Below, one piece after another: positions 1 through 64,000 of a stretch of DNA of 64,000 nucleotides. Made by a program: the position numbers and the translations under genes. How positions within the stretch are numbered: the first letter of the stretch is position 1; every line of letters starts with the position of its first letter. The stretch is from an uncultured beta proteobacterium (GTDB lineage: Bacteria; Pseudomonadota; Gammaproteobacteria; Burkholderiales; SG8-41): positions 84,519 to 148,518 of the forward strand of contig CAVTHV010000016.1 in assembly GCA_963734595.1 (NCBI GenBank), given 5' to 3'. The notes below the pieces were generated by a model. That model made no database searches and was not told where the DNA came from. It saw only the letters and a list, made by a program, of their open reading frames with translations.

Positions 1-1
1 T

Positions 2-661
2 TACGCGGTGATCACCGCGCGCGACGGCGAAGAGGCGCTGAGCAAGTTGAGCAGCGAGACCTACGATCTCGTGTTCACCGACATCAAGATGCCGGGGATG
101 AGCGGTCTCGAAGTGGCCGAACGGGTCAAGGCCAGTCAGCCGTGGCTGCCGGTGGTCATCATCACCGGCTACGGCACGGATGACAACGAAGCCAGGGCCG
201 AAGCCGCGGGCGTCGCAGACTTCCTGCACAAACCGCTGTCGCCGGAAATGATCGAAGACAGCGCGCACAAAGCCCTGCTCGAAAAAGAAGGCGCGGCAGC
301 AGCACCGGCCGCAGTCCCCGCCATTCTGCAGCCGGCAGCCGCGGAGAAGGAAACCGCGCGCGGCGGCATCGGCCTCGCCATCAAAAACGTCGCCCTGTTC
401 TTCGCGGCGCCTTTCATCGGGCTCGCCTACATCCTCGCCCTCCCGTTCGTCGGGCTCGGCATGCTGGCCTGGATGGGAAGCAAATCGCTGATGAAACGGC
501 GCGCGCCCAGGAAAGCCGCCATGTTTCTCAGGAAAGCCGGCATGTTCGTGGTGGCGCCTTTCATCGGGCTCGCCTACATCATCGCGTTTCCGTTCATCGG
601 GTTTGCGATGCTCGCCTGGATCGGCGTCAAGTCGCTGGTGAAACGCGCTGAAACAGAGTAA
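2..661 (+). CDS. Response-regulator receiver (REC) domain protein, 5' end cut by the window edge, with a C-terminal tandem hydrophobic repeat
   Basis: ORF 8..661. REC motifs are present (DLVFTDIKMPGMSG, VVIITGYG, FLHKP). The tail carries two ~33-aa near-identical hydrophobic units (APFIGLAYI..PF.G...LAW.G.KSL.KR). Confidence 0.8.
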   Translation, partial: YAVITARDGEEALSKLSSETYDLVFTDIKMPGMSGLEVAERVKASQPWLPVVIITGYGTDDNEARAEAAGVADFLHKPLSPEMIEDSAHKALLEKEGAAAAPAAVPAILQPAAAEKETARGGIGLAIKNVALFFAAPFIGLAYILALPFVGLGMLAWMGSKSLMKRRAPRKAAMFLRKAGMFVVAPFIGLAYIIAFPFIGFAMLAWIGVKSLVKRAETE

Positions 662-784
662 CGGCATTATAATTACACACAGCAGAAGGCCGCTGCCGCG
701 CAGATAGCGCAGCAGCCGTCGCCGGGAGGCTGAATGCCCCCCGGCGATTTTGTGGTGAGAGTACACAAAGGGGAAAACAACAAA

Positions 785-800
785 TGGCAAACTCCCGGCA
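785..800 (+). promoter_or_regulatory. Possible sigma54 (-24/-12) promoter, TGGCA-N8-GGCA with GG-N10-GC spacing
   Basis: The sequence tggcaaactcccggca has correct GG-N10-GC spacing, and an NtrC-type activator is encoded nearby. It lies only ~12 nt before the ATG at 813, which would imply a near-leaderless mRNA. Confidence 0.25.
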
Positions 801-812
801 AAGTCAGACACC

Positions 813-2105
813 ATGACCCGAGCACCATCAGCCTTTGCCGTAGTTGCGGCCGTGCTGATGCTGTTTTCCATCACGCCCATGCCCGCCGCTGCCGCTGACA
901 GCGCGCTTTCCGACGCGGACAAGACGTGCCTCGGCTGCCACTCGAACGCGGATTTCAAAAAGGATCTCGGGAACGGCAAATCGCTCTCGCTTCACGTAGC
1001 GGGCGACGCGTTCGCCAAGTCGGTCCACGGCGCGATGGGCTGCGCCAGCTGCCATTCCGATATCGACGTCGCAAAGCATTCGTCGGCAAGCCGCGAAATC
1101 AAGGATCCGCGCGAATACTCGATCGCGATGGCGGGGGTCTGCCGCCAGTGTCACGCCGAGGAATTCAAGCAATACGAGGCGAGCAACCATGCCAACCTGC
1201 TGCGCAAGGGCAACCTGTGGGCACCGGTGTGCACGGATTGCCACGGCTCGCATGCGGTCACGCCCAGGACCGCGTACGACACCTGCGTCGGCTGCCACGC
1301 GAGCGCAATGGACGGCCACCAGAAATGGCTCCCCAACGCCCGGCTCCATCTCGAAGTGGTGTCCTGCGCGGCCTGCCATGCACCGGCCGTGCAGCGGATG
1401 GTCGACCTGCGGCTCTACGACACCGCGACCCAAAAATGGGTTTCCGAGAAGGAAGGCCAGCCGCAGTTCGAGAAACTGGCGCGCTCGGCCGACGCAGATG
1501 GCAATGGACTGGATGCCCTCGAGCTGCGCAAACTGCTCGCCGAAATCAACCGCGGCGGCAAGCCGGGCCAAATAACCTTCAGGGGCAGAATCGAGCTGCG
1601 CAAGGAAATCGACGCGCACCAGCTTTCCGACAAGTCCAAGGCACTGCGGACCTGCGACAACTGCCACCGCGAGGGCGCGGAGCCGTTTCAGAATGTGACT
1701 GTGTCCATCATCGGCGCCGACGGCAAGACGCTGCGCTACAACGCCCACAAAGACGTTCTGAGTTCGGTGCTTTCGGTGGATACGCTGCGCCTGTTTTACG
1801 CGATCGGCGGCACCCGCAACAAGGTGCTGGACATACTCCTGGTCCTCGCCGTGCTGGGCGGTCTCGCGGTGCCGATCGGACACCAAACGATGAAACGGTT
1901 GGTCGCACGACAGACCCGGAAAGAAGAAGAGGCCGCGCGCGCAGCCGAACAATCGCAGACTCAAAGCCCGTCCAGGCCCGGCGATGCGCCTGACGGCAGC
2001 GATAAGCCCCAGTTAGAAGGAAACGCAAAATGCAAAAAGTATACGTACATCCGCTTCCGATCAGAATCTGGCACATCATCAACGCGGCCGGCATGCTGGC
2101 CATGA
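813..2105 (+). CDS. Heptaheme c-type cytochrome with signal peptide and C-terminal membrane anchor
   Basis: Seven CXXCH motifs (CLGCH, CASCH, CRQCH, CTDCH, CVGCH, CAACH, CDNCH), an N-terminal signal-like segment and the TM helix VLDILLVLAVLGGLAV. The last ~25 codons overlap the next gene by 76 nt, so the true stop may be earlier. Confidence 0.8.
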   Translation: MTRAPSAFAVVAAVLMLFSITPMPAAAADSALSDADKTCLGCHSNADFKKDLGNGKSLSLHVAGDAFAKSVHGAMGCASCHSDIDVAKHSSASREIKDPREYSIAMAGVCRQCHAEEFKQYEASNHANLLRKGNLWAPVCTDCHGSHAVTPRTAYDTCVGCHASAMDGHQKWLPNARLHLEVVSCAACHAPAVQRMVDLRLYDTATQKWVSEKEGQPQFEKLARSADADGNGLDALELRKLLAEINRGGKPGQITFRGRIELRKEIDAHQLSDKSKALRTCDNCHREGAEPFQNVTVSIIGADGKTLRYNAHKDVLSSVLSVDTLRLFYAIGGTRNKVLDILLVLAVLGGLAVPIGHQTMKRLVARQTRKEEEAARAAEQSQTQSPSRPGDAPDGSDKPQLEGNAKCKKYTYIRFRSESGTSSTRPACWP

Positions 2106-2692
2106 TTTTCACCGGAAGCCAGATCCGCTACATCGGACTCGCCGACGTGCTGCCGTTCCGCACCGCCGTCAACCTGCACAACTGGATCGGGTTTGTTCTG
2201 ATCGGCAACTATTTCATCTGGCTGCTGTTTTACCTGTTTACGGACAAGATCAAGGTGTACCACCCGGAATTGAGCCCGGCCAGGCATTTTCGCAACAGCT
2301 TCCGCCAGATGCAGTATTACGGCTACGGCATATTCAAGGGCCACCCCAATCCGCACCAGGTGAGCGCTTATGACAAATTCAACCCGTTGCAGAGCGGGAT
2401 GTACCAGGTGGTGATGCTGCTGCTCCTGCCCCTCGTGTACGTGACCGGAATCCTGCTGTGGGACGTCAAGCTTTTTTACGGCGTCGTGGAGTGGTTCGGC
2501 GGGGTGCGGGTGGTGGATACGGTGCACGTGCTGATCTACATCTTCTTCGCGTTTTTTACCATTTTTCACATCTACATGGGGAGCCTCGGGCACACGCCGA
2601 CGGCGCACTACAAGGCGATGTTCGTGACCGGTTACGAGGAAGTGGACGAGGCGCACCCGGCTGCCGAACAGCAGGGAACCGGGGTCTCCTGA
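2030..2692 (+). CDS. Membrane b-type cytochrome, PhsC/FdnI/HydC-like family
   Basis: 220-aa polytopic protein with conserved His in its helices (IRIWHIINA.., VNLHNWIG, TVHVLIY.., HIYMG). RBS gaaggaaac lies upstream of the ATG, and the gene is adjacent to the multiheme cytochrome. Confidence 0.7.
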   Translation: MQKVYVHPLPIRIWHIINAAGMLAMIFTGSQIRYIGLADVLPFRTAVNLHNWIGFVLIGNYFIWLLFYLFTDKIKVYHPELSPARHFRNSFRQMQYYGYGIFKGHPNPHQVSAYDKFNPLQSGMYQVVMLLLLPLVYVTGILLWDVKLFYGVVEWFGGVRVVDTVHVLIYIFFAFFTIFHIYMGSLGHTPTAHYKAMFVTGYEEVDEAHPAAEQQGTGVS

Positions 2693-2710
2693 CAGCGGTC
2701 CGGCGCGGCG

Positions 2711-4129
<1,419 letters not shown>

Positions 4130-5775
4130 TGTTTCGCTCCCGCTGTTTGCCGCTGCTGCGTCACCCGCATGAGGATTCAGGGGAAGGTAGATGCGGAACG
4201 TGGATCCCTCCCCGACCCTGCTTTCCACCTCGATCGTCCCGCCGTGGGCCCTGACGATGCCGTGGCTGACGGACAGCCCCAGCCCCGTCCCCTTTCCCAC
4301 TTCCTTCGAGGTGAAAAAGGGATCGAAGATCCGCCGCAGGTTTTTCTCCGGGATGCCGCACCCGGTGTCGATGACCGAGAGTTCCGCCATGGGCACCGCC
4401 GGCGCGCCCGGTTCCGGGCTCTTGGGCTCCGGGCAACAGACGGCTGCGGACGGTGATGCTGCCCTTCTCCTCGATGGCGTGCTGGGCGTTGACGAGCATG
4501 TTCATGATCACCTGCTTGATCAGGTCGGCGTCGACCCACGCCGGCGGCAGACTGCGGTCGAGGTCCAGGGTGATCTCGATGTCGCGCAAATGACGCGGGC
4601 CGCTCGATGATGCGCACCGTGTCCTCGATGATCTGGTTGAGGTCGGCAAATTTCTTCTCCGGCGTCTTTTCGCGGGCGAAATCGAGCAGCCTGCGGATGA
4701 TGGCGGCGCAGCGCTTGGTTTCCCGGATCACCAGGTCGAGGTCTTCCGCCTCCGGGCTCCCGTCCGGCATCTTTTTCCGCAGCAGGTGCGAGAAAGTGAG
4801 GATGCCGGTCAACGGATTGTTCAATTCATGGGCGATCCCGGCGGCGAGCAGCCCGACCGAGGCCAGTTTTTCGCCGCGCGCGGCCTCGGCCTCGGCGACG
4901 CGCAGTTCCTGGGTCCGCCTTTCCACTTTCTGCTCCAGCGTGTGGCCCCATTCCCGCAATTCCAGCTGGGAATTCTTGAGCGCCGCCGTCATGGCGTTGA
5001 ACGAGGCCGCCAGCTGCCCGAATTCGTCCCCGCTGCGCACCGGGATCGGCTGCTCCAGATTTCCCGAGGCGAGCCGCTTGGCGCCGGTTTCCAGGTCGCG
5101 CAGAGGCACATAGACCAGGCGGTGCACGAAAAAGCTGACGAAGAGCGAAGCGATGACGATGAAGCCAAGCGAAAAGCCGGCGATCGTGATCGTGTTCCGG
5201 CGCATGGTCCGGTCGATCTCGTCGAGGTTGTAGACGATGTCGAGGACGCCCAGCACCGACTGCGCCTTGGTATGCACATGGCATGCCGCGGTGTAGCACG
5301 ACGGTTCGTTGCGGATCACCTCCATGCTGCCGAGCAGCCGCCCTCCGTCCGGATTGGCGAAAATCCGCGCCCTCTTGTTCGTGGGAATCTGCGCCAGCGG
5401 CGTCTCGCCCTGGTGGCAGAGGAAGCAGGCTTCGGCTTTCCGGTTCACCTTCATCCCGATTTCCGGCGGGAAGGTGGAGGAAATGATGCGCCCGTCCTTG
5501 CTGAAGATCCGGACCTTCTGAATGTGCTCCTGGCGTCCCACGTCCATGAGAATCCGGTTTACGTAAGCGGGCTGGTTCTGGAGCATGGCGAAACGGGTGC
5601 TCCTGGTGATCACCTCGGAGAGCTGGGTGACGTGGCTCACCGCCTGGTCGAGGAGCTGATCCCGCTGATACCGGACGACCAGCAGGGTGAACACGAGCAT
5701 CGCCGCCATCAACGCGATGGCGAGATAAATGGCGACTTTGAGCTTGAGCGTCTGCGAGCGCATTCTCTCCCTCAC
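4130..5775 (-). CDS. Sensor histidine kinase (TM, periplasmic CXXCH domain, HAMP, HisKA, HATPase) interrupted by two apparent +1 frameshifts
   Basis: Three ORF pieces cover it (4177..5775, 4161..4649 and the N-terminal part of 2711..4396). H-box [11 protein letters not shown]-box [10 protein letters not shown] and G-boxes DTGCGIP/GTGLGL are present. The periplasmic loop has CFLCH. Frame breaks lie near 4590 and 4430. No stop codon separates it from the downstream regulator. Confidence 0.8.
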
Positions 5776-5904
5776 CCTTCTTCAGAAAGGGACGGGAACT
5801 TGTTTTCGGATCGGGGAAACGCCATAAACACGACAGCCTCGAAATTCGGTCGTCCTGACTCGGCAGTACGCTTAAAAGAATAGCAGTTCGACCATAGCGC
5901 CGAA

Positions 5905-5918
5905 TTGACCTGTATCAA
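5905..5918. promoter_or_regulatory. FNR/Dnr-type box TTGACctgtATCAA
   Basis: Perfect TTGAY-N4-RTCAA palindrome in the divergent region between the kinase gene (-) and the c5-fusion gene (+). Confidence 0.5.
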
Positions 5919-6174
5919 ACAGCGGGGCGGGCAGTGCCCGCACGCGGTCCGGTTGCTCCCGTCATGGGCCCAATATGCCGCGCCGCCGGCTGCAAACGGC
6001 ACGGCGCCGCTTTTCCGGAGCCGCCCCGGCCGGATTCCGGGAACGTCAATGCGCCCGGGTCGGGCTGTGAGGTATAATATTTCGCATGTTTGCACGATTA
6101 TTCTGCCCTCCGGCGACCTCGTTCCCGAGGCGTTAATTCTGCCGATGCTTTTCGACCGCAGTTGACCTAAGAGG

Positions 6175-7257
6175 ATGCTGTCCATGCGCAACCCAGTACA
6201 CGCCGAAGGACATTCGTCCTTTGTCCGCACGCCGAAACGACTCCTGGCGGCCATCGTTCTTTGTTCTGCGGCAGCGCTCATGCCGCAACTGGCAGGCGCC
6301 CAGAGCGGCGATCGCAGCGGCAAAGAGGTGGTAGAGGCCGTTTGCGCCGCCTGTCATGCCACGGGCGCGAAGGGCTCGCCCAAAATCGGCGATCAGAAAG
6401 CGTGGGCCAAGCTCGCTGCGCGGGGCCTCAGCAGCCTCACCGCCAGCGCGCTCAAGGGTATCCGGAACATGCCGTCGCACGGCGGCAATCCGTCGCTCAC
6501 CGACAATGAAATCGAGCGCGCCATCACCTATATGGTCAATCAGTCAGGCGGCCACTGGACCGAGCCCATCAGCCGGACACCCGAAGAGCGCAAAGGCGAG
6601 CAGGTCGTGAAATCGCAATGCGCCAAGTGCCATCAGGCCGGCGTCGGCGGCGCGCCGAAGATCGGCGACCGGGCGGCCTGGATTCCCCGGCTCAAGCAAG
6701 GGATGGATTTCCTGGTGCGCTCGGCGATCAACGGGCACGGCGGCATGCCGCCGCGCGGCGGCATGGCCAATCTCACCGATGCCGAAGTCCAGTCCGCGAT
6801 CGTTTACATGGTGAATGGCGGCAGTGTTCCGGCAGCGAAGGCGGCTTCCGCTGCGCCGGCTGCGACAGCCGACCCCAATCATAAGGTCATCGGGGGAACG
6901 GAGATCTATCTGGGCGTCGTCTCGGCGGAATCGATGCGCGCACAGTATCCGAAGGGAAGCCCGGAAAGCGCGATGCACGGGGGCATCCCGAGCGGCAGGG
7001 GCTATTACCACGTGAACATCTCGCTGCTCGACAGCAAGACCAAAGCGGTGATCACGGATGCGCAGGTAGAGGCGAAAGTCGCGGAACCCACCGGCGGCGA
7101 AACGAAAAAGCTCGAGCTCGTGACGCTCAACAACACGAAGAGCTATGGCAACTATTTCCGCATGCCCAGCAAGAACCCCTACACGATTACGGTGCAAATC
7201 CAGAGGCCGGGCGCAGCGCGGCCGATCGTGGCCAGGTTCGATTACAGGCACTACTGA
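6175..7257 (+). CDS. Diheme cytochrome c5-type protein fused to a C-terminal ~130-aa domain of unknown function
   Basis: Signal peptide, then two c5-like units (CAACH..PKIGD..MPSHGG; CAKCH..PKIGD..MPPRGG). An Ala-rich linker leads to a domain with a beta-rich appearance (HGGIPSGRGYYHVNISLLD...ITVQIQRPG). Confidence 0.75.
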   Translation: MLSMRNPVHAEGHSSFVRTPKRLLAAIVLCSAAALMPQLAGAQSGDRSGKEVVEAVCAACHATGAKGSPKIGDQKAWAKLAARGLSSLTASALKGIRNMPSHGGNPSLTDNEIERAITYMVNQSGGHWTEPISRTPEERKGEQVVKSQCAKCHQAGVGGAPKIGDRAAWIPRLKQGMDFLVRSAINGHGGMPPRGGMANLTDAEVQSAIVYMVNGGSVPAAKAASAAPAATADPNHKVIGGTEIYLGVVSAESMRAQYPKGSPESAMHGGIPSGRGYYHVNISLLDSKTKAVITDAQVEAKVAEPTGGETKKLELVTLNNTKSYGNYFRMPSKNPYTITVQIQRPGAARPIVARFDYRHY

Positions 7258-7283
7258 CGGTCGACGCGCATTGCGTTCAAAAA

Positions 7284-7306
7284 AGCTGGCTGCGGCCGGC
7301 TTTTTT
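7284..7306 (+). terminator. Rho-independent terminator after the c5-fusion gene
   Basis: The 7-bp stem agctggc/gccggct has one G-U pair and loop tgcg. A T6 run follows and an A6 run precedes it, so it may act in both directions. Confidence 0.55.
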
Positions 7307-7607
7307 GTTGCCCGCCGCAAGGATGCGGCAGCGCAACGCGGCAACAATCCACTCCGTTGATCCGTGCCGGGGTATCAGTAAATTATCATTAAAAACAACG
7401 TATTACATACTCTGTTCGGATGCGTGGCGCAGCCGTCCTGATGTTAAACGGCGCGCGTCGGCACATCCCGCGCGCACGCTGCTTTCAACCCTCGCGAACA
7501 TGTGCATTTGCGCCCGCGTATTGCGGCCGGCGTTGCCGATCGAAATTGCGCGCCTTGCGCAATCCCTCGCTGCATGGGGCCACACCCGACCAGCCGTTCG
7601 CATCCGT

Positions 7608-7621
7608 TTGACGCAGATCAA
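7608..7621. promoter_or_regulatory. FNR/Dnr-type box TTGACgcagATCAA
   Basis: Perfect palindrome inside the 725-bp non-coding gap, ~370 bp upstream of the tetraheme cytochrome gene. Confidence 0.4.
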
Positions 7622-7982
7622 AGGCAACGGGAGGCGACAACGCTAGCATTGACACCGCATTGATCGGCAACCATTTCCGGGGGAAAGCATCGCAACCACG
7701 TTGGTAAAAACGATCGCATCATCGCAACACCGCGGGTCGATAATTTCAAAAGGGCTGTGCGTGGATTTCGCGCTCAAACCCCGCTCGGCAGTCGTTGCGC
7801 CGTCTGCTCTTTATCCGTGATCACCCGATTGTTTCCGCCTGGGGCGACGAGGCCGCATCGCCGCGCCCAAATCCGGTCCCAGCGCAGTGGGGATTCTGGC
7901 ATGCGCCGGCCCGGCGTCGCCGAATAGAGACGGACACCGGGCAGGTATAGAATGTCGGGGATTTCTGTAACAGTTTAGGGGA

Positions 7983-9221
7983 ATGTCGATGACACGAAAC
8001 ACAGGCACTCTACTCGCTGCGGCATTCATGCTCGCTGCGGCCATCACGAGCGTGGGTTATTCCCCGGCCACGACCGCCCAGCCTGCCACGATCAAGGCCG
8101 GCAGCGGTGACGATCTTCGGGCGGTCTACGCTGGTGCCCCGGAGGTCGCGGAGGGCGCCCGCGTCGCAACGGCCTCGTGCGCCAGCTGTCATGGCAAGAA
8201 CGGCATCAGCCGCGCGAAGGGCATGCCGAACATCGCCGGCCAGCGACCGGCATACCTCTACAACGAACTCGTGGCCTACAAGCAAGGCACCCGCAAAGAT
8301 CCCGGCATGGGGAACGCCGTCAAGTTCCTGAGCGACGATGCGCTGGTCAAGGTCGCCGCTTACTATGCCAGCCTCGATCCCGCACAACCCGAGGTGAAGA
8401 GCGACGCCAAGGCCGCGCCCGCCAAGGACCCGCTGGCGGCCGGCAAGGCCGCGGCGGCCGGCTGCGCAGGCTGCCACGGCGAGCTCGGCATCAGCTCGAC
8501 GCCGGGCATGCCCAGCCTCGTCGGACTCGATCCGAAATACCTGGTTGCGGCGATGACCGCCTACAAGAACGGGCAACGCAAGAACGACATCATGAAGACG
8601 CTGATGGCGGCCTTCAGCGAAGCGGACATGAAGAACGTCGCGCTGTTCTACGCGCTGCAAAAACCCGCGCGGGCCAAGACCCCGGCTCCCGGCAAGCAGG
8701 ACGCGGGCAAGGCGGCGGCAGCGGCTTGCTCCGGATGCCATGGCGATCAGGGCGTCAGCGGCAGCCCCGCGACGCCGAGCCTCGCCGGCCAGGACGCGCA
8801 GTACTTCGCGAGCGCAATTCAGGCCTACAAGGACGGCTCCCGCAAGGACGACACGATGAAAGGACTCGCGGCGTCACTCGACGACAACGCCATCAAGGAT
8901 CTCGCGGCCTATTTCGCAGCCCAGCAGCCGCAGGCGCCGAAAGTAGCCAAGCCTCTGTCTACCGCCGAGCTGGCGCAACGATGCGACCGCTGTCACGGCG
9001 TCAACGGCAACAGCACCGACCCGCGCCACCCGGCGCTGGCCGCGCAACGCGTCGATTATCTGATGAAAACCCTGCGCGACTATCATTCGGGGCTGCACAA
9101 GAATTCGGCGATGAATGCGATGTCCAGCACGCTGACCGATACCGATATCGAAAATCTCGCGGCCCACTATGCAAGCCAGAAAGCGCGGGCCTTCACTTAC
9201 GTGCTGATACCTTCCAAATGA
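7983..9221 (+). CDS. Tetraheme c-type cytochrome built from four c4/c553-like domains
   Basis: Signal peptide and four CXXCH motifs (CASCH, CAGCH, CSGCH, CDRCH). Each is followed by ..P.L.GQ...Y....L..Y..G.R and ..M. Confidence 0.8.
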   Translation: MSMTRNTGTLLAAAFMLAAAITSVGYSPATTAQPATIKAGSGDDLRAVYAGAPEVAEGARVATASCASCHGKNGISRAKGMPNIAGQRPAYLYNELVAYKQGTRKDPGMGNAVKFLSDDALVKVAAYYASLDPAQPEVKSDAKAAPAKDPLAAGKAAAAGCAGCHGELGISSTPGMPSLVGLDPKYLVAAMTAYKNGQRKNDIMKTLMAAFSEADMKNVALFYALQKPARAKTPAPGKQDAGKAAAAACSGCHGDQGVSGSPATPSLAGQDAQYFASAIQAYKDGSRKDDTMKGLAASLDDNAIKDLAAYFAAQQPQAPKVAKPLSTAELAQRCDRCHGVNGNSTDPRHPALAAQRVDYLMKTLRDYHSGLHKNSAMNAMSSTLTDTDIENLAAHYASQKARAFTYVLIPSK

Positions 9222-9438
9222 TCGGGCCGATCAACGGATTGTTGCCTGCGGCCTATGCCGGGAGCCGCCCAAACGATGGCTGGACATGTCTGCGACGGGT
9301 TGTCGCGCGATGTCCGGCCACGGACAATCCCGGTGCCAAAGCGTATAATTTTTTCGTGCTAAAAACAGGGCTGGAGCATCGTGATGCGGCTTGAACCGCA
9401 CCCGAACATCCCGGCCCACAACACTAAAGGAATCAATC

Positions 9439-10221
9439 GTGAGTGATGTGCCACTGCACCGCCATTACCTTCATTATTCCGAGCTGCCCTACAGCATGCG
9501 CGTCCTGTATACCTCGGTGCTGCTCATACTGGGGTTGGGTTACATATTCGCGCTGACCTACGTGTTCGTCGCCCAGTCCGGCAAGGACGGCAAACCGGGA
9601 TTGTCATACGACGACATCGTCATCACCTACAGCGGCAGCGGCAAGGGTTCCCGGCTGGAAACCGCCCTGCGCGGACCGATGCAGAGCATGCTGCCGCCCG
9701 ACGAAATCGGCCCCATCATCGCCTGGGTGCAGGAAGGCGCCGGCCGCGAGGCGTACGAGAAGACGATCAGACCGACGCTGGACAAGCGCTGCATCAGCTG
9801 CCACGACGGCAGCAACCCGCACCTGCCGAATCTGAGCGGCTACGACAATCTCAAGAAAGTGACCGAGCGGGACACCGGCGCCTCGATTGCCACGCTGGTC
9901 CGCGTGTCGCACATCCACCTGTTCGGGCTTTCCTTCATCTTCTTCATCGTGGGCCTCATCTTCAGCCACGCCTACCTGCGGCCCGTCTGGTTCAAGTGCG
10001 CCGTCATCGCGCTGCCTTTCGTCGCCATCGTGATGGATGTCAGCTCCTGGTATTTCACCAAGCTCTTTCATCCGTTTGCCCTGGTCGTGATGGCCGGCGG
10101 CGGCCTGATGGGCATGTGCTTCGCCTTCATGTGGGTGGTGTCGATGTATCAGCTGTGGTTCTCCAGGACGCCTTCGCCCGTCGCGCAGAGAGGGGGCGGC
10201 GAAACTCCTGTCGTTGGTTGA
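9439..10221 (+). CDS. Polytopic membrane protein with one CXXCH motif in a predicted periplasmic loop
   Basis: RBS aaggaa lies 6-7 nt before the GTG at 9439. Hydrophobic helices are present, and the loop reads TLDKRCISCHDGSNPHLPNL. A TATAAT hexamer sits at 9344..9349. Confidence 0.6.
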   Translation: MSDVPLHRHYLHYSELPYSMRVLYTSVLLILGLGYIFALTYVFVAQSGKDGKPGLSYDDIVITYSGSGKGSRLETALRGPMQSMLPPDEIGPIIAWVQEGAGREAYEKTIRPTLDKRCISCHDGSNPHLPNLSGYDNLKKVTERDTGASIATLVRVSHIHLFGLSFIFFIVGLIFSHAYLRPVWFKCAVIALPFVAIVMDVSSWYFTKLFHPFALVVMAGGGLMGMCFAFMWVVSMYQLWFSRTPSPVAQRGGGETPVVG

Positions 10222-10288
10222 CGTGAGCGCAGACGAGGCGAGGCCGGGTTCTCACCGTGGCGGTTTGGCATGGTCCGGGGTGCGGTGT

Positions 10289-10302
10289 TTGATCCACGTC
10301 AA
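10289..10302. promoter_or_regulatory. FNR/Dnr-type box TTGATccacGTCAA
   Basis: Perfect palindrome ~250 bp upstream of the nonaheme-cytochrome b gene. Confidence 0.45.
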
Positions 10303-10495
10303 CGTCTGCCGCCCGCCATCCGTGTACATTTTGCGTTGTGACAACGCAGTCGATATTCTGAAAGCAGGAACACCGTGCGCCGCCATTCCTCAGCAAGCGT
10401 CGCACGGTGCGTCCCCGGGGACGGGTGTCGACGTATGCCGGGAAATGATCTACAGCTTTAAAAACACGCCTATGGAGCCTGCTTTCGGAGATCCC

Positions 10496-10511
10496 CGGCA
10501 CCTTCGTTGGC
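10496..10511 (+). promoter_or_regulatory. Possible sigma54 promoter, cGGCACcttcgTTGGC (one base too long in the -12 element)
   Basis: The sequence would match TGGCAC-N5-TTGC if one G of TTGGC were removed. It is well placed ~40 nt upstream of the ATG at 10552. Confidence 0.3.
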
Positions 10512-10551
10512 GTGAGCGGACCGACGAGATCAATCAGGGAGTCAAAAGAAA

Positions 10552-12550
10552 ATGCGGATTAAAAAGCTTGCCCCGTGGCTGATTGCGGGCTTTATTTGTG
10601 TGGCGGGCGCACCGGTGGCATGGGGAGCGGAAACAGAAGCCGCCAGCGCCCAGGCCGCCGCCCCGGCGGCCGAAAAAATCGACAACGCGGTCTGCCTGGG
10701 CTGTCATGGCAACGAAGGCTTTGCCATGCCGGGCCCGGACGGCAAAATGCGCTCGTTGCACGTGATACCGGACAAGTTCGGCAACAGCGTTCACGGCAAG
10801 CGGTTTTGCGTCGAGTGCCACAAGGACATTACCGAGATTCCGCATAAAACCGGCGTGCAGCACAAGGTCAGTTGCGTGCAGTGCCACGAGGACTTGTGGG
10901 CAAAAGCCCAGAGGGATGGAAAGACCGCGGAGAACGCGCGCCTTGGCGTGGTGGTGCAGCAGATCGACCGGTACATGAAATCCATCCATGCCCGCCCCAG
11001 CCGGGAAGACCAGTCGCGCACCAACGCCACCTGCTACAACTGCCACGATGCCCACTATGTCTACCCGAAAGGCAGCGCCGGCCGCGCGGCGTGGCGCCTG
11101 ACCATTCCCGACGTTTGCGGCAAGTGCCACACCGCGGAACGGCAAGCTTTATGGGGAATCGGTGCATGGCGACGAAGTCCTGAAGAAAAAGAATCCCAAG
11201 GCGGCGGTGTGCTCGGATTGCCATACCACCCATGACATCGAAGATCCGGCGCTCGACAAGAGCAGGCTGGTCATTACCAAGAACTGCGGGAACTGCCACG
11301 CGGAAAACCTGAAGACCTACACCGAAACCTATCACGGGCAGGTCAACACGTTGGGCTATGCCTATACGGCCAAGTGTTTCGACTGCCATGGCAGCCACGA
11401 CATCAAGCGGACCACCGATCCCGACTTCGACGGTGTATCCGGCACAACCGCCTGAAAACCTGCCAGCAGTGTCATACCAACGCGACCCAGGGGTTCGTGA
11501 CGTTCGAACCGCACGGCACGACTCATGATTTCAAGCGTTTTCCGCTGATATGGATCGCGCAAAAATTCATGCTGGGACTGCTCTTTGGCACGTTTGCATT
11601 TTTCTGGACGCATACGGCCCTGTGGTTCTATCGCGAATACAAGGATCGCCAGCAGCGCAAGACGCGGCCGCACGTGCTGACGGATGAACTGCTGGAGGGC
11701 AAGTTTTTCCGGCGCTTCCCGCTGCTCTGGCGGGCCGCCCACCTCACCTTCGCCGTGAGCCTGATGATCCTGGCCCTCACCGGCATGGCGGTGTTTTACG
11801 CCGACACGGCGTGGGCGCCAGTCGTCATGAATGCGTTAGGCGGGCCGAAAGTGGCGGCGCTCATCCACCGGACCTTTGCGGTGATTTTTGCGATCGGTAT
11901 TTTTCGGGCACCTGATCTATGTCGCACTCCGCGTTGGCCGCAACTGGCGTAATTTCGACTGGTTCGGGCCCAACTCGCTGGTTCCGCGCTGGCAGGATCT
12001 GTGGGACATCGTCGCCATGTTCACCTGGTTCTTCGGCAAGGGACCGCGGCCGGTGTTCGACCGCTGGACCTACTGGGAGAAATTCGACTACTGGGCGCCG
12101 TTCTGGGGTGTCACGATCATCGGCATGAGCGGCGTCATGCTGTGGTTCCCGAGCGTGACCGCCTCGTTCCTGCCCGGCTGGGTGTTCAACATCGCCACCA
12201 TTTTCCACGGGGAAGAAGCGCTGCTGGCCGTCCTGTTCCTGTTCACGGTGCATTTCTTCAACAACCATTTCAGGCCGGACAAGTTCCCGCTGGATATCGT
12301 GATGTTCACCGGCGCGGTGCCGCTCGAGGAGTTCAGCCGCGAGCACACGGTGGAATACAACCGGCTGGTCAAAACGGGCGAACTCGAGAAGTACCTGGTG
12401 GACAAGCCGACGGAGCCGATGACCCTGGGCTCGAGGATATTGGGCTTCACCCTGATCGCCGCCGGCCTGACGCTGCTGACGCTGGTGCTGGTCGGAGTTC
12501 GTAGGAAGTATGATGAAAGGCTGAGCGGCCCGCGAAGAAATTGCCGCTGA
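10552..12550 (+). CDS. Nonaheme c-type cytochrome fused to a membrane b-type cytochrome domain (CbcL-like), interrupted by about 4 apparent +1 frameshifts
   Basis: ORF pieces 10552..11235, 11162..11455, 11374..11952 and 11888..12550 join into one protein. It has nine CXXCH motifs (CLGCH, CVECH, CVQCH, CYNCH, CGKCH, CSDCH, CGNCH, CFDCH, CQQCH) followed by a multi-helix His-containing membrane domain. Frame breaks lie near 11140, 11430, 11441 and 11905. Confidence 0.75.
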
Positions 12551-12679
12551 TGCGTGCGGCGGGAGTCGGGCTAGGTTTCCGATCGTTATCGGAATAAAAT
12601 GTTATCTATATCAATGGCATAAATTCGGGCCGGCAGCAGACCAGCGCCGGCCGGCCCGAAGATATCTGCGAGGTTTCAA

Positions 12680-13840
12680 ATGAAACATTTTATGCTGGGT
12701 ATTGCGTTGGCGGCGGCGTTGGCCGGATGCACGGAAAAAGAACAGTCGACTCCGAAAACCACGCCTGCGGCTGCCACCCCGCCTGCAGCCGAGAAGCGGA
12801 TTGCCGGGGACGTTGCCGCGGGCAAGGCCATCGCCGAGCGAACCTGCAAAGCCTGTCACGGCCTGGATGGCAAAGGCGTCGCCCCGGCCATTCCGAACCT
12901 CGCGGCACAACGTGAGCGTTATCTGCTCGCGTCGTTGCAGGAGTACAAAGACGGCAAGCGCCATCACGCCGCCCTCAAGAGCATGGCGGAAAAAATGAGC
13001 GATGCGGACATTCGCAACGTGGTCGCGTACTATTCGCCAGTCTGCCGCCGATCGCGAACCCCTCTGCCGGCGATATCAAGCACTCATCGCTTTATGAAGA
13101 AGGGCAAGAAGCTGGCGGCGGGCTGCACGAAGTGTCATGGCGAAGACGGCAACAGCAAAACTCCCGGCACGCCCAGCCTGGCCGGCCAGCAACCCCACTA
13201 TCTGGTCGCCGCCATCCAGGAGTATCACCAGGGAGACCGCAAAACGGCCGTGATGAAGGCGATGCTGAGCGATACGGAAAAACTGCAACTGGAAAACCTC
13301 GCGCTCTATTTCGCGGCCCAGACTCCGGTTGAACGTGCCGCCCCCGCCAAGGGCGACGCGGCCGCCGGCGAACCGCTCACCGCCATGTGCGGCGGCTGCC
13401 ACGGCTTTCACGGCGTGAGCACCGACTCGGCGACGCCGAGTCTTGCCGGCCAGGATCCCGAATACCTGGTGAAAGCGATGAAGGCCTACAAAACCACCCG
13501 CAAGAACTGGGGCATGCAGCGCTATATCGCCGGGCTCAGCGACAAGGACATGGAAAATATCGCGGCCTACTACGCGGTCCAGAAACCCCAGGCCGCCGAT
13601 AAAGTACCGGGTTCCGCCCAGGAACTGGCCGAAAAATGCAATCGCTGCCACGACGCCGAGAACCCCACAATGACGGCTCCCAAAATGCGGGGGCAGGACA
13701 AGGACTATCTGGTCATGGCCCTGCGGGCGTATCGCGATGGCAGACGCGAAAGCTCTACCATGCACAACATGAGCTTCCCCTACAGCAACGCCATGATAGA
13801 AAGCATCGCTTCCTGGTACGCGAATCAGCCGGCGAAATAA
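12680..13840 (+). CDS. Tetraheme c4-like cytochrome lipoprotein
   Basis: Lipobox LAGC and four CXXCH motifs (CKACH, CTKCH, CGGCH, CNRCH), paralogous to 7983..9221. A short internal out-of-frame stretch runs ~13031-13104 (see findings). Confidence 0.8.
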   Translation: MKHFMLGIALAAALAGCTEKEQSTPKTTPAAATPPAAEKRIAGDVAAGKAIAERTCKACHGLDGKGVAPAIPNLAAQRERYLLASLQEYKDGKRHHAALKSMAEKMSDADIRNVVAYYSPVCRRSRTPLPAISSTHRFMKKGKKLAAGCTKCHGEDGNSKTPGTPSLAGQQPHYLVAAIQEYHQGDRKTAVMKAMLSDTEKLQLENLALYFAAQTPVERAAPAKGDAAAGEPLTAMCGGCHGFHGVSTDSATPSLAGQDPEYLVKAMKAYKTTRKNWGMQRYIAGLSDKDMENIAAYYAVQKPQAADKVPGSAQELAEKCNRCHDAENPTMTAPKMRGQDKDYLVMALRAYRDGRRESSTMHNMSFPYSNAMIESIASWYANQPAK

Positions 13841-13905
13841 ACAAACGCCCGGATTGGCAACGCCGCGCAACGGCGTGACCGGCTGATCCGGAAAAATTTC
13901 CCGGC

Positions 13906-14655
13906 CTACTGCAACAGGCCGCTCAGGCCCGGCACCACGCGACACAACAGCCCGTCGGCGGCGAAGACGGCGGGCTGCGTGGCCTTGATGATGCCGAAAA
14001 TCCCCAGTCCGCCGATGACGATGCTGCTTGCAACACGCAACGGGCGCAGCGCCGCAAGCTTCCGGACCTGACCGTACAGCAGCGAAATAGCCAACAGGTT
14101 CGGCAGGGTGCCGAGACCGAAAGCGAACATGACCAGCGCGCCCTGGCGGGCGTCGGCCGTTGCCATCGCGGTGAGGAGCAGCGCATAGACCATGCCGCAC
14201 GGCAGCCAGCCCCACACCGCGCCCAACCCCAGCGCACGCGGCACGGAGTCGACCGGAAGAAACCAGCGGGAATAAGGTTGCACGCGGCGCCATACCACCG
14301 CTCCTGCGGCCTCGATGCCGCGCGCGACCGGCGTCACGCCCGCCACATACAGCGCAAGCAGCAGCAGCGTGGCGCCGGCAAAGAACATCATGACGTGCTG
14401 CGCCAGAGGCCCGCCGCGCAGCCACAGCCCGCCCTGGCCAAGGGCGCCGGCCAGGGAGCCGGCCACGGCGTAGCTGAAAATGCGCCCGCCGTTATAGGCC
14501 AGCGCATAACGCCATTGCCGGGGAACCCTTTCACCGCCGGCGCGCGGCCCGCTGACGATGCCGACAATGCCGCCGCACATCGCCGCACAATGCGCGCCGC
14601 CCATCAGCCCGGCGACGAAAGCGCTGGTTACGACCAGTTCAAGCCAGCCGTTCAT
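13906..14655 (-). CDS. TauE/SafE or DsbD_2 family membrane protein
   Basis: 249-aa polytopic protein with the N-terminal motif GGAHCAAMCGG. This type is commonly linked to cbb3 oxidase maturation loci. Confidence 0.7.
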   Translation of the reverse strand: MNGWLELVVTSAFVAGLMGGAHCAAMCGGIVGIVSGPRAGGERVPRQWRYALAYNGGRIFSYAVAGSLAGALGQGGLWLRGGPLAQHVMMFFAGATLLLLALYVAGVTPVARGIEAAGAVVWRRVQPYSRWFLPVDSVPRALGLGAVWGWLPCGMVYALLLTAMATADARQGALVMFAFGLGTLPNLLAISLLYGQVRKLAALRPLRVASSIVIGGLGIFGIIKATQPAVFAADGLLCRVVPGLSGLLQ

Positions 14656-14787
14656 TGCGATTGAGGCGTAAGCGGTGAGCGGAAGTGGAAGTGAGTGCGG
14701 GATGAAGAGTCAAGTCAAAAACGTTGCGAATCGAACACCCGAATCTCGAGCCCTGAATCCTGAATCCCGGATCCTGAACCCTCTGCG

Positions 14788-16190
14788 TCATATGACGCGC
14801 GAGTAGCGGCCGACTTCGCTTTCGTGACGCAGGTACTTGTCGAACACCATGCAGATATTGCGGATCAGCATGCGTCCTACCGGCGTCACGTTGATCCATC
14901 GATCGTCCAGATCGAGCAATCCTTCCTTGGCCAGGCCGGCCAACTCGGCGAGCTCTGTCTGCGAAATACTTATCAAAATCAATGAGGTAGGATAGCTCTA
15001 TCGCCTGTTTCGACAGCGCGAAATGGCACATCAGCGATTGAATCACGGCGCGGCGCAGCAGGTCATCCGCCGTGAGTTCCAGGCCCCGCATGATCGGCAG
15101 TTCGCCATGATCGAGGCTGTCATAGTATTCCTCGATGCGGCGAAAATTCTGGCTATAAGTCGGGCCTATGCTGCCGATGGCCGAGACGCCGAGCGCCACC
15201 AGATCGCACTCGGCGTGGGTCGAATAGCCCTGGAAATTGCGGTGCAGCCGGCCCTGCCGCTGCGCGACGGCCAGCGAGTCGTCGGGCAGGGCAAAATGAT
15301 CCATGCCGATGTAGACATAGCCGGCCTCGGTCAGCCGCTGCGCGGACAGCGCCAGCAGTTTCAGTTTGGTTTCCGGAGACGGCAGGTCGGCTTCGTTGAT
15401 CTGGCGTTGCGTCTTGAAACGCGCGGGCAGGTGGGCGTAATTGTAAACCGCGATGCGGTCGGGCCGCGCGGCGACGATCTGCGCCAGGGTGCGGTTGAAG
15501 GTGATCAGGTTTTGCTTCGGCAGCCCGTAGATCAGATCGACATTGACCGAAAGAAAGCCCTCCCGCCGCGCCGCATCGATGATGCCCAGCGTCTGTTGTT
15601 CGCTTTGCAGGCGGTTCACCGCCTGCTGCACGTCGGGATCGAAATCCTGCACGCCGAGACTGAGCCGGTTGAAACCCATGACGCGCAGCGCGGCAACCGT
15701 TTTCTCGTCGACCGTTCTCGGGTCGATTTCGATCGAATACTCGCCATCGGGCGAGAACTCGAAATTCCGCCGCAACAGCACGAACAGATTCTGCATCTGT
15801 TCGGTGCTGAAAAAAGTCGGCGTGCCGCCGCCCCAGTGCATCTGTTCGACCCGCGGATCCTGGCTGAACAGCGGCGCCTGCAGCGCAATTTCCTTTTCGA
15901 GGTAATTCAGATACTCGACGCCGCGACTTTTGTTGCTGGTCACGACCTTGTTGCACCCGCAGTAGTAACAGATCGTGTTGCAGAACGGCAAATGCACGTA
16001 AACCGACAGCGCGCGCTGGATGCCGCCGATATTGCGCTTGGCCACCCACTGCCGGTAAGCGTCCGGCCCGAATGCCTCATGCGAGGCGGTCGGCGGTGGG
16101 ATAAGAGGTGTAGCGCGGGCCGTTGCGGTCGAGCCTGCGGATCAGGTCCAGGTCGACTTCGAACGGCAGATGATCGGAAATGGAATTCAT
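14788..16190 (-). CDS. hemN: Oxygen-independent coproporphyrinogen III oxidase (radical SAM), interrupted by two apparent +1 frameshifts
   Basis: N-terminus GPRYTSYPTA, radical SAM motif HLPFCNTICYYCGC, C-terminal piece VTPVGRMLIRNICMVFDKYL (ORF 14788..14982). Frame breaks lie near 16080 and 14960. Confidence 0.9.
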
Positions 16191-16242
16191 ACGCAGATTG
16201 TAAATCTTTGTCAGCAATATCGTATCATGGACACTCGCGATA

Positions 16243-16256
16243 TTGACCTAGGTCAA
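16243..16256. promoter_or_regulatory. FNR/Dnr-type box TTGACctagGTCAA
   Basis: Perfect palindrome centred ~60 bp upstream of the hemN start, in the hemN/fnr divergent region. Confidence 0.6.
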
Positions 16257-16419
16257 AATGATGTACACTGCCAATTCTGTATCTCTAGGGAGTAAACCCG
16301 TAGATCGAGCACTGAATTGCGATCAGTCATTCACTCTGCCTCTGTCCGAATAACCTTTATCCGAGTATATCTGATATCAGATTATCCCTACCTAGCATGA
16401 TTCAGAACGGGAAAAGATA

Positions 16420-17172
16420 ATGTTAGCCCAGCCCAAGCTCATCCCGGTCGACCTCGGCAAGCTCAAGACCGTCTGTGCCACGTGCAGCCTGCACGAGCTA
16501 TGCCTGCCCGCGGAGCTCGACCCGAACGAACTGGCGATCTTCGACCGGCTGTTTACCCACCGCCGGTCCGTAAAGCGCGGCGACTATCTTTACCGCGCCG
16601 GCGCGGAACTGCAATCGCTCTACGCCATCCGCACCGGCTTCATGAAAAGCTGCGTGTTGCACGAGGATGGCCGGGAGCAGGTCGCGGGCTTTCACATGAT
16701 GGGCGACCTGCTGGGGTTCGATGCGATCAGCTCGAACCGCCACACCTGCGACACCGTGGCGCTCGAAGACAGCGATGTCTGCGACATCCCGTTCCATTCG
16801 CTGGAAAAACTGTCGCGCGAAATTCCGTCGCTGCAGCATCATTTTCACCGCATGATGAGCCGCGAAATCGTGCGCGACCATGGCGTGATGCTGCTGCTTG
16901 GCAGCATGCGCGCGGAAGAGCGCCTGGCCGCTTTTCTGCTCAACCTGTCCCAGCGCTTCGCCGTGCGCGGCTATTCGCCGACCGAGTTCAACCTGCGCAT
17001 GACGCGGGAGGAAATCGGCAGCTATCTCGGCCTCAAGCTCGAAACCATCAGCCGCGTGCTGTCCCGCTTCCAGGAAGAGGGGCTGATCGATGTGCGTAAT
17101 AAACACATCAAAATCAACGGCCTGGATAAAATACGGGCACTGGTCAACCCGCCTTCCGCGCCTAAACCCTGA
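16420..17172 (+). CDS. fnr: FNR-type oxygen-sensing Crp/Fnr family transcription factor
   Basis: N-terminal Cys cluster CATCSLHELC (C-X2-C-X5-C) plus internal Cys residues, a cNMP-like domain, and an HTH with E..SR (REEIGSYLGLKLETISRVLSRF). Confidence 0.9.
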   Translation: MLAQPKLIPVDLGKLKTVCATCSLHELCLPAELDPNELAIFDRLFTHRRSVKRGDYLYRAGAELQSLYAIRTGFMKSCVLHEDGREQVAGFHMMGDLLGFDAISSNRHTCDTVALEDSDVCDIPFHSLEKLSREIPSLQHHFHRMMSREIVRDHGVMLLLGSMRAEERLAAFLLNLSQRFAVRGYSPTEFNLRMTREEIGSYLGLKLETISRVLSRFQEEGLIDVRNKHIKINGLDKIRALVNPPSAPKP

Positions 17173-17183
17173 CCGCTCCGCAG

Positions 17184-17474
17184 TCAGAACTTATAGCGCG
17201 TTTGTTGCAGATAAGAAACGACGTCTTCGACTTCCTCCGCGCTCCAGCGCAGGTTCTCCTGCTCGGACCAGTGAACGACGATCTCGCGTAGCTCATCCGC
17301 ATTGAGCGGCAGGCGATTGGGCCGGCTATGAATATTGGGCGTGTGGCAAAACTGGCAATGATTCTCGTAGAGCGCGCGCCCTCGCGCGAGGTCGGGTATT
17401 TCAGCCGCTCCCGACAGGCTCGAGAAAACAGTCAACGCCGCTGCCAAGCCGGCTGCAGGCCATCGTTTTAACAT
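17184..17474 (-). CDS. Small monoheme c-type cytochrome
   Basis: Signal peptide MLKRWPAAGLAAALTVFSSLSGAA and the heme motif CQFCH. Its start overlaps the upstream gene (ATGTTAA). Confidence 0.7.
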   Translation of the reverse strand: MLKRWPAAGLAAALTVFSSLSGAAEIPDLARGRALYENHCQFCHTPNIHSRPNRLPLNADELREIVVHWSEQENLRWSAEEVEDVVSYLQQTRYKF

Positions 17475-17713
17475 TTTGTGTTGCGCCGGATCACCGTCTC
17501 GATTTCTGTTTCTGCCCGGCATCGATCCTCCTCGCGGTAATTTCCCGGTTCGACGCAGCGATAACGCTCCGCACGAAAATACGCGGCGTCCTCGATCAAT
17601 CGCCGGCGTTGTTCCGCGGAAATGACGATCCCTGCTCTGGACCGGCCGGCCGCAGATTTCGGCGCGGCGCGCTTTTTGGCGATTTTCCTGGTGGATGTAC
17701 GGGATACGGTCAT
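17468..17713 (-). CDS. DUF2934-like small basic protein
   Basis: RBS aggagg precedes the ATG at 17713. The C-terminal motif AAYFRAERY...GNYREEDRCRAETEI is typical of DUF2934. Confidence 0.55.
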   Translation of the reverse strand: MTVSRTSTRKIAKKRAAPKSAAGRSRAGIVISAEQRRRLIEDAAYFRAERYRCVEPGNYREEDRCRAETEIETVIRRNTKC

Positions 17714-17869
17714 GGCGGCCTCCTGCGTCACCGGGTTGCTGTCGATATCGATGATGGCGGATCGCAACGCGCGCTGACTGCCATCAAGGTCTCTGTCCAG
17801 ACTGATACCCGCGGAAAGCGTTAAAAACCCTCTTGCCAATTCATATTACGCCGCCTTCCCCGGCGTGAT

Positions 17870-17883
17870 TTGACGTAGGTCAA
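17870..17883. promoter_or_regulatory. FNR/Dnr-type box TTGACgtagGTCAA
   Basis: Perfect palindrome upstream of the DUF2934-cytochrome c pair on the minus strand. Confidence 0.5.
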
Positions 17884-17897
17884 CCGATCGGCAGAGA

Positions 17898-18203
17898 TCA
17901 GGCGCCGCCCCCCGTCCGCGGCTCCTCGCATTTCGGACATCCCGGCGGCCGCTCGCCGGGCTCGAGCGGGCACAACCGGTTGATTTCGAATGCGCTGCGC
18001 TGCAGAAAACAGGTAAACGCGCTGGACGCCGCGGCAAACGCCCAGAACAGAAAAAAGCCGAGCGAGTAAACCGCAGTGCGCGAGATCTCTATCGGGCCGC
18101 CCAGGATGAAGAGATCCATCGGGTCGAATAGCGTGAAAAACACCGTTTCCGCAATGCCGCCGACGATGAACGACGGCCACAGTACCCAGATCAAGCGTTT
18201 CAT
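17898..18203 (-). CDS. Small membrane protein with a C-terminal Cys motif, translationally coupled to ccoH
   Basis: 101 aa starting MKRLIWVLWPSFIVGG, with predicted hydrophobic helices and the tail CPLEPGERPPGCPKC. Its ATG overlaps the ccoH stop (ATGA). Confidence 0.5.
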   Translation of the reverse strand: MKRLIWVLWPSFIVGGIAETVFFTLFDPMDLFILGGPIEISRTAVYSLGFFLFWAFAAASSAFTCFLQRSAFEINRLCPLEPGERPPGCPKCEEPRTGGGA

Positions 18204-18739
18204 GCCCCCTCCTCGTGCGCTGTGAGCTGCAATACCGGCTGCTGCGGCACGCGCCATTCTCCGGTCAGGCGCCAGCTGCGGCCTTCGTCCTCGAGCATCA
18301 CCAGCCAGCGTCCCGCGCGCGGCGCGGCGATCGCAGCCTCGTAGGCGCCGGCGCCGACCGCCGCAAGCCGCACCCGCTGGTCCAGTCCGGCATGCGTCGG
18401 ATGCACGATCCGCAATTGCAGCATGGACGGCAGCGGTGAAGGTCCCGACAGCGTGACCCGGATTCGGCCTGACGCAACATCCCACACCAGATCCGCTTTG
18501 TAACCGTGCGCCAGCGCGGCACGATCGCGTGTCAGCGTCTGGTTGACCGCGAGTCCCTGCTTGTAGTAATCGTCGACCACCAGGCCGTCATCGCTCCTGA
18601 CCGCCAGCCACAGCGTGATCATGCTGGCCACCACCACCAGTGCCGGCCCCGCCATCAGCAGCCAGGGCCAGGGTTCGCGGTACCACGGCACCGATGGTTG
18701 ATGAATTCGCGGCGTCATCGTTGCCCCCTCATCTGACAT
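18200..18739 (-). CDS. ccoH: FixH/CcoH family cbb3 oxidase assembly protein
   Basis: PWYREPWPWLLM followed by a TM helix and VVDDYYKQG, which is typical of FixH. It sits downstream of ccoG. Confidence 0.75.
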   Translation of the reverse strand: MSDEGATMTPRIHQPSVPWYREPWPWLLMAGPALVVVASMITLWLAVRSDDGLVVDDYYKQGLAVNQTLTRDRAALAHGYKADLVWDVASGRIRVTLSGPSPLPSMLQLRIVHPTHAGLDQRVRLAAVGAGAYEAAIAAPRAGRWLVMLEDEGRSWRLTGEWRVPQQPVLQLTAHEEGA

Positions 18740-20150
18740 AGAACATCGACTTCTCGTCGGCTTTCACGCCCGGCTGATCCCTGTCCGTGACATGAAAGAC
18801 GATGGCGTGCGAGCCCGGTTTGATATTGGCGGGATCGACGCGCACCGCGACCGCGACCCCCTGCGTGGTGGCGCCGGCGACCTCCACCGGCTGCGGCACT
18901 TCGACCACGAGGCCCGCCAGTCCCGTTACGGCGATGTTGTAGCGATGCGGCCGCTCGTCGGTGTTCATGATCTGCAGGCGGTAGACGTTTTCGACCGTGC
19001 CATCCCCGACTTCGCGCACCAGCGTCGCGCGGTCGCGGATCACGTCGACCTTGAGCGGCGATCTCAGGTACAGCGCCGCCATCAGGACCAGAACGATGCC
19101 GAGCAGCACCGCGCAGTACAACAGGATGCGCGGCCGGAAAACATTCGCGAGGATCCGGTCCTCGGGATATTTGCGCTTGATGGCGTTTTCCGTCGAGTAG
19201 CGGATCAGGCCGCGCGGATAGCCCATCTTGTCCATCACCTGGTTGCAGCCGTCGATGCACGCGGCGCACCCTATGCATTCGTATTGCAGACCCTCGCGGA
19301 TATCGATCCCGGTCGGGCACACCTGCACGCAGATGTTGCAGTCGACACATTCGCCCAGGCCCGCCGCCCTGTGATCGGCCGACCTGCTGCGCGAGCCGCG
19401 CGGCTCGCCCCGCTGCGCGTCGTAGGTGATGACCAGCGTATCGGGGTCGAACATCACGCCCTGGAAGCGCGCATAAGGACACATGTACTTGCATACCTGC
19501 TCCCGCATCCAGCCGGCGTTGCCGTAGGTGGCAAAACCGTAGAACAGGATCCAGAACGTCTCCCACGGCCCGGCATTCCAGCCCAGGACTTCCGCGACCA
19601 GGGTCTTGATCGGGGTGAAATAACCGACGAACGTGAAACCGGTCCACAGCGCAAGCGCGATCCACAGCGCATGCTTGAGCGATTTCAGGGCGAACTTGCG
19701 TGCACCGAGCGACCCCTTGTCGAGCCGCATGCGCTGCAGGTGGTCGCCTTCCACCATGTTCTCGATCCACATGAAGATCTCGGTATAGACCGTCTGCGGG
19801 CAGGCATAACCGCACCACAGGCGGCCGGCGATCGCGGTGAACAGAAACAGCGACAGCGCCGAGATCACCAGCAGCGCGGTGAGAAAAATGAAATCCTGGG
19901 GCCAGAACACCCAGCCGAAGATGTAGAACTTGCGCGCGCCGAGGTCGAACAGCACCGCCTGCCGCCCGTTCCAGACGAGCCATGGCATGCCGTAGAAAAC
20001 CGCCTGGGTGGCGAGCACCAGCGCAACGCGCCAGCTTGCGAACCAGCCATGCACCGCGCGCGAGTAGATTTTCTTCCGCACTTCATAGAGCGCGGTTTCG
20101 ACTTCGTTGGCGGGCGGGGCCAATTTGAGATTTCTTGCCGGTTGAGTCAT
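18729..20150 (-). CDS. ccoG: Cytochrome c oxidase accessory protein CcoG/FixG (membrane ferredoxin)
   Basis: Two ferredoxin-type Cys clusters (CVDCNICVQVCP, CIGCAACIDGC) plus CGYACPQ. Start chosen at MTQPARN. Confidence 0.9.
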   Translation of the reverse strand: MTQPARNLKLAPPANEVETALYEVRKKIYSRAVHGWFASWRVALVLATQAVFYGMPWLVWNGRQAVLFDLGARKFYIFGWVFWPQDFIFLTALLVISALSLFLFTAIAGRLWCGYACPQTVYTEIFMWIENMVEGDHLQRMRLDKGSLGARKFALKSLKHALWIALALWTGFTFVGYFTPIKTLVAEVLGWNAGPWETFWILFYGFATYGNAGWMREQVCKYMCPYARFQGVMFDPDTLVITYDAQRGEPRGSRSRSADHRAAGLGECVDCNICVQVCPTGIDIREGLQYECIGCAACIDGCNQVMDKMGYPRGLIRYSTENAIKRKYPEDRILANVFRPRILLYCAVLLGIVLVLMAALYLRSPLKVDVIRDRATLVREVGDGTVENVYRLQIMNTDERPHRYNIAVTGLAGLVVEVPQPVEVAGATTQGVAVAVRVDPANIKPGSHAIVFHVTDRDQPGVKADEKSMFYVR

Positions 20151-20205
20151 GTATTGCCTGACCGCAAAGACGCGAAGGTGTTCGCGCCTCTGCGGTGAAA
20201 GATGT

Positions 20206-21144
20206 TCACTTCTGTCCCTGGGCCGACAGGCCGTAGACATAGGCGGCAAGCAGGTGGATTTTCCCTTGGTCCAGAAGATTCTTGTGCGCCGGCATGACGC
20301 TGGTGCCTTCCGTGGCCATGGGCGTGCCGCGGCCCTTCATGATGGTCTCCATGATCGTTGCCTCGGAACCGCCATACAGCCAGATATTGTCGGTCAGGTT
20401 GGGTGCGCCCACTGTCTTGCTGCCTTTGCCGTCCGCGCCATGACAGGCCGCGCATATGGTCATGAACTTGGCCTTGCCGCGGAACGCGCGCAGGCTGTCG
20501 TGGGTGCGGCCCGAAAGCGACAGCACGTAATGGGCGACATCTTTCGCACCTTCATCGCCGCCGACTGCCGCGCCCTGCGACGGCATCACGCCGTTGCGCC
20601 CGTTGGTGATGCTTTCCTTGATGGTTTCAGGGTCACCGCCGTAGAGCCAATCGTTGTCGCGCAGACTCGGAAAACCCTTTCCTCCTCCCGCGTCCGATCC
20701 GTGGCACTGCGCGCAATAAGTCAGAAACAGCCGCTGCCCCATCTGCCGCGCTTCCGGATCGGCGGCGACCGCCTTGATGTCCTGCTTGAGAAACCTGGCG
20801 AACACCGGTCCGTACGTCGCCTCAGCCTGCGCCTGTTCCTGCTGATACTGGCCGGTCGAAGTCCAGCCGAAGTACCCGGCATTGCGGCCGAGACCCGGAT
20901 AGAGCACAAGGTAAACCAGGGCAAATACAATGGTGATGTAGAACAGCCACATCCACCAGCGCGGCAGCGGATTGTTCCATTCGGTGAGATCCTCGTCCCA
21001 CGTGTGGCCGGTGGTGCCGACCTGCTGGTCCGGCGCGGCCCGCTTGGTCGACAGCGCCTTGAGCAGCACCGCGCAGGCAATGATGCTGATCAGCGTGATC
21101 AGGGCGACATAGATGCCCCAGACGTCGCTTGTAAAATCACTCAT
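20206..21144 (-). CDS. ccoP: cbb3-type cytochrome c oxidase subunit III (diheme)
   Basis: N-terminal TM helix, WDEDLTEWNNPLPRWW, and two CXXCH motifs (CAQCH, CAACH). Confidence 0.9.
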   Translation of the reverse strand: MSDFTSDVWGIYVALITLISIIACAVLLKALSTKRAAPDQQVGTTGHTWDEDLTEWNNPLPRWWMWLFYITIVFALVYLVLYPGLGRNAGYFGWTSTGQYQQEQAQAEATYGPVFARFLKQDIKAVAADPEARQMGQRLFLTYCAQCHGSDAGGGKGFPSLRDNDWLYGGDPETIKESITNGRNGVMPSQGAAVGGDEGAKDVAHYVLSLSGRTHDSLRAFRGKAKFMTICAACHGADGKGSKTVGAPNLTDNIWLYGGSEATIMETIMKGRGTPMATEGTSVMPAHKNLLDQGKIHLLAAYVYGLSAQGQK

Positions 21145-21156
21145 CGTGGCTTCCCT

Positions 21157-21327
21157 TTATTCCCGGCCTTGCCGCCGGTTGCCGGATTCCGGCTCGTCGT
21201 CAAAAGGCAGTTGCGCGGCGGCGTCGAACGCCTGCTTGCGCTTGCCGCTCCACGCCCACGCGACGATGCCGATAAAAACCGCCAGCAGCACCAGCGTCAG
21301 GATCGATCTGACCAGATTGATGTCCAT
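21157..21327 (-). CDS. ccoQ: cbb3-type cytochrome c oxidase subunit IV
   Basis: Not in the ORF track. Manual translation gives MDINLVRSILTLVLLAVFIGIVAWAWSGKRKQAFDAAAQLPFDDEPESGNRRQGRE, lying between ccoO and ccoP. Confidence 0.75.
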   Translation of the reverse strand: MDINLVRSILTLVLLAVFIGIVAWAWSGKRKQAFDAAAQLPFDDEPESGNRRQGRE

Positions 21328-21332
21328 GCGCG

Positions 21333-21953
21333 TTACCTCACGTTTCTCAGCACAGTGCCCAGATTCTGCAGATAGGCGATGACCGCATCCATCTCGGTCT
21401 TGCCTTGCGCGCTCTCGGCGGCCTTGGCGATATCCTCGTCGCTGTACGGCACGCCCAGCACGCGCAGGGCGCGCATTTTCGCCGGCAGATCTGCGGCATC
21501 GAGGGGCCTTTGGTCAAGCCACGCGTAAGCCGGCATGTTGGACTCCGGCACGACATCGCGCGGATTGGTCAGATGCACGTGATGCCATTCATCGGAGTAC
21601 TTGCGCCCGACGCGCGCCAGATCCGGCCCGGTGCGCTTCGATCCCCACAGGAACGGATGGTCGTAGATGAATTCCCCGGCCACCGAATAGTGTCCGTAGC
21701 GCTCGGTTTCGGCGCGGAACGGACGGATCATCTGCGAGTGGCAGTTGTTGCAGCCCTCGCGGATGTAGATATCGCGGCCCGCGAGCTGCAGCGCCGTATA
21801 GGGTTTCAGTCCGGTCACCGGCTGCGTCGTCGATTTCTGGAAGAACAACGGCACGATCTCGACCAGGCCGCCGACGCTCACCACGAGGATCACCAGGATG
21901 ATCATCAGCGTCAGGTTCTTTTCGATCAGTTCATGGCTGATTTTTGTGCTCAT
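21333..21953 (-). CDS. ccoO: cbb3-type cytochrome c oxidase subunit II (monoheme)
   Basis: TM anchor, the heme motif CNNCH, and [16 protein letters not shown], which is typical of CcoO. Confidence 0.95.
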
Positions 21954-21968
21954 CTGCCGGATCTCCAG

Positions 21969-23393
21969 TTAGGCGTGCGCCGGTTGCACGGCGGGGATGA
22001 CCGCGTCGACCGCGCGGTGTCCGGCGGCGGTCTTCCACACGTTGTAGGCCATGATCAGCATGCCCGACAGATAACACAGCCCGCCCAGCAGGCGGATCGT
22101 GTAGTAGGGATAAGTCGCCTTCACGACCTCGGCGAAGCTGTAGGTGAGCGTGCCGTCGGGGTTGACCGCCCGCCACATCAGGCCCTGCATCACGCCGGCA
22201 ATCCACATCGCCGCGATGTAGAGCACGATGCCGATGGTGGCGACCCAGAAGTGCAGCGTCACCAGCCGCATGCTGCGCATCTCCACCTGCCCGAACAGGC
22301 GCGGGATCATGTAGTACATGCTGCCGATGGTGACCATGCCGACCCAGCCGAGCGCCCCCGAATGCACGTGGCCGATCGTCCAGTCGGTGTAATGCGACAG
22401 CGCGTTCACGGTCTTGATCGACATCATCGGCCCCTCGAAAGTCGACATGCCGTAGAACGACAGCGACACGATCAGGAACTTGAGGATGGGGTCGGTGCGC
22501 AGCTTGTGCCATGCGCCGGACAGCGTCATCATGCCGTTGATCATGCCGCCCCACGACGGCGCGAGCAGGATCAGCGAGAACACCATGCCGATCGACTGCG
22601 CCCAGTCGGGCAGCGCGGTGTAGTGCAGGTGGTGGGGGCCGGCCCACATGTAGGTGAAGATCAGCGCCCAGAAGTGCACCACCGACAGCCGGTACGAGTA
22701 GACCGGCCGGCCGGCCTGTTTCGGGATGAAGTAGTACATCATGCCGAGGAAACCCGCCGTCAGGAAAAAGCCGACCGCGTTGTGCCCGTACCACCACTGC
22801 ACCATCGCGTCCTGCACCCCGGCGTAGGCCGAGTAGGATTTCCACAGCGTGACCGGGATTTCGGCGCTGTTGACGACGTGCAGCAGCGCAATGGTGAGAA
22901 TGAAGGCGCCGAAGAACCAGTTGGCGACGTAGATGTGCGGCGTCTTGCGCCTGGCGATGGTGCCGAAGAACACCACCGCATACGCGACCCACACCAGCGT
23001 GATCAGGATGTCGAGCGGCCACTCGAGCTCGGCGTATTCCTTGGAAGTCGTGATGCCCATGGGCAACGTGATCGCCGCCCCCACGATCACCGCCGTCCAT
23101 CCCCAGAACGTGAAGGCGGCCAGGCCGTCGCTGAAGAGCCGCGTGTGGCAGGTGCGCTGCACGACATAATAGGACGCGGCAAACAGCCCCGAGCCGCCGA
23201 ACGCGAAAATCACCGCATTGGTATGCAGCGGCCGCAGCCGTCCGTAGGACAGCCATGGCGCCAGATTGAGGTCGGGCCAGATCAGCTGCGCGGCGATCAG
23301 CACCCCGACCGTCATTCCGACCACGCCCCACACCACGGTCATGATCGCGAACTGCCGCACCACCTTGTAATTGTACGTGGGCTGAGCTTCCAT
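21969..23393 (-). CDS. ccoN: cbb3-type cytochrome c oxidase subunit I
   Basis: 12-TM heme-copper oxidase with [19 protein letters not shown] and HHLHYT. Start moved to MEAQPTYNY (RBS gggagaag) because the ORF-track start would abut the FNR box. Confidence 0.95.
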
Positions 23394-23455
23394 CCCTGCT
23401 TCTCCCTGAATAATCGGCATGAAACGCATACTAAGCGACACGGAATCGCCCTGAT

Positions 23456-23469
23456 TTGATCTACATCAA
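23456..23469. promoter_or_regulatory. FNR/Dnr-type box TTGATctacATCAA
   Basis: Perfect consensus palindrome centred ~70 bp upstream of ccoN, shared with the divergent gene at 23550. Confidence 0.7.
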
Positions 23470-23549
23470 AAAGCCGGATTTCAGACGTCATACATTGTCA
23501 TTAATACGAACGGCAAGCGTAGCGCCGTGGAGACTGCGCCGCACAAAGG

Positions 23550-23960
23550 ATGCACAGCATGAACAGGACAATTCATACCCTGCTGATCGCGATCACGGCA
23601 GCCGCAATGGGCATCGGCGCCGCCGGAGTATCGCAATCCGCGGAACAGCAGCCGGCGCCGCCGGCGGCAAAAAAGACGCCGGCCATCTACGGCAGCCAGT
23701 TGATGACGCAGCAGGAACGCAATGAATACAGCGCCAGGATGCGCGCCGCCAAGACACCCCAAGAGCGCGAGACGCTGCGCGCCGAGCACCACAACGCGAT
23801 GCAGGCCCGCGCCAAGGAGCGCGGCGTGACGCTGCCCGAGCAGCCGCCGGCGGGAGCCGGGCCCGGCAAGGGAACCGGGATGGGTCCGGGAGCCGGAATG
23901 GGCCCGGGCGGCGGCATGGGGCCACGGCGCGACGGCAGCGGCCCGGGTCAGGCGCAATAA
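23550..23960 (+). CDS. Secreted protein with a helical Q/E/R-rich core and a Gly/Met/Pro-rich tail
   Basis: Signal peptide, LMTQQERNEYSARMRAAKTPQERETLRAEHHNAMQARAKERG, then GPGKGTGMGPGAGMGPGGGMGP. Confidence 0.5.
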   Translation: MHSMNRTIHTLLIAITAAAMGIGAAGVSQSAEQQPAPPAAKKTPAIYGSQLMTQQERNEYSARMRAAKTPQERETLRAEHHNAMQARAKERGVTLPEQPPAGAGPGKGTGMGPGAGMGPGGGMGPRRDGSGPGQAQ

Positions 23961-24013
23961 GAAATCGGGGAATTTAACGGCTTGGTATTGGTCAATCAAC
24001 AATAACGGAGATA

Positions 24014-24460
24014 ATGATGTTCAAAAACATTCTGGTGCCTACCGATGGTTCGGCGTTATCGCACAAGGCCATCAAGAAAGCGGCGATATTCGCGAAAGAA
24101 ACCGGCGCCCGCATCACCGGTTTTCACGTCGCGCCGGCTTATCGCTTCAACGTCTATGCCGATTATGTCCCGCCCGACTTCATGTTGCCGCCGGAATTCG
24201 CCGCACACACCAAGAAGGTCGCGCAGCGGCATCTCGACGTCATCAAGAAAGCGGCGGCAGGCGCGGGCGTCTCTTGCGCGTGCTACTACGTGACGAGCGA
24301 TTTTCCGGCCGACGCGATCATCAAGGCGGCGAGGAAATACAAATGCGATGGCATTTTCATGGCCTCGCACGGCCGTACCGGGTTGTCACGCCTGATGCTC
24401 GGCAGCGAAACCACGAAGGTGCTCGCCCAGGCGCACATCCCGGTTGTGGTCTGCCGCTAA
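24014..24460 (+). CDS. Universal stress protein (UspA family)
   Basis: MFKNILVPTDGS at the N-terminus and GSHGRTGLSRLMLGSETTKVL near the C-terminus. Confidence 0.9.
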   Translation: MMFKNILVPTDGSALSHKAIKKAAIFAKETGARITGFHVAPAYRFNVYADYVPPDFMLPPEFAAHTKKVAQRHLDVIKKAAAGAGVSCACYYVTSDFPADAIIKAARKYKCDGIFMASHGRTGLSRLMLGSETTKVLAQAHIPVVVCR

Positions 24461-24535
24461 GCCGTCGCGGCGGGGTACCACGTTGTGTTATGCATCAGGC
24501 AATTTCTTAACTGTTCAACCATGCAGGAGTAAATC

Positions 24536-24835
24536 ATGAACGCACCGAGAGAACAGCTGGTAGCCGACCTCAAGATACTGATGGCCGATGTCGAGGATCT
24601 GGTGAAAGCGACGGCGACCCAGTCGGGCGACAAAATCGCGGAAGTGCGCGGCCGCATTCAGCAGGCCGCGGCCGACCTCAAACCCCGCCTGGCCCAGGCT
24701 CAGGTCATGTTGAAAGACAAGGCCAACGTAGCGGCGGCGACCACGGACGATTACGTGCACGACCACCCCTGGACCGCAATGGGCGTCTCGGCGGGAATCG
24801 GGCTGATCATCGGCCTGCTCATCGGCCGGCGCTGA
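24536..24835 (+). CDS. DUF883 (ElaB/YqjD/YgaM) family membrane-anchored protein
   Basis: Helical N-terminus, then the HPWTAMGVSAGIGLIIGLLIGRR tail anchor. Confidence 0.8.
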   Translation: MNAPREQLVADLKILMADVEDLVKATATQSGDKIAEVRGRIQQAAADLKPRLAQAQVMLKDKANVAAATTDDYVHDHPWTAMGVSAGIGLIIGLLIGRR

Positions 24836-24836
24836 A

Positions 24837-24862
24837 CCGGAATTTTACGTATTCCGTTGTTT
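24837..24862 (+). terminator. Rho-independent terminator
   Basis: The stem cggaat/attccg has a 7-nt loop and is followed by ttgtttt. Confidence 0.5.
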
Positions 24863-24882
24863 TATAACGATTTATTGTTGAA

Positions 24883-25311
24883 GTGAGGCGTGGTGGCCCG
24901 CACCACGGCTGCGGCGTGAGCGTTCGACGGCTTGCCGCAGCAGCGGCGGTATTGCTTTGGGTATCGGCATTTCCGATTGCCCCCGTTCTCGCGCAGAACG
25001 GCGCGCTTGGCATTGCCATCACCAGCCCGAAAAACGAAGAGACCATCCACGACAATACCGGCAGCGTCCCGGTTTCGATCGCGATGCAGGGCAGCGGACT
25101 GCCGGAACACAGTTCCATCCGCGTGCTGCTCGACGGCCGGCCTTACGGGGCGGCCCGGTATGGCGCCTCGTTCACTTTGGAGGGTGTCGAGCGCGGCGAG
25201 CACACGCTGCAGGCACAGGTCGTGGACGCCGCGGGAAAAACCATCCTGTCTTCGGACACCGTGACGTTCTACATGTGGCAGGCGTCGCGGCTGTTCCCGG
25301 GCCGCAAATGA
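24883..25311 (+). CDS. Secreted hypothetical protein (single beta-rich domain)
   Basis: Signal peptide AAAAVLLWVSAFPIAPVLAQ. The start is more likely the GTG at 24916. I recognise no family motif. Confidence 0.45.
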   Translation: MRRGGPHHGCGVSVRRLAAAAAVLLWVSAFPIAPVLAQNGALGIAITSPKNEETIHDNTGSVPVSIAMQGSGLPEHSSIRVLLDGRPYGAARYGASFTLEGVERGEHTLQAQVVDAAGKTILSSDTVTFYMWQASRLFPGRK

Positions 25312-25324
25312 GCGGCGTGCCGGA

Positions 25325-25756
25325 TCAGGCGTAAGTCCGGACCCAGCGCAGCAGCCCGCCCAGATCCATGGCGCCCGCCTGGCGCGCGATTTCCCTGCCG
25401 TTTTTGAACAGCGCGAGTGTCGGAATGCTGCGAATGCCGAAGCGCGCCGCAAGCTCGGGCTCGGCTTCGGTATCGAGTTTGGCCAGCCGCAGCCGCGGTT
25501 CGAGTTGCGCCGCCGCCTGCTCGAAAACCGGCGCCATCATGCGGCATGGCCCGCACCACGGCGCCCAGAAATCGACGAGCACCGGAATGTCGCCGCCTGC
25601 ATGCCGCTCAAAATTGGCCGCGGTCAGCGCCACCGGGTGCGCGGTAAACAACGGCTGCTTGCACTGGCCGCAGCGCGGGCCATGTTCCAGGCGCTCCGGC
25701 AGGACACGGTTGAGCGTGTCGCAATGGGGACAGGCGATGCGCAGCGGCGCGCTCAT
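25325..25756 (-). CDS. trxC: Thioredoxin 2 (Zn-finger N-terminal extension)
   Basis: CPHC...CGQC zinc finger followed by WAPWCGPCR. Start at MSAPLRIA, overlapping the upstream stop (ATGA). Confidence 0.9.
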   Translation of the reverse strand: MSAPLRIACPHCDTLNRVLPERLEHGPRCGQCKQPLFTAHPVALTAANFERHAGGDIPVLVDFWAPWCGPCRMMAPVFEQAAAQLEPRLRLAKLDTEAEPELAARFGIRSIPTLALFKNGREIARQAGAMDLGGLLRWVRTYA

Positions 25757-25965
25757 GCGCCGCCTTGTTTTACGCCCGCTTTTTTCAGCATGATCTCCAG
25801 CGGGCAAAACCGGGTGAAGCCGCTCTGGAACAGGTTGAACCCGACGAAAACCGTGAACCACAACCAGTACGAACTCATATAGAGCGGGCTCGCCGGCGCG
25901 CCGAGCGCCAGCGAAATCAGCACGAAGGCGCCGGCGAATATGCGGATCAAACGTTCGGTGGTCAT
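25753..25965 (-). CDS. DUF2892 (YgaP C-terminal-like) small membrane protein
   Basis: 70 aa, two TM helices, and the conserved FQSGFTRFCP motif. Confidence 0.7.
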   Translation of the reverse strand: MTTERLIRIFAGAFVLISLALGAPASPLYMSSYWLWFTVFVGFNLFQSGFTRFCPLEIMLKKAGVKQGGA

Positions 25966-26030
25966 GAGTATCTCCGTTCAGAAAGGGAATGCATCGGATA
26001 TTGCGGCGATTGCCGCAATATCAAGCAGGA

Positions 26031-27399
26031 TCAATGTGGCGCCGGGGGCGCTTCGAGCTGGTCCGCGACCAGTTCCAGCAGGCTGTGCATGGTCTTGTCC
26101 CATTTGAAATGCGCCTGGCCGTCGTCGAAAGTCTGCCGGCAGTTCGAGCAGGTGGTCGTCAGCAGTTCCGCCCCGGTGGCGTCGACCTGCCTCATCTTGA
26201 TCTCGAACGCCTTGTGGCGCAGATCGTCGGCGCGATGGATGGTGACGACCCCGCCCCCGCCGCCGCAGCACCAGTTCATGTCGCCGGAGGACTCCATCTC
26301 CCGCAACTCGACGCCGAGCGCCTGCAGCACTTCGCGCGGCGCGGCCGTCGCGCCGCCCCTGCGCGAAGTCTGGCAGGGGTCGTGAAAGGTCAATGATTTT
26401 TCAAGTTTTTTCAGCTTGAGCCTGCCGTCGCGCACATTTTCGGCAAGAAACTCGGAGATGTGCAGCACCTTGAACGGCAACGGCTTGCCATAGACGTTGG
26501 CCCCCTGCCAGCGCAGCGCGCCATAGGCATGGCCGCATTCCGGCAGGATCAGCACTTTGGCGCCGCAGGCAATCGCCGCCTCGATCATTTTCATGCTCGA
26601 ATCCCGCTGCCACTGCACGTTGCCGGAGAGCATGCCGAAGTTGGTGGCTTCGTAACCGTCGCTGCGGATCGTCCACGATGCGCCGAGATGCGCCGAGTAT
26701 TTTCGCCACCGCCACGATCGACTGCGGATACTTCATGATCTCGATCGAGGACAGCGTAATCAGGATATCGGCCCGTTCGCGGTCGAGCGGGATTTCGACG
26801 CCGTAGTCGTCCGCCAGCCACTCGATGCGCTCCTTGAGCACCGCGGGCGTCGCCCCGAGCGGGCTGCCTTCGCGCTCGGCGCGCTGGGCGACCGCCCACA
26901 GTTCGTGCGGCACCAGTCCGGCCCGGAACATGCCATGGCGCGCGAGACCGACCAGCGCGGCGATGTCGATACCCATCGGGCAGATCATGGTGCAGCGCCC
27001 GCACATGGTGCACGAGTCGAACAGCAGCTCCTGCCACTCCTCCAGATTTTCGATGGTGACTCTGCTCTTGAGGTTGAGCGCGCGATAGAGCCAGGCGAAC
27101 GGCCCGGCTTCACGCTTGTAGGCCTGCTTGAACGGTTCGAGTTTCCAGATCGGCGTGTACTTCGGATCGTGGGTCGTCACGTAGAAATGGCAGGCTTCCG
27201 CGCATTGTCCGCAATGGATGCACGACTCCATGTAGGCGGCGGTCGCCGGGGTGAAATCGCTGGCGAAACTCTTCATCGCGATGGCGACGCGCTCCGTGTC
27301 GGCGAGTCCGCCCTGCCTGTCGGAGCGCACTTCCGGCTTCCTGATCGAGAAGCGCGCAGATTCCATGTCGATGGGATCGATCCTGTCGTTGTCGCTCAT
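26031..27399 (-). CDS. DsrK/HdrD-like cytoplasmic FeS protein with CCG domains, frameshifted by a 10-bp tandem duplication
   Basis: Ferredoxin motifs CIHCGQCAEAC and CTMCGRCTMICP, with CCG-type motifs (HDPC, NWCCGGGGG, TTCSNC). Pieces 26401..27762 and 26031..26633 rejoin if one copy of gatgcgccga (26677..26696) is removed. Confidence 0.75.
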
Positions 27400-28091
27400 G
27401 TGGCGGCTCCTTTGCGCGCGGCGGCGGCGCCGGTGATTCCGCGCGAGACGAATACCAGGAAGGCGTGGCTCAACTTGCCGAACGGCAGCCAGACGAACAG
27501 CAGTTCCACGCTCAGCAGATGGATCGCAAGCGGCAGCGGATCGAGCGGCACCACCGGGGCCACGCCGGAAGGAAATGGATGATTGATGACGATCATCCCG
27601 GTGACGAGCGGCAAAAAGGTCACGAACCAGCTGAAATAATCGTCGAAATTCGACAACAGGCGGAGCACCGGGTCGGTCAGGCGTTCCATGAGCATGATCA
27701 GCAGCGAAACGAACGTGATCGCCACCGCGAGATACACGACCGGCGCCGGCAGCGCGGGCCACGCCACGCCGGTGAGCCGTTTGATGAAATAAATGTGCGG
27801 CAGGAAGCCGAACGCGATCACGGCGAGACCGACATGGTAAACGTAAGCGTTGAACGTGCCGACTTTCTCGGTCTCGCGGAATTCCTTTTTGGGGATCATG
27901 CGGCTGACGATGGTGCGCAGCGCGCCGGCCAGCAGCCGCGTGTCCCGCGGCTCGGAAAAGTCAGGCCTGGTCTTGAGGCGGAAAATGCCGGCGATCCGCC
28001 ACACACTGCCCGCAAACAGGACGGCAAGCGACACCCAGAGCGCGGGCCCCCGTGCGAACTCGAGCAGGCTCATTGATCGGCTCCTTTCCAC
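27396..28091 (-). CDS. DsrM/NarI-like membrane b-type cytochrome
   Basis: Predicted polytopic (~5 TM helices by eye) with conserved His residues (VYHVGLAV, AIHLLSVELL). Its stop overlaps the downstream start (ATGA). Confidence 0.7.
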   Translation of the reverse strand: MERSRSMSLLEFARGPALWVSLAVLFAGSVWRIAGIFRLKTRPDFSEPRDTRLLAGALRTIVSRMIPKKEFRETEKVGTFNAYVYHVGLAVIAFGFLPHIYFIKRLTGVAWPALPAPVVYLAVAITFVSLLIMLMERLTDPVLRLLSNFDDYFSWFVTFLPLVTGMIVINHPFPSGVAPVVPLDPLPLAIHLLSVELLFVWLPFGKLSHAFLVFVSRGITGAAAARKGAAT

Positions 28092-28193
28092 GACTCGACA
28101 GCCCCGGTTTCCGGGTGACTGCGATGCTCCGGCCGCAACCGGGCTGGCTCCCTGCCATTTCGGCTAATTTAATCCCAAACCAGGCGGTCATTC

Positions 28194-28207
28194 TTGATTC
28201 AGGTCAA
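28194..28207. promoter_or_regulatory. FNR/Dnr-type box TTGATtcagGTCAA
   Basis: Perfect palindrome ~110 bp upstream of the DsrM-like gene. Confidence 0.55.
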
Positions 28208-28231
28208 ACTCCGTCCCCCCGGAAACGGGGA

Positions 28232-31200
28232 TCAAGGCGCGCGCGAGGCGTGACGCTTCCAGTTGGCCGCGTAATAGAGCACGGGGATCACGACCAGCGT
28301 CAGGATGGTCGATACGAAGATGCCGAACAGCAGCGATACCGCAAGCCCGTTGAAAATCGGGTCGTCGAGGATGAACAGCGCGCCCACCATCGCGGCCAGC
28401 GCGGTCAGCACGATGGGCTTGGCGCGCGTGGCGCCGGCGCGCACGATCGCCGTTTCGAAGTCCGCGGCCCTGCGCCACCTCGAGATTGATGAAGTCGACC
28501 AGCAGGATCGAATTGCGCACGATGATGCCGGCCAGCGCGATCATGCCGATCATCGAGGTCGCGGTGAACTGCGCGCCGAGCAGCGCGTGGCCGGGCATCA
28601 CGCCGATCACCGTGAGCGGGATCGGCGCCATGATGATGAGCGGAGTCAGATAGGATTTGAATTGCGCCACCACCAGCAGGTAGATGAGGATCAGGCCGAC
28701 GGCGTAGGCGATCCCCATGTCGCGGAAGGTTTCGTACGTGACCTGCCATTCGCCGTCCCACTTCAGGCTGTAACCGGCATAACGGTCGGACGGCTGGCGG
28801 ATGAAATACTCGCCGAGCCTGCCGCCCTGCGCGAGCGCCACGCCCGCGGTCTTGGCGCGTATCTCGAACATGCCGTACAGCGGGCTGTCGAGCCGGCCCG
28901 CCATGTCGCCGACGACGTAGACCACCGGCAGCAGGTCCTTGTGATAAATCGTCTTATCTTGCAGCGTCGATACCGGCCGCACCAGTTCCGACAACGGAAT
29001 CAGCGCGCCCGAATCCGAGCGCACGGCAAGCTGCATCAGCCGTCCCATGCCGGACTGCTCCTGCGGGCGGCAGGCCGATCTGCACCGGCACTTCGAACTT
29101 GGCAGCTGCCGGTGTGCAGCGGCGTCACGTTGTCTCCCCCAAGCGCCATCCGCACCGTGGCGACGATATCGCGCTGCGCCACGCCCATCAGCGCCGCCTT
29201 GCTGCGATCGACCTGCAGCACCAGCTTCTCGGCGTCGGCTTCGCTGCTGTCATCGATGTCGACGATGTCGGCCGAGGCCGCAAACGCGCCGCGAATGCGC
29301 TTGGCGACCGCGATCTGGCCGGCGTAATCCGGGCCGTAGACTTCGGCGACGATCGGCGCGAGCACCGGCGGTCCCGGCGGCACCTCGACCACCTTGACGC
29401 GCGCATGCGCACGCTGCGCGATGCGTTCGATCTCGGGACGGGCCGCGCCGGCAATGGCATGGCTTTCCCGGCTGCGCTGATGCTTGTCGAGCAGATTCAC
29501 CTGGATATCGCCGAGTTCCGGGCCGCTGCGCAGATAATACTGGCGCACCAGGCCGTTGAAGTTGATCGGCGCCGCGGTGCCGGCGTAAGCCTGGTAATCG
29601 GTCACCTCCGGAATCTTCGCCACGTAGGCGCCGATCTCGCGCAGCACGCGCGCGGTTTCCTCGAGCGCGGTGCCCGCCGGCATGTCGACGACGATCTGGA
29701 ATTCGGATTTGTTGTCGAACGGCAGCATCTTGAGCACCACCAGCTTGAACCCGGCCAGCGAAACGGAAAACGCAATCGCCGCCAGCGTGGCGATCCACAG
29801 CAGCCGGCGTTTCGGCTTGCCCCGCGCGCCGCGCAAAAACGGCGTGAGCACCCGTTCAAACAGCCGCAACGACCGGCCTCCCGCTTCTTCGCCCTGATGC
29901 TGATGCGCCGGCTTGCCCAGCAGTTTCAGCGCCAGCCACGGCGTGATGACGAACGCCACCGCCAGGGAAATCAGCATGCCGATGCTGGCGTTGATCGGGA
30001 TCGGGCTCATGTACGGCCCCATCAATCCCGAGACGAACGCCATCGGCAACAGCGCCGCGATCACCGTGAACGTGGCAAGGATGGTCGGGCCGCCGACTTC
30101 GTCCACCGCATTGGGAATCACATCAGCGGGCGGCGCATCCGACAACGCGCGGTGCCGGTGGATGTTTTCCACCACCACGATCGCGTCGTCGACCAGGATG
30201 CCGATCGAGAAAATGAGCGCAAACAGCGACACGCGGTTGAGCGTAAAGCCCCAGGCCCAGGATGCGAACAGCGTCGCCGCCAGCGTGAATATCACCGCCA
30301 GGCCCACGATCAGCGCTTCGCGCCTGCCGAGCGCAGCCCATACCAGCGCGATCACGGACAAGGTGACGAAAATGAGTTTCTGGATCAGCTTCTGCGCCTT
30401 GGCGTTCGCGGTCTCGCCGTAGTTGCGGGACAGCGTGACGTTCACGCCCTCCGGAATCACGCTGCTTTTCAGCTCCCCGATACGCTGCAGCACCCGGTCG
30501 GCGACATCCACCGCGTTCTCTCCGGGCTTTTTCGAAACCGCGATGGTGACCGCTGGAAACTCGCCGCGAGGCATTGCCGCGCCTGCCGCCGCGCCATTGC
30601 CGTACCATACGTATTGCCGCGGCTGCTCGGGACCATCCTCGATGCGCGCAATGTCGGCAATCCGGATCGGCCGTCCCCCGGCGCGCCCGACGATCAGCCG
30701 CGCAACGTCTTCCGCCGTGCCAAGAAAACCGCCGGTTTCCACCCAGATGTCCCGGTTGTCGCGCGTGAGCTTGCCGGACGGCAGCGACGCATTCGCCGCG
30801 AGCAGGGCGCCCCGGATATCGCCTGCGGTGATCTTGTACGCGTTAAGACGGTCGACATCGAGCAATACGCGCACCACGTGTGCAGCGCCGCCGATCGTGG
30901 TGACGGTGCGCGTGCCCGCGACGCGCTTCAGCTCGACCTCGGCGGCATTGGCGACCTGTTTCAATTCGTAGGCGCCGCGCTGCGCGTCCTGGGTCCATAA
31001 CGTCAAGGTGACGATGGGCACATCGTCGATCCCGACCGGCTTGACGATGAACTCTCCCACGCCCAGTTCGGGCGGCACCCAGTCGCGGTTGGCGAAGAGC
31101 GTGTCGTAAAGCCGCACCAGCGCCTGGATCCGGTCCTCGCCGACTTTGTACTGCACGGTCAGGATCGCAAGGCCCGGCTTCGAAACCGAGTAAACGTGTT

Positions 31201-31441
31201 CGATGCCGGAGATTTGCGCCACCACCTGCTCGGCCGGCGTCGCCACCAGCGCCTCCACGTCGCGCGCCGAGGCTCCGGGAAAGGGAATGAACACGTTCGC
31301 CATCGTGACGTTGATCTGGGGCTCCTCCTCGCGCGGCGTCACCAGCACCGCGAAGAGGCCGAGCAGAAACGCCACCAGCGCAATCAGCGGGGTGAGTTGA
31401 GACTCGAGAAAAATCCGGGTGATGCGTCCTGAGATGCCCAT
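28232..31441 (-). CDS. RND efflux transporter permease (AcrB/CzcA superfamily), interrupted by three apparent +1 frameshifts
   Basis: Starts at MGISGRITRIFLESQLTP and contains ILVDDAIVVVENIHRH. Pieces 29036..31441, 28188..29048 and 28232..28444 join. Frame breaks lie near 29105, 29063 and 28465. Confidence 0.85.
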
Positions 31442-31470
31442 GAGAGTCGGAGAATCCGCGGGACGGCCGC

Positions 31471-32515
31471 TCAGCGGCGCTCGCCGCTGTCTTTCAGGGC
31501 GATTGCGGCTTTGACAGGATCGAGCGCCACTTTCTCGCCCGGCTGCAACCCGCCAAGCACCTCGACGCCGTCGGCGCCGAAATCCTGACCCGGCCGTATC
31601 TGGCGCAGATGGACCACATTGTCGGCGCCGATGACGTAAACGGCGGTCACCTCGGTGCGCCTGACGATGGCGCGTGCCGGGATCACCAGCCGCCGCGACT
31701 GGCCGAGGATAAAATGCACGCGCGCGAACATGCCGGGATAGCTGCCCGCGACATATTCCCGCAGCGCGAGCCGCACGCGCGTGGTGTGCGTCTGCGGGTC
31801 CGCGGTCGGCAGCACGGTGATCTCCCCCGCCTTCACGGTGCGGTTCTGCGCGGGAAACTCGATATCGGCACGCGCGCTCTTCCTGATCTGCGCCGAGCTT
31901 CAGTTGCGGCACGTCGGCGACCACCCGCATGTCCGTGGGATCGAAGCCGGTCATCAGCGGCTTGCCGGGCGTCACCAGTTCACCGAGCTCGACATGGCGC
32001 GCCGCGACGATGCCGCTATAGGGCGCGGTGACCGTGGCAAACCCTTTCACGGTCGCCGCCCGGCTCGAAATCGAGACGGCGGCCTGCAACTGCGCCTGCG
32101 CCGCCTGAAATTCGGACAATGCCCGGTCAAGCGCCGCCTTGCTCACAAAGCTCTGCTTGAACAGCTGCTGGGTGCGTTCGTAATTCGCCCTGGCGTTCTG
32201 CAGCGTGGCCTGCGCCTGCGCGATCTGCGCCTGCGAGCTGGCCAGCGCGTCGCTGACCTCGCGCTCGTCGATGCGCACGATGACCTCGCCTTTTTTGACG
32301 GCATCGCCGACGTCGAACCGCACTTCGACTATCCGTCCCGAAATCTGCGCCGAGACCGTCGCCTGCCTGACCGCCTCGACCATGCCTTCCGCCGTGTAGA
32401 CCTCGCCGACCTCGCGATACTCGACGGCCGCCGCCTCCAGCGGATCGGCGGCATGCGCCCATCCTGCAGCGAGAAGCAAAAGAAGGAATAAAGTTCTGGC
32501 GACCACGGTGAACAA
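31471..32515 (-). CDS. RND-associated membrane fusion protein (HlyD/biotinyl-lipoyl fold), with one apparent +1 frameshift
   Basis: Signal-like segment TLFLLLLLAAGWAHA, then SAQISGRIVEV, a coiled-coil region and TAPYSGIV. The C-terminal piece is ORF 31471..31836. The frame break lies near 31890. The start is uncertain (TTG 32515 or GTG 32506). Confidence 0.75.
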
Positions 32516-32626
32516 GGATACGATAGTGGGGAATATTCCGCTATACCAACCCGCCGGCCTGGGCTCGACGCTTCGATCAGGACCGGACGACTCGCCGGCC
32601 GCTGCCGGGGCCCGCGCCATGACTTC

Positions 32627-32989
32627 TTATTGCCCGTGTCCCGGCGTCCGGCGCCCGCCGCTCCTGGTTTCGCCGCGCCGCTTCCGGGAATAGTCTTCGA
32701 GCTGCCGCTTCGCGGCATCGAACGCATCGCGCAACGCGACGTAGATATCCTCGCTGTGCTCGTGGTTCACCACGATTTCCTTTCCCGGCACGGCGATGTC
32801 GAGACGCACCATGAACTGCCGCCCCTGGTGGTGATGCTTGTGCGGCGCCTCCGCGACGACGCGGCACGACGTGATCGGCGTGAAGAATTGCTCGAGCTTG
32901 GCGATTCCCTGCCGGATATGGTCATCCAATGCCGGGGAATGGTCCATGTCGCGCACAGTGATCTGAACCTGGTTTTGCATGATTTTCAC
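32627..32989 (-). CDS. HPF/RaiA family ribosome hibernation factor (short form)
   Basis: VQITVRDMDHSPALDDHIRQGIAKLEQFF and DIYVALRDAFDAAKRQLED, which are typical of the sigma54-modulation/RaiA fold. Confidence 0.75.
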   Translation of the reverse strand: MKIMQNQVQITVRDMDHSPALDDHIRQGIAKLEQFFTPITSCRVVAEAPHKHHHQGRQFMVRLDIAVPGKEIVVNHEHSEDIYVALRDAFDAAKRQLEDYSRKRRGETRSGGRRTPGHGQ

Positions 32990-33003
32990 CTTCGTTGTTG
33001 CAG

Positions 33004-33453
33004 TTACTTGCGGCTTTGCATTTCGTGCGTCTGTTCCTTGGACACGATGCGCGTCAAATCGGTGAGCTGCTCCGCCAGCACCTCGAGCAGGTCATCGATG
33101 GTGACGATGCCCACGAGCTGGCCGTCGCCGCCGACCACCGGCAGCCGGCGCACGCCCTTGAAGCGCATCACCTCCATGGTTTCGAGAACACCCTGGCTCT
33201 CCGGCACCGTGATCAGTTCCGAGCTCATGATGTCGCCCACGGTGATCACTTTCGGATCGAGTTCCATGGCGTCCACCTCCATGACGATGTCGCGATCGGT
33301 CAATATGCCGACCGGCATGCGTTTGCCGGCGACCTCGTCGACCGCGACCAGGCTGCCGACGTGATAATGCCGCATCAGCTTCGCTGCCGCCTGAACGGCG
33401 GTGTCGCGGTTGACGAATACCACTTCCCGGTTGCAGATCTCGCCGATGCTCAT
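33004..33453 (-). CDS. CBS domain pair protein
   Basis: RBS aaggag lies 6 nt before the ATG at 33453. Two CBS motifs (HHVGSLVAVD.., GILTDRDIV; VRRLPVVGGDGQLVGIVTIDDLL). Confidence 0.85.
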   Translation of the reverse strand: MSIGEICNREVVFVNRDTAVQAAAKLMRHYHVGSLVAVDEVAGKRMPVGILTDRDIVMEVDAMELDPKVITVGDIMSSELITVPESQGVLETMEVMRFKGVRRLPVVGGDGQLVGIVTIDDLLEVLAEQLTDLTRIVSKEQTHEMQSRK

Positions 33454-33545
33454 GGTCTTCTCCTTTGACATCTTCCCGCCGGTCTCAGCGCTATGCACTC
33501 TCGACATTCTCGGTACCATGATAGGAGCGCCCGCAAGCGCTCCCC

Positions 33546-33559
33546 TTGATCCAGATCAA
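33546..33559. promoter_or_regulatory. FNR/Dnr-type box TTGATccagATCAA
   Basis: Perfect consensus palindrome, extended by the flanking cccc/gggg, ~95 bp upstream of the CBS start. Confidence 0.6.
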
Positions 33560-33594
33560 AGGGGCGGTCAGGGTATGTCCGCAGAACCGGTGCG

Positions 33595-35032
33595 TTATCC
33601 CTTGATGCAAACCCTGGGACGGAGAAATGCGACGCGGCGCGCCAGACCGGCCTGTTCCGTCGCCTCCGCCACCAGGTCGACGTCCTTGTAGGCGCCGGGC
33701 GCTTCTTCCGCGGCGCCCCGCATCGAGCGCGTGCGGATCAGGATGCCGCGCGCCGCCAGCTCGTCGATGAGTTGCCGGCCGTTCCATTGTTTGAGCGCCT
33801 GGTGGCGGCTCATCGCGCGGCCCGCGCCGTGGCTCGCCGAACTGAACGCCCGCTGCTCGCTTTCGCTCGTCCCGCACAGCACATAGGAACCGGTGCCCAT
33901 GCTGCCGCCTATGATCACCGGCTGGCCCGTCGCGCGATAGCGCAGGGGGACCGCCGGATGTCCGGGCCCGAACGCGCGGGTTGCGCCTTTGCGATGCACG
34001 TAGAGCAGCATCTCCCGGCCGTCGACGATATGCCGCTCCACCTTGCACGTGTTGTGCGAAATGTCGAACAGGGTTTCGAGCATCGGCCTGCGGCAGGACC
34101 CGCCCGAATGCCTCGCGCGTCAGATGCGTGAGGATCTGCCGGTTGGCAAGCGCGCAGTTGATCGCCGCGTTCATGGCGCCGATATACTGCTGCCCTTCCG
34201 GCGAATTGATCGGCGCGCACGCGAGTTCGCGATCGGGCAGTTCGATGCCGAGCCGGGAAGCCGCCTTCGCCAGGCTCACGAGATAGTCGGTGCCGATCTG
34301 ATGGCCGAGGCCGCGCGAGCCGCAGTGGATCGAAACGACGACCTGCCCCTGCCGCAGGCCGAATGCCTCGGCCGCTGCGCGATCGTAGATGCGGTCGACC
34401 ACCTGCACTTCGAGATAGTGATTGCCGGAACCCAGAGTGCCCATCTCGCCGCGCTGCCGTTTCTTTGCCAGCAGCGACACGTTCGCCGGGACCGCGCCTT
34501 CGACGCAACCCTGTTCTTCGACGAACTCCAGATCGGCAGCCGTGCCGTAACCGCGGCGCACCGCCCACTGCGCGCCGCCGCGCAGCACCTCGTCGAGCTT
34601 CTCGGGCGTCAGCTTGAGATCGCCCTCTTCGCCGACGCCCGGCCGGTATGCTCCGAAACAGGACATCGGCGAGCGTGCGGCACATGCGGCACGATAGCGT
34701 CAAGCGTCGAGGTTGCTGCGCAGGCAGCGGATGCCGCAGGAAATGTCGAAACCGACACCGCCGGCGGAAATGATGCCGCCGCGCCCGGGATCGAACGCGG
34801 CCACGCCGCCGATCGGAAAACCGTAGCCCCAGTGCGCGTCGGGCATGGTCATCGCGCAGCCCACGAGGCCGGGCAGCCGCGCGACGTTGGTCAGTTGCTC
34901 GAGCACCTTGTCGTCCATGGTGGCGAGCAGTTCGGCATTGCCGTAAAGCCGGACTTCGCCGCGGCGCTCGCCCGTCGCGAGCGGCACCGTCCAGCACCAC
35001 GGATCGATCTGCTGCAGACTGGTCAGTTTCAT
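33595..35032 (-). CDS. rtcB: RNA ligase RtcB, interrupted by about four frame disruptions
   Basis: [48 protein letters not shown] and SHGAGR. Pieces 34700..35032, 33491..34666 and 33595..34083 join. Disruptions lie near 34700, 34673, 34640 and 34090. Confidence 0.9.
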
Positions 35033-35043
35033 GACCGGCTTCC

Positions 35044-35495
35044 TCAGACGTCGACGACACAGCGCGCTTCCCAGCCCGCCTGCGCCTGTTTCACGCGAAA
35101 GCATCGTCAATGTCGCTCCCTTGACCTCCACGCCGCGTTCGAGACCGTCACGCCAGTTTTCGCCTGCGGCCGATCCGCGCCATACCGCGCCATCCCGCTC
35201 GAGATGGAAGGTGGCAAACACCATGCCATTTTCGCGCGCGGCACCAAGCAAGGCGTTGAGCCATCGTCACCAGCGCGAGTTCGGTATCGGCCTCCTCGAA
35301 CTCGATCTTCACGCTGCGCGCCGCGCGCACTCCGGCAAGATCGGTCATGATCGAGAACATCGCCGCCGCAGCGGTCTCGAACGCCTGTTCAACAGAAGCA
35401 CCGCGCCCGATGATGCCGATATCCGCATCGTGCCCGAAATAGGCATCACGCTTGCCGGATTCCATGCTGGCGCCCTGATCTGTCGGGCTGGTCAT
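35044..35495 (-). CDS. Archease (RtcB activator), with two apparent +1 frameshifts
   Basis: [14 protein letters not shown] at the N-terminus. The corrected C-terminus reads [29 protein letters not shown]. Frame breaks lie near 35268 and 35094. The stop lies 11 nt before rtcB. Confidence 0.75.
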
Positions 35496-35568
35496 TTTCC
35501 GCCGTTGCGCCGCACATCAGGCGCGCGCACCATAATTGCTCATGTTAGCCATGCCGGCATCGGTTTGC

Positions 35569-35582
35569 TTGATCTAGGTCAA
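35569..35582. promoter_or_regulatory. FNR/Dnr-type box TTGATctagGTCAA
   Basis: Perfect palindrome ~80 bp upstream of the archease-rtcB operon, and also upstream of the divergent gene at 35652. Confidence 0.6.
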
Positions 35583-35651
35583 ACCAAGACCCTCGCTTTT
35601 TGGCTGTACTGTGAATGGCACGGAATCGATGTGTAAAAAACCGGGTGATCG

Positions 35652-35894
35652 ATGATTCTGATCAAAAACAAGCGGGTGCGCCGTGGCGTCGGCCTCGCGC
35701 TGGTGATCGCGGGAGGCCTGCTGATGTGGCTCGCGCCGGAGGAAGCCGGCGTGGGTGTCTTTTTGCTCGCCGCCGGCGTGTTGCTGGAGATCGTCGGCAT
35801 CGCGCTCGAGCGGCGTGACGACAGGTTGAACGTACGTCATGCCGTGGACTACGGCGTATTACCCCGCGGCGATGAAGCACCTGCCGCCCGCTGA
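35652..35894 (+). CDS. Small two-helix membrane protein (hypothetical)
   Basis: GVGLALVIAGGLLMWLAP and VGVFLLAAGVLLEIVGIAL. The 3' end overlaps the next ORF and is uncertain. Confidence 0.35.
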   Translation: MILIKNKRVRRGVGLALVIAGGLLMWLAPEEAGVGVFLLAAGVLLEIVGIALERRDDRLNVRHAVDYGVLPRGDEAPAAR

Positions 35895-36028
35895 CGCGCG
35901 AGAAAGCGATAGAAATCGCCAACGCCCTGCTTTCCGAGGGCTATCCTGAAGGCCAGGCCATCCGGATCGCGATCGCCCGCGCCCGGCAATGGGCGCAACG
36001 CCAGGCGCACGACACGGCAGACCGCTAA
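35839..36028 (+). CDS. DUF2188-like small protein, with one apparent +1 frameshift
   Basis: Manual translation gives MPWTTAYYPAAMKHLPPA, then after a +1 correction near 35895, REKAIEIANALLSEGYPEGQAIRIAIARARQWA. The 190-nt span (3n+1) fits a single-base insertion. Confidence 0.5.
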
Positions 36029-37755
36029 CGCCGCATCGTGCGCTCGAGCAGCGGTTTGAGCCTGGCCAGCGTGCGGGTGTTAAGCACATCGCCCGGCTCC
36101 AGCCAGCCGCGCCGCGCCTGCCCGATCGCGTATCCAAGATGGGCAAAATCGAGCGTGCTGTGGGCATCGGAATTGATGCACACCAGAACGCCTTCGTCCC
36201 GCGCCATCTGGCAATGGGTGTCGTGCAGATCGAGCCGGTCGGGCTGGGCGTTGAGTTCGAGAAAGCAGCCGCGGCTCTTCGCCTCGCGCACGATCCTGAG
36301 CATGTCGACGTCGTAGGGTTCGCGGCTGCCGATCAGGCGCCCGCTCGGATGGGCGAGCAGGGTGAAGCAGCGGTGATCCATCGCGCGCAGGATGCGCGCG
36401 GTCTGTTTGCGGCGCGGCAGATCGAAGGCGCTGTGCACCGCGCCGATCACGAGATCGAGCCGCGCCAGCACCGGATCCGGCAGGTCGAGGCTGCCGTCCT
36501 CGAGAATATCGACCTCGATGCCCTTGAGTATCGTGAAGCCGGCGAGTTCCTCATTCAGGCGGTCGATCTCGTCGATCTGCCTGGCGAGGCCCCGCGGGTC
36601 GAGGCCGTGCGCGACCGCGAGCCGGCGCGAATGCTCGGTAATCGCAATGTAGCCCAGGCCCAGCGCCTGTGCCGCCAGCGCCATCGCTTTCACCGTATCG
36701 TGCCCATCGGAAGCCTTGGTGTGCACATGCAGGTCACCCTTGAGATCGTTCCGCATGATGAGCTGCGGCAGCCGGCCGCCGCGCGCAGCCTCGATCTCGC
36801 CGCGATCTTCCCGGAGTTCCGGCGGGATGTAGGGCAGGCCCGCGGCCTTGAACACCGACTCCTCGGTGTCGCCGGCAATGCAGCGCTCGCCGCGGAACAC
36901 CCCGTATTCGTTGAGCTTCAAGCCGCGCTCCTGGGCGAGCCGGCGGATCGCGATGTTGTGCGCTTTCGAGCCGGTGAAATAATGCAGCGCCGCACCGTAG
37001 CTTGCGGCCGGCACCCGTCGCAGATCGACCTGGAGGCCCGACTTGAGCACCACGCTTGCGCGCGTCTCGCCTTGCGCAAGGATTTGCCTTACTTCGTCGT
37101 ACGCGCAGAATTCCGCCATCACCGGGCTGTCGCCGTCCGCGGTGACGAGAATGTCCAGATCCCCCACGGTTTCCCGCATGCGGCGGAAGCTGCCCGCCAC
37201 GACCGCCTGCTTCACTCCGGGCACTTTTTCCAGGTAGGAAACCAGCGCGTCGGCGTATTGGGTGGCGACGGCGAGCTGGAAACGCCGGCTGGTGTCCGTC
37301 TGCGCTTCCAGCGATTGCAGAATGTGTTGTTCGGTTTTCTCGCCGAAACCAGGCACATCACGGATCCGGCCGGCGCGCGCCGCCTGGCGCAAATCGTCGA
37401 TCGTCTGCACCCGCAGTTCGTCATAAAGCAGCTTGACGCGCTTCGGCCCCAGCCCGGGGATCCTGAGCAACTCGGTGATCGCCGACGGAAACTCCTTGCG
37501 CAACCGCTGCAGCAGCGCGGACGTACCGGTGGCCGCTATCTCATGGATCTTGGCGGCAAGATCGGTGCCGATGCCGGGGAGTTTCGGCAGCTCGCCGCCC
37601 TTGTCGAACAGGCTCTTGATGTCCCGGCCGAACTCGGCGACGCTGCGCGCGGCATTGCGATAGGCGCGGATCCGGAACGGGTTTTCCCCCCGGATCTCCA
37701 GAAGGTCCGCGATCTCCTCGAAGATCGCGGCGATATCGGCGTTGTGCAGCGGCAC
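36025..37755 (-). CDS. polX: Family X DNA polymerase with a C-terminal PHP phosphoesterase domain (PolX)
   Basis: Intact 576 aa. HhH motifs (LPGIGTDLAAKI, IPGLGPKR), the Pol beta-like core (GSFRRMRETVGDLDILV), and the PHP motif DLHVHTKASDG. Confidence 0.9.
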   Translation of the reverse strand: MPLHNADIAAIFEEIADLLEIRGENPFRIRAYRNAARSVAEFGRDIKSLFDKGGELPKLPGIGTDLAAKIHEIAATGTSALLQRLRKEFPSAITELLRIPGLGPKRVKLLYDELRVQTIDDLRQAARAGRIRDVPGFGEKTEQHILQSLEAQTDTSRRFQLAVATQYADALVSYLEKVPGVKQAVVAGSFRRMRETVGDLDILVTADGDSPVMAEFCAYDEVRQILAQGETRASVVLKSGLQVDLRRVPAASYGAALHYFTGSKAHNIAIRRLAQERGLKLNEYGVFRGERCIAGDTEESVFKAAGLPYIPPELREDRGEIEAARGGRLPQLIMRNDLKGDLHVHTKASDGHDTVKAMALAAQALGLGYIAITEHSRRLAVAHGLDPRGLARQIDEIDRLNEELAGFTILKGIEVDILEDGSLDLPDPVLARLDLVIGAVHSAFDLPRRKQTARILRAMDHRCFTLLAHPSGRLIGSREPYDVDMLRIVREAKSRGCFLELNAQPDRLDLHDTHCQMARDEGVLVCINSDAHSTLDFAHLGYAIGQARRGWLEPGDVLNTRTLARLKPLLERTMRR

Positions 37756-37764
37756 TGCGGCCTT

Positions 37765-38160
37765 CTACAGAGTTGGCGTTGCTCCCCGGGAATGCGTCTG
37801 CTCGTGCCGTTGCTGGCAGCGGATGCAGCGCTTGGCGGTGGCATAAACCGCCAGCCGTTCATATCCGATGTCCGTGCCGCACTCGATGCACGCCCCGAAA
37901 CTGCCGTCGCGCATGCGCTGCAACGCGGCTTCGACGTCGCGCAACTCCATCACGTGGCGGTCGGCGAGCGCGGCATCGATATCGACGAGCATATCGGCCA
38001 CCGCGTCGTCGCCCGAATCGGCCACGGCCCCGGCGAGATCCTTGTGGTGTTGCTCATCGGACCGGATCAGCACTTCGCGAATCTCATCCTTCAGTTCGCG
38101 ACTGCGCAATACAAGGCGGGTCTTGAGATCGTCAAGCTGGAGATCGGTCAGGTCGCTCAT
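37765..38160 (-). CDS. DksA/TraR family C4-type zinc-finger protein
   Basis: 131 aa starting at MSDLTDL, a coiled-coil region, then CIECGTDI...CIRCQ. Confidence 0.8.
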   Translation of the reverse strand: MSDLTDLQLDDLKTRLVLRSRELKDEIREVLIRSDEQHHKDLAGAVADSGDDAVADMLVDIDAALADRHVMELRDVEAALQRMRDGSFGACIECGTDIGYERLAVYATAKRCIRCQQRHEQTHSRGATPTL

Positions 38161-38260
38161 CGCTGCGCTCCTTGGGGTCGGGCATTTTCCGGCGCCACGC
38201 TGCGATCCATGTCGGCGGAATCGGTTTATATTCATAATATTCGACGGTGACGCCCGCCCC

Positions 38261-38274
38261 TTGACCCAGATCAA
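38261..38274. promoter_or_regulatory. FNR/Dnr-type box TTGACccagATCAA
   Basis: Perfect palindrome in the divergent region between the dksA-like/polX genes (-) and the APH/AAA gene (+). Confidence 0.6.
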
Positions 38275-38348
38275 CAAAATGACCCCCGGCATGCGGTTTA
38301 CTGGGAACGTCGCGGCTTCGCATCGGCGGCAACTTCCCAATCGACGTC

Positions 38349-39955
38349 TTGACGATGAATAACACCGAAAATTCCGATCGTCACGCAAGACTGATCGCGG
38401 CGCTGCGCGATCCCGGCTGCTACCCGCATCCGGTGGGCGAGGTGGAGGTTCTCGAAACGCATATTTCCTGGGTCCTGCTGACCGGCCGCTATGCCTACAA
38501 GATCAAGAAACCGGTGAACCTGGGTTTCCTCGATTTCTCCACGCTCGCGCAGCGCGACTTCTGCTGCCGCGAAGAACTGCGATTGAACCGCCGGCTCGCT
38601 CCCGGTCTTTACCTGGATGTCGTCGGCATCACCGGCAGCCCGGACCACCCGCGCGTGGGCGGCGACGGCGAAGCCATCGAATATGCGGTAAAAATGCTGC
38701 AGTTCGGGCAGGACCAGCTGGCCAGCCGCCTGCTCCGCAGCGGCAATCTCACAGCGCAGCACATCGAGCAGCTCGCCGGAACAATCGCAACGTTCCACCA
38801 GCAGGCAGCGGCGGCCAAAGGACGGCAGCCGCTTCGGCTCGCCGGCGACGCTGAAGGCACAGGTCCTGCAGAATTTCGATCAGATCGCGGCGCTGCCCGG
38901 CGCGGAGAGCGAGCGCACCATGCTCGGCGATTTGCGCGAACTGGAGCGAGCGCGAACTCTCCGCCGGTGAGTCACGGTTCGGCGCGCGCCAGGCCGCGGG
39001 CCGCGTGCGCGAGGGCCACGGCGACCTCCATCTCGGCAATATTGCGCTGGTCGACGGCGAGATCACGCCCTTCGACTGCATCGAATTCAGCGCCGACCTG
39101 CGCTGGAACGACGTCGCCAGCGAAACCGCTTTTCTGGTCATGGATCTCATCGACCGTGGCCGGCGGGACTTCGCGTTTCTGTTTCTCAGCACTTATCTCG
39201 AGCTCACCGGCGACTACGACGCGGTCGCGGTGCTGCGCTTTTACCTGGTTTATCGGGCCATGGTGCGCGCCAAGGTCCATTGCCTGCGCGCGCATCAGGC
39301 GCACATCGACGGGGCCGAACGTGCGCGTCTGCTCGATGCCTTCCGCGACTACCTGAAACTCGCCGCCGGCTTCACCCGGCCTTGCCGGCCGTCACTGATC
39401 GCGATGCACGGCATGTCCGGATCGGGGAAAACGGTGGTGTCCCATGCGCTGGTGCAGGCGGCGGGTGCGCTGCGCATCCGGTCCGACGTCGAACGCAAGC
39501 GTCTGCATGACATGACCATGCTCGAGCGGCCCGCAAGCGGCGTGGCCGCCGGCATCTACGCCGGGGAAGTCACGAAGCGCGTATACCAACACCTTGCGCA
39601 GCTCGCGCGGAAAATCATCGCGGCCGGCTACAGCGTGATCCTCGACGCCGCCTTCCTCCGGCGCTGGCAGCGCGACCTCGTGCGGGATCTCGCGCGCGAG
39701 CTCGCCGTACCTTTTGTCATCGCCTCGCTGCAAGCACCGGAAACCGTACTGCAAGCGCGCATCCTGCGCCGCAGCGGCGCGGGCACCGACGCGTCGGACG
39801 CCGATCTTGCCGTTCTGGCGCATCAGCTGGCAACCGAGGACCCGATCGCGGAAGACGAGCGCGCCGGCACCATCACGCTCGACGCCGCGCTGCCACCCGA
39901 CGCGCTCGCGGCAACCGCCGAATGGCGGGCACTGCTCGCAAGAGCTTCTTCTTAA
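38349..39955 (+). CDS. Bifunctional aminoglycoside-phosphotransferase-like / P-loop ATPase protein (Rv2004c-like), with two apparent +1 frameshifts
   Basis: N-terminus ETHISWVLLTGRYAYKIKKPV, APH catalytic motif HGDLHLGNI, and P-loop GMSGSGKT. Frame breaks lie near 38820 and 38955. Confidence 0.75.
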
Positions 39956-40584
39956 TCCGCTTCGCGCTCGATGCTGCAGCAATGCGCCGGCGCCTCTGCC
40001 ACGGTATGCACGGTCAGCACCGATCCCGTCACCGGGTTCGGGCGGAAGGTGGTGCAGCCCTTCAGCCCCAGCGCATACGCTTCCTCGTAGAGTGAGCAGA
40101 ACACTTCGAAGTCCAGGTCTTCAGGGACGTTGATGGTCTTGGAAATCGCGTTGTCGACATGCGGTTGCAGCGCCGCCTGCATCGCGAGATGGGCCCGCGG
40201 CTCGATGTCCGCCGCCGCGACGAACGCCGGCGGCAGCGCGGTCGCGCCGGACCCGCGATACAGCGCACACGCGTAATCGGCGACCTCGAAGGACTCGATC
40301 CCGCCGTCGGCAAGCCGCACGCTGCGCGAGCAGTCTGCCGCATAGACCGGCTCGAGCCCGCTCGAGACGTTGCCGGCAAGCAGGCTGATCGTGCCGGCCG
40401 GAGCGATCGCGGTCAGATGGCTGTTGCGGATGCCGTCACGGCGGATCGCATCCCGGATGTCCTGCGGCAGCGCACTCACGAACTCTCCGGCGAGATATTG
40501 TTCCGTTTCAAACAGCGGAAAGGCGCCCTTCTCGCGGGCCAGCGCCGACGAGGCGCGATACGCCGCATGGCAGATGGTGCGCAT
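39952..40584 (-). pseudogene. nrdJ: C-terminal ~210-220 aa of a class II (B12-dependent) ribonucleotide reductase, with no N-terminal part upstream (orphan NrdJb-like fragment)
   Basis: AYRASSALAREKGAFPLF, NSHLTAIAPAGTISL, ISKTINVP and GLKGCTTFRP. The frame opens just after a TGA near 40620, and no RNR-like sequence follows upstream. Confidence 0.7.
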
Positions 40585-40754
40585 GATGCGGGCGGCAATC
40601 TCGAGCGAATGCGATCGCTTTCACGCCATTCCCGGACCGGGCGGGACAAGCATCATGGGCAGTCGGAGACCGCGCCGACCGCGACCAACCTCCGGGCGAT
40701 AACAGTATGCCGTTGTTTTTATTATCAATATTTCGGCGTGGCTGCGCTCGGGGA

Positions 40755-41288
40755 TCAGGGCATGCCGCGGCGCTGCCTCATGCCCCGGCCAAGAACGGCG
40801 ATCTCTTCCGGCGTCAGAATTTTCTCTGCGAGCGGCAACATATTGGCTTCTTCGCCCACGACGTGCACCTGATACATTCCACAAAACCGGCCCACTTCCA
40901 GTTCGTCCAACGGCGCATGTTCCCCGTGCGCGATGAGCTCGAGGGTTTCCCGGAGTTTGAGCCACGCCTCTTCCAGTTCCTGGTGTTCGCGATGCAGCTT
41001 GTCGACCAGCAGCGCGAGGCGCTCCGCATTCTCTCCGCGCGCCGCTGCGATCATCAGCGGAAACAGGTCTTCCTCTTCATCCTCGCGGTGATGCCGTCCC
41101 GCGCTGTCGAAATAGCGCATCACGTTGGAAGCGGCTTGTTGCGCCTGTGCATCGCAGCCATGGACCGGCAGATGCGCGGCAAGCTTGCGCAGCGTCTCGC
41201 ACTGCGCTCTGATGCGGTCGTGGCAGGCGGTGAGCATCTGCAATGGATGATCAAAATCTGCAACGGCCTGCCTTATTTGTGCAGCCAT
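40755..41288 (-). CDS. Hemerythrin HHE cation-binding domain protein
   Basis: DHPLQMLTACHDRI, HHREDEEEDLFP and HREHQELE motifs. Confidence 0.75.
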   Translation of the reverse strand: MAAQIRQAVADFDHPLQMLTACHDRIRAQCETLRKLAAHLPVHGCDAQAQQAASNVMRYFDSAGRHHREDEEEDLFPLMIAAARGENAERLALLVDKLHREHQELEEAWLKLRETLELIAHGEHAPLDELEVGRFCGMYQVHVVGEEANMLPLAEKILTPEEIAVLGRGMRQRRGMP

Positions 41289-41494
41289 TCTTATTCCTCC
41301 TCATGCGCCGCCCGCTCGGTCCGGGCGGCTGTCTGACGCAGGTCCATACCCTGGCTAGCCATGCCCCGGGAATCCTGCAAATAAGCACCCTCCCGGCCGT
41401 CGCCCCAAGGTGCAGACAAGGCCGGTTTCTCCGAATGCGGCACGCTTATTAGGAAAACTGCTTCGGATACTAAGGCCCGAAACCCGGCGCCTCC

Positions 41495-41508
41495 TTGACG
41501 TACATCAA
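41495..41508. promoter_or_regulatory. FNR/Dnr-type box TTGACgtacATCAA
   Basis: Perfect palindrome in the hemerythrin/nrdD divergent region. Confidence 0.6.
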
Positions 41509-41527
41509 CCCCGTCAAAGTCTGGTTT

Positions 41528-41541
41528 TTGATGCACATCAA
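41528..41541. promoter_or_regulatory. FNR/Dnr-type box TTGATgcacATCAA
   Basis: Perfect consensus palindrome, 33 bp centre-to-centre from the previous box and ~105 bp upstream of nrdD. Confidence 0.65.
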
Positions 41542-41607
41542 GGGAATCGAATAATTCCGGTCTGCCGGATTGAATAACGCGATAGGTTGACTTAGTCTGA
41601 ACGCCGA

Positions 41608-41623
41608 CCACTAGATATTGTGG
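41608..41623. promoter_or_regulatory. Candidate NrdR box ccaCTAgATATTGTGg
   Basis: 13 of 16 positions match the NrdR consensus as I recall it (acaCwAtATaTwGtgt). It lies 20 nt before the nrdD start, and only one copy was seen. Confidence 0.4.
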
Positions 41624-41642
41624 TTTCCTAAGGGGGATTACC

Positions 41643-43678
41643 GTGGGACAGGAATCGATGTTGCAAGCCGGCTTGACACGCGCGTTGCCTGTGGAAATTC
41701 TGAAGCGCGACGGCAGCCGCAAGCCTTTCGATGCCGGCAAGATCCTGTCGGCCGTCACGCGCGCCGGCGCCGCCAGCGGCGAGTTCGATCCCGAAGAGGC
41801 GCGGGCGGTGACGGACGCGGCGCTCAAGGTGATCGCGCATCGCTACGCCGCGCGCACCCCCGACATCGAGGCGATCCAGGACATCGTCGAGCAGGCGCTG
41901 ATCGCCGCCGACTTCGTCACCACCGCGCGCGCCTATATCGTCTACCGCGAAAAGCACAAGCAGTTGCGCGCCGACCGCAAGACGCTGATGGACGTCGCCA
42001 CCTCGATCAACGAGTACCTCGATCAGCAGGACTGGCGCGTCAACGCCAATGCCAACCAGGGCTATTCGCTGGGCGGGCTGATCCTCAACATCTCCGGCAA
42101 GGTGGTGGCCAACTACTGGCTCTCCCACGTCTATCCGCCCGAGGTCGGCGCGGCGCACCGCGACGGCAGCATTCATATCCACGACCTCGACATGCTCGCC
42201 GGCTACTGCGCCGGCTGGTCGCTGCGCACGTTCCTGCACGAGGGCCTGAACGGCGTGCCCGGCAAGGTCGAGGCGAAGCCGCCGAAACACCTGACCAGCG
42301 CGGTGGGCCAGATCGTCAACTTCCTCGGCACGCTGCAGAACGAATGGGCCGGCGCGCAGGCGTTCTCGTCGTTCGACACCTACATGGCGCCGTTCATCCG
42401 CAAGGACCGGCTCGATTACGCCACCGTCAGGCAGTGCATCCAGGAGCTGATCTACAACCTCAACGTGCCCTCGCGCTGGGGCACGCAGACGCCGTTCACC
42501 AACCTGACCTTCGACTGGGTCTGCCCCGAAGACCTGCGCGAGCAGGTGCCGGTGATCGGCGGCGAGGAGATGCCGTTCACCTACGGCGAACTGCAGGCGG
42601 AGATGGACATGATCAACCGCGCCTACATCGAAGTGATGATGGCGGGCGACGCCAAGGGCCGCGTGTTCACGTTTCCGATCCCGACCTACAACATGACGCC
42701 GGACTTCGACTGGGACCATCCCAACAGCCGACATGCTGTTCGAGATGACGGCGAAATACGGCCTGCCCTATTTCCAGAACTTCATCAATTCGGATCTCAA
42801 GCCCAACATGGTGCGCTCGATGTGCTGCCGCCTGCAGCTCGATCTGCGCGAGCTCCTGAAGCGCGGCAACGGCCTGTTCGGCATCGCCGAGCAGACCGGG
42901 TCGCTCGGCGTGGTGACGCTGAATTGCGCGCGCCTGGGCTACCTGCACCGGGGCGACGAGGCGGCCCTGCTGGCGCGCGTCGACGAACTGATCGAGATCG
43001 CCAAGACCTGCCTCGAGATCAAGCGCAAGGTGATCCAGCGCCACATGGACAACGGGCTGTTCCCCTATACCAAGCGCTACCTGGGCACGCTGCGCAACCA
43101 CTTCTCCACCATCGGCGTGAACGGCATCAACGAAATGATCCGCAACTTCAGCGGCGACGCGCACGACATCACCAGCGAATGGGGCCACGCAGTTTGCCTG
43201 CCGGCTGCTCGACCACATCCGCTCGCGCATCGTCGGCTTCCAGGAGGAAACCGGGCACATGTACAACCTCGAGGCGACGCCGGCGGAAGGCACGACCTAC
43301 CGCTTCGCCAAGGAGGACAGAAAGCGCTTTCCCGGCATCCTGCAGGCGGGCACGAGCGACATGCCGTACTACACCAATTCCTCGCAGCTCCCGGTCGGCT
43401 TCACCGACGATCCGTTCGAAGCGCTCGAGCGCCAGGAAGAGCTGCAGCGCAAGTACACCGGCGGCACCGTGCTGCACCTTTACATGAGCGAGCGCGTGAG
43501 CTCCACCGCCGCCTGCAAGAAACTGGTGCGGCGCGCGCTCGAGCGCTTCGCCTTGCCCTATATCACCATCACGCCGACGTTCTCGATCTGCCCCAAACAC
43601 GGCTATCTTGAAGGCGAGCACAAATTCTGCCCCCGCTGCGACGACGACCTGATCGAGCGCAAACGGCGGGCGGCCTGA
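41643..43678 (+). CDS. nrdD: Anaerobic (class III) ribonucleoside-triphosphate reductase, with two internal apparent +1 frameshifts
   Basis: ATP-cone N-terminus (VEILKRDGSRKPFDAGKI), then NANANQGYSLGG, SMCCRL, NLEATPAEG and the Zn site CPKHG..CPRC. Frame breaks lie near 42728 and 43189. The glycyl-radical segment lies in the next ORF. Confidence 0.9.
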
Positions 43679-43700
43679 ACCAACCCAGAGGAGAAAACCC

Positions 43701-43892
43701 ATGAACGACATGACGCAGACGCAGTTTCTCGACACCACGATCACCCTCGACGACGCCGAGCGCCAGCTGTGCGAAGTCTGGACGCGCGTGATGGGCTACC
43801 ACCGCCCGGTATCCTCGTTCAACATCGGCAAGAAAGGCGAACATCACGAACGCTGCTTCTTCGTCGAGGGCAAGACCAGCCTTGCAACTTGA
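43701..43892 (+). CDS. 63-aa ORF carrying the class III RNR glycyl-radical motif; either a separate small protein or the displaced NrdD C-terminus
   Basis: EVWTRVMGYHRPVSSFNIGKKGEHHER matches the NrdD C-terminal radical loop. RBS gaggag lies 7 nt upstream. Its frame is +1 relative to the nrdD tail and is open back to 43653. Confidence 0.6.
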   Translation: MNDMTQTQFLDTTITLDDAERQLCEVWTRVMGYHRPVSSFNIGKKGEHHERCFFVEGKTSLAT

Positions 43893-44589
43893 TCCCGCCT
43901 GCAGCCTGCGCATCGGCGGCCTGACCGCGCTCTCGACCACCGACTATCCCGGCCAGCTCGCGGCGGTGGTCTTTTGCCAGGGCTGCCCGTGGCGCTGCGG
44001 CTATTGCCACAATCCGCACCTGCTGCCGCGGCGCGGCGAACAGGAAACCGCGTGGACCGACATCACGGCGTTTCTCGAGCGCCGCCGCGGCCTGCTCGAT
44101 GCGGTGGTGTTCAGCGGCGGCGAACCGACGCTGCACGCCGCCCTGCCGGCGGCGATATGCGCGGTAAAAAGCATGGGGTTCGCAGTCGGCCTGCACACCG
44201 CGGGCATTTACCCGCGCCGCCTGCGCGCGGTGCTGCCGTTCGTGGACTGGGTCGGCATGGACATCAAAGCGCCGTTCGACGACTACGCGCGCGTCACCGG
44301 CGTTGCGGGCAGCGGCGCGAGCGCGCGCGAAAGCATGCAGCTGGTGATGGCCAGCGGCGTCGCCCACGAATTCCGCACCACCGTGCACCCGTCCCTGCTG
44401 CCGGCGCCGGATCTGCTGGCGCTGACCGGGGAGCTGGTCGGCCTCGGGGTGCGCAATTTCGTGGTGCAGGAGTTCCGCGACCGCGGCTGCGCCAGGCCGG
44501 AGCTGACGGGCACGCCTTCCTATCTCACCGATGCGTTCTGCCGGCTGCTCGCGGGAATCCTGCCCGCCTTCAGCCTGCGCCGCGCCTGA
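43882..44589 (+). CDS. nrdG: Anaerobic ribonucleotide reductase activating protein (radical SAM)
   Basis: GGLTALSTTDYPGQLAAVVFCQGCPWRCGYCHNP. The TTG start is uncertain. Confidence 0.9.
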   Translation: MQLDPACSLRIGGLTALSTTDYPGQLAAVVFCQGCPWRCGYCHNPHLLPRRGEQETAWTDITAFLERRRGLLDAVVFSGGEPTLHAALPAAICAVKSMGFAVGLHTAGIYPRRLRAVLPFVDWVGMDIKAPFDDYARVTGVAGSGASARESMQLVMASGVAHEFRTTVHPSLLPAPDLLALTGELVGLGVRNFVVQEFRDRGCARPELTGTPSYLTDAFCRLLAGILPAFSLRRA

Positions 44590-44605
44590 CCTTACCGCAC
44601 GTTTT

Positions 44606-44619
44606 TTGATCCAGATCAG
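44606..44619. promoter_or_regulatory. FNR/Dnr-type box TTGATccagATCAg (one mismatch)
   Basis: Located ~80 bp upstream of the Dnr-like regulator gene. Confidence 0.5.
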
Positions 44620-44692
44620 ATCACGCCACCGGCCGTCGCGCTGATAATCGAACCTGCGCCGCATTTCCCCGCTGCGCGAGCAGACTCAATTT

Positions 44693-45382
44693 ATGTCGGC
44701 CAAACCGATCAGGATCCAGGACTTTCTCACCAATCTTCCGCTGTTCCGGCAGCTCGGCAGCGGCGATATCGACCGCATCGCGGAAGGCGCAACCGAAATC
44801 GATGCGCCGCGCGGCAGCATCCTCTTCCGGCGCGGCGACCCGTGCAACGGTTTTCATATCGTGATCTACGGCCAGGTCAAGCTTGCGCTGGAGGCGCCGC
44901 ATGGCCATGAAAGGGTCGTCGAGCTCGCAGGCCCCGGGAACAGTTTCGGTGAAGCGATGATGTTCCTGGAAAAACCCTACATGGTGACCGCCGAAACCCT
45001 CGCCGATACCAAGCTCCTGCACGTCGCGAGGGAAATGGTGTTCGCCGAAGTCGACTGCGATCCGCGCTTCGCGCGCCGCATGATCGCCGGGTTGAGCCAT
45101 CGCCTGCATCATCTGATTTCCGACTTCGAAATGGTCACGCTGCATTCGGGCACGCAGCGCGTGATCGGCTACCTGCTGCGCGATGCCACCGAAGACAGCC
45201 GCATATCGGAGCTGCAGGTGACGCTGCCGGCAAAAAAAAGCATCATCGCCTCGCACCTGAACCTCACGCCGGAACATTTCTCGCGCATCCTGCATGAACT
45301 GAGCGTGGCGGGCCTGATCAAAGTGTCGGGCCGCAACGTGGTCATCCTCGATATCGGGCGGCTGCGCACCCACGGCGGCTGA
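44693..45382 (+). CDS. Crp/Fnr family regulator lacking the FNR Cys cluster (Dnr/NnrR-like)
   Basis: cNMP-like domain and an HTH with the FNR-type recognition residues (IASHLNLTPEHFSRILHEL). No N-terminal C-X2-C-X5-C cluster. Confidence 0.8.
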   Translation: MSAKPIRIQDFLTNLPLFRQLGSGDIDRIAEGATEIDAPRGSILFRRGDPCNGFHIVIYGQVKLALEAPHGHERVVELAGPGNSFGEAMMFLEKPYMVTAETLADTKLLHVAREMVFAEVDCDPRFARRMIAGLSHRLHHLISDFEMVTLHSGTQRVIGYLLRDATEDSRISELQVTLPAKKSIIASHLNLTPEHFSRILHELSVAGLIKVSGRNVVILDIGRLRTHGG

Positions 45383-45521
45383 AGCAGCTGCCGTTGTGCG
45401 AAGCGCGCGGGGCCCCTCTCCATGCGCACGTTATTCGTTGTTTTTATTGGATATATTTTAATGCCCGCGCAAGCGGACGAAACGCCTGATAAAGAGTAAT
45501 CTCGACCTGCAGTGGCGATGA

Positions 45522-46841
<1,320 letters not shown>

Positions 46842-46844
46842 CGC

Positions 46845-46863
46845 GGCCGGCGGCACGCCGGCC
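46845..46863 (+). terminator. GC-rich hairpin after sqr (no U tract)
   Basis: 7-bp stem ggccggc/gccggcc with a 5-nt loop. Confidence 0.3.
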
Positions 46864-46874
46864 GGGCGGGTTCC

Positions 46875-46888
46875 TTGATGCATATCAA
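46875..46888. promoter_or_regulatory. FNR/Dnr-type box TTGATgcatATCAA
   Basis: Perfect consensus palindrome ~90 bp upstream of ubiU. Confidence 0.65.
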
Positions 46889-46973
46889 TGTTGACGGTCC
46901 GTCGATCGGGCATAGTAATCCGCTGACGTGACCCTCACCGCGGCGCATCTGCGCCGGCGGATAAATTCAGCCA

Positions 46974-47987
46974 ATGCCGCCAAACCCTCGCATCGAACTG
47001 GTGTGCCCTGCCGGCAGCCTGACCGCGCTCAAGGCCGCCGTCGACAACGGCGCGGACTGCGTCTACATCGGCCTGCGTGACAACACCAACGCGCGCAACT
47101 TCGCCGGGCTCAACTTCGACCGCGCGGCCGCGGACGCGGGCGTGCGCTACGCCCATGCCCGCGGCGCCAAAGTCCTGCTCGCGATCAACACCTACCCGCA
47201 GCCCGATGGCTGGGAGCGCTGGACCCGCGCGGTGGATACCGCCGCCGCCGTCGGCATCGACGCGGTGATCGTCGCCGATCCCGGTCTGATGGAATATGCG
47301 GCACGCACCTACCCCCAGCTGCGGCTGCATCTCTCGGTGCAGGGCTCGGCCACCAATTACGAGGCGATCAATTTCTATCACCGCCATTTCAACGTGCAGC
47401 GCGCGGTCCTGCCGCGCGTGCTGTCGCTGGCGCAGGTGAAAACCCTTGCCGCGAACACGCCGGTCGAAATCGAGGTCTTCGGCTTCGGCAGCCTGTGCGT
47501 GATGGTCGAGGGCCGCTGCGCGCTGTCCTCCTACGCCACCGGCGATTCGCCCAACACCACCGGCGTGTGCTCGCCGGCGAAGGCGGTGCGCTGGCAGGAC
47601 ACGGCACAGGGCCTCGAGTCGCGCCTCAACGGCGTGCTGATCGACCGCTATGCCCAGGGCGAGAACGCCGCGTACCCGACGCTGTGCAAGGGCCGCTTCG
47701 AAGTCGGCGGCGACACCTATTACGCGATCGAGGAACCGGCGAGCCTCAACACGCTGGAACTGCTTCCCCAGCTGCTGGAAATCGGCGTCGCCGCGATCAA
47801 GATCGAAGGCCGCCAGCGCAGCCCGGCCTATGTGGCCCAGGTTACAAAGGTATGGCGGCAGGCGATCGACCGCTGCTGCGAAGAAGCCGCGCGCTATGCC
47901 GTGCGCCCGGAATGGGACCTCGCGTTGCGCCGCGTTTCCGAGGGCCAGAGCCAGACGCTCGGCGCCTATCACCGCCCGTGGAAATGA
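46974..47987 (+). CDS. ubiU: U32-family O2-independent ubiquinone hydroxylase subunit UbiU
   Basis: Collinear resemblance to E. coli YhbU as I recall it: [49 protein letters not shown]. Confidence 0.85.
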
Positions 47988-47988
47988 G

Positions 47989-48882
47989 ATGAAGCTCGCG
48001 CTGGGACCGCTTCTTTACTACTGGCCGCGCGAACGGACGCTGGAGTTCTATGCCGCCGTCGCGGCGGCGCCGGTGGACATCGTCTATCTCGGCGAGGTCG
48101 TGTGCTCGCGGCGCCACGAGCTGCGCCTGCCCGACTGGCTCGAAATCGCCGAACAGCTCGCCGCGGCCGGCAAGGAAGTGGTGTTGTCGACGCAGGCGCT
48201 GATCGAATCCGAATCCGATCTGAAGACGCTGCGCCGCATCGCCGCCAACGGGCGTTTCATGGTCGAAGCCAACGACATGGGCGCCGTCTCGCTGATGGCG
48301 GGCGCCCCCTTCGTCGCGAGTCCGCACCTGAACGTGTTCAACCCGCGCACGCTCGCCTTCCTCGCCACGCTCGGCGCGACGCGCTGGGTGGCGCCGCTCG
48401 AAATGTCGCGGACGGCGCTCGCCGCCATGCAGCGCGAACGGCCCGCGGGCATGGCGACCGAGTACTTCGGCTACGGCCGCCTGCCGCTCGCGTTCTCCGC
48501 GCGCTGCTTCACCGCCCGCTACCACAACCTGCAGAAAGACAGCTGCGAGTTCCGCTGTATCGATTACCCGGACGGGCTGGGGCTCAACACCCGCGAGGGC
48601 CAGCCTTTCCTGGTCTTCAACGGCATCCAGACGCAGTCCGCGCAGATCCAGAACCTCATCCGCGATCTCGACACGCTGGCGCAAGCCGGTGTCGACGTGC
48701 TGCGCATCAGCCCGCAGTCGGCGCACACGCTCGAGATCGCCGCGCTGTTCCGGCAATGCCTGGAGCGGTCGGTCGATACCGACGCGGCGGCGCGGCAGAT
48801 CGAAAGCCTGATGCCCGCTCGCGCGTGCAACGGCTACTGGCATGGCAAGCCGGGGCTCGAACAGGTCGTCGCGCAGGCCTGA
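47989..48882 (+). CDS. ubiV: U32-family O2-independent ubiquinone hydroxylase subunit UbiV
   Basis: [39 protein letters not shown] and CNGYW. Starts 1 nt after the ubiU stop. Confidence 0.85.
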
Positions 48883-48888
48883 TCAATC

Positions 48889-49506
48889 ATGTACTACGGC
48901 GAGCGACTCAACGGCGTCACCCATCTGATGGGAGCGGTGCTTGCGGCGGCAGGCGCCGCGGCGCTGGTCGTGCTCGCCGCCCGCCAGGGCGATCCGTGGA
49001 AAATCGTCAGCTTCAGCATTTACGGCGCCATGCTGTTCGGGCTCTATGCCGTGTCGACGCTGTACCACAGCACCCGCGGCAGGGTGAAAGACGTGTTCCG
49101 GAAACTGGACCACTGTTCGATTTACCTGCTGATCGCGGGCACCTACACGCCGTTCACCCTGGTCACGCTGCGCGGCGCCTGGGGCTGGTCGCTGTTCGGC
49201 GTGATCTGGGGACTGGCGGCCGTCGGCATCACCCAGGAAGCATGGCTGGCCAAAGGCGCCCGGATTTTTTCTCTGGTCATTTATGTGCTGATGGGCTGGC
49301 TCGCCGTGATCGCGGTCGGGCCGCTGGTTGCGGCATTGACGCCCGCGGGGTTCGCCTGGCTGGCCGCGGGCGGCCTGCTTTATACCGGCGGCATCGTGTT
49401 CTACGCGCTCGACGAGAAGCTGCGCCACGGCCACGGCGTCTGGCATCTGTTCGTGCTGGCCGGCAGCATCAGCCACTATCTCGCGATCCTGCTTTACGTG
49501 GCCTAG
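48889..49506 (+). CDS. Hemolysin III / PAQR family membrane protein
   Basis: 7-TM protein with YHSTRG, LDHCSIYLLIAGTYTPF and HLFVLAGS motifs. Confidence 0.8.
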   Translation: MYYGERLNGVTHLMGAVLAAAGAAALVVLAARQGDPWKIVSFSIYGAMLFGLYAVSTLYHSTRGRVKDVFRKLDHCSIYLLIAGTYTPFTLVTLRGAWGWSLFGVIWGLAAVGITQEAWLAKGARIFSLVIYVLMGWLAVIAVGPLVAALTPAGFAWLAAGGLLYTGGIVFYALDEKLRHGHGVWHLFVLAGSISHYLAILLYVA

Positions 49507-49516
49507 GAGGAATCCC

Positions 49517-51148
49517 ATGAACAACAGCACGAATCCGCGCATCCCGGTCGACATCGTCGATACCGGCCTTGCCGGCGGCCTCCAGAATGTCGCCGTCGAC
49601 CGCGCCGCGCTGGAACTGCGCGCGCAGGGCCACGGCGGCGGCGTGCTGCGGTTTTACCGCAGCCATCCGACCGCGAGCATCGGCCGCCACCAGGCGCTCG
49701 CCCGCGAACTGCGCCTCGATTACTGCCGCCGGCACGGCATCGAGGTGGCGCGTCGCGCGACCAGCGGCGGCGCACTCTATCTCGATCCCGGCCAGCTCGG
49801 CTTCAGCCTGATCATCCGGCAGCCCGCAGAATGGCGCGCGCTTGCACTGCCGCGGATCCTCGAACTCGGCAGCGCTGCGGTGGCCGCGGGGCTCCGGCGG
49901 CTCGGCATCGCCGCCGCGGTCAAATCCCCCAACGACATCGAAGTCGGCGGCAGAAAAATCGCCTCGGTGTTTTCGACGCGTCACGGCGACGCCCTGCTGT
50001 TGCATGGCAGCGTGCTGCTCGATGCCGATATCGCGGCCATGCTCAAGGCGTTGCGGGTGCCGACCGAGAAACTTTCTCCCGACGGCCTCGCCGCTGCGCG
50101 GGAGCGGCTGACCACGGTAAACGCGTTGTGCGCAAACCGGCTGTCACACGCGGACCTCAAGGCCGCGTTGATGGAAGGTTTCGCCGCGAAATTCGGTCTG
50201 GAACTGCGCGGCAACGGCGGCACCGGGCGCCCCGAGCCGCTCCCGCCCGCGCAGATTGCCGCGGAGCGGGCACTGGCGCACTCCATCGTCTGGGACGACG
50301 GCGGTGATCGCAAAATCGAAGCGCTGGTCAGGCCCGCCGGCGGCACGCTGCGCGCGCGCGCCGCTTTCACTCCGTTTGACGCCTGCCTGCAGGGCGTCGA
50401 GTTCGCCGCCGGGCTCCAGGTCGAACCGGCGGATTTCTTCACCGGACTGGAGCGCGCGCTCGAAGGGGTGCCCCTGTCGCAGATCGGCGAGCGCGTCGCC
50501 GGATTCATGCGACGCCATCCTCCCGACGCAGTCGGCTTCGGCGCTGCGGACATCGAGCAACTGCTGCTGCAACTCGCCGACAAGCACCGCTTCGCGCAGC
50601 GCAGCGGCCTCGGCATTGCCGGCGTCAATGCATTGATGCCGTACGCGCCCGCAGCCGGAATCGATTCCGCCGCGCTGCTTGCGAAGGCGAGCGTGATGCT
50701 GGTGCCGTATTGCGCCAAACCCGTCTGGTGCGCGTGGCGCCAGCGCGACGGCTGCGACGAATGCGGCCTGTGCGAGGTCGGTGCTGCCTACGCGCTCGCG
50801 CGGGACCGCAATATGCAGGTCACCACCATCACCGATTACGAGCATCTGGAGGCAACGCTCGCCGGACTGAAAGCGCGGGGGGTCGAGGCCTATGTCGGGA
50901 TGTGCTGCAGCAACTTCTTCATCAAACGCTACCGCGCCTTTGCCGAGGCCGGCGTGCCGGCGCTGCTGATGGACACCAGCGGCGCGAACTGTTACGAACT
51001 GCAGCAGGAAGAAGAGGCCTACAGCGGAACCTTCAGGGCCCAGGCGCGGCTCGACACGGCACTGCTGACGCAAGTCATGCAATTCGTGCCGCGCCGGCCG
51101 GCGGTGCCGGATGAAACGAGGAACCATGAATCTGCCCCCGTTTCCTGA
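49517..51148 (+). CDS. Lipoate-protein ligase-like (BPL/LplA/LipB) domain fused to a Cys-rich DUF116-like domain
   Basis: The N-terminal half has RRATSGGALYLDPGQL and NDIEVGGRKIASV. The C-terminal ~170 aa has CAKPVWCAWRQRDGCDECGLCEV and YVGMCCSNFF. Confidence 0.6.
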   Translation: MNNSTNPRIPVDIVDTGLAGGLQNVAVDRAALELRAQGHGGGVLRFYRSHPTASIGRHQALARELRLDYCRRHGIEVARRATSGGALYLDPGQLGFSLIIRQPAEWRALALPRILELGSAAVAAGLRRLGIAAAVKSPNDIEVGGRKIASVFSTRHGDALLLHGSVLLDADIAAMLKALRVPTEKLSPDGLAAARERLTTVNALCANRLSHADLKAALMEGFAAKFGLELRGNGGTGRPEPLPPAQIAAERALAHSIVWDDGGDRKIEALVRPAGGTLRARAAFTPFDACLQGVEFAAGLQVEPADFFTGLERALEGVPLSQIGERVAGFMRRHPPDAVGFGAADIEQLLLQLADKHRFAQRSGLGIAGVNALMPYAPAAGIDSAALLAKASVMLVPYCAKPVWCAWRQRDGCDECGLCEVGAAYALARDRNMQVTTITDYEHLEATLAGLKARGVEAYVGMCCSNFFIKRYRAFAEAGVPALLMDTSGANCYELQQEEEAYSGTFRAQARLDTALLTQVMQFVPRRPAVPDETRNHESAPVS

Positions 51149-51629
51149 ACCCCTGCGCGCCGTGCTCGCCCGGTTGCCGCATTACCCCGCTTCGGCCGCG
51201 TTCTCCGTGCTGCTCACGCTGTGGCTCGGAGAGCACCTCGGCGCCGCGGCGCTGCCCGAGCTCGCCGGCAAAAGAATCAGGATCCGGATCAGCGATATGG
51301 GCATCACGCTGCTCTTCCGGGCGGCACCCGATGGTTTTGTCCCGTGCGGCGAAGGCGAAGCCGACCTGACGCTCGCGGCGACCGCACAGGATTTCCTCTC
51401 GCTCGCCCAGCGCCGCGAGGATCCCGACACGCTGTTCTTCAGCCGGCGGCTGGTCATGGAAGGCGATACCGAGTTGGGGCTGCTGGTCAAAAACACGCTC
51501 GACGCGCTCGATCCGGCAGCGCTGCACCTCAGGCTGCCGGAGCCGGCTGCGATGCTCAGGCTGCTCAAGCTGGCGCTGCGCGATCGCTGGCCGGGCACCA
51601 CGGCGCCGTCGTCGACGCTGAAGACCTGA
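51126..51629 (+). CDS. ubiT: SCP2-domain ubiquinone biosynthesis accessory factor UbiT
   Basis: REDPDTLFFSRRLVMEGDTELGLLVKNTLDAL matches the YhbT/UbiT signature. An alternative start lies at 51111. Confidence 0.8.
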   Translation: MNLPPFPEPLRAVLARLPHYPASAAFSVLLTLWLGEHLGAAALPELAGKRIRIRISDMGITLLFRAAPDGFVPCGEGEADLTLAATAQDFLSLAQRREDPDTLFFSRRLVMEGDTELGLLVKNTLDALDPAALHLRLPEPAAMLRLLKLALRDRWPGTTAPSSTLKT

Positions 51630-51643
51630 TTGCCGTCGCCTTC

Positions 51644-52807
51644 ATGCCGTTCCCGGAATTTCCGCGCTGGACACTGAAAGGCCGTTCCCTGCTGCCCATC
51701 GTGCAGGGCGGCATGGGCGTCGGGATTTCCGCGCACCGGCTGGCCGGCAACGTCGCGCGGCTGGGCGCCGTGGGCACGATTTCCAGCGTCGATCTGCGGC
51801 ATCATCATCCCGACCTGCTCGAACAAACCGCGCATTGCCGCGACAAGGACGCGCTCGACCGGATCAACCGGGTGGCGCTCGACCGGGAAATCCGGATGGC
51901 GCTGGAGATCGCCGCAGACGGCGGGGCCATCGCGGTCAACGTGATGAAAGCGGTCGCCGATTATGCGGCACACGTGCGCCAGTCGTGCGAAAGCGGCGCG
52001 CATGCGATCGTGATGGGCGCCGGGCTGCCGTTCGATTTGCCGGAACTCGCCCGGGATTTTCCCCGGGTCGCGCTGATCCCGATCCTGTCCGACGCGCGCG
52101 GGGTCGGCATCGTGCTCAAAAAATGGCTGCGCAAAAACCGCCTGCCCGACGCCATCGTCATCGAGCATCCGCGCTATGCCGGCGGCCACCTCGGCGCCAC
52201 GCGGCCGGAAGACATCGCCGATCCGCGCTTCGATTTCGAACCGGTGCTGGAAGGCATTTTCAGGCTGCTGCGCGAACTCGGCATCGAGCGCGAGCGCGTG
52301 CCGCTGATTCCCGCCGGCGGCATCAACAGCCACGACAAAGTGCGCGCGCTGCTCGCGCTCGGCGCGGCCGCGGTCCAGATCGGCACGCCGTTTGCCGTGA
52401 CCGAGGAAGGCGACGCGCATCCCAATTTCAAACAGGTGCTGGCGGCGGCCAGGCCGGAAGACATCGTCACCTTCATGAGCGCCGCCGGCCTGCCGGCGCG
52501 CGCGGTATTGACGCCGTGGCTGAAAAATTATCTGGGCCGCGAAAAAGCGCTGCAGTCCCATGCAAAGGCCGATCCGCGCCGCTGCGTGCAGAAACTGAAC
52601 TGCCTGACGCTGTGCGGACTGCGCGACGGCATCGCCGGCATCGGCCAGTTCTGCATCGATTCGCGGCTCGCGTTCGCCCTCAGGGGCGACGTCAAAAAGG
52701 GATTGTTTTTCAGGGGCTCCGAAAGCCTGCCGTTCGGCACCGCGATCCGGCCGGTGGCCGAGCTGCTCGATTATTTCCTGACCGGCAAAATGTCCGCTTC
52801 GGGTTGA
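51644..52807 (+). CDS. Nitronate monooxygenase / YrpB-like NAD(P)H-dependent flavin oxidoreductase
   Basis: PIVQGGMGVGIS, VMGAGLP, PAGGI and VQIGTPF, which are TIM-barrel FMN motifs. Confidence 0.75.
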   Translation: MPFPEFPRWTLKGRSLLPIVQGGMGVGISAHRLAGNVARLGAVGTISSVDLRHHHPDLLEQTAHCRDKDALDRINRVALDREIRMALEIAADGGAIAVNVMKAVADYAAHVRQSCESGAHAIVMGAGLPFDLPELARDFPRVALIPILSDARGVGIVLKKWLRKNRLPDAIVIEHPRYAGGHLGATRPEDIADPRFDFEPVLEGIFRLLRELGIERERVPLIPAGGINSHDKVRALLALGAAAVQIGTPFAVTEEGDAHPNFKQVLAAARPEDIVTFMSAAGLPARAVLTPWLKNYLGREKALQSHAKADPRRCVQKLNCLTLCGLRDGIAGIGQFCIDSRLAFALRGDVKKGLFFRGSESLPFGTAIRPVAELLDYFLTGKMSASG

Positions 52808-52894
52808 GGCGGATGGCCGGGACGGGCGCGATCCGCGCGCGCCTGATAAAATCGGCGACTGACGCGATACGGCGGGACTTCACACCGGCACGGC

Positions 52895-53968
52895 ATGGAT
52901 AAATCGACACGGACAGGAATTGCGGCATGGCTGCTGATCTGCTGCGCGCTGGTCTTCGCGATGGTGGTGGTGGGCGGCGTCACCCGGCTCACGCATTCGG
53001 GGCTGTCGATCGTCGAATGGCAGCCGATCGTGGGCACGATACCGCCGCTTGACGAGACCGCGTGGCAGGACGCGTTCCACAAGTACCAGCAGACGCCCGA
53101 GTACAAGCAGGTCAACCACGGCATGAGCCTGCAGGAGTTCAAGGGCATTTTCTGGATGGAATATTTCCATCGCCTGCTGGGACGGCTGATCGGCTTCGTG
53201 TTTCTGCTGCCTTTGCTTTATTTTCTGGTGCGCCGCAAGTTCGACCCGCCGTTCGCGCTCAAGCTGTCCGGCATATTCGTGCTCGGCGCGCTGCAGGGCG
53301 CGATGGGCTGGTACATGGTGAAAAGCGGGCTCGTCGACGATCCGCGCGTCAGCCAGTACCGCCTCACCGCGCACCTCGGCCTGGCGTTCGCGATCTACGG
53401 CGTGATGTTGTGGGTGGCGCTCGGCCTGCTGTTTCCGGAGCGCGCCGCGCCCGGCGACGACCGGTTGCAGCCGTTGCGGCGCTTCGCGCGGGGACTCGCG
53501 GCCCTCATTTTCGTGATGGTGCTCTCCGGCGGATTCGTCGCCGGGATACACGCCGGCTTCGCCTACAACACGTTCCCGCTGATGAACGGCCACCTCGTGC
53601 CGCCGGAGCTGTTCATGCTCGATCCGTGGTACCTGAACTTCTTCAACAACATGGCGACCGTCCAGTTCGACCATCGCCTGATCGCGCTGTCGCTCGCCGT
53701 GCTCGTGCCCGCGTTCTGGTTGAAGGCGATGAAAACCGGTCTGCCGCGCCGCGCGCGCCTGTTCAGCCACCTGCTGCCGCTCGCGCTGGCGGTGCAGATC
53801 ACGCTCGGCATCTGCACGCTGTTATGGGTGGTCCCGGTCGGGCTGGCCGCGGCCCATCAGGCGGGCGCGCTGGTGCTGTTCACCGTCGTCCTCGCTCTCA
53901 CCCACGCACTCGGCAGCCCGTCCGCGCGCCCCGGCGACGTCGCGACCGTTCCACCCCGCAGGCTCTGA
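52895..53968 (+). CDS. ctaA: Heme A synthase (COX15/CtaA family)
   Basis: [34 protein letters not shown] and FDHRLIA motifs; polytopic (8 TM helices expected for the family). Confidence 0.85.
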
Positions 53969-54014
53969 CGCGACGCTCGCTAAGAGCGCATTTCAAAAAG
54001 CAGGACGACGAAGC

Positions 54015-54113
54015 CACAGAGAACACAGAGTTCACAGAGAGAATAAAAAAACTTATTTAAAACAATCAAATACGAAATATGTCTCGGTATTGGTTTTTCC
54101 TCGTGTTCTCGTG
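54015..54113. repeat. Inverted arrays of short tandem repeats flanking an AT-rich core
   Basis: Three CACAGAG units at 9-nt spacing (54015..54039) face two inverted CACGAG units (ctcgtg at 54100..54113). About 60 bp of AT-rich sequence lies between them. Confidence 0.5.
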
Positions 54114-54120
54114 TCTCGGG

Positions 54121-54510
54121 CTAAAGCCAATCGGACGGCAGCGGGTTGCGGGTCAGCGCAACCGCCACGATATAGAAAAACACGATCTGCGCGGCGACCC
54201 AGGCCGCGATGCGTGTCCGGCGCGTCCTGCCGCGTCCGAGCGCGATCATCCCGAGACCGATGTAGACCAGCAGCCCCACGACTTTCGCCGTCAACCAGGA
54301 ACTGACGAACGGATACTGGCGGATCGTCACCGCCAGCGCGATCGCGCTCGCAAGCAGCACCGTGTCGACGACATGCGGCGCGACTTTCACCCAGCGCCGC
54401 TGCAGCATCGCCGACTGGCGCGCCATCCACACGCCGCGCGTGAAAAACAGCGCATAGCTCGCCGCCACGCAGGCCACGTGCAGCGCCTTGAGCGCCGGGT
54501 AAGCCGTCAT
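54121..54510 (-). CDS. SirB2-like small membrane protein
   Basis: 129 aa, 4 TM helices, starting LKALHVACVAASYALFFTRG. Confidence 0.55.
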   Translation of the reverse strand: MTAYPALKALHVACVAASYALFFTRGVWMARQSAMLQRRWVKVAPHVVDTVLLASAIALAVTIRQYPFVSSWLTAKVVGLLVYIGLGMIALGRGRTRRTRIAAWVAAQIVFFYIVAVALTRNPLPSDWL

Positions 54511-54513
54511 CGC

Positions 54514-55272
54514 CTACTGCACCAGCGGCGAACCGGCGCCGTTGAGATCGATGCCGCTCACCTCGGCTTTGCCGGCGAGGATCTGCAGATACTGGCGCAG
54601 TGCATTGTGCCGGACCGTGTCGGTCAGAAACTCCGCGATCCGGTCTTTGACCATTTCGAACGGCAGCTGCCGGCCTTCGATGCGGCGCGCGACCTGCACG
54701 ATATGAAAACCATAGCGCGTATTGACCAGGCGCGGCAGCACGCCCGGCGCCGGGCCCTCGAACAGCGCCGCCTCGAACTCCGGAACCGTTTCGCCGCGCC
54801 GCAGCTGTCCCAGATTGCCGCCCTGCGCGCCGGACGGACAATTCGAATGGCTGGCGGCGAGTTCGGCGAATCGCTGCGGTTCCGCGACGACCGTCCTCAG
54901 CGTGGCCTCCGCGGTGGCGCGGATTTCGTTGACCGGGGCGCTGGGCGTCACCGCAAACAGGATATGCGAAGCCTCGACGAGATCGCCGCTGCGGAAGCGG
55001 CCGGCGTTCGCATCGTAATAGCGGCGGCTCTCTTCTTCCGTCGGCACGGGCGTCACCACTTCGCGCTCGAGCAGGGCGTCGAGCACCGCGTCTTCCGCAG
55101 CCCCGCCGCCGTCGGTATCGAGCCCGACCTCGCGCGCCCGCTGCAGCAGGAGTTCCTTGATCGCGAGCGCATAGCACGCGGCCTCGTGCGGCGACGGCGC
55201 GCCGGCATGCGCCGCCGCTTCGCGTTCGATCGCTTCGTCGGGAATGGCCGTGCCGTTGATGACGATGCTCAT
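54514..55272 (-). CDS. PpiC/parvulin-type peptidyl-prolyl isomerase (nar-cluster associated)
   Basis: Start at MSIVINGT. ASHILF, GGNLGQLRRGETVPEFEAALF and YGFHIVQV. Confidence 0.8.
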   Translation of the reverse strand: MSIVINGTAIPDEAIEREAAAHAGAPSPHEAACYALAIKELLLQRAREVGLDTDGGGAAEDAVLDALLEREVVTPVPTEEESRRYYDANAGRFRSGDLVEASHILFAVTPSAPVNEIRATAEATLRTVVAEPQRFAELAASHSNCPSGAQGGNLGQLRRGETVPEFEAALFEGPAPGVLPRLVNTRYGFHIVQVARRIEGRQLPFEMVKDRIAEFLTDTVRHNALRQYLQILAGKAEVSGIDLNGAGSPLVQ

Positions 55273-55295
55273 GGTGCCTGCGCTCGCGTCGTTGC

Positions 55296-55745
55296 TCACC
55301 GCGTCAGGCGCAGCTTCACGAACTCTCCGACCAGCAGCGCCGCCGGGTACAGCACCTCCTCCTCGTTGCGCGCATGATGCATCAGGCGATAGGCGAACTC
55401 CGCCCATTCCGTGTTGTCGCCCTTGCGCGCGGCGTCCATCATCTCGGTCAGCGCGACCGCGATCAGCTTGTGCTCGTTGAGCATCGTCGGCAGCTCGTGT
55501 TTCAGCTGCGCCGTGAGCGACATCACGTCGACCATTTCCGGAGTGAACTTGCCCTGCGCGAGGTCCGGGAGCAGCGCAAGCGCCGGCAGCGCGAACTGCT
55601 CCTCCTTCGTGAAATGCGGGCGCAGCAGGCGCGCGACGGTGCGCGCCGCCTCGCCGACCTTGCCGGGCTCCTTGCCCGCGCGCACCAGATCGGCATGCAA
55701 TTTCTCATGTTCTTCCTTGAGCGTCTTGGGAATCGTGAAAACCAT
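55296..55745 (-). CDS. Hemerythrin HHE domain protein
   Basis: LKEEHEKLHADL, HFTKEEQFALP and HHARNEEEVLYP. Confidence 0.75.
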   Translation of the reverse strand: MVFTIPKTLKEEHEKLHADLVRAGKEPGKVGEAARTVARLLRPHFTKEEQFALPALALLPDLAQGKFTPEMVDVMSLTAQLKHELPTMLNEHKLIAVALTEMMDAARKGDNTEWAEFAYRLMHHARNEEEVLYPAALLVGEFVKLRLTR

Positions 55746-55759
55746 GATTCAGCTCCTTG

Positions 55760-56097
55760 TTATTGTTCCGCGCTGCGCGGCATCGAAGGCGGCGGCCACA
55801 GCACCGGCCCGACCCGCCAGGCGTAAATCAAGAGCGACAACCACATCAGGATACCGCCTGCCAGCGTAGCATGCACGCCCGGCAAGGCGAAACCGGCGCA
55901 AAAAACGATGATGCCGGCATGGATCGCGAGAACTGCGCCCACGGCCACGCGCCATGCGGATCGGGTTGCCGGTGAAGCGGCAGCATGTGCGCGCCCAGGC
56001 CGTAAATCAGCGACAGCACGAACCCCGCCGTAAACAGCCAGGCGCCGGACAATACGAAACAGATTATCGCAGCGCGAACGGCAGTTTTCGCGGGCAT
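55760..56097 (-). CDS. Small hydrophobic protein downstream of narI, with apparent frame breaks near 55950-55975
   Basis: Pieces 55846..56097 and 55760..55948 join as ..LIYGLGAHMLP(R)FTGNPIRM..AVGAVLAIHAGIIVF.. No family recognised. Confidence 0.4.
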
Positions 56098-56104
56098 TGC
56101 GGCG

Positions 56105-56803
56105 TCAGCTCCTGCTGCGCACGATCTGATAGGCGCGCGCCACATAAGCGACCGCGCCAAAGCCGCTCCACACGTGGACCAGGCGCGAGAACGGGAACAG
56201 CACGAACAGCGTCATGCCGAAGAACAGGTGCACCTTGTAAATCGGGTGCACGCCGGCGATGAACGCGGCCGCGCCGCCGCGCAGGGTCACGATATGCTGC
56301 GCCCAGTTGGCGAGCAGGATCATCACGCTGCCGTCGGTGTGCCCGAGCGAGACGTAGATGCTGGCGAGCCCCAGCGAGAGCGTGACCAGTATCCACAGCA
56401 GGATGAAAATGTCCATGCGGGTCGAGGTGGCGCGGATGCGCGGCTCGGTCAGGCGCCGGTGGACCAGCAGCAGCATGCCCGCCAGACACAGGGCACCGAA
56501 TACGCCGCCGGCGGTGATCGCCAGCATCTGTTTCGCCTCGGTCGACAGTCCCAGTGCGTGGTACAGCTCTTTCGGCGTCAGCAGCCCGGCCATGTGGCCG
56601 AAGAAGAGCGCGAGGATCCCGATATGGAACAGGTTGCTGCCCAGCCGCAACTGGCCGCGCTTCAGCAATTCGCTGGAATCGCTTTTCCACGTGTACTGTT
56701 CGCGGTCGAAGCGGATCAGGCTGCCCGCGAAGAACACCGTCAGGGCGAAATACGGGTAATACCCGAACAGAATCTGGTTCAAATAGCCGGAAATATCCAT
56801 CAT
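56105..56803 (-). CDS. narI: Respiratory nitrate reductase gamma subunit
   Basis: FGYYPYFALTVFFAGSLIRFDREQYTW, HIGILALFFGH and FSRLVHVWS. Confidence 0.95.
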   Translation of the reverse strand: MMDISGYLNQILFGYYPYFALTVFFAGSLIRFDREQYTWKSDSSELLKRGQLRLGSNLFHIGILALFFGHMAGLLTPKELYHALGLSTEAKQMLAITAGGVFGALCLAGMLLLVHRRLTEPRIRATSTRMDIFILLWILVTLSLGLASIYVSLGHTDGSVMILLANWAQHIVTLRGGAAAFIAGVHPIYKVHLFFGMTLFVLFPFSRLVHVWSGFGAVAYVARAYQIVRSRS

Positions 56804-56813
56804 CGCTCTCCCG

Positions 56814-57473
56814 TCATGCCACTTTGTTCATGAAGCGGACCACCTGCACCTTCGGTTTCACATCGGTGCAGCCGGGTCCGAAAATCACCGGCTCGTCCAC
56901 CCACTCGTCGTCGAGCGCGGGCGTCTCCGCAGCGCGCGGCGCGCGCGGTTTCGGCTGGTAATCGAGCGCCGGCTCGCCGGCGATGGCGAGCAGCGCGCCG
57001 GGCACCGCGCCGTAGCGGCTGTCATGCCCGACCAGCGCCTCGCCGACCGCGCGCAGGACGTGGGCGCAGTCGCCGAGCATCTCGCGCACTTCCTCGGGCG
57101 GCCGCGTGGAAAGATACTCGAGCACCGCCGGCAGGTAGTCAGGCAGCTCGTTCGCCGCGATCGCCATGCCGTGGCTCGCGTAGAGCGCGTTGAGATCCAC
57201 CATCGCCTGGCCGCGATCGCGCGCGTCGCCGTGCACGTGCTCGAACAAATGCAGGGAAGTCGCGCGCCCGCGGTCGAACAGCTCGACGTAGCGCTCCTGC
57301 GCGTCGAGCGGATCGGCCGCGGCGAGCTCGTCGATCAGCGCGGCAAGCCGCGTCCGGTCGTCGCGCCCGAGCCGTTTTTCCGCCTCGACGATGCCGCGGA
57401 TCTCGGGCAGCGCCGCGAGCAGCGCCGGTTCGGGATAAGTCAGCAGGGCAGCGAGTGCTTTCAGTGTGCGCAT
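56814..57473 (-). CDS. narJ: Nitrate reductase molybdenum cofactor assembly chaperone
   Basis: LLTYPE, YVELFDRGRATSLHLFEHVHGD and LPDYLP. Confidence 0.9.
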   Translation of the reverse strand: MRTLKALAALLTYPEPALLAALPEIRGIVEAEKRLGRDDRTRLAALIDELAAADPLDAQERYVELFDRGRATSLHLFEHVHGDARDRGQAMVDLNALYASHGMAIAANELPDYLPAVLEYLSTRPPEEVREMLGDCAHVLRAVGEALVGHDSRYGAVPGALLAIAGEPALDYQPKPRAPRAAETPALDDEWVDEPVIFGPGCTDVKPKVQVVRFMNKVA

Positions 57474-57482
57474 GGGGGTCTC

Positions 57483-59003
57483 CTAGACTGCCGCCTTGAT
57501 GGGGATGACTTTCCGCTTGCCGCCGAACAGGCTCGCCTTGCTTTCGCCGTCGGAGCAGCCGTTGCCGAACGAGAAGCCGCAGCCGCCGCGCAGGTCGAAC
57601 GCATCCTCCGCGTACTCGCGGTGCGCGGTCGGGATCACGAAGCGGTCTTCGTAATTGGCGATCGCCATGTAGCGGTACATCTGCTCGACGTCGTGCACGC
57701 TCATGCCGACCTGCTTCAACACCTCGCTGTTCTCGCGCTTCTCGACGTGCCGGTCGCGCATGTAGGCGCGCATCGCCAGCATGCGCTCGAGCGCGGCCGC
57801 CACCGGCGCCTCGTCGCCCGCGGTCAGCAGGTTGGCCAGGTACTGGAGCGGGATGCGCAGGCTGCGCACGTCGGGCAGCTGGCCGAACGCGCCGACCTGG
57901 CCCGAATTCGCCGCCGCCGTGATCGGCGACAGCGGCGGCACGTACCACACCATCGGCAGCGTGCGGTATTCCGGGTGCAGCGGCAGCGCCACTTTCCAGT
58001 CCATCGCCATCTTGTAGACCGGCGAGGCTTTCGCCGCCGTCAGCCACGATTCCGGCACGCCGTCTTTGCGCGCCTGCTCGATCACCTCCTGCGCGTTCGG
58101 ATCGAGGAACAGGCCGAGCTGCGCCTTGTAGAGGTCTTTCTCGTCGGCGACGCTCGCCGCTTCCTCGATGCGGTCGGCGTCATACAGCAGCACGCCCAGG
58201 TAGCGGATGCGGCCGACGCAGGTTTCCGAGCACACCGTCGGCTGCCCGGACTCGATGCGCGGGTAGCAGAAGATGCACTTCTCGGCCTTGCCGCTCTGCC
58301 AGTTGTAATAGATCTTTTTGTACGGGCAACCCGACACGCACATGCGCCAGCCGCGGCACTTGTCCTGGTCGATCAGCACGATGCCGTCCTCCTCGCGCTT
58401 GTAGATCGAGCCCGACGGGCACGACGCGACGCACGTCGGATTCAGGCAGTGCTCGCACAGGCGCGGCAGGTACATCATGAACGTGTTCTCGAACTGGCCG
58501 TAGATGTCCTTCTGCACGGACTCGAAGTTCGCGTCCTTCGAGCGCTTGGCGAACTCGCCGCCGAGAATTTCCTCCCAGTTCGGGCCCCACTCGATTTTCT
58601 CCATGCGCTCGCCGCTGATCAGCGAGCGCGGCCGCGCCACCGGCGGCGCCTTCATCTCGGGCGCGGTGTGCAGGTGCTCGTAATCGAAGGTGAACGGCTC
58701 GTAATAGTCGTCGATCTGCGGCAGGTTCGGGTTGGCGAAGATCTTCATCAGCAGCGACAATTTGCCGCCCTGCTTCGGCTCGATCTTGCCGTTGCTCTTG
58801 CGCACCCAGCCGCCGTTCCACTTGGACTGGTTCTCCCATTGCTTCGGATAACCGATGCCGGGCTTGGTCTCGACGTTGTTGAACCACGCGTATTCCATGC
58901 CGGGCCGCGAGGTCCACACGTTCTTGCAGGTGACCGAGCAGGTGTGACAGCCGATGCACTTGTCCAGATTCAGCACCATGCCGATTTGCGCGCGCACTTT
59001 CAT
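57483..59003 (-). CDS. narH: Respiratory nitrate reductase beta subunit
   Basis: Intact 506 aa. MKVRAQIGMVLNLDKCIGCHTCSVTCK plus further FeS Cys clusters. Confidence 0.95.
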   Translation of the reverse strand: MKVRAQIGMVLNLDKCIGCHTCSVTCKNVWTSRPGMEYAWFNNVETKPGIGYPKQWENQSKWNGGWVRKSNGKIEPKQGGKLSLLMKIFANPNLPQIDDYYEPFTFDYEHLHTAPEMKAPPVARPRSLISGERMEKIEWGPNWEEILGGEFAKRSKDANFESVQKDIYGQFENTFMMYLPRLCEHCLNPTCVASCPSGSIYKREEDGIVLIDQDKCRGWRMCVSGCPYKKIYYNWQSGKAEKCIFCYPRIESGQPTVCSETCVGRIRYLGVLLYDADRIEEAASVADEKDLYKAQLGLFLDPNAQEVIEQARKDGVPESWLTAAKASPVYKMAMDWKVALPLHPEYRTLPMVWYVPPLSPITAAANSGQVGAFGQLPDVRSLRIPLQYLANLLTAGDEAPVAAALERMLAMRAYMRDRHVEKRENSEVLKQVGMSVHDVEQMYRYMAIANYEDRFVIPTAHREYAEDAFDLRGGCGFSFGNGCSDGESKASLFGGKRKVIPIKAAV

Positions 59004-62000
59004 GACTGTTCTCCTTGCACTGCAGCCGGCTCGTCGAGCCAGTCGACCGTCTTCATTTTCCTGACGACGACGAACTCGTCACGATTGGTGCCGATCGTGC
59101 CGTAATAGTTGAAACCGTAGCTCAGCTGCGCGTAGCCGCCGATCATGTGCGTCGGCTTGACGACGATGCGCGTCACCGAATTGTGGATGCCGCCGCGCGA
59201 GCCGGTGATCTCCGATCCGGGAACGTTCACGATCTTCTCCTGCGCGTGGTACATCAGGCACATGCCCTCCTTGACCCGCTGCGACACCACCGCGCGCGCG
59301 GTGATGGCGCCGTTCACGTTGTAGAGCTCGATCCAGTCGTTGTCCTCGATGCCGGCCTTCTGCGCGTCGGTCTCGGACAGCCACACGATCGGCCCGCCGC
59401 GCGACAGCGTCAGCATCAGCAGGTTGTCGGTGTAGGTCGAGTGGATGCCCCACTTCTGGTGCGGCGTGATGAAATTGAGCACGACTTCCGGATTGCCGTT
59501 CGGCTTGTGCCCCTGGATCGGATGGACCGCCTTGAGATCGACCGGCGGCTTGTACACGCAGAGCCCCTCGCCGAAGCCGAGCATCCACTTGTGGTCCTGG
59601 TAGAACTGCTGGCGCCCGGTCAGCGTGCGCCACGGGATCAGCTCGTGCACGTTGGTGTAGCCGGCGTTGTAGCTGACGTGCTCGGACTCGATGCCGCTCC
59701 ACGTCGGGCTGGAAATGATCTTGCGCGGCTGCGCCTGGATGTCGCGGAAGCGGATCTTTTCGTCTTCCTTGGCCGCCGCCAGGTGCTTGTGCTCGCGGCC
59801 GGTGATTTTGGACAGCGCTTCCCACGCCTTGACCGCGACTTCGCCGTTGGTCTCGGGCGCAAGCATCAGCACCACCTCGCACGCGTCGATGTCGGACTCG
59901 ATGCGCGGCATGCCCTTGGTGATGCCCTCCTCCGCAACCGGGTAGTTGAGCGCGCGCAGCGCATCGACCTCGTGCTCGGTATTCCACGCGATGCCCTTGC
60001 CGCCGTTGCCGACCTTCGCCATCAGCGGCCCCAGCGCCGTGAACTTCTTGTAGGTATTCGGGTAATCGCGCTCGATCACCGTGATCTGCGGCGCGGTCTT
60101 GCCGGGAACGAGGTCGCACTCGCCGCGCTTCCAGTCCTTGATGTCCGTCGCCTGCGCGAGCTCGCCCGGGGTGTCGTGCATCGTCGGCGTCAGCACCAGG
60201 TCTTTCTCGACGCCGAGCTGGCCGACCGCGACTTCGGAAAACTTTTTCGCGATGCCCTTGTAGATCTCCCAGTCGCTGCGCGATTCCCACACCGGGTCCA
60301 CCGCCGCCGACAGCGGGTGGATGAACGGGTGCATGTCTGAGGTGTTGAGGTCGTTCTTTTCGTACCAGGTCGCCGTCGGCAGCACGATGTCCGAATACAG
60401 GCAGGTCGTCGACATGCGGAAGTCCAGCGTCACCAGCAGGTCGAGCTTGCCGATGGGCGCATCTTCGTGCCATTTCACTTCCTGCGGCTTGTCGCCGCCC
60501 AGGCTGCCGAGATCCTTGCCCTGCACGCCATGAACGGTGCCGAGCAGGTGCTTGAGGAAGTACTCGTGGCCCTTGCCGCTCGAGCCCAGCAGGTTGGAGC
60601 GCCACACGAACATGTTGCGCGGAAAGTTTGCCGGATGATCGGGGTCTTCGCACGACATTTTCAGCGAGCCGTCCCTGAGCGCCTTCACCACGTAGTCCTT
60701 CGGATCCACGCCGGCGGTTGCCGCGTCTTTCGCCACCTGGATCGGGTTGAGCTGCAGCTGCGGCGCGCTCGGCAGCCAGCCCATGCGTTCGGCGCGCACG
60801 TTGAAATCGATCAGGCTGCCGCCGAATTCCTTCGGGTCCGCCAGCGGCGACAGGATTTCCTTCACCGCGAGCTTCTCGTAGCGCCACTGGTCGGTGTGCG
60901 CGTAAAAGAACGAGGTCGAATTCATCTGGCGCGGCGGACGGTGCCAGTCGAGCGCGAAGGCGAGCGCGGTCCAGCCGGTCTGCGGCCTCAGCTTTTCCTG
61001 GCCGACGTAATGCGACCAGCCGCCGCCCGACTTGCCGACGCAGCCGCACATCACCAGCATGTTGATGATGCCGCGGTAGTTCATGTCGCAGTGATACCAG
61101 TGGTTCATCGCCGCGCCGATGATGACCATCGACTTGCCCTCGGTCTTGTCGGCGTTGTCGGCGAACTGGCGCGCGACGGTGATGACATCGGCCGCCTTGA
61201 CGCCGGTGATCTTCTCCTGCCAGCGCGGCGTGTACGGCACGTCCTCGTCATAGGATTTGGCGACGTGCGCGCCGCCCAGGCCGCGGTCGATGCCGTAGTT
61301 GGCGACCATCAGGTCGAACACCGTCGCCACGCAGCACTCGCCGCCGGCGAGCGCGAGCTTCCTGACGGGAACGTTGCGCAGCAGAACGTCGGCGCCCTGG
61401 TCGTTGTTCTGGAACTGTTCGTTGACGATGCCGCCGAAGTACGGGAACGCGACCGGCACGACCTCGTCGCGGCGGTCGATCAGCGACAGCGCGCAGTTTG
61501 ACCTCGGCGCCCGACGCCGCATTCTTCGGTTCGAGATTCCACTTGCCGTCGGACTGCCCCCAGCGGAACCCGACCGAGCCGTTGGGCGTCACCACGTCGC
61601 CCGACGTCTCGTCGACGCCGACGGTCTTCCAGTCCGGATTGTTGGACTGGCCGAACTGGCCGGAGAAATCGCTGGCGCGGACAAAACGGTCGGGCACGTA
61701 GCGGTCGCCGCGTTTGACCAGCTTCACGAGCAGCGGCATGTCGCTGTAGCGCCGCACGTAGTCGCTGAAATACGCCGACGGTTTTTCGAGATGAAACTCC
61801 TTGAGGATCACGTGCCCCATCGCCATCGCCATCGCGGCGTCGGTGCCCTGCTTCGGATGCAGCCACAGGTCGCACAGCTTCGCGACCTCGGAATAGTCCG
61901 GCGTGACGGCGACCGTCTTCGCGCCCTTGTAGCGCACCTCGGTGAAGAAGTGCGCATCCGGCGTGCGCGTCTGCGGCACGTTCGAGCCCCACGCCATGAT

Positions 62001-62744
62001 GAACGTCGAGTTGTACCAGTCGGCCGACTCGGGCACGTCGGTCTGCTCGCCCCATACCTGCGGGCTGGACGGCGGCAGGTCGCAATACCAGTCGTAGAAG
62101 CTCATGCACACGCCGCCGATCAGCGACAGATAGCGGCTGCCCGCGGCGTACGACACCATCGACATCGCCGGAATCGGCGAAAAACCGATCACGCGATCGG
62201 GACCGTACTGCTTGATGGTATGGACGTTGGCCGCGGCGATGATCTCGTTGACCTCGTCCCACGTCGAACGCACGAAGCCGCCCATGCCGCGCACCGCCTG
62301 GTACGACTTCAGCTTCTGCGCATCGCCGGTGATCGCGGCCCACGCCTCGACCGGCGCTTTCGTCTGGCGCGCTTCGCGCCACAGGCGGATCAGGCGGCCG
62401 CGCACCATCGGGTACTTGATGCGGTTGGCGCTGTACAGGTACCAGCTGTAGCTCGCGCCGCGCGAGCAGCCGCGCGGCTCGTGGTTGGGCATGTCGGCCC
62501 GGGTGCGCGGATAGTCGGTCTGCTGCGTCTCCCACGTGACGATGCCGCCCTTCACGTAAATCTTCCAGCTGCACGAGCCGGTGCAGTTCACGCCGTGCGT
62601 GGAGCGCACGATCTTGTCGTGCTGCCAGCGCTTGCGGTAGCCGTCCTCCCAGGTGCGGTCTTCATTGGTGACGACGCCATGCCCGCCGGCAAACTCCGGG
62701 TGCGGGCGCGTGAAGTACGTCAGGCGGTCGAGAAAGTGGCTCAT
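59000..62744 (-). CDS. narG: Respiratory nitrate reductase alpha subunit, with one apparent +1 frameshift near 61490
   Basis: MSHFLDRLTYF.., HGVNCTGSCSWKIYVKGG. Pieces 61248..62744 and 59000..61522 join at ..GAEVKLALSLIDRRD.. once one base is removed. Confidence 0.95.
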
Positions 62745-62756
62745 GTCAAACTCCGT

Positions 62757-62845
62757 GTAATGAGTAATGGGTAATGGGTAATGGCGTAATGAGTAATCGA
62801 GCGAGAATGGTTTTACCCATTACTCATCACTCGTTACTCATCACC
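62757..62845. promoter_or_regulatory. Array of NarL-type heptamers (TACYYMT / AKRRGTA) that also forms an imperfect long hairpin, in the narK-narG spacer
   Basis: Plus strand: ATGAGTA ATGGGTA ATGGGTA (ATGGcGTA) ATGAGTA, a ~20-nt spacer, then TACCCAT TACTCAT (cactcgt) TACTCAT. The arm gtaatgagtaatgggta pairs with tacccattactcatcac with one mismatch. Confidence 0.5.
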
Positions 62846-62849
62846 AGCT

Positions 62850-64000
62850 TCAGCACGGCATTTCCGCGTTCTTGCGCGCGTAGTACCACCAGGTCATCGC
62901 GATGCAGGTCAGGTAGAACACGATGAACACGTAGAGCGCGCCCTCGGGCCCGCCGGTCATCGAGATCGAGGTGCCGTAGCTCTTGGGAATGAAGAACCCG
63001 CCGTAGGCTGCCATCGCCGAGGTGAAGCCCAGCACCGCCGCCGCCTCCTTGTTGGCGTCCTTGATCGCCTGCTCTTTCGCATCCGTGCCCCTGCCCTCCG
63101 CGTCGCGCAGCCGCTCGGTCATGAAAATGACCGGGATCATGCGGAAGGTCGAGCCGTTGCCGATGCCGGTGGTCAGGAACAGCACCATGAACATCGCGAG
63201 AAAACCGTAGAAGTTGCCGGCCGCGGGCCCCCAGGGCAGGGCCAGCGCGCCCGCCGCCCCTTTCGGCAGGAAATAGAGCACGCCGACCACCGCCAGCGCC
63301 ATCGCGATGAAATTCCAGAACGTGACCGGTGCGCCGCCCAGCTTGTCCGACAGCCAGCCGCCGAAAGGCCGGATCACCGCGCCGACCAGCGGGCCGAGAA
63401 ACGCGAAGGCGAGCGCGTTCACTTCCGGAAACTGCGACTTGATCAGCAGCGGGAAACCCGCCGAGTAGCCGATGAACGAACCGAAGGTTCCGAGGTAGAG
63501 CCAGCACATCAGCCAGTTGTGCTTGCGCTTGAAAATCACCGCCTGCTCCGAAAACGACGCCTTCGCGCTGGCGATGTCGTTCATGCCGAACCATGCGGCG
63601 ATCGTCGAAACCACGATGAACGGCACCCAGATGAAACCGGCGTTCTGCAGCCAGATCTTGCCGCTTGCGGCGCCTTTGACCCAGGTCTGCGGTTCGCCGC
63701 CGAGCGCGCCGAACACGCCGGCGGTGATGACCAGCGGCACGACGAACTGCACGACCGACACGCCGAGGTTGCCGAGCCCCGCGTTCAGGCCCAGCGCCGA
63801 GCCCTTGCGTTCCTTGGGAAAAAAGAAACTGATGTTGGCCATGCTCGAGGCGAAATTGCCGCCGCCGAAGCCGCACAGCAGCGCCAGCGCCACGAAGGTC
63901 GGGTAGCTGGTGGTCGCATCCTGCACGGCGAAGCCGATCCCGAGCGCCGGCAGCAGCAGCGAAGCCGTCGAAATCGCGGTCCACTTGCGGCCGCCGAAAA
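62850..64000 (-). CDS. narK: Nitrate/nitrite MFS transporter, 5' end beyond the window
   Basis: FGGGNFASSMANISFFFPK and GNGSTFRMIP. The frame stays open to position 64000. Confidence 0.9.
   Translation of the reverse strand, partial: FGGRKWTAISTASLLLPALGIGFAVQDATTSYPTFVALALLCGFGGGNFASSMANISFFFPKERKGSALGLNAGLGNLGVSVVQFVVPLVITAGVFGALGGEPQTWVKGAASGKIWLQNAGFIWVPFIVVSTIAAWFGMNDIASAKASFSEQAVIFKRKHNWLMCWLYLGTFGSFIGYSAGFPLLIKSQFPEVNALAFAFLGPLVGAVIRPFGGWLSDKLGGAPVTFWNFIAMALAVVGVLYFLPKGAAGALALPWGPAAGNFYGFLAMFMVLFLTTGIGNGSTFRMIPVIFMTERLRDAEGRGTDAKEQAIKDANKEAAAVLGFTSAMAAYGGFFIPKSYGTSISMTGGPEGALYVFIVFYLTCIAMTWWYYARKNAEMPC

Follow-up and report, generated by a model that had tools for sequence, protein, structure and literature searches.

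Relatives of CbcL/MtoC and CbcBA in a cytochrome-rich gene block of a betaproteobacterium

Results

A block predicted to join the quinone pool to the periplasm

The first 13,840 bases of the window, the 64-kb stretch of betaproteobacterial DNA analyzed here, form a cytochrome-rich block predicted to join the quinone pool to the periplasm through relatives of CbcL/MtoC and CbcBA, together with periplasmic carrier cytochromes. As a gene set it is genuinely one of extracellular electron transfer (EET), of a kind mostly known already. Judged by sequence, both quinone modules are homologous to inner-membrane cytochromes of Geobacter that have been characterized genetically and that link the quinone pool with the periplasm. 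We hold the family assignments of the block genes, taken alone, with high confidence. That the block is linked to EET in this genome, in whichever direction electrons flow, is suggested by homology and gene context and seems fairly likely.

The six cytochrome genes contain 27 CXXCH motifs (B, 7; F, 2; G, 4; H, 1; I, 9; J, 4), and the periplasmic sensor of kinase E adds one more (Table 1). The recount agrees with the original prediction of about 27 haem c sites, and the predicted gene positions and haem counts were reproduced. A six-frame count gave 31 CXXCH in these bases versus 7 in the remaining 50 kb of the window, an enrichment that exceeds chance by far. The left window edge truncates gene A, so the block extends beyond base 1.

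The same window encodes narGHJI and a cbb3 oxidase. The genes hemN, an fnr-like gene and ccoGPON adjoin the block, with the cbb3 operon 5-10 kb away. The window has no sox, nir, nor or nos genes. Each module includes a cytochrome b domain, which sets both apart from Sox- or NirS-type electron donors that have no quinol-oxidase domain. As predicted, no outer-membrane porin-cytochrome is among the window genes. Decahaem cytochromes, MtrB/PioB porins, NrfD genes and Cyc2-like or MtrC-like genes are likewise absent from the whole 64 kb.

Table 1 Genes and FNR/CRP-type boxes of the block
Feature	Position	Strand	Description
Gene A	1..661	+	REC domain fused to tandemly duplicated TM hairpin; 5' end outside window
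Gene B	813..2105	+	CbcA-like periplasmic heptahaem cytochrome c; signal peptide; C-terminal anchor ending in conserved His (PIGH)
Gene C	2030..2692	+	CbcB-like dihaem cytochrome b, PhsC ("thiosulfate reductase cytochrome b") type
Gene D	2711..4129	-	BccR-like sigma-54-dependent response regulator: REC, sigma-54 AAA+, HTH_8
Gene E	4130..5775	-	Sensor histidine kinase; HAMP and HisKA; periplasmic domain with CFLCH and CYTAACH
Box TTGACCTGTATCAA	5905..5918		Divergent E/F intergenic region; one mismatch to TTGAT-N4-ATCAA
Gene F	6175..7257	+	Periplasmic dihaem class-I cytochrome c with C-terminal beta-sandwich-like domain
Box TTGACGCAGATCAA	7608..7621		362 nt upstream of G
Gene G	7983..9221	+	Secreted tetrahaem cytochrome, four c4-like class-I domains
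Gene H	9391..10221	+	Four-TM membrane protein, periplasmic monohaem c domain, invariant His at membrane boundaries; PF27139, uncharacterized family
Box TTGATCCACGTCAA	10289..10302		250 nt upstream of I
Gene I	10552..12524	+	CbcL/MtoC/MtrH-family protein; signal peptide, nine haem c sites, six TM helices, FdnI/HydC-like cytochrome b domain
Gene J	12680..13840	+	Tetrahaem c4-like lipoprotein (lipobox LAGC), four His/Met class-I domains; internal double frameshift

Gene I is a CbcL/MtoC/MtrH-type fusion

Homology and architecture place gene I in the CbcL/MtoC/MtrH family. With CbcL of Geobacter sulfurreducens (GSU0274) and its proteobacterial relatives it shares the N-terminal nine-haem periplasmic domain, six TM helices and the FdnI/HydC-like dihaem b domain with its conserved His, two of them in the fifth helix. 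Across 78 homologues, each of the nine CXXCH is at least 99% conserved and His396, His438, His551, His566 and His571 are invariant. The c haem sites are of the bis-His type. Matches of the cytochrome b domain are sub-threshold yet mutually concordant: PF01292 (24.3 bits, E 3e-5, under the 30.1 cut-off), TIGR01583 (E 6e-8) and the FdnI chain 1KQF_C (E 0.18).

The family has been described previously (PMC6295460, PMC5566968), is held to be bidirectional (PMC6295460), and includes MtoC (Gallionella ES-2, Dechloromonas RCB) and MtrH (Rhodoferax ferrireducens). The gene I-type homologues comprise at least 593 genome matches, and gene I is 53-58% identical to the mtoC/mtrH-position proteins of Gallionella, Rhodoferax and Ramlibacter clusters. 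Its link to CbcL runs through the published identity of about 35% between CbcL and MtoC/MtrH (PMC6295460), not through GSU0274 itself. In Gallionella MAGs the gene order is I-MtoD-MtoA-MtrB, and in Ramlibacter lithotrophicus and Rhodoferax the homologues adjoin mtrCAB. The porin beside gene I homologues was confirmed as PF11854 (E 3e-126). In contrast to these loci, gene I here is not adjacent to mtoAB or mtrCAB. It is followed by the lipoprotein J, which replaces or adds to the monohaem MtoD, and an FNR-type box lies upstream. Unlike for CbcL, the host quinone is presumably ubiquinone and not menaquinone.

Genes A-E resemble the CbcBA/BccR locus

Two CbcL-style modules had been predicted. The description suits the fused gene I, of the MtoC/MtrH subgroup, but not the split module, which is of the CbcBA type. 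Its parts were correctly recognized as a heptahaem protein with a TM anchor (seven CXXCH) and a separate cytochrome b (PF01292). We rejected a CbcL-like split module because BLASTP detects no similarity between gene C and the b domain of gene I (E 0.09), and gene C matches Geobacteraceae CbcB.

Homology and gene order identify A-E as a CbcBA/BccR-type locus. CbcBA as described has seven haems, a C-terminal anchor with a His and a "thiosulfate-reductase-like" cytochrome b, and BccR is a REC/sigma-54/HTH regulator, which gene D matches (bioRxiv 10.1101/2021.04.15.440034). The Geobacter sulfurreducens system (CbcBA, also Cbc5, GSU0593-0594; BccR, GSU0598) is alike in B, C, D and the neighboring kinase E, and in the order of small membrane/REC genes, cbcA and cbcB. 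The likeness was measured on the locus of Oryzomonas japonica (Geobacteraceae), to which B, C, D and E are one-to-one homologous in the same gene order. Gene B aligns with the 7-haem gene upstream of cbcB (28% identity, 382 aa, E 6e-37), whose product shares the C-terminal TM and ends in PVGH. Gene C aligns over its full length with CbcB P0491 (36% identity, E 5e-46), D with the regulator divergent from cbcA/cbcB (52% identity, 466 aa, E 1e-172), and E with the kinase beside the bccR-like gene (33% identity, 391 aa, E 9e-84, both Cys motifs included).

As far as the window shows it, the CbcBA-like operon begins with gene A (PF00072, E 9e-21, profile positions 27-108 only; TM segments within residues 130-209). 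In 8 related loci, B-C is preceded by one or two genes of this type. In parallel, the region ahead of cbcA in Oryzomonas and in Geobacter (bioRxiv 10.1101/2021.04.15.440034) encodes response regulators and small membrane proteins. Gene B has TM helices at residues 7-25 and 338-356, and the anchor His is kept in 9/9 homologues reaching the anchor. Its N-terminal five-haem part is homologous to the N-terminus of gene I (E 2e-13). Gene C, presumed to hold the quinone/quinol site of the split module, matches PF01292 (E 3e-21, 76 bits) and NF011582 (PhsC; E 1.4e-29, under that model's cut-off), and conserves His15, His50, His165 and His180. Many of the 643 representative clusters of its family have a long N-terminal extension, which probably carries a multihaem domain, and in one related locus (L030) B and C are fused as one gene.

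The predicted sigma-54 two-component system is present, with a REC/sigma-54/HTH regulator (PF00158, E 5e-70; PF00072, E 3e-33; HTH_8) and a HAMP-HisKA kinase. Its status as a bystander was rejected, as D-E represents the BccR-type regulators belonging to the CbcBA-like operon. One CXXCH occurs in all 10 kinase homologues from related loci, and gene E is a candidate redox sensor with haem c. Its C-terminal third is spread over three frames, with the HATPase part in two other frames. In 6/7 related loci, -24/-12 elements of the sigma-54 type stand immediately before the operon; the window itself yielded no sigma-54 promoter.

The locus differs from known CbcBA loci in several respects. The host is a betaproteobacterium, a group that the 2021 paper does not list among CbcBA hosts. 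In orientation, the regulator pair is convergent here and divergent in the known locus, and the gene upstream joins a REC domain to two TM hairpins. Relatives at a greater distance carry nine haems, not seven. The split module here sits beside a CbcL/MtoC-type gene, and the B-C regulon adjoins gene I in 10 loci.

Candidate carrier cytochromes and their partners

Gene F comprises two class-I haem domains (PF13442, E 7e-30; PF00034) and an extra domain, in line with the predicted dihaem c5 fusion. Its C-terminal 140 aa gave only weak DUF4426, P19 and YtkA matches (E 0.02-0.1). A terminator-like hairpin follows at 7288-7301 and the gene is probably monocistronic. Homologues occur in 13 related loci.

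The two predicted four-domain c4-like cytochromes are G and J, with four class-I c domains each (PF00034 in four stretches of G; E 7e-31 in J). Aligned with 6 homologues, J conserves the lipobox and a Met after each CXXCH, and its residues ~105-135 are scrambled. J follows I directly in ~25 related loci, and 25 c4-like genes begin at most 500 nt downstream of I homologues. G is always followed by H, a pair kept in ~30 loci. The predicted membrane protein with a single CXXCH was recovered as H, which has TM helices at 43-61, 166-184, 199-217 and 229-247. It gave no match in local Pfam or NCBIfam; it has 3,497 homologues, and those listed carry PF27139. H23, H28, M97, M100, C134, C137, H138, H144, H174, H176 and H193 are invariant or nearly so. 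An AF2 model (pLDDT 65) gave no PDB fold match.

G and J can be compared with NetBCD-PdsA of Aeromonas hydrophila, in which an Nrf-like quinol dehydrogenase and a periplasmic dihaem c4-type shuttle serve MtrCAB. Both are built of PdsA-like dihaem units (NCBIfam PdsA model; G, E 7e-36, 124 bits; J, E 4.5e-35, 121 bits), at scores far under the cut-off of 330 bits. Both differ in having four haems, as two dihaem units, and J also in being a lipoprotein. Related loci hold a 6-haem/NrfC/NrfD trio directly upstream of G-H, beside mtrCAB; the NrfCD-type trio is missing from the window. The c4/c5 donors to cbb3 oxidase of Pseudomonas, Neisseria and Vibrio are also alike, G and J in their c4-type class-I His/Met domains, F in its PF13442-type domains, and the block in lying near ccoNOP under FNR-type boxes. 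They differ in that G and J have four domains versus two, F has the extra beta-sandwich domain, and in other genomes G and J pair with the membrane proteins H and I, not with cco genes. Class-I His/Met domains of c4/c5 type usually donate electrons at high potential, to cbb3 oxidase or nitrite reductase. Their presence in G and J, and the lack of an outer-membrane conduit in 64 kb, count against EET.

Gene context and FNR-type boxes

The I-J and G-H pairs are kept across beta-, gamma- and alphaproteobacterial loci. Porin-cytochrome genes occur in the flanks of 16/38 related loci with the tetrahaem c4-like/gene H context, and in 9 of the 15 loci whose flanks reach 8 kb or more on each side; the other 6 well-flanked relatives have none within 10 kb. 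The genes mtoA, mtrB and mtrC recur near block homologues, often co-oriented. Operon-like arrangements include G-H-mtrC-mtrA (L010) and I-J-mtrC-mtrA (L017), and G-H is co-oriented with mtrC-mtrA in L010 and L036. The proposal of an inner-membrane-to-periplasm conduit for metal or extracellular electron exchange thus has comparative support, because the same genes in relatives often adjoin, co-oriented, mtrCAB or mtoAB, and because both modules have Geobacter homologues. An EET role in this genome would follow by analogy.

Three operons of the block are preceded by FNR-type boxes. Sites of this type, such as the E/F box with its one mismatch to TTGAT-N4-ATCAA, number 15 in the window versus 0.79 expected, and ccoN likewise carries such a box. 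Of 76 related loci, 34 have an FNR-type box no more than 450 nt ahead of their gene I homologue (background 0.057 per 450 nt).

Proposed function and direction of flow

We propose that the block encodes the inner-membrane and periplasmic portion of an EET system of the Mtr/Mto type, and that its host is a betaproteobacterium that uses ubiquinone and respires nitrate and low levels of oxygen. Two unrelated devices would join the quinone pool to periplasmic haems. In one, the dihaem b domain of I would exchange electrons with quinone/quinol and pass them to its nine periplasmic c haems, with J as its fixed downstream partner. In the other, B and C would form a CbcBA-type complex, in which C is the PhsC-like dihaem cytochrome b and the C-terminal helix of B probably supplies a haem-b ligand. 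Kinase E, whose haem-c domain would sense the periplasmic redox state, would phosphorylate D, and this BccR-like sigma-54 activator would switch on the B-C operon. Through the FNR-type boxes, low oxygen may control F, G-H and I-J. The candidate carriers across the periplasm are the soluble or tethered cytochromes F, G and J, and H, the partner of G, is another membrane haem protein. Any outer-membrane partner (MtoAB/MtrCAB or equivalent) would be encoded elsewhere, outside the window.

By analogy with the Geobacter homologues, we lean slightly towards quinol oxidation and outward flow. CbcBA and CbcL are genetically defined in Geobacter as outward quinol oxidases (bioRxiv 10.1101/2021.04.15.440034), and relatives with the same I-J/G-H pairs often hold an extracellular MtrC-type decahaem (L010, L017, L036), a hallmark of mineral-reducing Mtr systems. 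No sequence feature fixes the direction, and inward flow is a reading only a little less probable. Extracellular Fe(II) or a cathode would then supply electrons, which would enter through an Mto-type conduit encoded elsewhere, be carried by J, G and F, and be split between cbb3/nitrate respiration and uphill quinone reduction by I and B-C, as MtoC is proposed to reduce quinone with Fe(II)-derived electrons. This accords with the MtoC-position proteins of Fe(II)-oxidizing Gallionella being among the closest named relatives of I, with the bidirectionality ascribed to its family (PMC6295460), with class-I His/Met carriers, which fit a high-potential donor chain, and with narGHJI and cbb3 in the window. 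It uses the same parts in the opposite direction, and its probability is therefore counted within that of the EET link.

A purely internal respiratory branch is rather unlikely. I-J (and G-H, F) would then be a bc1-independent quinol:cytochrome c4 oxidoreductase chain that, when oxygen is limiting, feeds the cbb3 oxidase encoded next to it and perhaps also reductases in the periplasm. The His/Met c4-like domains of G and J, the c5/cbb3-type domains of F, the neighboring hemN, fnr-like and ccoGPON genes, FNR-type boxes like that of ccoN, the conduit-free window and the 22/38 related loci with no conduit in their flanks are all consistent with it. However, related loci do not keep cco genes as neighbors (the 60 most widespread neighbor families of 81 loci include no cco family), mtoA, mtrB and mtrC do recur beside these genes, and characterized members of both quinone-module families serve extracellular acceptors.

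Gene integrity

The fused gene had been taken as intact, with no mention of frameshifts, and as ending at 12550. Its family and architecture stand, but it is not one ORF: it runs through four listed ORFs across five frame changes, and its corrected end is 12524. Mapped against a 97%-identical contig (L001), the breaks are +1 insertions at 11146, 11424, 11445, 11894 and 12498. The corrected product (655 aa) is 98.5% identical to an intact metagenomic homologue, with zero stops and with codon differences that are synonymous in 44 cases and non-synonymous in 10; gene I evolves under purifying selection. Because of this identity and this selection, the breaks are almost certainly assembly errors.

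Genuine bacterial pseudogenes show deletion bias and relaxed dN/dS. It is very improbable that the block is a decaying remnant, with real frameshifts in I (five frame-breaking insertions), J (a double shift) and kinase E (two shifts) and a conduit non-functional in this strain, since all seven indels versus L001 are +1 insertions in the window, two of them in non-coding DNA, the corrected gene I shows the selection described above, and the unrelated narG, nrdD, acrB, rtcB and hemN are broken in the same way.

Gene content of the cytochrome block

We combined an ORF listing with Pfam and NCBIfam scans to profile bases 1-13840 of the window. Eleven genes were counted under the labels A to J, including the regulator pair D/E, which bears out the inventory in the original prediction. 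The expected number of about 27 haem c sites proved to be exactly 27, and a 28th CXXCH lies in the periplasmic domain of kinase E. Across six frames, this block contains 31 CXXCH motifs versus 7 in the other 50 kb. A small ORF between an fnr-like gene and ccoG lies outside the earlier block count.

Positions of the features in the window (minus strand marked; E, expectation value; TM, transmembrane)
Feature	Position	Strand	Description
A	1-661		Receiver domain fused to a tandemly duplicated TM hairpin
B	813-2105		Seven CXXCH and a C-terminal TM helix
C	2030-2692		PF01292 cytochrome b (E 3e-21, 76 bits); best NCBIfam model NF011582 (PhsC, thiosulfate-reductase b subunit; E 1.4e-29, below cut-off)
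D	2711-4129	-	REC/sigma-54/HTH regulator
E	~4130-5775	-	HAMP-HisKA kinase
F	6175-7257		Two class-I haem domains and a C-terminal domain without family
G	7983-9221		Four c4-like domains
H	9391-10221		Four TM helices, one CXXCH; without family in the local Pfam/NCBIfam libraries
I	10552-12550 (region)		Nine-haem/cytochrome b fusion
J	12680-13840		Four c4-like domains
crp/fnr gene	16420-17172
Small ORF	17187-17783	-	One CXXCH, weak class-I cytochrome c match
crp/fnr gene	44693-45382
U32 peptidase	46974-47987
narGHJI and narK-like MFS gene	56105-63926
FNR/CRP-type boxes (15)	5905, 7608, 10289, 22414, 23456, 27583, 28194, 33546, 35569, 35652, 38261, 41495, 41528, 44606, 46875
Broken genes	4130-5775, 12680-13840, 14639-16045, 28188-32620, 33491-34666, 41643-43487, 59000-62744

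Gene I is interrupted, almost certainly by assembly errors

A fused nine-haem/cytochrome b protein had been proposed at 10552-12550. The architecture stood after correction, but the single reading frame did not, as the frame alternates along this region. On the metagenomic contig L001, which is 97% identical, the counterpart is an unbroken 655-aa protein (P0001), and alignment of this contig with the window revealed seven one-base insertions in the window, five in gene I (11146, 11424, 11445, 11894, and 12498) and two in the upstream spacer. Without the five inserted bases, gene I yields a 655-aa product that ends at 12524 and has zero stops. The codon differences from P0001 are 44 synonymous and just 10 non-synonymous. 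J has a scrambled stretch inside the protein when compared with six homologues, and kinase E, hemN, narG, nrdD, acrB, and rtcB are likewise broken. That only insertions are seen, some of them outside coding sequence, and that purifying selection is strong points to technical errors rather than decay, and we conclude that the breakage of gene I is almost certainly an assembly error. We rejected a pseudogene on the basis of dN/dS, the finding of insertions only, and like breaks in unrelated genes.

At 10343-12498, the +1 insertions occur about once per 330 bases relative to the 97% identical contig and affect genes as well as non-coding stretches. Numerous genes are cut into pieces or spuriously joined; narG, for instance, is present as two ORFs, and HlyD runs into AcrB. 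The insertion density is uneven, and ccoN and a 763-aa stretch of AcrB are unbroken. Overall, the window looks like an unpolished long-read assembly. Owing to these errors, automated annotation would overlook the nine-haem/cytochrome b fusion altogether.

Gene I belongs to the CbcL/MtoC/MtrH family

Corrected I has a signal peptide and nine CXXCH motifs, all 99% or more conserved across 78 homologues, and about nine more conserved His that are candidates for bis-His ligation. Hydropathy peaks place six TM helices in the C-terminal half (331-349, 388-406, 433-451, 521-539, 546-564, and 631-649), and His396, His438, His551, His566, and His571 in this membrane part are invariant in the same 78 homologues. 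Single-sequence statistics for a predicted dihaem cytochrome b domain are weak but concordant: PF01292 scored 24.3 bits (E 3e-5), under the cut-off of 30.1, TIGR01583 matched with E 6e-8, and FdnI (1KQF_C) with E 0.18. Many close homologues have a precomputed PF01292 match. Haem number, helix number, and b-domain His all agree with CbcL as published: that protein has nine haems and six helices, and its b domain resembles FdnI/HydC and places two His in helix five (PMC6295460; bioRxiv 10.1101/2021.04.15.440034).

Searches with I matched more than 2,400 proteins and, in species-representative genomes, a minimum of 593 stretches. Over at least 90% of its length, I is 53-58% identical to proteins from Gallionella MAGs, Ramlibacter lithotrophicus RBP-1, and Rhodoferax MAGs, in the cluster positions known in the literature as mtoC and mtrH (PMC6295460, PMC5566968). 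In the Gallionella MAGs, the 55-56% identical homologue is followed by genes for a monohaem MtoD-like protein, a decahaem MtoA-like protein, and an MtrB/PioB porin; the Ramlibacter lithotrophicus and Rhodoferax homologues flank mtrCAB-type genes. A porin in an I-homologue cluster matched PF11854 with E 3e-126. CbcL itself is about 35% identical to MtoC/MtrH (PMC6295460), and the tie of I to GSU0274 rests on this literature figure. By sequence, gene I is a member of the CbcL/MtoC/MtrH family, with a predicted role in quinone-coupled electron transfer.

Genes B to D resemble the Geobacter CbcBA/BccR system

The original prediction also held that B and C form a CbcL-style module in split form. 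BLASTP detected no similarity of C to the b-type part of I (E 0.09), and we rejected a second CbcL for this reason, though at the haem domains B is related to I, its haems one to five resembling those of I with E 2e-13.

A different relative emerged. The Geobacter CbcBA operon encodes a seven-haem CbcA, whose C-terminal anchor helix has a candidate haem-b His, and a 'thiosulfate-reductase-like' dihaem CbcB; its regulator BccR has REC, sigma-54, and HTH domains (bioRxiv 10.1101/2021.04.15.440034). B, C, and D share these published features. In B, the TM helix spans 338-356 and the anchor His ('PIGH') is present in 9/9 homologues that reach the anchor. C has conserved His15, His50, His165, and His180. 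D has REC, sigma-54 interaction, and HTH domains of BccR type and neighbours B-C, which form a single fused gene in one gammaproteobacterial locus (L030).

We reached a Geobacteraceae example via representative clusters (P0281, then P0491), so that the comparison is with Oryzomonas japonica (L082) and not with G. sulfurreducens itself. In this locus, a kinase and a divergently transcribed sigma-54 regulator accompany genes for two small membrane proteins, a 351-aa cytochrome with 7 haems (its C-terminal TM helix bears PVGH), and a cytochrome b. Pairwise BLASTP gave 36% identity for C and CbcB (E 5e-46; 5e-45 in a local re-run), 28% over 382 aa for B and the gene at the CbcA position (E 6e-37), 52% for D and the regulator (E 1e-172), and 33% for E and the kinase (E 9e-84), both kinases having the CxxCH and CxxxxCH sensor motifs. 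On this homology and domain content, we assign B to D as a CbcBA/BccR-type module. In G. sulfurreducens, CbcBA is induced at low redox potential and needed for respiration below about -0.21 V (bioRxiv 10.1101/2021.04.15.440034).

The two sensor motifs of E (4630-5775) are kept between the betaproteobacterium and Geobacteraceae (L082 1755-3341), and in Oryzomonas a paralogue of the sensor domain also occurs as a protein of its own, encoded 3' of the cbc genes (L082 8978-9820). This conservation suggests that E senses redox state through haem c and thereby controls the sigma-54 activator. Gene A has the motif APFIGLAYI-A-PF-G--MLAW-G-KSL-KR twice and may be the counterpart of what in Geobacter are separate genes 5' of cbcA, for a response regulator and small hypothetical membrane proteins. 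The first 76 nt of C (2030-2105) also lie in the B frame, and B homologues end sooner; the C-terminal tail of B may be read-through from an assembly error. C has its own ribosome-binding site (GAAGGA).

Candidate electron carriers F, G, and J and membrane protein H

G and J matched the PdsA model NF049874 with 124 and 121 bits (E about 1e-35) versus a cut-off of 330. They are related to PdsA, a periplasmic dihaem shuttle, by fold and domain type only, as both are tetrahaem. Homologue alignment of J showed a Met after the CXXCH in each of the four domains and a conserved lipobox. The C-terminal domain of F had no solved relative, with only weak hints of DUF4426, P19, and YtkA.

H belongs to PF27139, which is missing from the local Pfam. 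It has 3,497 homologues in all, with 70-78% identity among the 120 matches listed. His23, His28, His174, His176, and His193 are invariant or nearly so at the membrane boundaries, beside the haem-c site and Met97/Met100. The invariant His sit at both helix ends, and H may be a combined c+b haem transmembrane carrier. The structure model of H was mediocre (pLDDT 65) and had no fold match in the PDB. Public records misname this family 'elongation factor-1 alpha' or 'protein S100'.

Related gene neighbourhoods often include outer-membrane conduit genes

We compared 81 related loci using tblastn and all-against-all ORF clustering. Two fixed pairs were found in beta-, gamma-, and alphaproteobacterial MAGs: I followed by a J-type tetrahaem c4-like gene (25 cases), and G-H, with H behind a tetrahaem c4-like gene (about 30 loci). 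Frequent companions were a 6-haem/NrfC/NrfD trio (13 loci, Pfam) and a CbcBA-like regulon (10 loci). Porin-cytochrome genes occur within the flanks of 29/81 loci; the figures are 16/38 for loci with G/J-type and H genes and 9/15 for loci with at least 8 kb on both sides. Operon-like arrangements include G-H-mtrC-mtrA (L010) and I-J-mtrC-mtrA (L017).

As originally noted, the 64-kb window contains no outer-membrane porin-cytochrome: neither a decahaem MtoA/MtrA nor an MtrB/PioB porin was found, and the left edge of the window cuts the block. Using tblastn, we detected no remnants of mtrB, mtoA, mtrC, or nrfD in the window, and the sole NrfC-like match was narH. In many relatives, the 6-haem/NrfC/NrfD trio lies directly 5' of G-H. 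The F-G spacer of the window (7258-7982) is 725 nt of gene-free DNA with a terminator-like hairpin (7288-7301), an FNR box (7608), and no detected remnant of the trio.

Regulation and low-oxygen context

With FNR-type boxes defined as TTGAT-N4-ATCAA with at most one mismatch, we found 15 FNR/CRP-type boxes in the window versus 0.79 expected. Three are at cytochrome genes, in the E/F spacer (5905), 5' of G (7608), and 5' of I (10289), and another is directly 5' of ccoN. Such a box is present within 450 nt 5' of the I homologue in 34/76 related loci versus a background of 0.057, mostly in the subgroup with neighbouring G/J-type and H genes. Outside the block, the window is an island of low-oxygen genes with hemN, two crp/fnr genes, ccoGPON, nrdDG, a U32 peptidase gene that may be UbiU/UbiV-like, narGHJI, and a narK-like MFS gene.

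Assignment of the block to Sox or NirS electron donors lacking a quinone-reactive domain is contradicted by its two cytochrome b domains. The window has no sox, nir, nor, or nos genes, and none of the block proteins had an equivalog-level NCBIfam match to Sox/Nir cytochromes.

The sigma-54 element TGGCAC-N5-TTGC had 5 matches in the window versus 6.3 expected, none 5' of a cytochrome gene. In 6/7 related loci, an element of this type lies just 5' of the first A gene of an A-A-B-C operon. Because gene A is truncated, the 5' end of the window operon lies beyond base 1, and the sigma-54 promoter of B-C is probably left of it. Sigma-70 and terminator scans of the window did not exceed the shuffle background, except for a plausible terminator after F, and no Rfam family was found in the window.

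Proposed electron transfer pathway

Of the steps in extracellular electron transfer (EET), that of the inner-membrane quinone oxidoreductases is understood least, and these enzymes serve as genomic markers of EET. The best-supported reading of the block is that I and B-C would act as two independent couplers to the quinone pool, passing electrons to or from the periplasmic class-I cytochromes J, G, and F and protein H. Together, these proteins would form the inner half of an Mtr/Mto-type pathway, expressed at low oxygen (FNR) and upon triggering of the haem-sensor kinase and the BccR-like activator. The sequence does not set the direction of electron flow: the homologues in Geobacter act as quinol oxidases, whereas quinone reduction has been proposed for MtoC.

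The main rival is a purely internal branch from quinol via c4 to cbb3. The His/Met carriers and the nearby cco operon fit such a branch, but the cco adjacency is not conserved, whereas linkage to mtrCAB/mtoAB is recurrent.

In a broader version of the two-coupler reading, which we regard as rather unlikely, the I-J and G-H pairs, often with the 6-haem/NrfC/NrfD trio and the CbcBA-like regulon, make up a modular 'inner half' that has yet to be described for Mtr/Mto systems. This module would span beta-, gamma-, and alphaproteobacteria under the control of FNR and redox. H (PF27139), with one c haem and invariant His residues at the membrane boundaries, would represent a novel type of transmembrane electron carrier with c and b haems, and lipoprotein J a tether passing electrons to the outer-membrane conduit. 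CbcL and CbcBA of Geobacter are low-potential menaquinol oxidases. If this version is true, their homologues cooperate in ubiquinone-based nitrate reducers, possibly in reverse.

The CbcL/MtoC and CbcBA families are already published, and the window adds a member of each. The literature searched describes no betaproteobacterial CbcBA/BccR-type locus with physical linkage to an MtoC-type gene, nor the conserved I-J and G-H pairs, nor the H family as a candidate EET component. Co-occurrence and physical linkage of CbcL/MtoC-type and CbcBA/BccR-type systems in uncultured Burkholderiales-like nitrate reducers widen the reported host range of CbcBA and strengthen its use as a marker. The tetrahaem c4-like carriers and the highly conserved H are candidate components travelling with mtrCAB/mtoAB.

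Variation among I-like proteins

Five alphaproteobacterial loci (L027, L028, L033, L040, and L043; Hyphomicrobiales, Pseudolabrys, and Xanthobacteraceae) have a second I-like paralogue with five haems (at about 15.8-17.5 kb in L027). It is convergent to the G-H genes and adjoins a 10-haem MtoA-like gene. Seven-haem versions occur in the gammaproteobacterial L030 and the alphaproteobacterial L042. A hemN-like gene lies 5' of I in six of these loci.

Follow-up and report, generated by a model that had tools for sequence, protein, structure and literature searches.

Four genes that follow an FNR-type box on the minus strand of a Burkholderiales genome raise the question of whether a membrane-bound redox pair passes quinol electrons to thioredoxin 2 (Trx2), as a preliminary description of the locus had proposed, or whether the pair and the thioredoxin gene are neighbours with separate roles. 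The features concerned, given below, all lie within the window, by which we mean the whole 64-kb stretch of DNA analysed.

25325..25756, minus strand: thioredoxin 2 (TrxC), 143 aa; NCBIfam TrxC 152.3 bits against a cut-off of 125
25753..25965, minus strand: DUF2892/YgaP-like two-helix membrane protein, 70 aa, FCP motif conserved; Pfam PF11127 3e-15, 56.4 bits against a gathering threshold of 25.3
25997..26022, minus strand: fully complementary hairpin, 11-bp stem (arms 25997-26007 and 26012-26022), 4-nt loop
26031..27399, minus strand: Isp2-like cytoplasmic FeS protein (Fer4+CCG), about 455 aa when repaired, frame broken in the window
26690..26694, minus strand: +1 frameshift site, one extra G/C in CTCGGCGCAT, splitting the Isp2-like gene into ORFs 26401..27762 and 26031..26633
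27396..28073, minus strand: Isp1-like membrane protein, 225 aa, about five TM helices, putative dihaem cytochrome b of the NarI/HmcE/TmcC type
28194..28207, no strand given: FNR/CRP-type box TTGACctgaATCAA, 9/10 match to TTGAT-N4-ATCAA
28232..32620, minus strand: divergent MFP-RND efflux pump directly upstream (MFP about 31474..32620, RND 28232..31441), three frame breaks

The order first described (FNR-type box, membrane protein, Fer4+CCG protein, hairpin, DUF2892 and TrxC) is confirmed on the minus strand, and both ATGA overlaps are true: the CCG gene starts at 27399 and overlaps the membrane-protein gene, which ends at 27396, and the start of trxC overlaps the stop of the DUF2892 gene.

Identity of the gene pair

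The assignment to a DsrMK/HdrDE-type module holds, in that a dihaem-type membrane anchor is combined with a cytoplasmic FeS protein carrying a single CCG motif. The membrane protein matches TmcC (7e-28) and HmcE (1e-24) of NCBIfam over its full length, both under the family cut-offs; searches of Pfam and of the PDB with this subunit returned zero matches. Its residues His80, His93, His185 and His203 are invariant among the 79 homologues aligned. The Isp2-like protein displays two CxxCxxCxxxC(P) motifs (CIHCGQCAEAC and CTMCGRCTMICP), a PECGH motif and one CX34CCGX38CX2C motif, and all the Cys and His residues of these DsrK-type catalytic motifs are invariant in 87/87 sequences, which bears out the DsrK-like character ascribed to it. 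Pfam recognizes a single CCG domain, the first CCG site retaining only the ECGH cysteine, and a single CCG together with T/GECGH is the signature of DsrK, HmcF and TmcB (PMC10861901; preprint 10.64898/2026.08.25.746951). Across the 80 species-level loci, the CCG protein shares 68-84% identity with its homologues, and in 83 of 84 loci the membrane gene immediately precedes the CCG gene.

The pair falls within the wider DsrMK/HmcEF/TmcBC kind. With these systems of sulfate reducers (DsrMK being the core of DsrMKJOP), it shares a NarI-type putative dihaem anchor alongside a cytoplasmic subunit that combines two [4Fe-4S] motifs with one CCG and a (T/G/P)ECGH cysteine, and besides TmcC its best NCBIfam matches are HmcF (7e-36), TmcB (5e-32) and DsrK (4e-30). 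However, the bit scores fall far short of the cut-offs for DsrK (100 and 105 for the two halves against 400), DsrM (20.5 against 300), TmcC (97.5 against 240) and HmcF (124 against 750), the flanks are an RND pump and DUF2892 with no multihaem cytochrome c, and dsrJOP, dsrAB, dsrC and a cytochrome c partner are absent among the annotated neighbours. Moreover, the last CCG ligand is a Cys in the window protein and an Asp in many DsrK, and the host, unlike sulfate reducers, presumably uses ubiquinone and not menaquinone. HdrDE of methanogens likewise combines a membrane cytochrome b with a cytoplasmic Fer4/CCG subunit and joins a membrane carrier to disulfide reduction, but where the window protein has one CCG motif, HdrD has two and binds two non-cubane clusters, and the similarity to HdrB is weak (1e-5).

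The closest solved structure to the Isp2-like protein is that of mycobacterial EtfD (9ojn; phmmer 2e-20), which is also the best Foldseek match of its AF2 model (pLDDT 79; TM 0.68 over the whole protein), followed by LutA and HdrB. EtfD (EMO, Rv0338c homologue) agrees with it in domain order and in the motif for the non-cubane cluster; it differs in being a fused single polypeptide where the window has two genes, in working with ETF (etfAB is absent among the annotated window neighbours) and in possessing an extra linear [3Fe-4S] cluster, of which one of the four ligands aligns with a Cys in the window (PMC13083937).

The nearest likeness is to Isp1 and Isp2, names given to genes embedded between hynS and hynL (PMC7735108, PMC10892978) in the order hynS-isp1-isp2-hynL, as in Thiocapsa, Allochromatium, Acidithiobacillus and Thioalkalivibrio. 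The CCG subunits are about 70% (68-73%) and the membrane subunits 45-55% identical, the gene pairs encode 225 + 450 aa in reading frames that overlap or closely abut (ATGA in the window), and the His and Cys motifs are identical. On this sequence evidence the window pair is a stand-alone paralogue of Isp1/Isp2, which in Isp-type (group 1e) [NiFe] hydrogenases are the membrane and the cytoplasmic subunit for electron transfer, and from which it departs by lying outside a hydrogenase operon, in a separate stand-alone clade and behind an FNR-type box. The remark that no such system had been described was too strong, the pair belonging to a named family of these hydrogenases.

The CCG gene is present and ATGA-coupled as first reported, but it is not one ORF, its break having been overlooked. 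A DNA alignment gives CTCGGC[G]CAT in the window and one base fewer in three relatives, and the intact protein of P0001 (97% identical) reads KILGHLGASWT at this place. A 10-bp tandem duplication (CTCGGCGCAT twice) was considered and rejected: homologues are three residues longer there (KILxHLGxxWT) and the DNA alignment supports a single extra base. Should the frameshift be genuine, the Isp2-like gene would be a true pseudogene and the module, dead in the window genome, would be decaying and without current function. The +1 break at about 26690 relative to intact homologues, located outside any homopolymer run, is what such a pseudogene would display. Against this, comparison with L001/L005 reveals at least five more breaks (MFP one, RND two, kinase two) in four otherwise well-conserved neighbouring genes or regions, narG is seemingly split too, and both halves of the Isp2-like gene keep 83% identity to intact orthologues without stop codons or other decay. 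Since similar breaks affect the neighbouring MFP, RND and kinase genes, an assembly indel is at the least as likely as a real pseudogene; we consider it the most likely cause and hold the loss of the gene to be highly improbable.

The DUF2892-trxC cassette and the proposed thioredoxin relay

TrxC has an N-terminal Zn-ribbon with two CxxC (CPHC...CGQC) and a WCGPC active site (Pfam Thioredoxin 5e-29, Zn_ribbon_Thio2 3e-9), and the FCP motif of the DUF2892 protein was established on a ten-homologue alignment; a profile HMM derived from ten sequences of this family retrieved the same four TrxC loci as tblastn. According to the preliminary description, the pair would take electrons from quinol and reduce Trx2 under anoxia independently of NADPH, DUF2892 acting perhaps as a membrane adaptor. 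Several features of the locus agree with this proposal: the four genes share a strand, are separated by short gaps where they do not overlap (ATGA, twice) and are preceded by a conserved FNR box, the catalytic ECGH/CCG site is intact, and elsewhere stand-alone pairs have genes for small thiol or sulfur-carrier proteins as neighbours. Five loci or contigs, all from one lineage, preserve the arrangement, namely L001 and L005, which are two distinct genomic loci (L001 a separately fetched NCBI genome locus), and L002, L085 and the P0001 contig, which are three short contigs. A reductase beside the cassette also has a precedent, given the Bradyrhizobium diazoefficiens operon blr5774-trxC-bsr5776, in which trxC adjoins DUF2892 downstream of an FAD oxidoreductase and behind a FixK2/NnrR-type (FNR-type) box (PMC6710368); the enzyme there is, however, a soluble NAD(P)/FAD one, trxC precedes DUF2892 and the organism is unrelated.

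The linkage itself is not conserved. DUF2892-trxC stands directly behind the pair only in the lineage just named; among the 80 species-level loci this concerns L005 alone, the cassette lying about 4 kb off in L017 and being absent in the other 78. L006, the closest relative without the cassette (82% identical), has otherwise identical synteny. Conversely, the pair was found in 0/47 loci of TrxC relatives with enough upstream DNA, and in six further loci trxC and/or DUF2892 adjoin an MFP-RND pump of the type that lies upstream of the window pair (L099, L124, L125, L137, L163 and L079). The adjacency of the pair and DUF2892-trxC is thus a local accident of one Burkholderiales lineage and not a conserved four-gene system, and DUF2892-trxC is a separable cassette of two genes, which in other lineages goes with this type of pump. 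Absence of conserved linkage was the very outcome that the preliminary description had named as counting against a functional link to Trx2.

Energetics point the same way. Ubiquinol lies at about +100 mV and thioredoxins at about -220 to -270 mV, so that reduction of thioredoxin would run uphill by about 0.3 V for two electrons, and the window encodes UbiU, an enzyme of anaerobic ubiquinone synthesis. With the CCG gene moreover frame-shifted in the window, the quinol-driven relay is unsupported; we judge it very unlikely, and it should be neither annotated nor pursued from gene order alone. In the window lineage just 55-65 nt separate the pair from DUF2892, and neither a promoter nor a canonical terminator is predicted there; the four genes may be co-transcribed there, and the pair may have a lineage-specific functional link to TrxC.

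The hairpin first reported as an 8-bp stem at 26006..26025 is real but had been misplaced and undersized, the actual stem being that of 11 bp listed above. It lies in the 65 nt that separate DUF2892 from the Isp2-like gene, with a predicted RNA folding energy of -23.4 kcal/mol (z = -2.4). Both a terminator and a repeat element were rejected as its identity: it has no U-tract or T-run, it occurs once in the window and in 0/165 fetched loci, close relatives L085, L001 and L005 included, and Rfam gave zero matches over 24500..28600. Nor was it called by the terminator scan; a terminator separating the two pairs had been named as a finding adverse to the relay. Being neither a canonical terminator nor conserved, the hairpin therefore decides nothing.

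Stand-alone copies, their regulation and their neighbours

The embedded order, hynS-membrane-CCG-hynL with hyp genes around, accounts for 41 copies, including those of Acidithiobacillus and Thioalkalivibrio. In a neighbour-joining tree, that is, a distance tree without support values, these are set apart almost fully from 45 stand-alone copies, with L071 and the tandem copy L020_3176 as exceptions, and the window clusters with L006, L005 and L001 inside the stand-alone sister group and outside the embedded copies. Both types, in one copy each, are present in L009, L068 and L075. A tblastn search with hynS and hynL representatives gave zero matches in the 64-kb window, and the pair is bordered by the RND pump upstream and DUF2892 downstream instead of lying between hynS and hynL.

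The FNR-type box is present and conserved. It is located 25 nt beyond the stop codon of the RND gene, its centre about 127 nt upstream of the membrane-protein ATG, and boxes occur at the equivalent place in L001 (TTGATTTAAATCAA) and L006 (TTGACGTAAATCAA). Upstream boxes are found for 19 of 41 stand-alone pairs versus 0 of 36 embedded ones, when about 1.2 of 41 would be expected from a background of 0.03 per 300 nt; the window as a whole holds 15 such boxes (at most one mismatch) versus 0.79 expected. Among its anaerobic-respiration genes, fnr (16420..17172), ubiU, narI and ccoNOQP are confirmed, and hemN, nrdDG, narGHJ and narK were recognized by eye. The pair thus probably belongs to a low-oxygen regulon driven by an FNR-type activator.

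A TusA, DsrE, DsrE2 or thioredoxin-fold gene, or DUF2892-trxC, lies within 2.6 kb of 19/45 stand-alone versus 1/41 embedded copies. These neighbour classes follow phylogeny and therefore represent only about four to five independent events, and in 26 of the 45 stand-alone loci neither a sulfur nor a thiol gene is found nearby. Formate-dehydrogenase genes precede the stand-alone copy in L003, and formate-dehydrogenase-type cytochrome b genes precede those in L009, L068 and L075. No gene among the neighbours qualified as a conserved partner candidate for the stand-alone pairs.

Candidate substrate and predicted direction of electron flow

The Isp1-like subunit would hold two b haems on its four invariant histidines and exchange electrons with the ubiquinone pool at a putative quinone site. 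In the Isp2-like subunit, electrons would travel via two [4Fe-4S] clusters of the cubane type to one non-cubane cluster. Beside the latter would lie the ECGH cysteine, whose counterpart in DsrK handles protein-bound sulfur. The likely substrate would be a sulfur-carrying or disulfide-bonded cytoplasmic protein and no defined small molecule, and with ubiquinone the favourable direction would be oxidation of a thiol or persulfide towards the quinone.

Alternatively, the pair might be an electron wire devoid of sulfur chemistry, connecting the quinone pool with some redox partner, soluble or periplasmic, in the way that Isp1/Isp2 serve HynSL and EtfD serves ETF, its neighbours being incidental. 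Its closest relatives indeed serve a hydrogenase, and the stand-alone copies that follow formate-dehydrogenase or formate-dehydrogenase-type cytochrome b genes, like the majority of stand-alone loci devoid of sulfur genes, fit such a role. In EtfD, furthermore, the equivalent histidine ligates the non-cubane cluster and renders it non-catalytic (PMC13083937), so that the same fold is able to act as a plain wire. However, the ECGH cysteine and the single CCG, both invariant, form the signature of DsrK, HmcF and TmcB that is associated with catalysis on sulfur (PMC10861901). Of the four residues that ligate the linear [3Fe-4S] cluster in EtfD, three have no counterpart in the window protein, sulfur-carrier genes are enriched beside stand-alone copies, and none of the neighbouring genes is a conserved partner candidate. 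We consider this alternative unlikely.

Taken as a whole, the reading towards which we lean, if narrowly, is that of a stand-alone Isp1/Isp2 paralogue under FNR-type low-oxygen control, acting on a sulfur- or disulfide-carrying protein, with DUF2892-trxC as a mere neighbouring cassette. A bolder proposal, which we put forward tentatively and think rather improbable, is that the stand-alone clade constitutes a so far undescribed FNR-controlled, quinone-linked oxidoreductase for protein-bound sulfur whose cytoplasmic partner is interchangeable between lineages, the Trx2 link being one real instance of a carrier-to-quinone relay under anoxia that probably runs from thiol or persulfide to quinone. 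The partners proposed are TusA beside LipS1/LipT/LipS2/sLpl-like lipoate genes, DsrE/DsrE2, a thioredoxin-fold protein and, in the window lineage, DUF2892 with TrxC.

To our knowledge, Isp1/Isp2 have so far been treated solely as accessory subunits of sulfur-linked hydrogenases; a literature search on DsrMK-like and HdrDE-like modules returned only unrelated papers, and another in the context of sHdr, TusA and quinones found no description of the two-gene module. Yet about half of the sampled homologues are free-standing, nearly as conserved, equipped with FNR-type boxes and often located beside TusA/DsrE/thioredoxin-type genes. Should such pairs link sulfur carriers of the cytoplasm to the quinone pool, they could supply a missing piece for non-Dsr sulfur oxidisers and denitrifiers, namely the electron path from protein-bound sulfur into respiration, and they would offer a simple two-subunit model for the single-cluster chemistry of the DsrK type.

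As for the pump upstream, its scores against named RND subfamilies all lie under cut-off. Its MFP-RND type recurs in other lineages beside both stand-alone pairs and DUF2892/trxC, adjoining stand-alone pairs in 11 distinct loci (12 matches, L002 duplicating L001), and in the window lineage the putatively FNR-controlled pair sits between the pump and the cassette.

Genes of the region and integrity of the CCG gene

The membrane gene and the adjoining Fer4/CCG gene in the region 25325..28207 are a stand-alone, probably FNR-controlled form of the known Isp1/Isp2 pair, which is of the DsrMK-type kind. The preliminary description of this region was largely right as an observation, and all the elements that it placed on the minus strand are present, but it missed a frame break in the CCG gene and mis-sized a hairpin.

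Features of the region 25325..28207
28207..28194, minus: FNR-type box (TTGACctgaATCAA), 25 nt past the stop of the RND pump gene
28073..27396, minus: membrane protein, 225 aa; matched over its full length by NCBIfam TmcC (7e-28) and HmcE (1e-24), both below threshold
27399 (start) to 26031 (end), minus: Fer4 and CCG protein; ATGA overlap with the membrane-gene stop
25997-26007 and 26012-26022: hairpin arms, 11 bp perfectly complementary, 4-nt loop
25965..25753, minus: DUF2892/YgaP-like_TM protein (Pfam 3e-15)
25756..25325, minus: TrxC (152 bits, cut-off 125); ATGA overlap

The Pfam search returned no match for the membrane protein, and the top NCBIfam matches of the CCG protein are HmcF, TmcB and DsrK, all far under their cut-offs. 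The hairpin exists, with larger, 11-bp arms and at a position shifted from the one first described. Its RNA fold has -23.4 kcal/mol (z = -2.4), it lacks a T-run and was not flagged by the terminator scan. It is confined to the window and absent from the closest relatives, and its presence between the two gene pairs says nothing general.

A frame change near 26690 splits the CCG gene into ORFs 26401..27762 and 26031..26633. DNA alignment with three relatives reveals an extra single base (CTCGGC[G]CAT), and the intact, 97% identical metagenomic protein P0001 reads KILGHLGASWT at the break; a 10-bp tandem duplication as the cause was ruled out by the family consensus, P0001 and the DNA alignment. 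Compared with the intact orthologues of two comparison loci (L001 and L005), additional breaks affect the MFP gene (one), the RND gene (two) and a zeta-toxin-like kinase gene (two), giving at least six breaks in otherwise well-conserved genes (near 26690, 28460, 29105, 31894, 38818 and 38940), and narG (59000..62744) is apparently split into two overlapping ORFs. Because of these further breaks in the MFP, RND, kinase and narG genes, an error-prone assembly is no less likely than true pseudogenisation of the CCG gene, although none of the break points in the window lies within a long homopolymer. Taken together, the breaks suggest that the assembly is prone to indels or else that pseudogenes are unusually numerous.

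A stand-alone branch of the Isp1/Isp2 family

The repaired CCG protein has thousands of relatives, the best 120 of which are intact, 450-460 aa long, more than 70% identical and labelled by their sources solely as "(Fe-S)-binding protein". Scanning a single genome for each GTDB species produced 343 matches, and 80 loci were fetched; adjoining ORFs were clustered and the cluster representatives read. In 83 of the 84 loci, the CCG gene is immediately preceded by the membrane gene; the remaining locus is truncated by a contig end. For 41 copies of the pair, the flanking genes encode the small (Tat-signal) and large subunits of a [NiFe] hydrogenase, with hypABCD and a maturation protease close by. 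The same gene order, hynS-isp1-isp2-hynL, characterises the Isp-type (group 1e) hydrogenases, whose Isp1 is described as a membrane protein with b haem and whose Isp2 resembles heterodisulfide reductase (PMC7735108, PMC10892978). These embedded copies include loci of Acidithiobacillus, Thioalkalivibrio and Sulfuriferula. The remaining 45 stand alone. The two kinds separate almost fully in a distance tree (only L071 and the tandem copy L020_3176 are misplaced), where the window falls in the stand-alone group with L006, L005 and L001. Furthermore, three genomes carry one embedded and one stand-alone copy, and neither hynS nor hynL is found in the 64-kb window. The broad DsrMK-type assignment made at first sight is supported, and the interest sits mainly in the whole stand-alone clade, less in the four-gene string.

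The membrane protein has four His residues that do not vary among 79 sequences, a pattern that fits a NarI-type anchor with two bis-His b haems. In all 87 CCG proteins, the two CxxCxxCxxxC motifs, PECGH and a single CX34CCGX38CX2C are invariant. The window protein thereby shares with DsrK, HmcF and TmcB the signature of one CCG motif and a T/GECGH-type cysteine, the latter having been proposed as catalytic in these three proteins (PMC10861901); a cryo-EM preprint on DsrMKJOP likewise attributes sulfur handling to the ECGH Cys/His pair near the single non-cubane cluster (10.64898/2026.08.25.746951). The nearest solved structure, by sequence (2e-20) as well as by fold (TM 0.68, using an AF2 model of P0001 with pLDDT 79), is mycobacterial EtfD, a protein of the same architecture that only conducts electrons, passing them from ETF on to menaquinone (PMC13083937). 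EtfD differs by an extra linear [3Fe-4S] cluster, three of whose four ligands are missing from the window protein.

Two minor observations concern hydrogenase-type loci. On a contig binned as Candidatus Methylomirabilis (L020, 1710..4453), two CCG genes follow hynS and the membrane gene in tandem, the second being 61% identical and branching at the base of the tree. Downstream of hynL, six loci (L035, L044, L053, L056, L059 and L066) share three conserved genes (clusters c45, c46 and c56) that look like V-type ATPase subunits by translation alone.

Probable low-oxygen regulation and the DUF2892-trxC cassette

The window holds 15 TTGAT-N4-ATCAA FNR-type boxes (5905..46888) against 0.79 expected, and many anaerobic-respiration genes, among them ccoG, which matches its L001 orthologue, and narK, recognised by eye from the ORF translation.

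Regulatory and respiratory genes of the window
14639..16045: hemN, by eye from ORF translations
16420..17172: fnr, NCBIfam
20206..23441: ccoNOQP, match to L001 orthologues
41643..44589: nrdDG, by eye from ORF translations
44693..45382: second Crp/Fnr-family regulator, NCBIfam
45540..46841: SQR-like flavoprotein, NCBIfam, weak
46974..47987: ubiU, NCBIfam
56105..62744: narGHJI; narI by NCBIfam, narGHJ by eye from ORF translations

In L001 and L006, too, boxes precede the membrane gene; more widely, they are found upstream in 19 of 41 stand-alone loci versus 0 of 36 embedded ones, for a background of 0.03 per 300 nt. On these counts, stand-alone pairs look like members of low-oxygen regulons across several clades, in line with the link to anoxia first proposed.

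The linkage of the pair with DUF2892-trxC is far narrower. Only three loci (L001, L002 and L005, 84% identical), L085 (94%) and the P0001 contig (97%) have the cassette straight behind the pair; they form a single lineage, whose gene order is CBS-MFP-RND-pair-DUF2892-trxC-DUF883-Usp-ccoNOQP. In L006 (82%), this order is kept except that the cassette is missing, with a gap of only 84 nt between the CCG gene and the next gene. L017 carries its cassette some 4 kb away from a pair of the hydrogenase-embedded type. The reverse survey started from TrxC and covered 80 metagenome loci encoding relatives of 40-75% identity: DUF2892 occurs in four only, and the pair is missing from all 47 in which the upstream DNA is long enough. 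Neither survey finds the four-gene linkage conserved beyond its own lineage. The quinol-driven Trx2 relay is not supported, and the linkage check named for it in the preliminary description turned out against it.

The genes trxC and/or DUF2892 recur beside the divergent MFP-RND pump type found upstream in the window.

Arrangements of trxC and DUF2892 with the pump genes
L125, 3325..8407: CsoR-like regulator, then DUF2892-trxC-MFP-RND
L137: DUF2892-trxC-MFP
L163: trxC-RND-DUF2892
L099: MFP-RND-trxC
L124: RND-lipoprotein-trxC
L079, 988..5373: DUF2892-MFP-RND-pair

A pump of this type adjoins a stand-alone pair in each of 11 distinct loci (12 matches, with L002 a duplicate of L001). The simplest view would place the FNR-controlled pair of the window lineage inside a pump/DUF2892/trxC neighbourhood. 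The recurrence of trxC/DUF2892 with MFP-RND hints at a stress-responsive export module; in L125, the CsoR/RcnR-family regulator is divergent from the other genes. A lineage-specific functional link of the pair to the cassette may be kept as a minority possibility because of two observations: DUF2892 rises about 10-fold with H2S in Azospira, which links it to sulfide stress (PMC5358917), and a Bradyrhizobium operon headed by an FAD oxidoreductase and bearing an FNR-type box holds trxC and DUF2892 (PMC6710368).

Sulfur and thiol neighbours and the probable direction of electron flow

A sulfur-carrier or thiol-redox gene lies within 2.6 kb in 19 of 45 stand-alone loci versus 1 of 41 embedded ones (Fisher 6e-6). 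Pfam confirms all of these neighbours: in nine loci, TusA is encoded right behind the pair, and others have DsrE downstream together with a divergent DsrE2 upstream, a thioredoxin-fold protein of the periplasm, or DUF2892-trxC; 26 of the 45 loci have none. Since the neighbour classes follow the tree, they reduce to some four or five independent events. The tusA loci (L018, L038, L054, L064, L065, L069, L070, L072 and L083; tusA at about +1430 to +1560 from the CCG start) belong to one stand-alone clade, often with an SQR-like gene and a Crp/Fnr regulator upstream. Where the contig continues, tusA is followed by histone-deacetylase-family, two radical-SAM, geranylgeranyl-reductase-like and lipoate-ligase-like genes, the last and the nearby SQR-like gene being identified by eye from translations. 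This set resembles LipS1/LipT/LipS2/sLpl of sHdr systems (PMC11094781); no description of a stand-alone pair associated with tusA was found in the literature.

In the proposed chain, the quinone pool would be connected to two b haems of the Isp1-like protein, then to two cubane clusters and the non-cubane cluster with the ECGH cysteine of the Isp2-like protein, the terminal partner being a protein-bound persulfide or disulfide. Ubiquinone lies at about +100 mV and thioredoxins at about -220 to -270 mV, so that quinol-driven, two-electron reduction of thioredoxin is uphill by roughly 0.3 V; ubiquinone is the quinone of Burkholderiales, and UbiU is encoded in the window. The favourable direction is thiol or persulfide oxidation to quinone. 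The same caution has been expressed for menaquinol, at about -70 mV, in a study where thioredoxin-family potentials span -32 to -309 mV (PMC10861901).

Other neighbours of stand-alone pairs were observed. A small secreted protein of the window (23550..23960, plus strand) with repeated "...TPQER..L/R..H...M/Q..RAKE.G.TLP" units has no family match, and a longer protein with the same TPQER-type repeats (cluster c200) adjoins stand-alone pairs in L023, L034 and L051. In Sulfuriferula sp. AH1 (L003/L004, CP021138.1, 7327..9353), the stand-alone pair lies between selA and selB, directly after the formate dehydrogenase operon fdnGHI-fdhE, and in L009, L068 and L075, the stand-alone copy comes just after a formate-dehydrogenase-type cytochrome b gene.

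Follow-up and report, generated by a model that had tools for sequence, protein, structure and literature searches.

Closest described systems

A review of the DosR regulon of Mycobacterium tuberculosis lists among its members the HPF-type protein RafH (Rv0079), the CBS-pair protein Rv2626c, Rv2630-Rv2631 (the latter an RtcB), Rv2004c, Usps, the class II ribonucleotide reductase (RNR) Rv0570 and Rv1737c, the product of narK2. The low-oxygen-activated (lxa) locus of the betaproteobacterium Burkholderia cenocepacia J2315 is a run of contiguous genes with a common TGA-N6-TCA motif of the Anr/Fnr-like kind (Sass et al. 2013, PMC3721108). It is required for anoxic persistence, and its authors stated that it overlaps with the DosR regulon, so that the general idea of an Anr/Fnr-motif low-oxygen locus resembling this regulon is already published (PMC3721108). 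RtcB, archease and CBS proteins are not mentioned in the main text of that paper (PMC3721108), nor does the string "ribosom" occur in it. The gene content of lxa (many Usps, an alpha-crystallin, a nitroreductase, SulP, a PfkB/ribokinase, a class II RNR, a CtpF-type ATPase and PHA genes) is largely complementary to that of the locus described here, which, unlike lxa, lies in a nitrate respirer among respiratory FNR targets.

In Pseudomonas aeruginosa, the FNR-type box of the Anr/Dnr system drives cbb3 oxidase, hemN, nrd and nar genes; to our knowledge, RtcB/archease, PolX, a CBS-HPF operon and an APH/P-loop protein have not been described as members of that regulon. Survival of this species without oxygen requires its Usps, which are under the control of Anr (Trunk et al. 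2010, as cited in PMC3721108). The RNA ligase RtcB, encoded in the rtcBA system of E. coli and Salmonella under RtcR and sigma-54, is thought to mend damaged RNA during stress, and no bacterial report linking RtcB with FNR, oxygen or anoxia was found in the literature searched. In the archaeal hibernation factors HibA/AHA, a CBS module and an HPF/RaiA domain are joined in one protein, and the CBS module of HibA binds AMP better than ATP (PMC13324472, PMC12934967).

FNR-type boxes in a respiratory gene island

The window, a 64,000-nt stretch from the metagenome-assembled genome of an uncultured soil or water betaproteobacterium, contains 15 matches to the FNR-type box against 0.79 expected, a number reached by none of 100 window-wide shuffles. 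An FNR/Anr orthologue (16420-17172, plus strand) with an N-terminal C-X2-C-X5-C motif, an internal cysteine and an ETISR recognition helix is likely, from these features, to be the oxygen sensor for the boxes. A Dnr/NnrR-like Crp/Fnr paralogue (44693-45382, plus strand) lacks the cysteine cluster but retains the E--SR helix (EHFSR), and a box precedes its gene at 44606, so that the window combines a true FNR with a Cys-less paralogue much as P. aeruginosa combines Anr with Dnr. Downstream of a perfect box at 23456 lie genes for a Usp (24014-24460, plus strand) and a DUF883 ElaB/YqjD-family protein (24533-24835, plus strand). The Usp, RNR and narK/narG genes that the original prediction had noted elsewhere in the window were all found, as this Usp, NrdD/NrdG and a class II RNR remnant, narGHJI (56.1-62.7 kb) and an MFS narK-like gene; hemerythrins are encoded as well. 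The 32.6-40 kb interval, set among cbb3 oxidase, hemN, nrdDG, ubiUV and narGHJI genes, is probably part of a ~40-kb FNR/Anr-type regulon island of a facultatively anaerobic, nitrate-respiring Burkholderiales-type bacterium.

All four boxes predicted in the interval are present, and three of them show class II geometry, in that the strand of the flanking gene carries a TAnnAT hexamer 21-22 nt after the box; these three face CBS-HPF, archease-RtcB and the divergent pair of DksA-like-PolX and an APH-like/P-loop kinase. The perfect box TTGATCCAGATCAA (33546-33559) is situated between the stop codon of rtcB and the start of CBS; its centre is 99 nt from the CBS ATG, and on the minus strand a TATCAT hexamer follows after 22 nt. 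Archease (minus strand) and a small membrane ORF (plus strand) diverge from a promoter region that holds TTGATCTAGGTCAA (35569-35582, one mismatch), with TAACAT 21 nt downstream, again on the minus strand. The third, TTGACCCAGATCAA (38261-38274, one mismatch), occupies the divergent region between dksA-like-polX and the APH/P-loop gene, with TATTAT 21 nt downstream towards the former and TTTACT 22 nt downstream towards the latter. Of the -10 hexamers, those facing the small ORF and the APH/P-loop gene are weaker than the others, and the divergent boxes may serve only one flanking gene. The fourth match, ATGATTCTGATCAA (35652-35665, one mismatch), is weak and overlaps the start codon of the small ORF; since no -10 hexamer was found at class II spacing and the relatives L002 and L005 have no counterpart, it is probably not an activating site.

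The window also lacks rtcR, as had been predicted: the one sigma-54 activator that it encodes (2714-4396) lies 30 kb away and is a response regulator of the NtrC type. No sigma-54 activator adjoins RtcB in 80 related loci, and searches of the present locus for a sigma-54 promoter and for a DosR box found neither.

Genes behind the boxes

Pfam and NCBIfam matches bear out the proposed families, namely HPF, CBS pair, RtcB, archease and APH-like plus P-loop protein. The HPF gene (32627-32980, minus strand) encodes a short HPF/YfiA-family ribosome hibernation factor of 117 aa (PF02482, 73 bits; TIGR00741, 47.4 bits with a cut-off of 40.9), whose best PDB match is HPF chain 9t0z_9 (E=3e-26). It starts 23 nt downstream of the gene for a stand-alone CBS-pair protein (33004-33453, minus strand; 149 aa; two PF00571 stretches), with which it is probably co-transcribed. 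The CBS protein aligns over its full length with Rv2626c (PDB 1Y5H/1XKF; E=5.6e-13) and has the identical architecture. By gene adjacency, the pair may be likened to HibA/AHA, where CBS module and HPF/RaiA domain also form one functional unit; here the genes are separate and there are two CBS domains, versus four in the archaeal factors.

Archease, the RtcB activator (35044-35495, minus strand; PF01951, 114 bits), is the first gene of an archease-rtcB operon. RtcB (33595-35032, minus strand) has 477 aa after frame correction (PF01139, 560 bits) and belongs to the long archaeal/Thermus/human, archease-dependent type (P. horikoshii RtcB, E=2e-152). It therefore differs from the rtcBA system in its type and its pairing with archease, and further in that RtcR, the sigma-54 promoter and RtcA are all missing and the promoter is FNR class II-like. 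Divergent from archease, and sharing its FNR box, is a conserved gene for a small two-TM protein (35652-35894, plus strand; a weak two-TM Pfam match, 57-63 aa in relatives), found by tblastn next to archease in 10 of 80 RtcB loci and also in L001, L002, L005 and L006.

The interval holds two further genes that had been missing from the earlier list. PolX, an intact DNA polymerase/3'-5' exonuclease of 576 aa (36025-37755, minus strand; NF006375, 532 bits with a cut-off of 426), has HHH_8, thumb and PHP domains. The gene preceding it in a dksA-like-polX operon encodes a DksA/TraR-family C4 zinc-finger protein of 131 aa (37765-38160, minus strand; PF01258, 46 bits), which matches DksA-type NCBIfam models below their cut-offs.

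Profile matches, motifs and predicted structure identify the product of 38355-39955 (plus strand) as a two-domain kinase-like protein: HGDLHLGN is invariant in its N-terminal APH/choline-kinase fold, and the AAA_33 P-loop kinase domain at its C-terminus contains GxSGSGK. Its AlphaFold model (pLDDT 91) matches choline kinase/APH and gluconokinase/PNK structures in Foldseek, and its putative equivalence to Rv2004c is one of architecture. Next to it lies the 3' remnant of a class II RNR (39955-40755, minus strand), corresponding to residues 352-614 of the intact L002 enzyme.

In the assembly, single-base indels interrupt the RtcB, archease and APH/P-loop genes. Three 1-nt insertions in rtcB (~34635-34705) are common to the window and the independent contig L001, and two more rtcB indels (33950, 34081) occur in the window only. 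The same holds for two 1-nt insertions each in archease (35095, 35265) and the APH/P-loop gene (38823, 38939); in L001 both genes are intact, the latter with 532 aa. Compared with L001, the window has 30 random single-base deletions in 1.8 kb, a density typical of long-read consensus error, so most of the frameshifts are assembly noise.

Conservation in relatives

Co-occurrence of these genes with FNR boxes extends to related genomes, in which both position and spacing of the boxes are conserved. L002, L003 and L005, with protein identities of 66-76%, carry boxes at the same three positions. Among anchored orthologous archease promoters, 11 of 15 keep both the box and, 21 nt from it in every case, a TAnnAT hexamer; the spacer in between is not conserved. 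The DksA-like gene is preceded by a box in all 10 loci, the APH/P-loop gene in 9 of 16, archease in 19 of 79 and CBS in 6 of 20, the box before CBS being kept in L002, L009, L010, L024 and L079. The CBS-HPF adjacency and order recur in L017 and L028. The cultured strain C. metallidurans CH34 has a perfect box at its APH/P-loop homologue, with TACGCT 21 nt further on. The FNR wiring is clade-specific, because the same gene cluster in Nitrosomonadaceae mostly lacks canonical boxes; Nitrosomonas and gammaproteobacterial versions have hybrid half-sites upstream of archease (TTGAT-N4-CGCAA / TTGCG-N4-ATCAA).

A predicted anoxic maintenance programme

Judged from sequence, the locus most probably represents FNR/Anr-type wiring of maintenance units that are activated in anoxia from three promoters (probability about 0.7). 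We infer that, as oxygen falls, [4Fe-4S] FNR (16420-17172) would bind TTGAT-N4-ATCAA boxes centred ~41.5 bp upstream of three predicted transcription starts, possibly with a contribution from the Dnr-like paralogue encoded downstream. From the first promoter, HPF would block and preserve ribosomes and the CBS pair would likely sense adenylates or energy state. Archease-RtcB, from the second, would reseal RNA with 3'-phosphate or 2',3'-cyclic-phosphate and 5'-OH ends. The divergent third unit would supply transcription tuning and gap-filling DNA repair through DksA-like-PolX in one arm, and would hold the APH-like/P-loop double kinase in the other. Together with the Usp and the ElaB/YqjD-type protein behind the other box, these units would keep the cell's machinery intact during non-growth.

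Relation to the DosR regulon and alternative readings

The locus shares with the DosR regulon a CBS pair, an HPF-type protein, Usps, a class II RNR, a narK-type transporter, RtcB with an upstream partner gene (archease here, for which Rv2630 is the putative counterpart), and the tie of the gene set to a low-oxygen regulator. The parallel is broader than originally claimed, since related loci add PncB (Rv0573c family), a PRT and dienelactone hydrolase (DLH; Rv0571c family) and an intact class II RNR. The two differ in that an FNR-family box takes the place of a DosR-type box here and that the HPF is of the short, single-domain form; PolX, PncA and a DksA-like protein are, as far as we know, not DosR-regulon members. 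Families shared with so large a part of the M. tuberculosis dormancy programme suggest a common way of anoxic survival.

Around RtcB in the best 80 loci, PRT, PolX, archease, RtcB, Usp, HPF, PncA, PncB, class II RNR, CBS and APH/P-loop genes recur as a proteobacterial cluster of varying gene order, seen in Burkholderiales, Nitrosomonadaceae, Acidithiobacillus and gammaproteobacterial MAGs. A cluster that recurs in this way and seems to be mobile may reflect shared ancestry or horizontal transfer just as well as the convergence originally proposed. It is a serious possibility, at somewhat under even odds, that a linked set (archease-RtcB, HPF, Usp, PncA/PncB, PRT/DLH, class II RNR, CBS and APH/P-loop) descended from a common source or moved between phyla and was later placed under the host's hypoxia regulator, FNR family in Proteobacteria or DosR in mycobacteria. 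Besides the varied order, this reading draws on RtcB homologues of 60-77% identity in Thermomicrobiales, Vicinamibacteria, Terriglobia and Pirellulales MAGs, on the two physical blocks (Rv0569-Rv0574c and Rv2623-Rv2631) that hold the same families in M. tuberculosis, on a Rhodococcus plasmid where an APH/P-loop homologue lies beside PfkB-type kinase, CBS and Usp genes, and on an earlier proposal of horizontal origin for DosR-regulon genes (Becq 2007, as cited in PMC5309233). However, archaeal CBS pairs are at least as close to the CBS protein as Rv2626c is, no Mycobacterium locus is among the best 80 RtcB loci, and actinobacterial APH/P-loop homologues are only ~30-32% identical. Mere coincidence of ubiquitous stress families, with boxes that serve respiratory neighbours or small ORFs, is highly improbable: CBS pairs, Usps and HPF are indeed very widespread, divergent regions hold two of the three boxes and one of the four claimed is probably spurious, but class II-spaced -10 hexamers point to CBS-HPF, archease-rtcB and dksA-like-polX, box and spacing are conserved before archease in many loci, and rare families (archease/RtcB, the APH and P-loop fusion, PncB, PRT/DLH, class II RNR) join the common ones across the 80 loci.

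Activation of the three units by FNR in anoxia has a competitor in the signal itself, which could be NO instead of O2 because FNR and Dnr/NnrR-type regulators recognise indistinguishable boxes. Use of the boxes mainly by the Dnr/NnrR-like regulator, in an NO response during denitrification with repair of nitrosative damage to RNA, DNA and ribosomes, would suit the Cys-less E--SR paralogue with its own box in the manner of an Anr-to-Dnr cascade, the presence of narGHJI and hemerythrins, and the hybrid half-sites before archease. We consider it unlikely, since the box sequences suit either regulator, the window encodes a true FNR as well and most neighbouring targets (cbb3 oxidase, hemN, nrdDG, ubiUV) are classical O2/FNR targets; the two signals are also not mutually exclusive. 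Decay of the module, leaving an rtcB pseudogene, an RNR remnant and relic boxes, seems quite unlikely. The three rtcB insertions create an in-frame TGA and are common to two independent assemblies. This lineage may therefore have an inactive RtcB, and of the class II RNR both window and L001 retain just the last 263 codons. Against decay, the remaining frameshifts are confined to the window, where single-base deletions of the long-read error type are dense elsewhere too. Once the three bases are taken out, the rtcB sequence is again fully conserved, and its translation has every catalytic motif checked by eye against what we take to be the P. horikoshii active-site residues; in four relatives, rtcB is intact.

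Gene content of the interval

The interval from 32627 to 39955 holds a compact set of predicted maintenance genes. On the minus strand, a hibernation promoting factor gene (HPF; 32627-32980) and a CBS-pair gene (33004-33453) are followed by genes for RtcB (33595-35032) and archease (35044-35495), and then by PolX (36025-37755) and a DksA/TraR-like protein (37765-38160), two genes of the interval that the original prediction had passed over. The plus strand carries a small ORF with two transmembrane segments (35652-35894) and a two-domain kinase-like protein, the APH/P-loop protein (38355-39955). The families first assigned to these genes hold in Pfam and NCBIfam profile matches.

The HPF gene product is a predicted member of the HPF/YfiA/RaiA hibernation-factor family, with an S30AE domain that scores over the curated cut-offs of both PF02482 (73.1 versus 23.7) and TIGR00741 (47.4 versus 40.9). 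The CBS protein, in the size class of about 140 aa, consists of two CBS domains alone and aligns along its whole length with Rv2626c, residues 5-128 pairing with residues 12-131 of 1Y5H (E=5.6e-13). Because archaeal CBS pairs match it as well as, or better than, Rv2626c, this relation holds at family level only. RtcB (PF01139, 560 bits; P. horikoshii RtcB, E=2e-152) belongs to the long archaeal/Thermus/human type, which fits a predicted pairing with archease (PF01951, 114 bits), whose gene lies immediately upstream of rtcB.

In the APH/P-loop protein, the N-terminal domain is kinase-like and contains an invariant HGDLHLGN loop, and the C-terminal domain contains a GxSGSGK P-loop (AAA_33, 121 bits). 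Foldseek searches with its AlphaFold model (pLDDT 91) relate domain 1 to choline kinase, homoserine kinase and APH folds, and domain 2 to gluconokinase and polynucleotide-kinase (PNK) folds. A sequence search of the PDB matched the P-loop half alone, to the gluconokinase-type chain 4eun ('thermoresistant glucokinase'), and homologues carry the RefSeq-style product name 'bifunctional aminoglycoside phosphotransferase/ATP-binding protein'.

Of a class II ribonucleotide reductase (RNR) gene, only the final 263 codons are left, at 39955-40755, abutting a hemerythrin gene. The RNR gene is intact (614 aa) at the same position in the related locus L002, and the window copy is a genuine 3' remnant. 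A 183-bp stretch at 35821-36003 is missing from L001, a near-identical contig of an independent assembly, and contains a frameshifted small ORF from 35849; the corresponding place in L002 holds a second small ORF of 64 aa with a weak DUF2188 match. A megablast search of 12 kb of the window against plasmids returned RND-pump fragments and nothing else.

Integrity of the reading frames

In the window, frameshifts interrupt the genes for RtcB and archease, the APH/P-loop gene, narG and several others. Relative to L001, which is 97-99% identical, the differences are single-base indels outside homopolymers, and the archease and APH/P-loop genes are intact in L001. A pseudogene-rich symbiont was rejected on the intact state of most genes in this 98%-identical contig, together with the random placement of single-base indels, and the frameshifts other than a triple insertion in rtcB are long-read consensus noise. 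That exception lies at ~34635-34705, where a 68-nt stretch holds three 1-nt insertions that introduce an in-frame TGA. It is common to the window and the independent contig L001 and absent in four other relatives (L002, L005, L007 and L009), and once the three bases are removed the sequence is again fully conserved. It stems either from inactivation of the gene in the recent past or from a systematic error of long-read sequencing.

At 47100-48900, 30 single-base deletions relative to L001 fall within 1.8 kb and break both peptidase-U32 (UbiU/UbiV-like) genes, which looks like a low-coverage long-read consensus region. An apparent fusion protein of 1194 aa at 29036-32620, joining a membrane-fusion protein to an RND pump, is an indel artefact: in L001 and L002 the membrane-fusion protein (344-367 aa) and the pump (~1070 aa) are separate genes.

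Predicted FNR-dependent promoters

Four FNR-type boxes had been proposed for the interval, at 33546, 35569, 35652 and 38261. Those at 33546, 35569 and 38261 are credible, with 0, 1 and 1 mismatches, respectively, to TTGAT-N4-ATCAA. In class II geometry the box centre lies near -41.5, so that a -10 hexamer starts 21-23 nt past the box. Hexamers at this spacing are found towards CBS-HPF (TATCAT, 22 nt after box 33546), towards archease-rtcB (TAACAT, 21 nt after box 35569) and towards dksA-like-polX (TATTAT, 21 nt after box 38261), and weaker ones towards the small ORF (TGTACT, 22 nt after box 35569) and towards the APH/P-loop gene (TTTACT, 22 nt after box 38261). The site at 35652 is discounted because it has no -10 hexamer at class II spacing, overlaps a start codon and does not occur in relatives, leaving three credible sites rather than four. 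These three carry the sequence features of predicted FNR/Anr class II promoters.

The wider setting is that of a classical FNR/Anr island, as predicted from its boxes and gene content. In the window, with a G+C content of ~64%, TTGAT-N4-ATCAA is matched 15 times at no more than one mismatch, against 0.79 expected from dinucleotide-preserving shuffles (n=100; 0/100 reach 15), and FNR-type boxes are spread over 5.9-47 kb. Pfam scans of the window and the gene table of the near-identical contig place the focal genes among multihaem cytochromes, a HemN-like radical-SAM enzyme, an FNR gene, ccoGH and ccoNOQP (cbb3 oxidase), a Usp, a DUF883 (ElaB/YqjD-family) protein, an RND pump, hemerythrin, nrdD/nrdG, a second Crp/Fnr gene, two peptidase-U32 genes (UbiU/UbiV-like), narGHJI and an MFS narK-like gene. 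The DUF883 protein (24533-24835; ElaB/YqjD/YgaM-family, ribosome-associated in E. coli) is encoded immediately 3' of the Usp gene, and both lie downstream of a perfect FNR box at 23456.

The two Crp/Fnr proteins differ in their sensory residues. The protein at 16420-17172 has Crp/HTH_Crp_2/cNMP domains, a C-X2-C-X5-C cluster (VCATCSLHELC), an internal cysteine and an ETISR recognition helix, and is therefore a genuine FNR/Anr. The protein at 44693-45382, which has a box upstream of its own gene, lacks the cysteine cluster yet retains E--SR, and is therefore Dnr/NnrR-like.

RtcB is normally placed under RtcR and sigma-54, and the reported absence of rtcR is borne out. A tblastn search with an NtrC-type central domain finds no sigma-54 activator close to RtcB, whether in the window or in 80 related loci; the window encodes only one activator of this kind, an NtrC-type response regulator (2714-4396). 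No -24/-12 promoter is present on the coding strand at 35496-35651, and window-wide matches number 60 versus 84, below chance. Among the neighbours in L001, L002 and L005, where archease precedes rtcB, no RtcA cyclase is encoded. The archease-rtcB locus lacks the divergent rtcR, the sigma-54 promoter and the rtcA gene of the RtcR/sigma-54 rtcBA operon. It also differs from the DosR regulon, whose operator (GGGACT-N2-AGTCCC core, 2 mismatches) gives 2 window matches versus 1.76 expected and 0 in the interval. With both scans at or below chance, sigma-54 and DosR operators were rejected as alternative control. Regulation of bacterial RtcB appears to reach beyond RtcR/sigma-54.

Conservation of the cluster and its boxes

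In a scan of 185,579 species genomes, the best 80 RtcB loci (60-87% identity) belong mostly to Burkholderiales, beta- and gammaproteobacterial MAGs, Nitrosomonas, Nitrosospira, Nitrosovibrio and Acidithiobacillus. Proteins of the window and of relatives were mapped within 10 kb of RtcB, and the resulting counts are minima because many of the 80 loci are short: at least 75 of the 80 contain archease, at least 34 HPF, at least 30 each Usp and NAPRTase (PncB), at least 29 isochorismatase (PncA), at least 28 a phosphoribosyltransferase, at least 20 PolX, at least 19 a CBS pair, at least 12 the APH/P-loop protein, and at least 5 each class II RNR and dienelactone hydrolase.

Contigs with an APH/P-loop homologue of 66-76% identity (L002, L003/L004 and L005/L006) have boxes at the same three positions. 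Counting boxes within 220 nt upstream, the DksA-like gene is preceded by one in 10/10 loci, the APH/P-loop gene in 9/16, archease in 19/79 and CBS in 6/20. When archease promoters are anchored on the box, TAnnAT lies exactly 21 nt downstream in 11/15, and the spacer sequence is unconserved. Canonical FNR boxes are concentrated in a Burkholderiales-type clade, and most Nitrosomonadaceae are without them. That these families are linked in many Proteobacteria and FNR-boxed in one clade argues for a predicted joint action, which would preserve ribosomes, RNA, DNA and NAD pools while cells are short of oxygen and not growing. The predictions, for non-pathogenic hosts, are that FNR would induce these genes under anoxia, that deletion mutants would no longer survive anoxia, and that the CBS protein would cooperate with HPF at the ribosome.

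A cultured organism shows the same arrangement for one gene. On the C. metallidurans CH34 megaplasmid (L088:8932-8945; NC_007974.2 ~1,819,726), a perfect FNR box, TTGATGCGAATCAA, and TACGCT at 21 nt beyond it lie directly upstream of an APH/P-loop homologue that is 44.5% identical.

A hybrid half-site, TTGAT-N4-CGCAA (or its complement TTGCG-N4-ATCAA), is conserved upstream of archease in place of the canonical box. It occurs ~46-57 nt upstream of archease in Nitrosomonas and related loci (L039, L041, L043, L045, L056, L057, L062, L063, L066, L068 and L080), with TACAAT ~40 nt downstream in Nitrosomonas, and also in gammaproteobacterial MAGs (L016, L020, L025 and L026). Its conserved sequence may mark a site for a different Crp/Fnr-family regulator.

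In L005 (933-5322), an operon downstream of rtcB and behind a perfect FNR box encodes isochorismatase (PncA), NAPRTase (PncB), a phosphoribosyltransferase, dienelactone hydrolase and a PRPP-synthetase-like protein; salvage of NAD and nucleotides, too, is FNR-boxed in this relative. L007 (CAYIRZ010000069.1), labelled as a Streptomycetaceae MAG, carries the betaproteobacterial cluster with the same FNR boxes. Its RtcB is 87% identical to that of the window, and its archease and RtcB are 95% and 94% identical to those of L002; it is probably a mis-binned contig.

Relation to the DosR regulon

Among M. tuberculosis proteins, Rv2004c is the putative counterpart with an APH plus P-loop architecture, and Rv2630 the putative archease-like one. 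The Rv2004c-type arrangement, an APH/kinase-like fold with a C-terminal P-loop kinase, is present in the 38355-39955 protein. The proposed link to Rv2004c itself draws on indirect evidence: the phosphotransferase activity reported for Rv2004c, the product name common to homologues, and the gene context of a homologue on a Rhodococcus plasmid. According to a review, the DosR blocks are Rv0079-0081, Rv0569-0574c, Rv2003c-2007c and Rv2623-2631, and include the ribosome factor RafH (Rv0079), RtcB (Rv2631), a B12-dependent RNR (Rv0570), a phosphoribosyltransferase (Rv0571c) and a nicotinamide-recycling protein (Rv0573c), with NarK2 (Rv1737c) and several Usps also in the regulon. The proposed parallel with the DosR regulon is real at family level and is wider than first stated, related loci adding PncB, phosphoribosyltransferase plus dienelactone hydrolase, and an intact class II RNR. 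The finding itself is real, and the original prediction was partly right in its interpretation, which had invoked convergence.

The shared maintenance families may reflect either convergence or exchange and common origin. The cluster recurs, shuffled in order, across lineages, and the same families form physical blocks in M. tuberculosis, both of which favour exchange; against a recent transfer, actinobacterial proteins show only modest identity, and the best RtcB loci include none from Mycobacterium. A tentative reading, given a probability of about one in three, is that Proteobacteria and Actinomycetota have exchanged a coherent gene set for 'anoxic maintenance' that spans phyla, each host wiring it to its local low-oxygen regulator. 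In such a set, HPF, a CBS-pair energy sensor and ElaB/Balon-type proteins would preserve ribosomes; archease-RtcB, PolX and the APH/P-loop double kinase would repair RNA and DNA ends; and PncA/PncB, PRT/DLH and class II RNR would salvage NAD and nucleotides, with Usp in addition. The wiring would run through FNR/Dnr-family boxes in Burkholderiales-type bacteria and Cupriavidus, and through DosR in mycobacteria. If an exchanged set of this kind exists, the half of the DosR regulon that is still poorly understood (Rv0079, Rv0570-0573c, Rv2004c, Rv2626c and Rv2630-2631) would be one functional module, whose biochemistry would be open to study in tractable proteobacteria.

In Rhodococcus sp. DK17 (plasmid pDK1, L087), an APH/P-loop homologue with 32% identity over 86% of the query adjoins a PfkB-type kinase, PEP synthase, a CBS-domain protein and a Usp, a gene context that by analogy resembles DosR-regulon blocks.

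Relation to other low-oxygen and hibernation systems

The closest published system is the low-oxygen-activated (lxa) locus of B. cenocepacia J2315, which has an Anr/Fnr-like motif and is required for anoxic persistence, and whose authors had already noted the overlap with the DosR regulon (PMC3721108). Multiple Usps, alpha-crystallin, nitroreductase, PHA genes and PfkB make up the lxa content, whereas the set of the window is largely complementary: among the window ORFs scanned, one Usp was found, and Hsp20, nitroreductase, PHA and PfkB genes were not. On this gene content, the window locus appears analogous to lxa, not orthologous. Because lxa covers the general concept, the concept is not new, and the advance lies in the gene set and its breadth. 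A search of the available literature found no bacterial report tying RtcB to FNR, Anr, oxygen or anoxia. The value of the locus is that it links RtcB/archease, PolX, HPF/CBS and a Rv2004c-like kinase to oxygen sensing across phyla, which bears on what RtcB repairs in bacteria and on the roles of Rv2004c, Rv2626c, Rv2630/31 and Rv0571c.

In the archaeal hibernation factors HibA/AHA, a CBS module and an HPF domain are fused (PMC13324472, PMC12934967). They are single polypeptides, whereas the CBS and HPF genes of the window are separate and adjacent, with a 23-nt gap, an arrangement suggestive of a split analogue of HibA/AHA. CBS-HPF adjacency was rejected as a general rule, being seen only in the species of the window and in two further loci. 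In a betaproteobacterial MAG (L017:13027-13521), a Host_attach/baeRF-family (release-factor-like) protein follows CBS-HPF and is reminiscent, by analogy, of Balon-type hibernation factors. In Nitrosospira briensis Nsp8 (L067:12027-12599), HPF is fused to a cold-shock domain (S30AE plus CSD, 190 aa), forming a chimeric hibernation factor.

Follow-up and report, generated by a model that had tools for sequence, protein, structure and literature searches.

A convergent pair of heptanucleotide repeat arrays between narK and narG of a betaproteobacterium: probably an intergenic repeat of a widespread type rather than a nitrate switch

Tandem arrays of 7-nt units have been described in several groups of bacteria. 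In Xanthomonas campestris and X. axonopodis, GGGAATC arrays form 70-75 convergent inverted pairs per genome, in intergenic DNA (Rehm et al. 2015, PMC4692102). Among long simple-sequence repeats, those with a 7-nt unit predominate in many prokaryotes, including Burkholderia (Mrazek 2007, as cited in PMC4679880), and polymerase slippage has been proposed as their origin (Mrazek 2007, as cited in PMC4679880 and PMC4692102); cyanobacteria have the short tandemly repeated repetitive (STRR) heptamers (Mazel 1990, as cited in PMC4692102 and PMC4679880). Direct repeats of TAACTGA occur in marine Beggiatoaceae, Cyanobacteria and Bacteroidetes within a few nt of start codons, where a post-transcriptional role has been proposed for them, and only one inverted case was found among 170 sets (MacGregor 2015, PMC4679880). 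The kind is already known and poorly understood: intergenic heptamer repeats are abundant and unexplained.

Heptamers also have a place in nitrate regulation. The NarL sites of enterobacterial nitrate-regulated promoters are TACYYMT heptamers, of which the high-affinity form is the 7-2-7 pair (TACYYMT-NN-AKRRGTA); E. coli NarL binds heptamers in several arrangements, and narG of E. coli is a classic NarL target. Hairpins between the cistrons of an operon are familiar too: REP/BIME elements act as intercistronic mRNA stabilisers, as in E. coli malE-malF, and REP-type intercistronic hairpins can keep 3' exonucleases out of the upstream segment, so that genes of one operon may be expressed at different levels. 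The activation of narK and narG by NarL and FNR is restated in a study of NarS, an sRNA that RNase E releases from the 3' UTR of narK in Salmonella and E. coli, in which an intra-operonic nirD stem-loop is also discussed (PMC7038943).

The window analysed here, that is, the whole 64-kb stretch of DNA, carries a nar locus on its minus strand. The 3' part of narK (62850..64000), truncated by the window end, encodes a NarK/NarU-type nitrate/nitrite MFS transporter (NCBIfam PRK15034 NarU, 7.7e-126; TIGR00886) and closes with a TGA stop codon at 62852-62850. The narG gene (59000..62744, ATG at 62744-62742) lies in two reading frames with one extra base near 61494: positions 1-416 of TIGR01580 fall on the ORF 62744-61248 and positions 414-1235 on the ORF 61522-59000, and the 1-nt insertion is visible on alignment with three relatives; it may be a sequencing error or mark a real pseudogene. 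The remainder of the operon, narH, narJ and narI (56105..59003; TIGR01660, TIGR00684 and TIGR00351), lies downstream of the element. The element is confined to the 105-nt spacer between narK and narG (62745-62849), wholly outside coding sequence; in the direction of transcription it starts 5 nt past the narK stop and ends 12 nt ahead of the narG ATG. The spacer region is an AT-richer island, with 43% GC against ~65% in the surroundings. By its sequence and folds, the ribosome-binding region of narG (62742..62756) reads ACGGAGTTTGAC and then ATG, with GGAG at 62754-62751, and the base of the predicted stem extends into it; two related loci, L140 and L196, have an equivalent GGAG/GAGG, TTTGA and ATG ahead of narG.

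On the plus strand the element opens with four abutting units, GTAATGA GTAATGG GTAATGG GTAATGG (62757-62784), followed by a single extra C between heptamer units (62785) and two further units, GTAATGA GTAATCG (62786-62799). Beyond a non-repeat 10-nt centre (62800..62809) come five opposed units, GTTTTAC CCATTAC TCATCAC TCGTTAC TCATCAC (62810-62844). As transcribed, on the minus strand, the 5' arm of the hairpin (62810..62844) is purine-rich, GTGATGA GTAACGA GTGATGA GTAATGG GTAAAAC, and has TAA or TGA stops in all three frames; the 3' arm (62757..62799) is pyrimidine-rich, CGATTAC TCATTAC G CCATTAC CCATTAC CCATTAC TCATTAC. In minimum-free-energy structures the 10-nt centre forms the loop region jointly with the flanking degenerate units. 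The sequence-only reading had described this layout well. Its 105-nt spacer is what we read from the sequence; its two opposed blocks of abutting heptamers both have period 7 in Tandem Repeats Finder (5.7 copies at 62757-62797 and 3.9 copies at 62818-62844); and its stem of ~17 bp with one mismatch agrees with the inverted arms, which are complementary at 90% over 21 nt, 88% over 25 nt and 82% over 28 nt. The at least seven exact matches to the NarL consensus that it reported can likewise be counted: across the 64 kb, where 8.2 exact matches to TACYYMT are expected, there are 16, of which 62760-62841 alone has seven (minus strand, four; plus strand, three).

These seven matches are not independent events, because all of them are one unit (YCATTAC) tandemly copied. 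Placed head to tail, YCATTAC reads ...TAC-YCAT..., so that the TACYYMT match arises from the unit itself. Only one array of GTAATGR type is present in the 64-kb window, and the pattern GTAATGRGTAATG, allowing up to 2 mismatches, has 9 matches there against 0.5 expected, 8 of the 9 inside the element.

For comparison we assembled 86 orthologous regions upstream of narG: 80 from metagenomes, three plasmid or chromid loci (Variovorax, Cupriavidus necator pHG1 and Ideonella) and the three closest NarJ relatives with long contigs (L204-L206, at 88, 85 and 81% identity). Each of these regions has 0 or 1 NarL heptamer, against seven in the window. Besides the window, three of the 83 metagenome and plasmid loci have heptamer arrays directly upstream of narG. 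L125 has CCCATCA three times plus CTCATCG at -41 to -14 from the narG ATG, and L140 has CCCGTCA five times at -51 to -12, both in the same sense orientation (units CCATCAC and CCGTCAC, respectively); L137 has a related heptamer hairpin upstream of narG. The arrays of L125 and L140 run in a single direction, and their readings of the NarL heptamer, CACCCAT and CACCCGT, lack its defining TAC core. Among the window, L125 and L140, the added inverted arm is present only in the window lineage. In the remaining ~450 kb of those loci we found only one other strong heptamer array. The doublet CRTYAC-N-CRTYAC is absent elsewhere in the ~520 kb of window and nar loci, and the three arrays therefore represent either one old, concertedly evolving and often-lost array or repeated gains at a favoured site. 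The clustering of heptamer arrays upstream of narG could reflect selection at this site.

Turnover at the site is seen most directly in the pair L140/L196. The N-terminus of L196 NarG is 95% identical to that of L140, and the L140 array is missing from L196 as a clean ~36-nt indel that falls between the stop codon and the conserved GGAG-TTTGA-ATG; the L196 spacer reads GAGC, GGAGTTTGA and ATG. L140 thus has five units where L196 has none, and the window, L125 and L140 differ from one another in both unit and number. The closest NarG relative of the window (L124, 87.5%) has an 81-nt spacer that is heptamer-free, and the three NarJ relatives L204, L205 and L206 have unrelated spacers of 94, 37 and 56 nt. 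Overall the narK-narG spacer is hypervariable, ranging among relatives from 14 to ~190 nt of unrelated sequence (lengths taken from annotation, gene calls or direct reading, since automatic ORF-based estimates are unreliable in high-GC DNA). A search for NarJ homologues found relatives 95-99% identical, on contigs of at most 4 kb that end short of the spacer, and a search with the NarG N-terminus found only partial proteins at 83% identity or less and no same-species spacer. Related arrays are thus shown to come and go at the narK-narG site between close lineages.

The same repeat is widespread in other genomes. Scanning a genome collection with one genome per species for GTAATGRGTAATGRGTAA, we found arrays at no fewer than 120 loci in many phyla. 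Among the matches listed, most are cyanobacterial; others are from Bacteroidota, Acidobacteriota, Chloroflexota, Verrucomicrobiota, Planctomycetota, Firmicutes and Gammaproteobacteria (Psychromonas), and they include a betaproteobacterial metagenome-assembled genome of 62% GC. About a quarter of the arrays listed have an inverted partner within 250 nt, and many others are plain tandem arrays. The paired arrays have stems made of heptamer runs and non-homologous loops of 5 to >100 nt, with 3 to >19 copies per arm; the copies have only the heptamer unit in common, and not length, loop, ends or flanks. In the betaproteobacterial metagenome-assembled genome, (GTAATGG)3-GAAAAAC-(CCATCAC)3 occurs twice. 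One copy (L065) separates two co-directional acyl-CoA dehydrogenase genes, 13 nt past a stop codon and shortly ahead of the second gene's Shine-Dalgarno sequence; the other (L068) lies between co-directional genes for an enoyl-CoA hydratase and a short-chain dehydrogenase, ~55 nt upstream of the next start codon. As far as position in the sequence goes, these two sites and narK-narG have the same general layout of stop codon, hairpin, Shine-Dalgarno sequence and ATG. A BLAST search of the 105-nt spacer against plasmids and chromids gave two marginal matches (Caedibacter and Oscillatoria), with a short query and possible low-complexity masking, and a literature search for the repeat as a sequence string gave no match.

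The paired arrays have a strong preference for one arm order. Of 118 GTAATGR arrays with enough flank among the matches listed, 32 have a convergent partner, placed downstream, and one a divergent partner, placed upstream; the window element shares the convergent polarity of 32 of the 33 paired arrays listed. When all period-7 pairs at the same loci are considered, the purine-rich arm leads in 22 of the 23 with a GTAATG-like unit and in 10 of the 13 with another unit; in both sets of counts a few loci are represented by several arrays. In the Xanthomonas GGGAATC pairs, too, the purine/G-rich arm is first (PMC4692102). Fold-back or chance juxtaposition would yield both arm orders, and thus neither explains the polarity. 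We also considered stop codons in the leading arm as the cause, an idea that does not extend to GGGAATC, GGCGAAT and GTCAAGA arrays.

Set beside the described systems, the element is like the Xanthomonas GGGAATC arrays in that tandem 7-nt units, in a high-GC proteobacterium, make up convergent arrays that can form a stem-loop; the Xanthomonas arrays are nearly all intergenic, often lie between co-directional genes and vary in length between relatives, and the same holds here. It differs from them in that its unit, GTRAYGR, is not G-quadruplex-forming and in that there is one copy in 64 kb. With the cyanobacterial STRRs it shares period-7 tandem arrays outside genes, and the GTAATGR unit itself is abundant in cyanobacterial genomes; unlike here, those arrays are mostly single-direction (the quarter that is paired, among the arrays listed, was given above), and the host here is a 65%-GC betaproteobacterium. 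The TAACTGA repeats are likewise tandem heptamers that contain TAA and TGA, lie near start codons and are patchy across phyla, but their unit is different and they are almost always direct repeats. The classical NarL sites resemble the element in the exact unit match and the adjoining narG, and are otherwise unlike an intra-operon array with opposite block orientation, no 7-2-7 pair, no promoter or FNR site and no conservation. Like REP/BIME elements and the nirD stem-loop, the element places a stable hairpin in the extragenic stretch that separates cistrons of the same transcript; unlike REP/BIME, its stem consists of tandem heptamers and not of a fixed 35-nt palindrome, there is no consensus of the GTAG-head type, and we see no sign of RAYT-mediated spread. 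Another structured RNA found right behind the narK stop codon in a nitrate-respiration locus is NarS. NarS, however, has a Rho-independent terminator, binds Hfq and comes from a narK that is a separate transcription unit, whereas here there is no U tract, narG follows within 12 nt and no Rfam match of substance was found.

The predicted hairpin is very stable on either strand. The sense strand, which corresponds to the narK-narG mRNA, folds at -35.8 kcal/mol (z -5.5) and the antisense strand at -39.7 kcal/mol (z -6.2), and none of 200 shuffles folds as stably as the spacer element. Since both strands fold equally well, nothing marks the RNA as the selected form. We rejected an asymmetry of G-U pairs between the strands as evidence for an RNA hairpin, the antisense folding slightly better than the sense strand; this asymmetry fails also in L065, where mismatches are on the sense strand. 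Covariation and covariance models are meaningless here because the stems are repeats. A permissive-threshold Rfam search of the region gave weak matches of eukaryotic miRNA-like families, far below gathering scores, the best being a plant miRNA family at 26.7 bits against a gathering score of 88. The narG Shine-Dalgarno sequence has a predicted unpaired probability of 0.43 when the element is present and of 0.71 after in-silico deletion of the element, and when the part under a ribosome terminating on narK is forced open, the unpaired probability of the narG AUG region goes from 0.33 to 0.66. These predicted effects on translation access are modest and model-dependent, and the element may equally be neutral.

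We consider it probable that the element is a convergent pair of heptanucleotide simple-sequence-repeat arrays, of the GTRAYGR/YCRTYAC unit family, in a hypervariable spacer, and that it belongs with the cyanobacterial STRRs, the Xanthomonas GGGAATC arrays and the Beggiatoaceae TAACTGA arrays. Its place is within the run of genes narK-narGHJI, and promoter and terminator signals are absent around it. The arrays would have grown in place by replication slippage or unequal exchange and, 7 not being a multiple of 3, heptamer repeats would survive only outside coding sequence. Co-transcribed with narK-narGHJI, the element would fold into an imperfect stem of ~40 bp, which would probably be a passive barrier to 3' exonucleases or a processing boundary, favouring the narK segment. 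The stem may also slightly lower access to the narG ribosome-binding site. A ribosome that finishes narK would melt the lower part of the stem, which would favour translational coupling. By analogy, the element would most likely work like an intercistronic hairpin of REP/BIME type; the hairpin may modestly affect mRNA stability or narG translation. Three observations count against the generic-repeat reading. One is that the 64-kb window has one array. Another is the notable coincidence that a unit matching TACYYMT stands ahead of narG, as only ~0.7% of all heptamer units (112 of 16,384) fit that consensus in any register or strand. The third is the recurrence of heptamer arrays directly ahead of narG, which could mean selection.

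The sequence-only reading had called the heptamers NarL-type and offered three functions, an internal nitrate-responsive promoter, an mRNA-processing or attenuation hairpin and a REP-like element. In the first of these, phosphorylated NarL on the seven heptamers would drive an internal narGHJI promoter or block read-through from narK, and would make narG nitrate-responsive independently of narK. The seven exact TACYYMT matches within 88 nt and the position directly ahead of narG invite this reading, but the label rests only on the consensus match of the unit, and a single unit, copied in tandem, accounts for every match. The spacer has no 7-2-7 pair, the best candidates carrying 3 mismatches; the two blocks are divergent, facing away from each other, with their nearest heptamers 18 nt apart; and the 7-bp period would place successive sites on different faces of the helix. 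Nor is there any sign of a promoter. We found no sigma-70-like (-35/-10) promoter in the narK-narG spacer and no FNR box there, against 13 perfect TTGAY-N4-RTCAA boxes elsewhere in the window (0.11 expected), and because the array ends 12 nt before the narG ATG there is no room for a promoter downstream of it. In five of the related loci (Variovorax, Ideonella and L204 to L206) the promoter region of narK1 has FNR boxes and no NarL pairs, and in Cupriavidus pHG1 it has neither; genes for Rrf2-family regulators, not narXL, flank the nar operon in L205 and L206, and no NarL-type regulator was found among the scanned subset of window ORFs or in the relatives' nar loci. The multiple heptamers are missing from the orthologous narG upstream regions, and the positional counterparts in L125 and L140 carry CAC instead of the conserved TAC; compared position by position, the NarL consensus match is shown to be a property of the repeat unit that is not kept in the positional counterparts. 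Finally, the repeat is abundant in organisms and contexts unrelated to nitrate, and its occurrence in unrelated intergenic regions, in other genomes, is what that reading itself had named as speaking against NarL. An operator array of this sort is therefore very unlikely. That the hairpin is an attenuator or intrinsic terminator splitting narK from narGHJI is scarcely credible: a very stable hairpin does stand directly after the narK stop codon, but no U tract follows the stem, which gives way to ACGGAGUUUGACAUG, a terminator scan of the spacer was empty, and since narG starts 12 nt past the stem without an intervening promoter, termination there would silence narGHJI. We infer that the element is not a NarL operator, promoter or terminator. 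Of the three functions offered, the REP-like option, in the sense of a generic repeat, fits best.

Other readings accept the repeat and give it a history or a role of its own. It may have been selected as a post-transcriptional element, the arrays ahead of the narG ribosome-binding site being kept in several lineages as a protein-binding or standby platform and, here, as a hairpin setting the NarK:NarG ratio. Same-family arrays at -41 to -14 in L125 and -51 to -12 in L140, the related hairpin in L137, CRTYAC doublets unique to this site in the ~520 kb of window and loci, the layout common to L065 and L068 and the strong polarity rule, which hints at constraint, all fit this proposal, as does the concentration of heptamer repeats within a few nt of start codons (MacGregor 2015, PMC4679880). 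We nevertheless regard it as unlikely: the nearest relatives (L124, L196, L204, L205 and L206) are without any array, the unit sequence is not conserved, the equal folding of both strands leaves no RNA-strand-specific signal, and the three YCRTYAC arrays may all descend from a single array that some lineages lost, so that the enrichment does not count as independent evidence. A broader proposal takes GTRAYGR-type hairpins as a cross-phylum intergenic class of fixed polarity, owed to a dedicated mechanism of formation or retention instead of random slippage, with a selected role in narK-narG expression; the purine-rich, stop-bearing arm would then always come first on either strand. The recurrence of such arrays close ahead of the narG ribosome-binding site in several betaproteobacterial lineages would reflect that role. 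In this full form we think the proposal quite improbable. There is also a slim chance that a mobile REP- or MITE-like element was inserted by a transposase of RAYT or IS200/IS605 type, as a palindromic, extragenic, AT-richer island (43% against ~65% GC), missing from relatives as a clean indel and with similar hairpins dispersed in other genomes, might suggest. Yet copies elsewhere share the heptamer unit only, with non-homologous loops and flanks and variable copy number; there is no target-site duplication at the ends (AGCTG / ACGGAG), one copy is present in 64 kb, and the single-direction arrays of L125 and L140 are more easily explained by growth in place than by insertion. The marks of a MITE, a direct repeat at the ends and a core conserved between copies, are absent.

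Read as a pair of simple-sequence-repeat arrays, the element illustrates how a tandem repeat whose unit fits a short, degenerate transcription-factor consensus yields a spectacular but spurious cluster of sites; orthologous regions and the genome-wide distribution of the repeat should be compared before regulation is claimed from such clusters. To what is known of heptamer repeats our analysis adds that one unit, with one prevailing arm order (32 to 1 among the matches listed), extends across many phyla, that a stop-hairpin-SD-ATG layout is common to unrelated operons, and that arrays recur at the narK-narG junction. If the hairpin alters the stability or coupling of the narK/narG mRNA, the balance of transporter to reductase in this denitrifier would be affected.

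Paired heptamer arrays follow a strong polarity rule. Among the matches listed from the genome-collection scan (loci L004-L123), 32 pairs of GTAATGR arrays are convergent, with the inverted partner downstream, and one is divergent; when pairs with any period-7 unit are taken together, the purine-rich arm comes first in 32 of 36.

The purine arm of the window element (62810-62844, minus strand) is the 5' arm of the hairpin as transcribed, and its sequence reads TAA or TGA stops in all three frames. It also holds a mini-ORF of four codons, AUG AGU AAC GAG UGA (62831-62845, minus strand), starting 7 nt past the narK stop and lacking a Shine-Dalgarno sequence. The loop-side end of the arm (62808-62823, minus strand), GTAATGGGTAAAACC, is identical in the Firmicutes locus L015 (Halonatronum saccharophilum), and its counterpart in L065, from a betaproteobacterial metagenome-assembled genome, is the similar GTAATGGGAAAAACCC. 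This likeness of the three loop-side ends may be due to chance, or to a common mode of array decay at the loop.

The narK2-narG spacer is hypervariable in Burkholderiales-like relatives, ranging from 14 to about 190 nt across the orthologous loci (L001-L003, L124-L206), with no sequence conservation among them except a GGAG-TTTGA-ATG motif in some. Heptamer arrays immediately 5' of the narG ribosome-binding site were also found in three metagenome orthologues, as CCCATCA x4 in L125 (2960-2987), CCCGTCA x5 in L140 (1210-1249) and a hairpin of the form (GTGACTG)n-loop-(CCAGTCA)n in L137 (about 2790-2990). The array is missing from L196, whose NarG N-terminus is 95% identical to that of L140. Some long spacers, such as those of L194 and L002, carry other inverted repeats.

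The window narG itself is split between two minus-strand reading frames that overlap, one at 62744-61248 and the other at 61522-59000. When three relatives are aligned with it, the break falls at 61480-61510 (minus strand), where one additional base near 61494 gives AAACTGCGCGCTG versus AAGCT-CGCGCTG; either this base is a sequencing error or the catalytic subunit has been pseudogenised.

Perfect FNR/Dnr-type boxes (TTGAY-N4-RTCAA) number 13 in the 64-kb window, versus 0.11 expected by chance, at 5905, 7608, 10289, 16243, 17870, 23456, 28194, 33546, 35569, 38261, 41495, 41528 and 46875. Two regulators of the Crp/Fnr family are encoded in the window as well, at 16420-17172 and at 44693-45382. 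With its genes for life under little or no oxygen (cbb3 oxidase FixO, NrdG, UbiU, the nar operon), the window has the look of an FNR-regulon island.

A weaker second period-7 array in the window (14752-14782; CCTGAAT x4.4, 79% matches) lies a short way upstream of a minus-strand gene of the DsbD_2 family (13906-14655), with degenerate GGAAGTG-like units close by at 14670-14700. In the 8-kb betaproteobacterial locus L068, a further heptamer array paired with an inverted partner (4356-4395) is built on a distinct unit, GATGAAT/GATGAAC. The presence of this second array in L068 suggests that such hairpins are dispersed across that betaproteobacterial genome.
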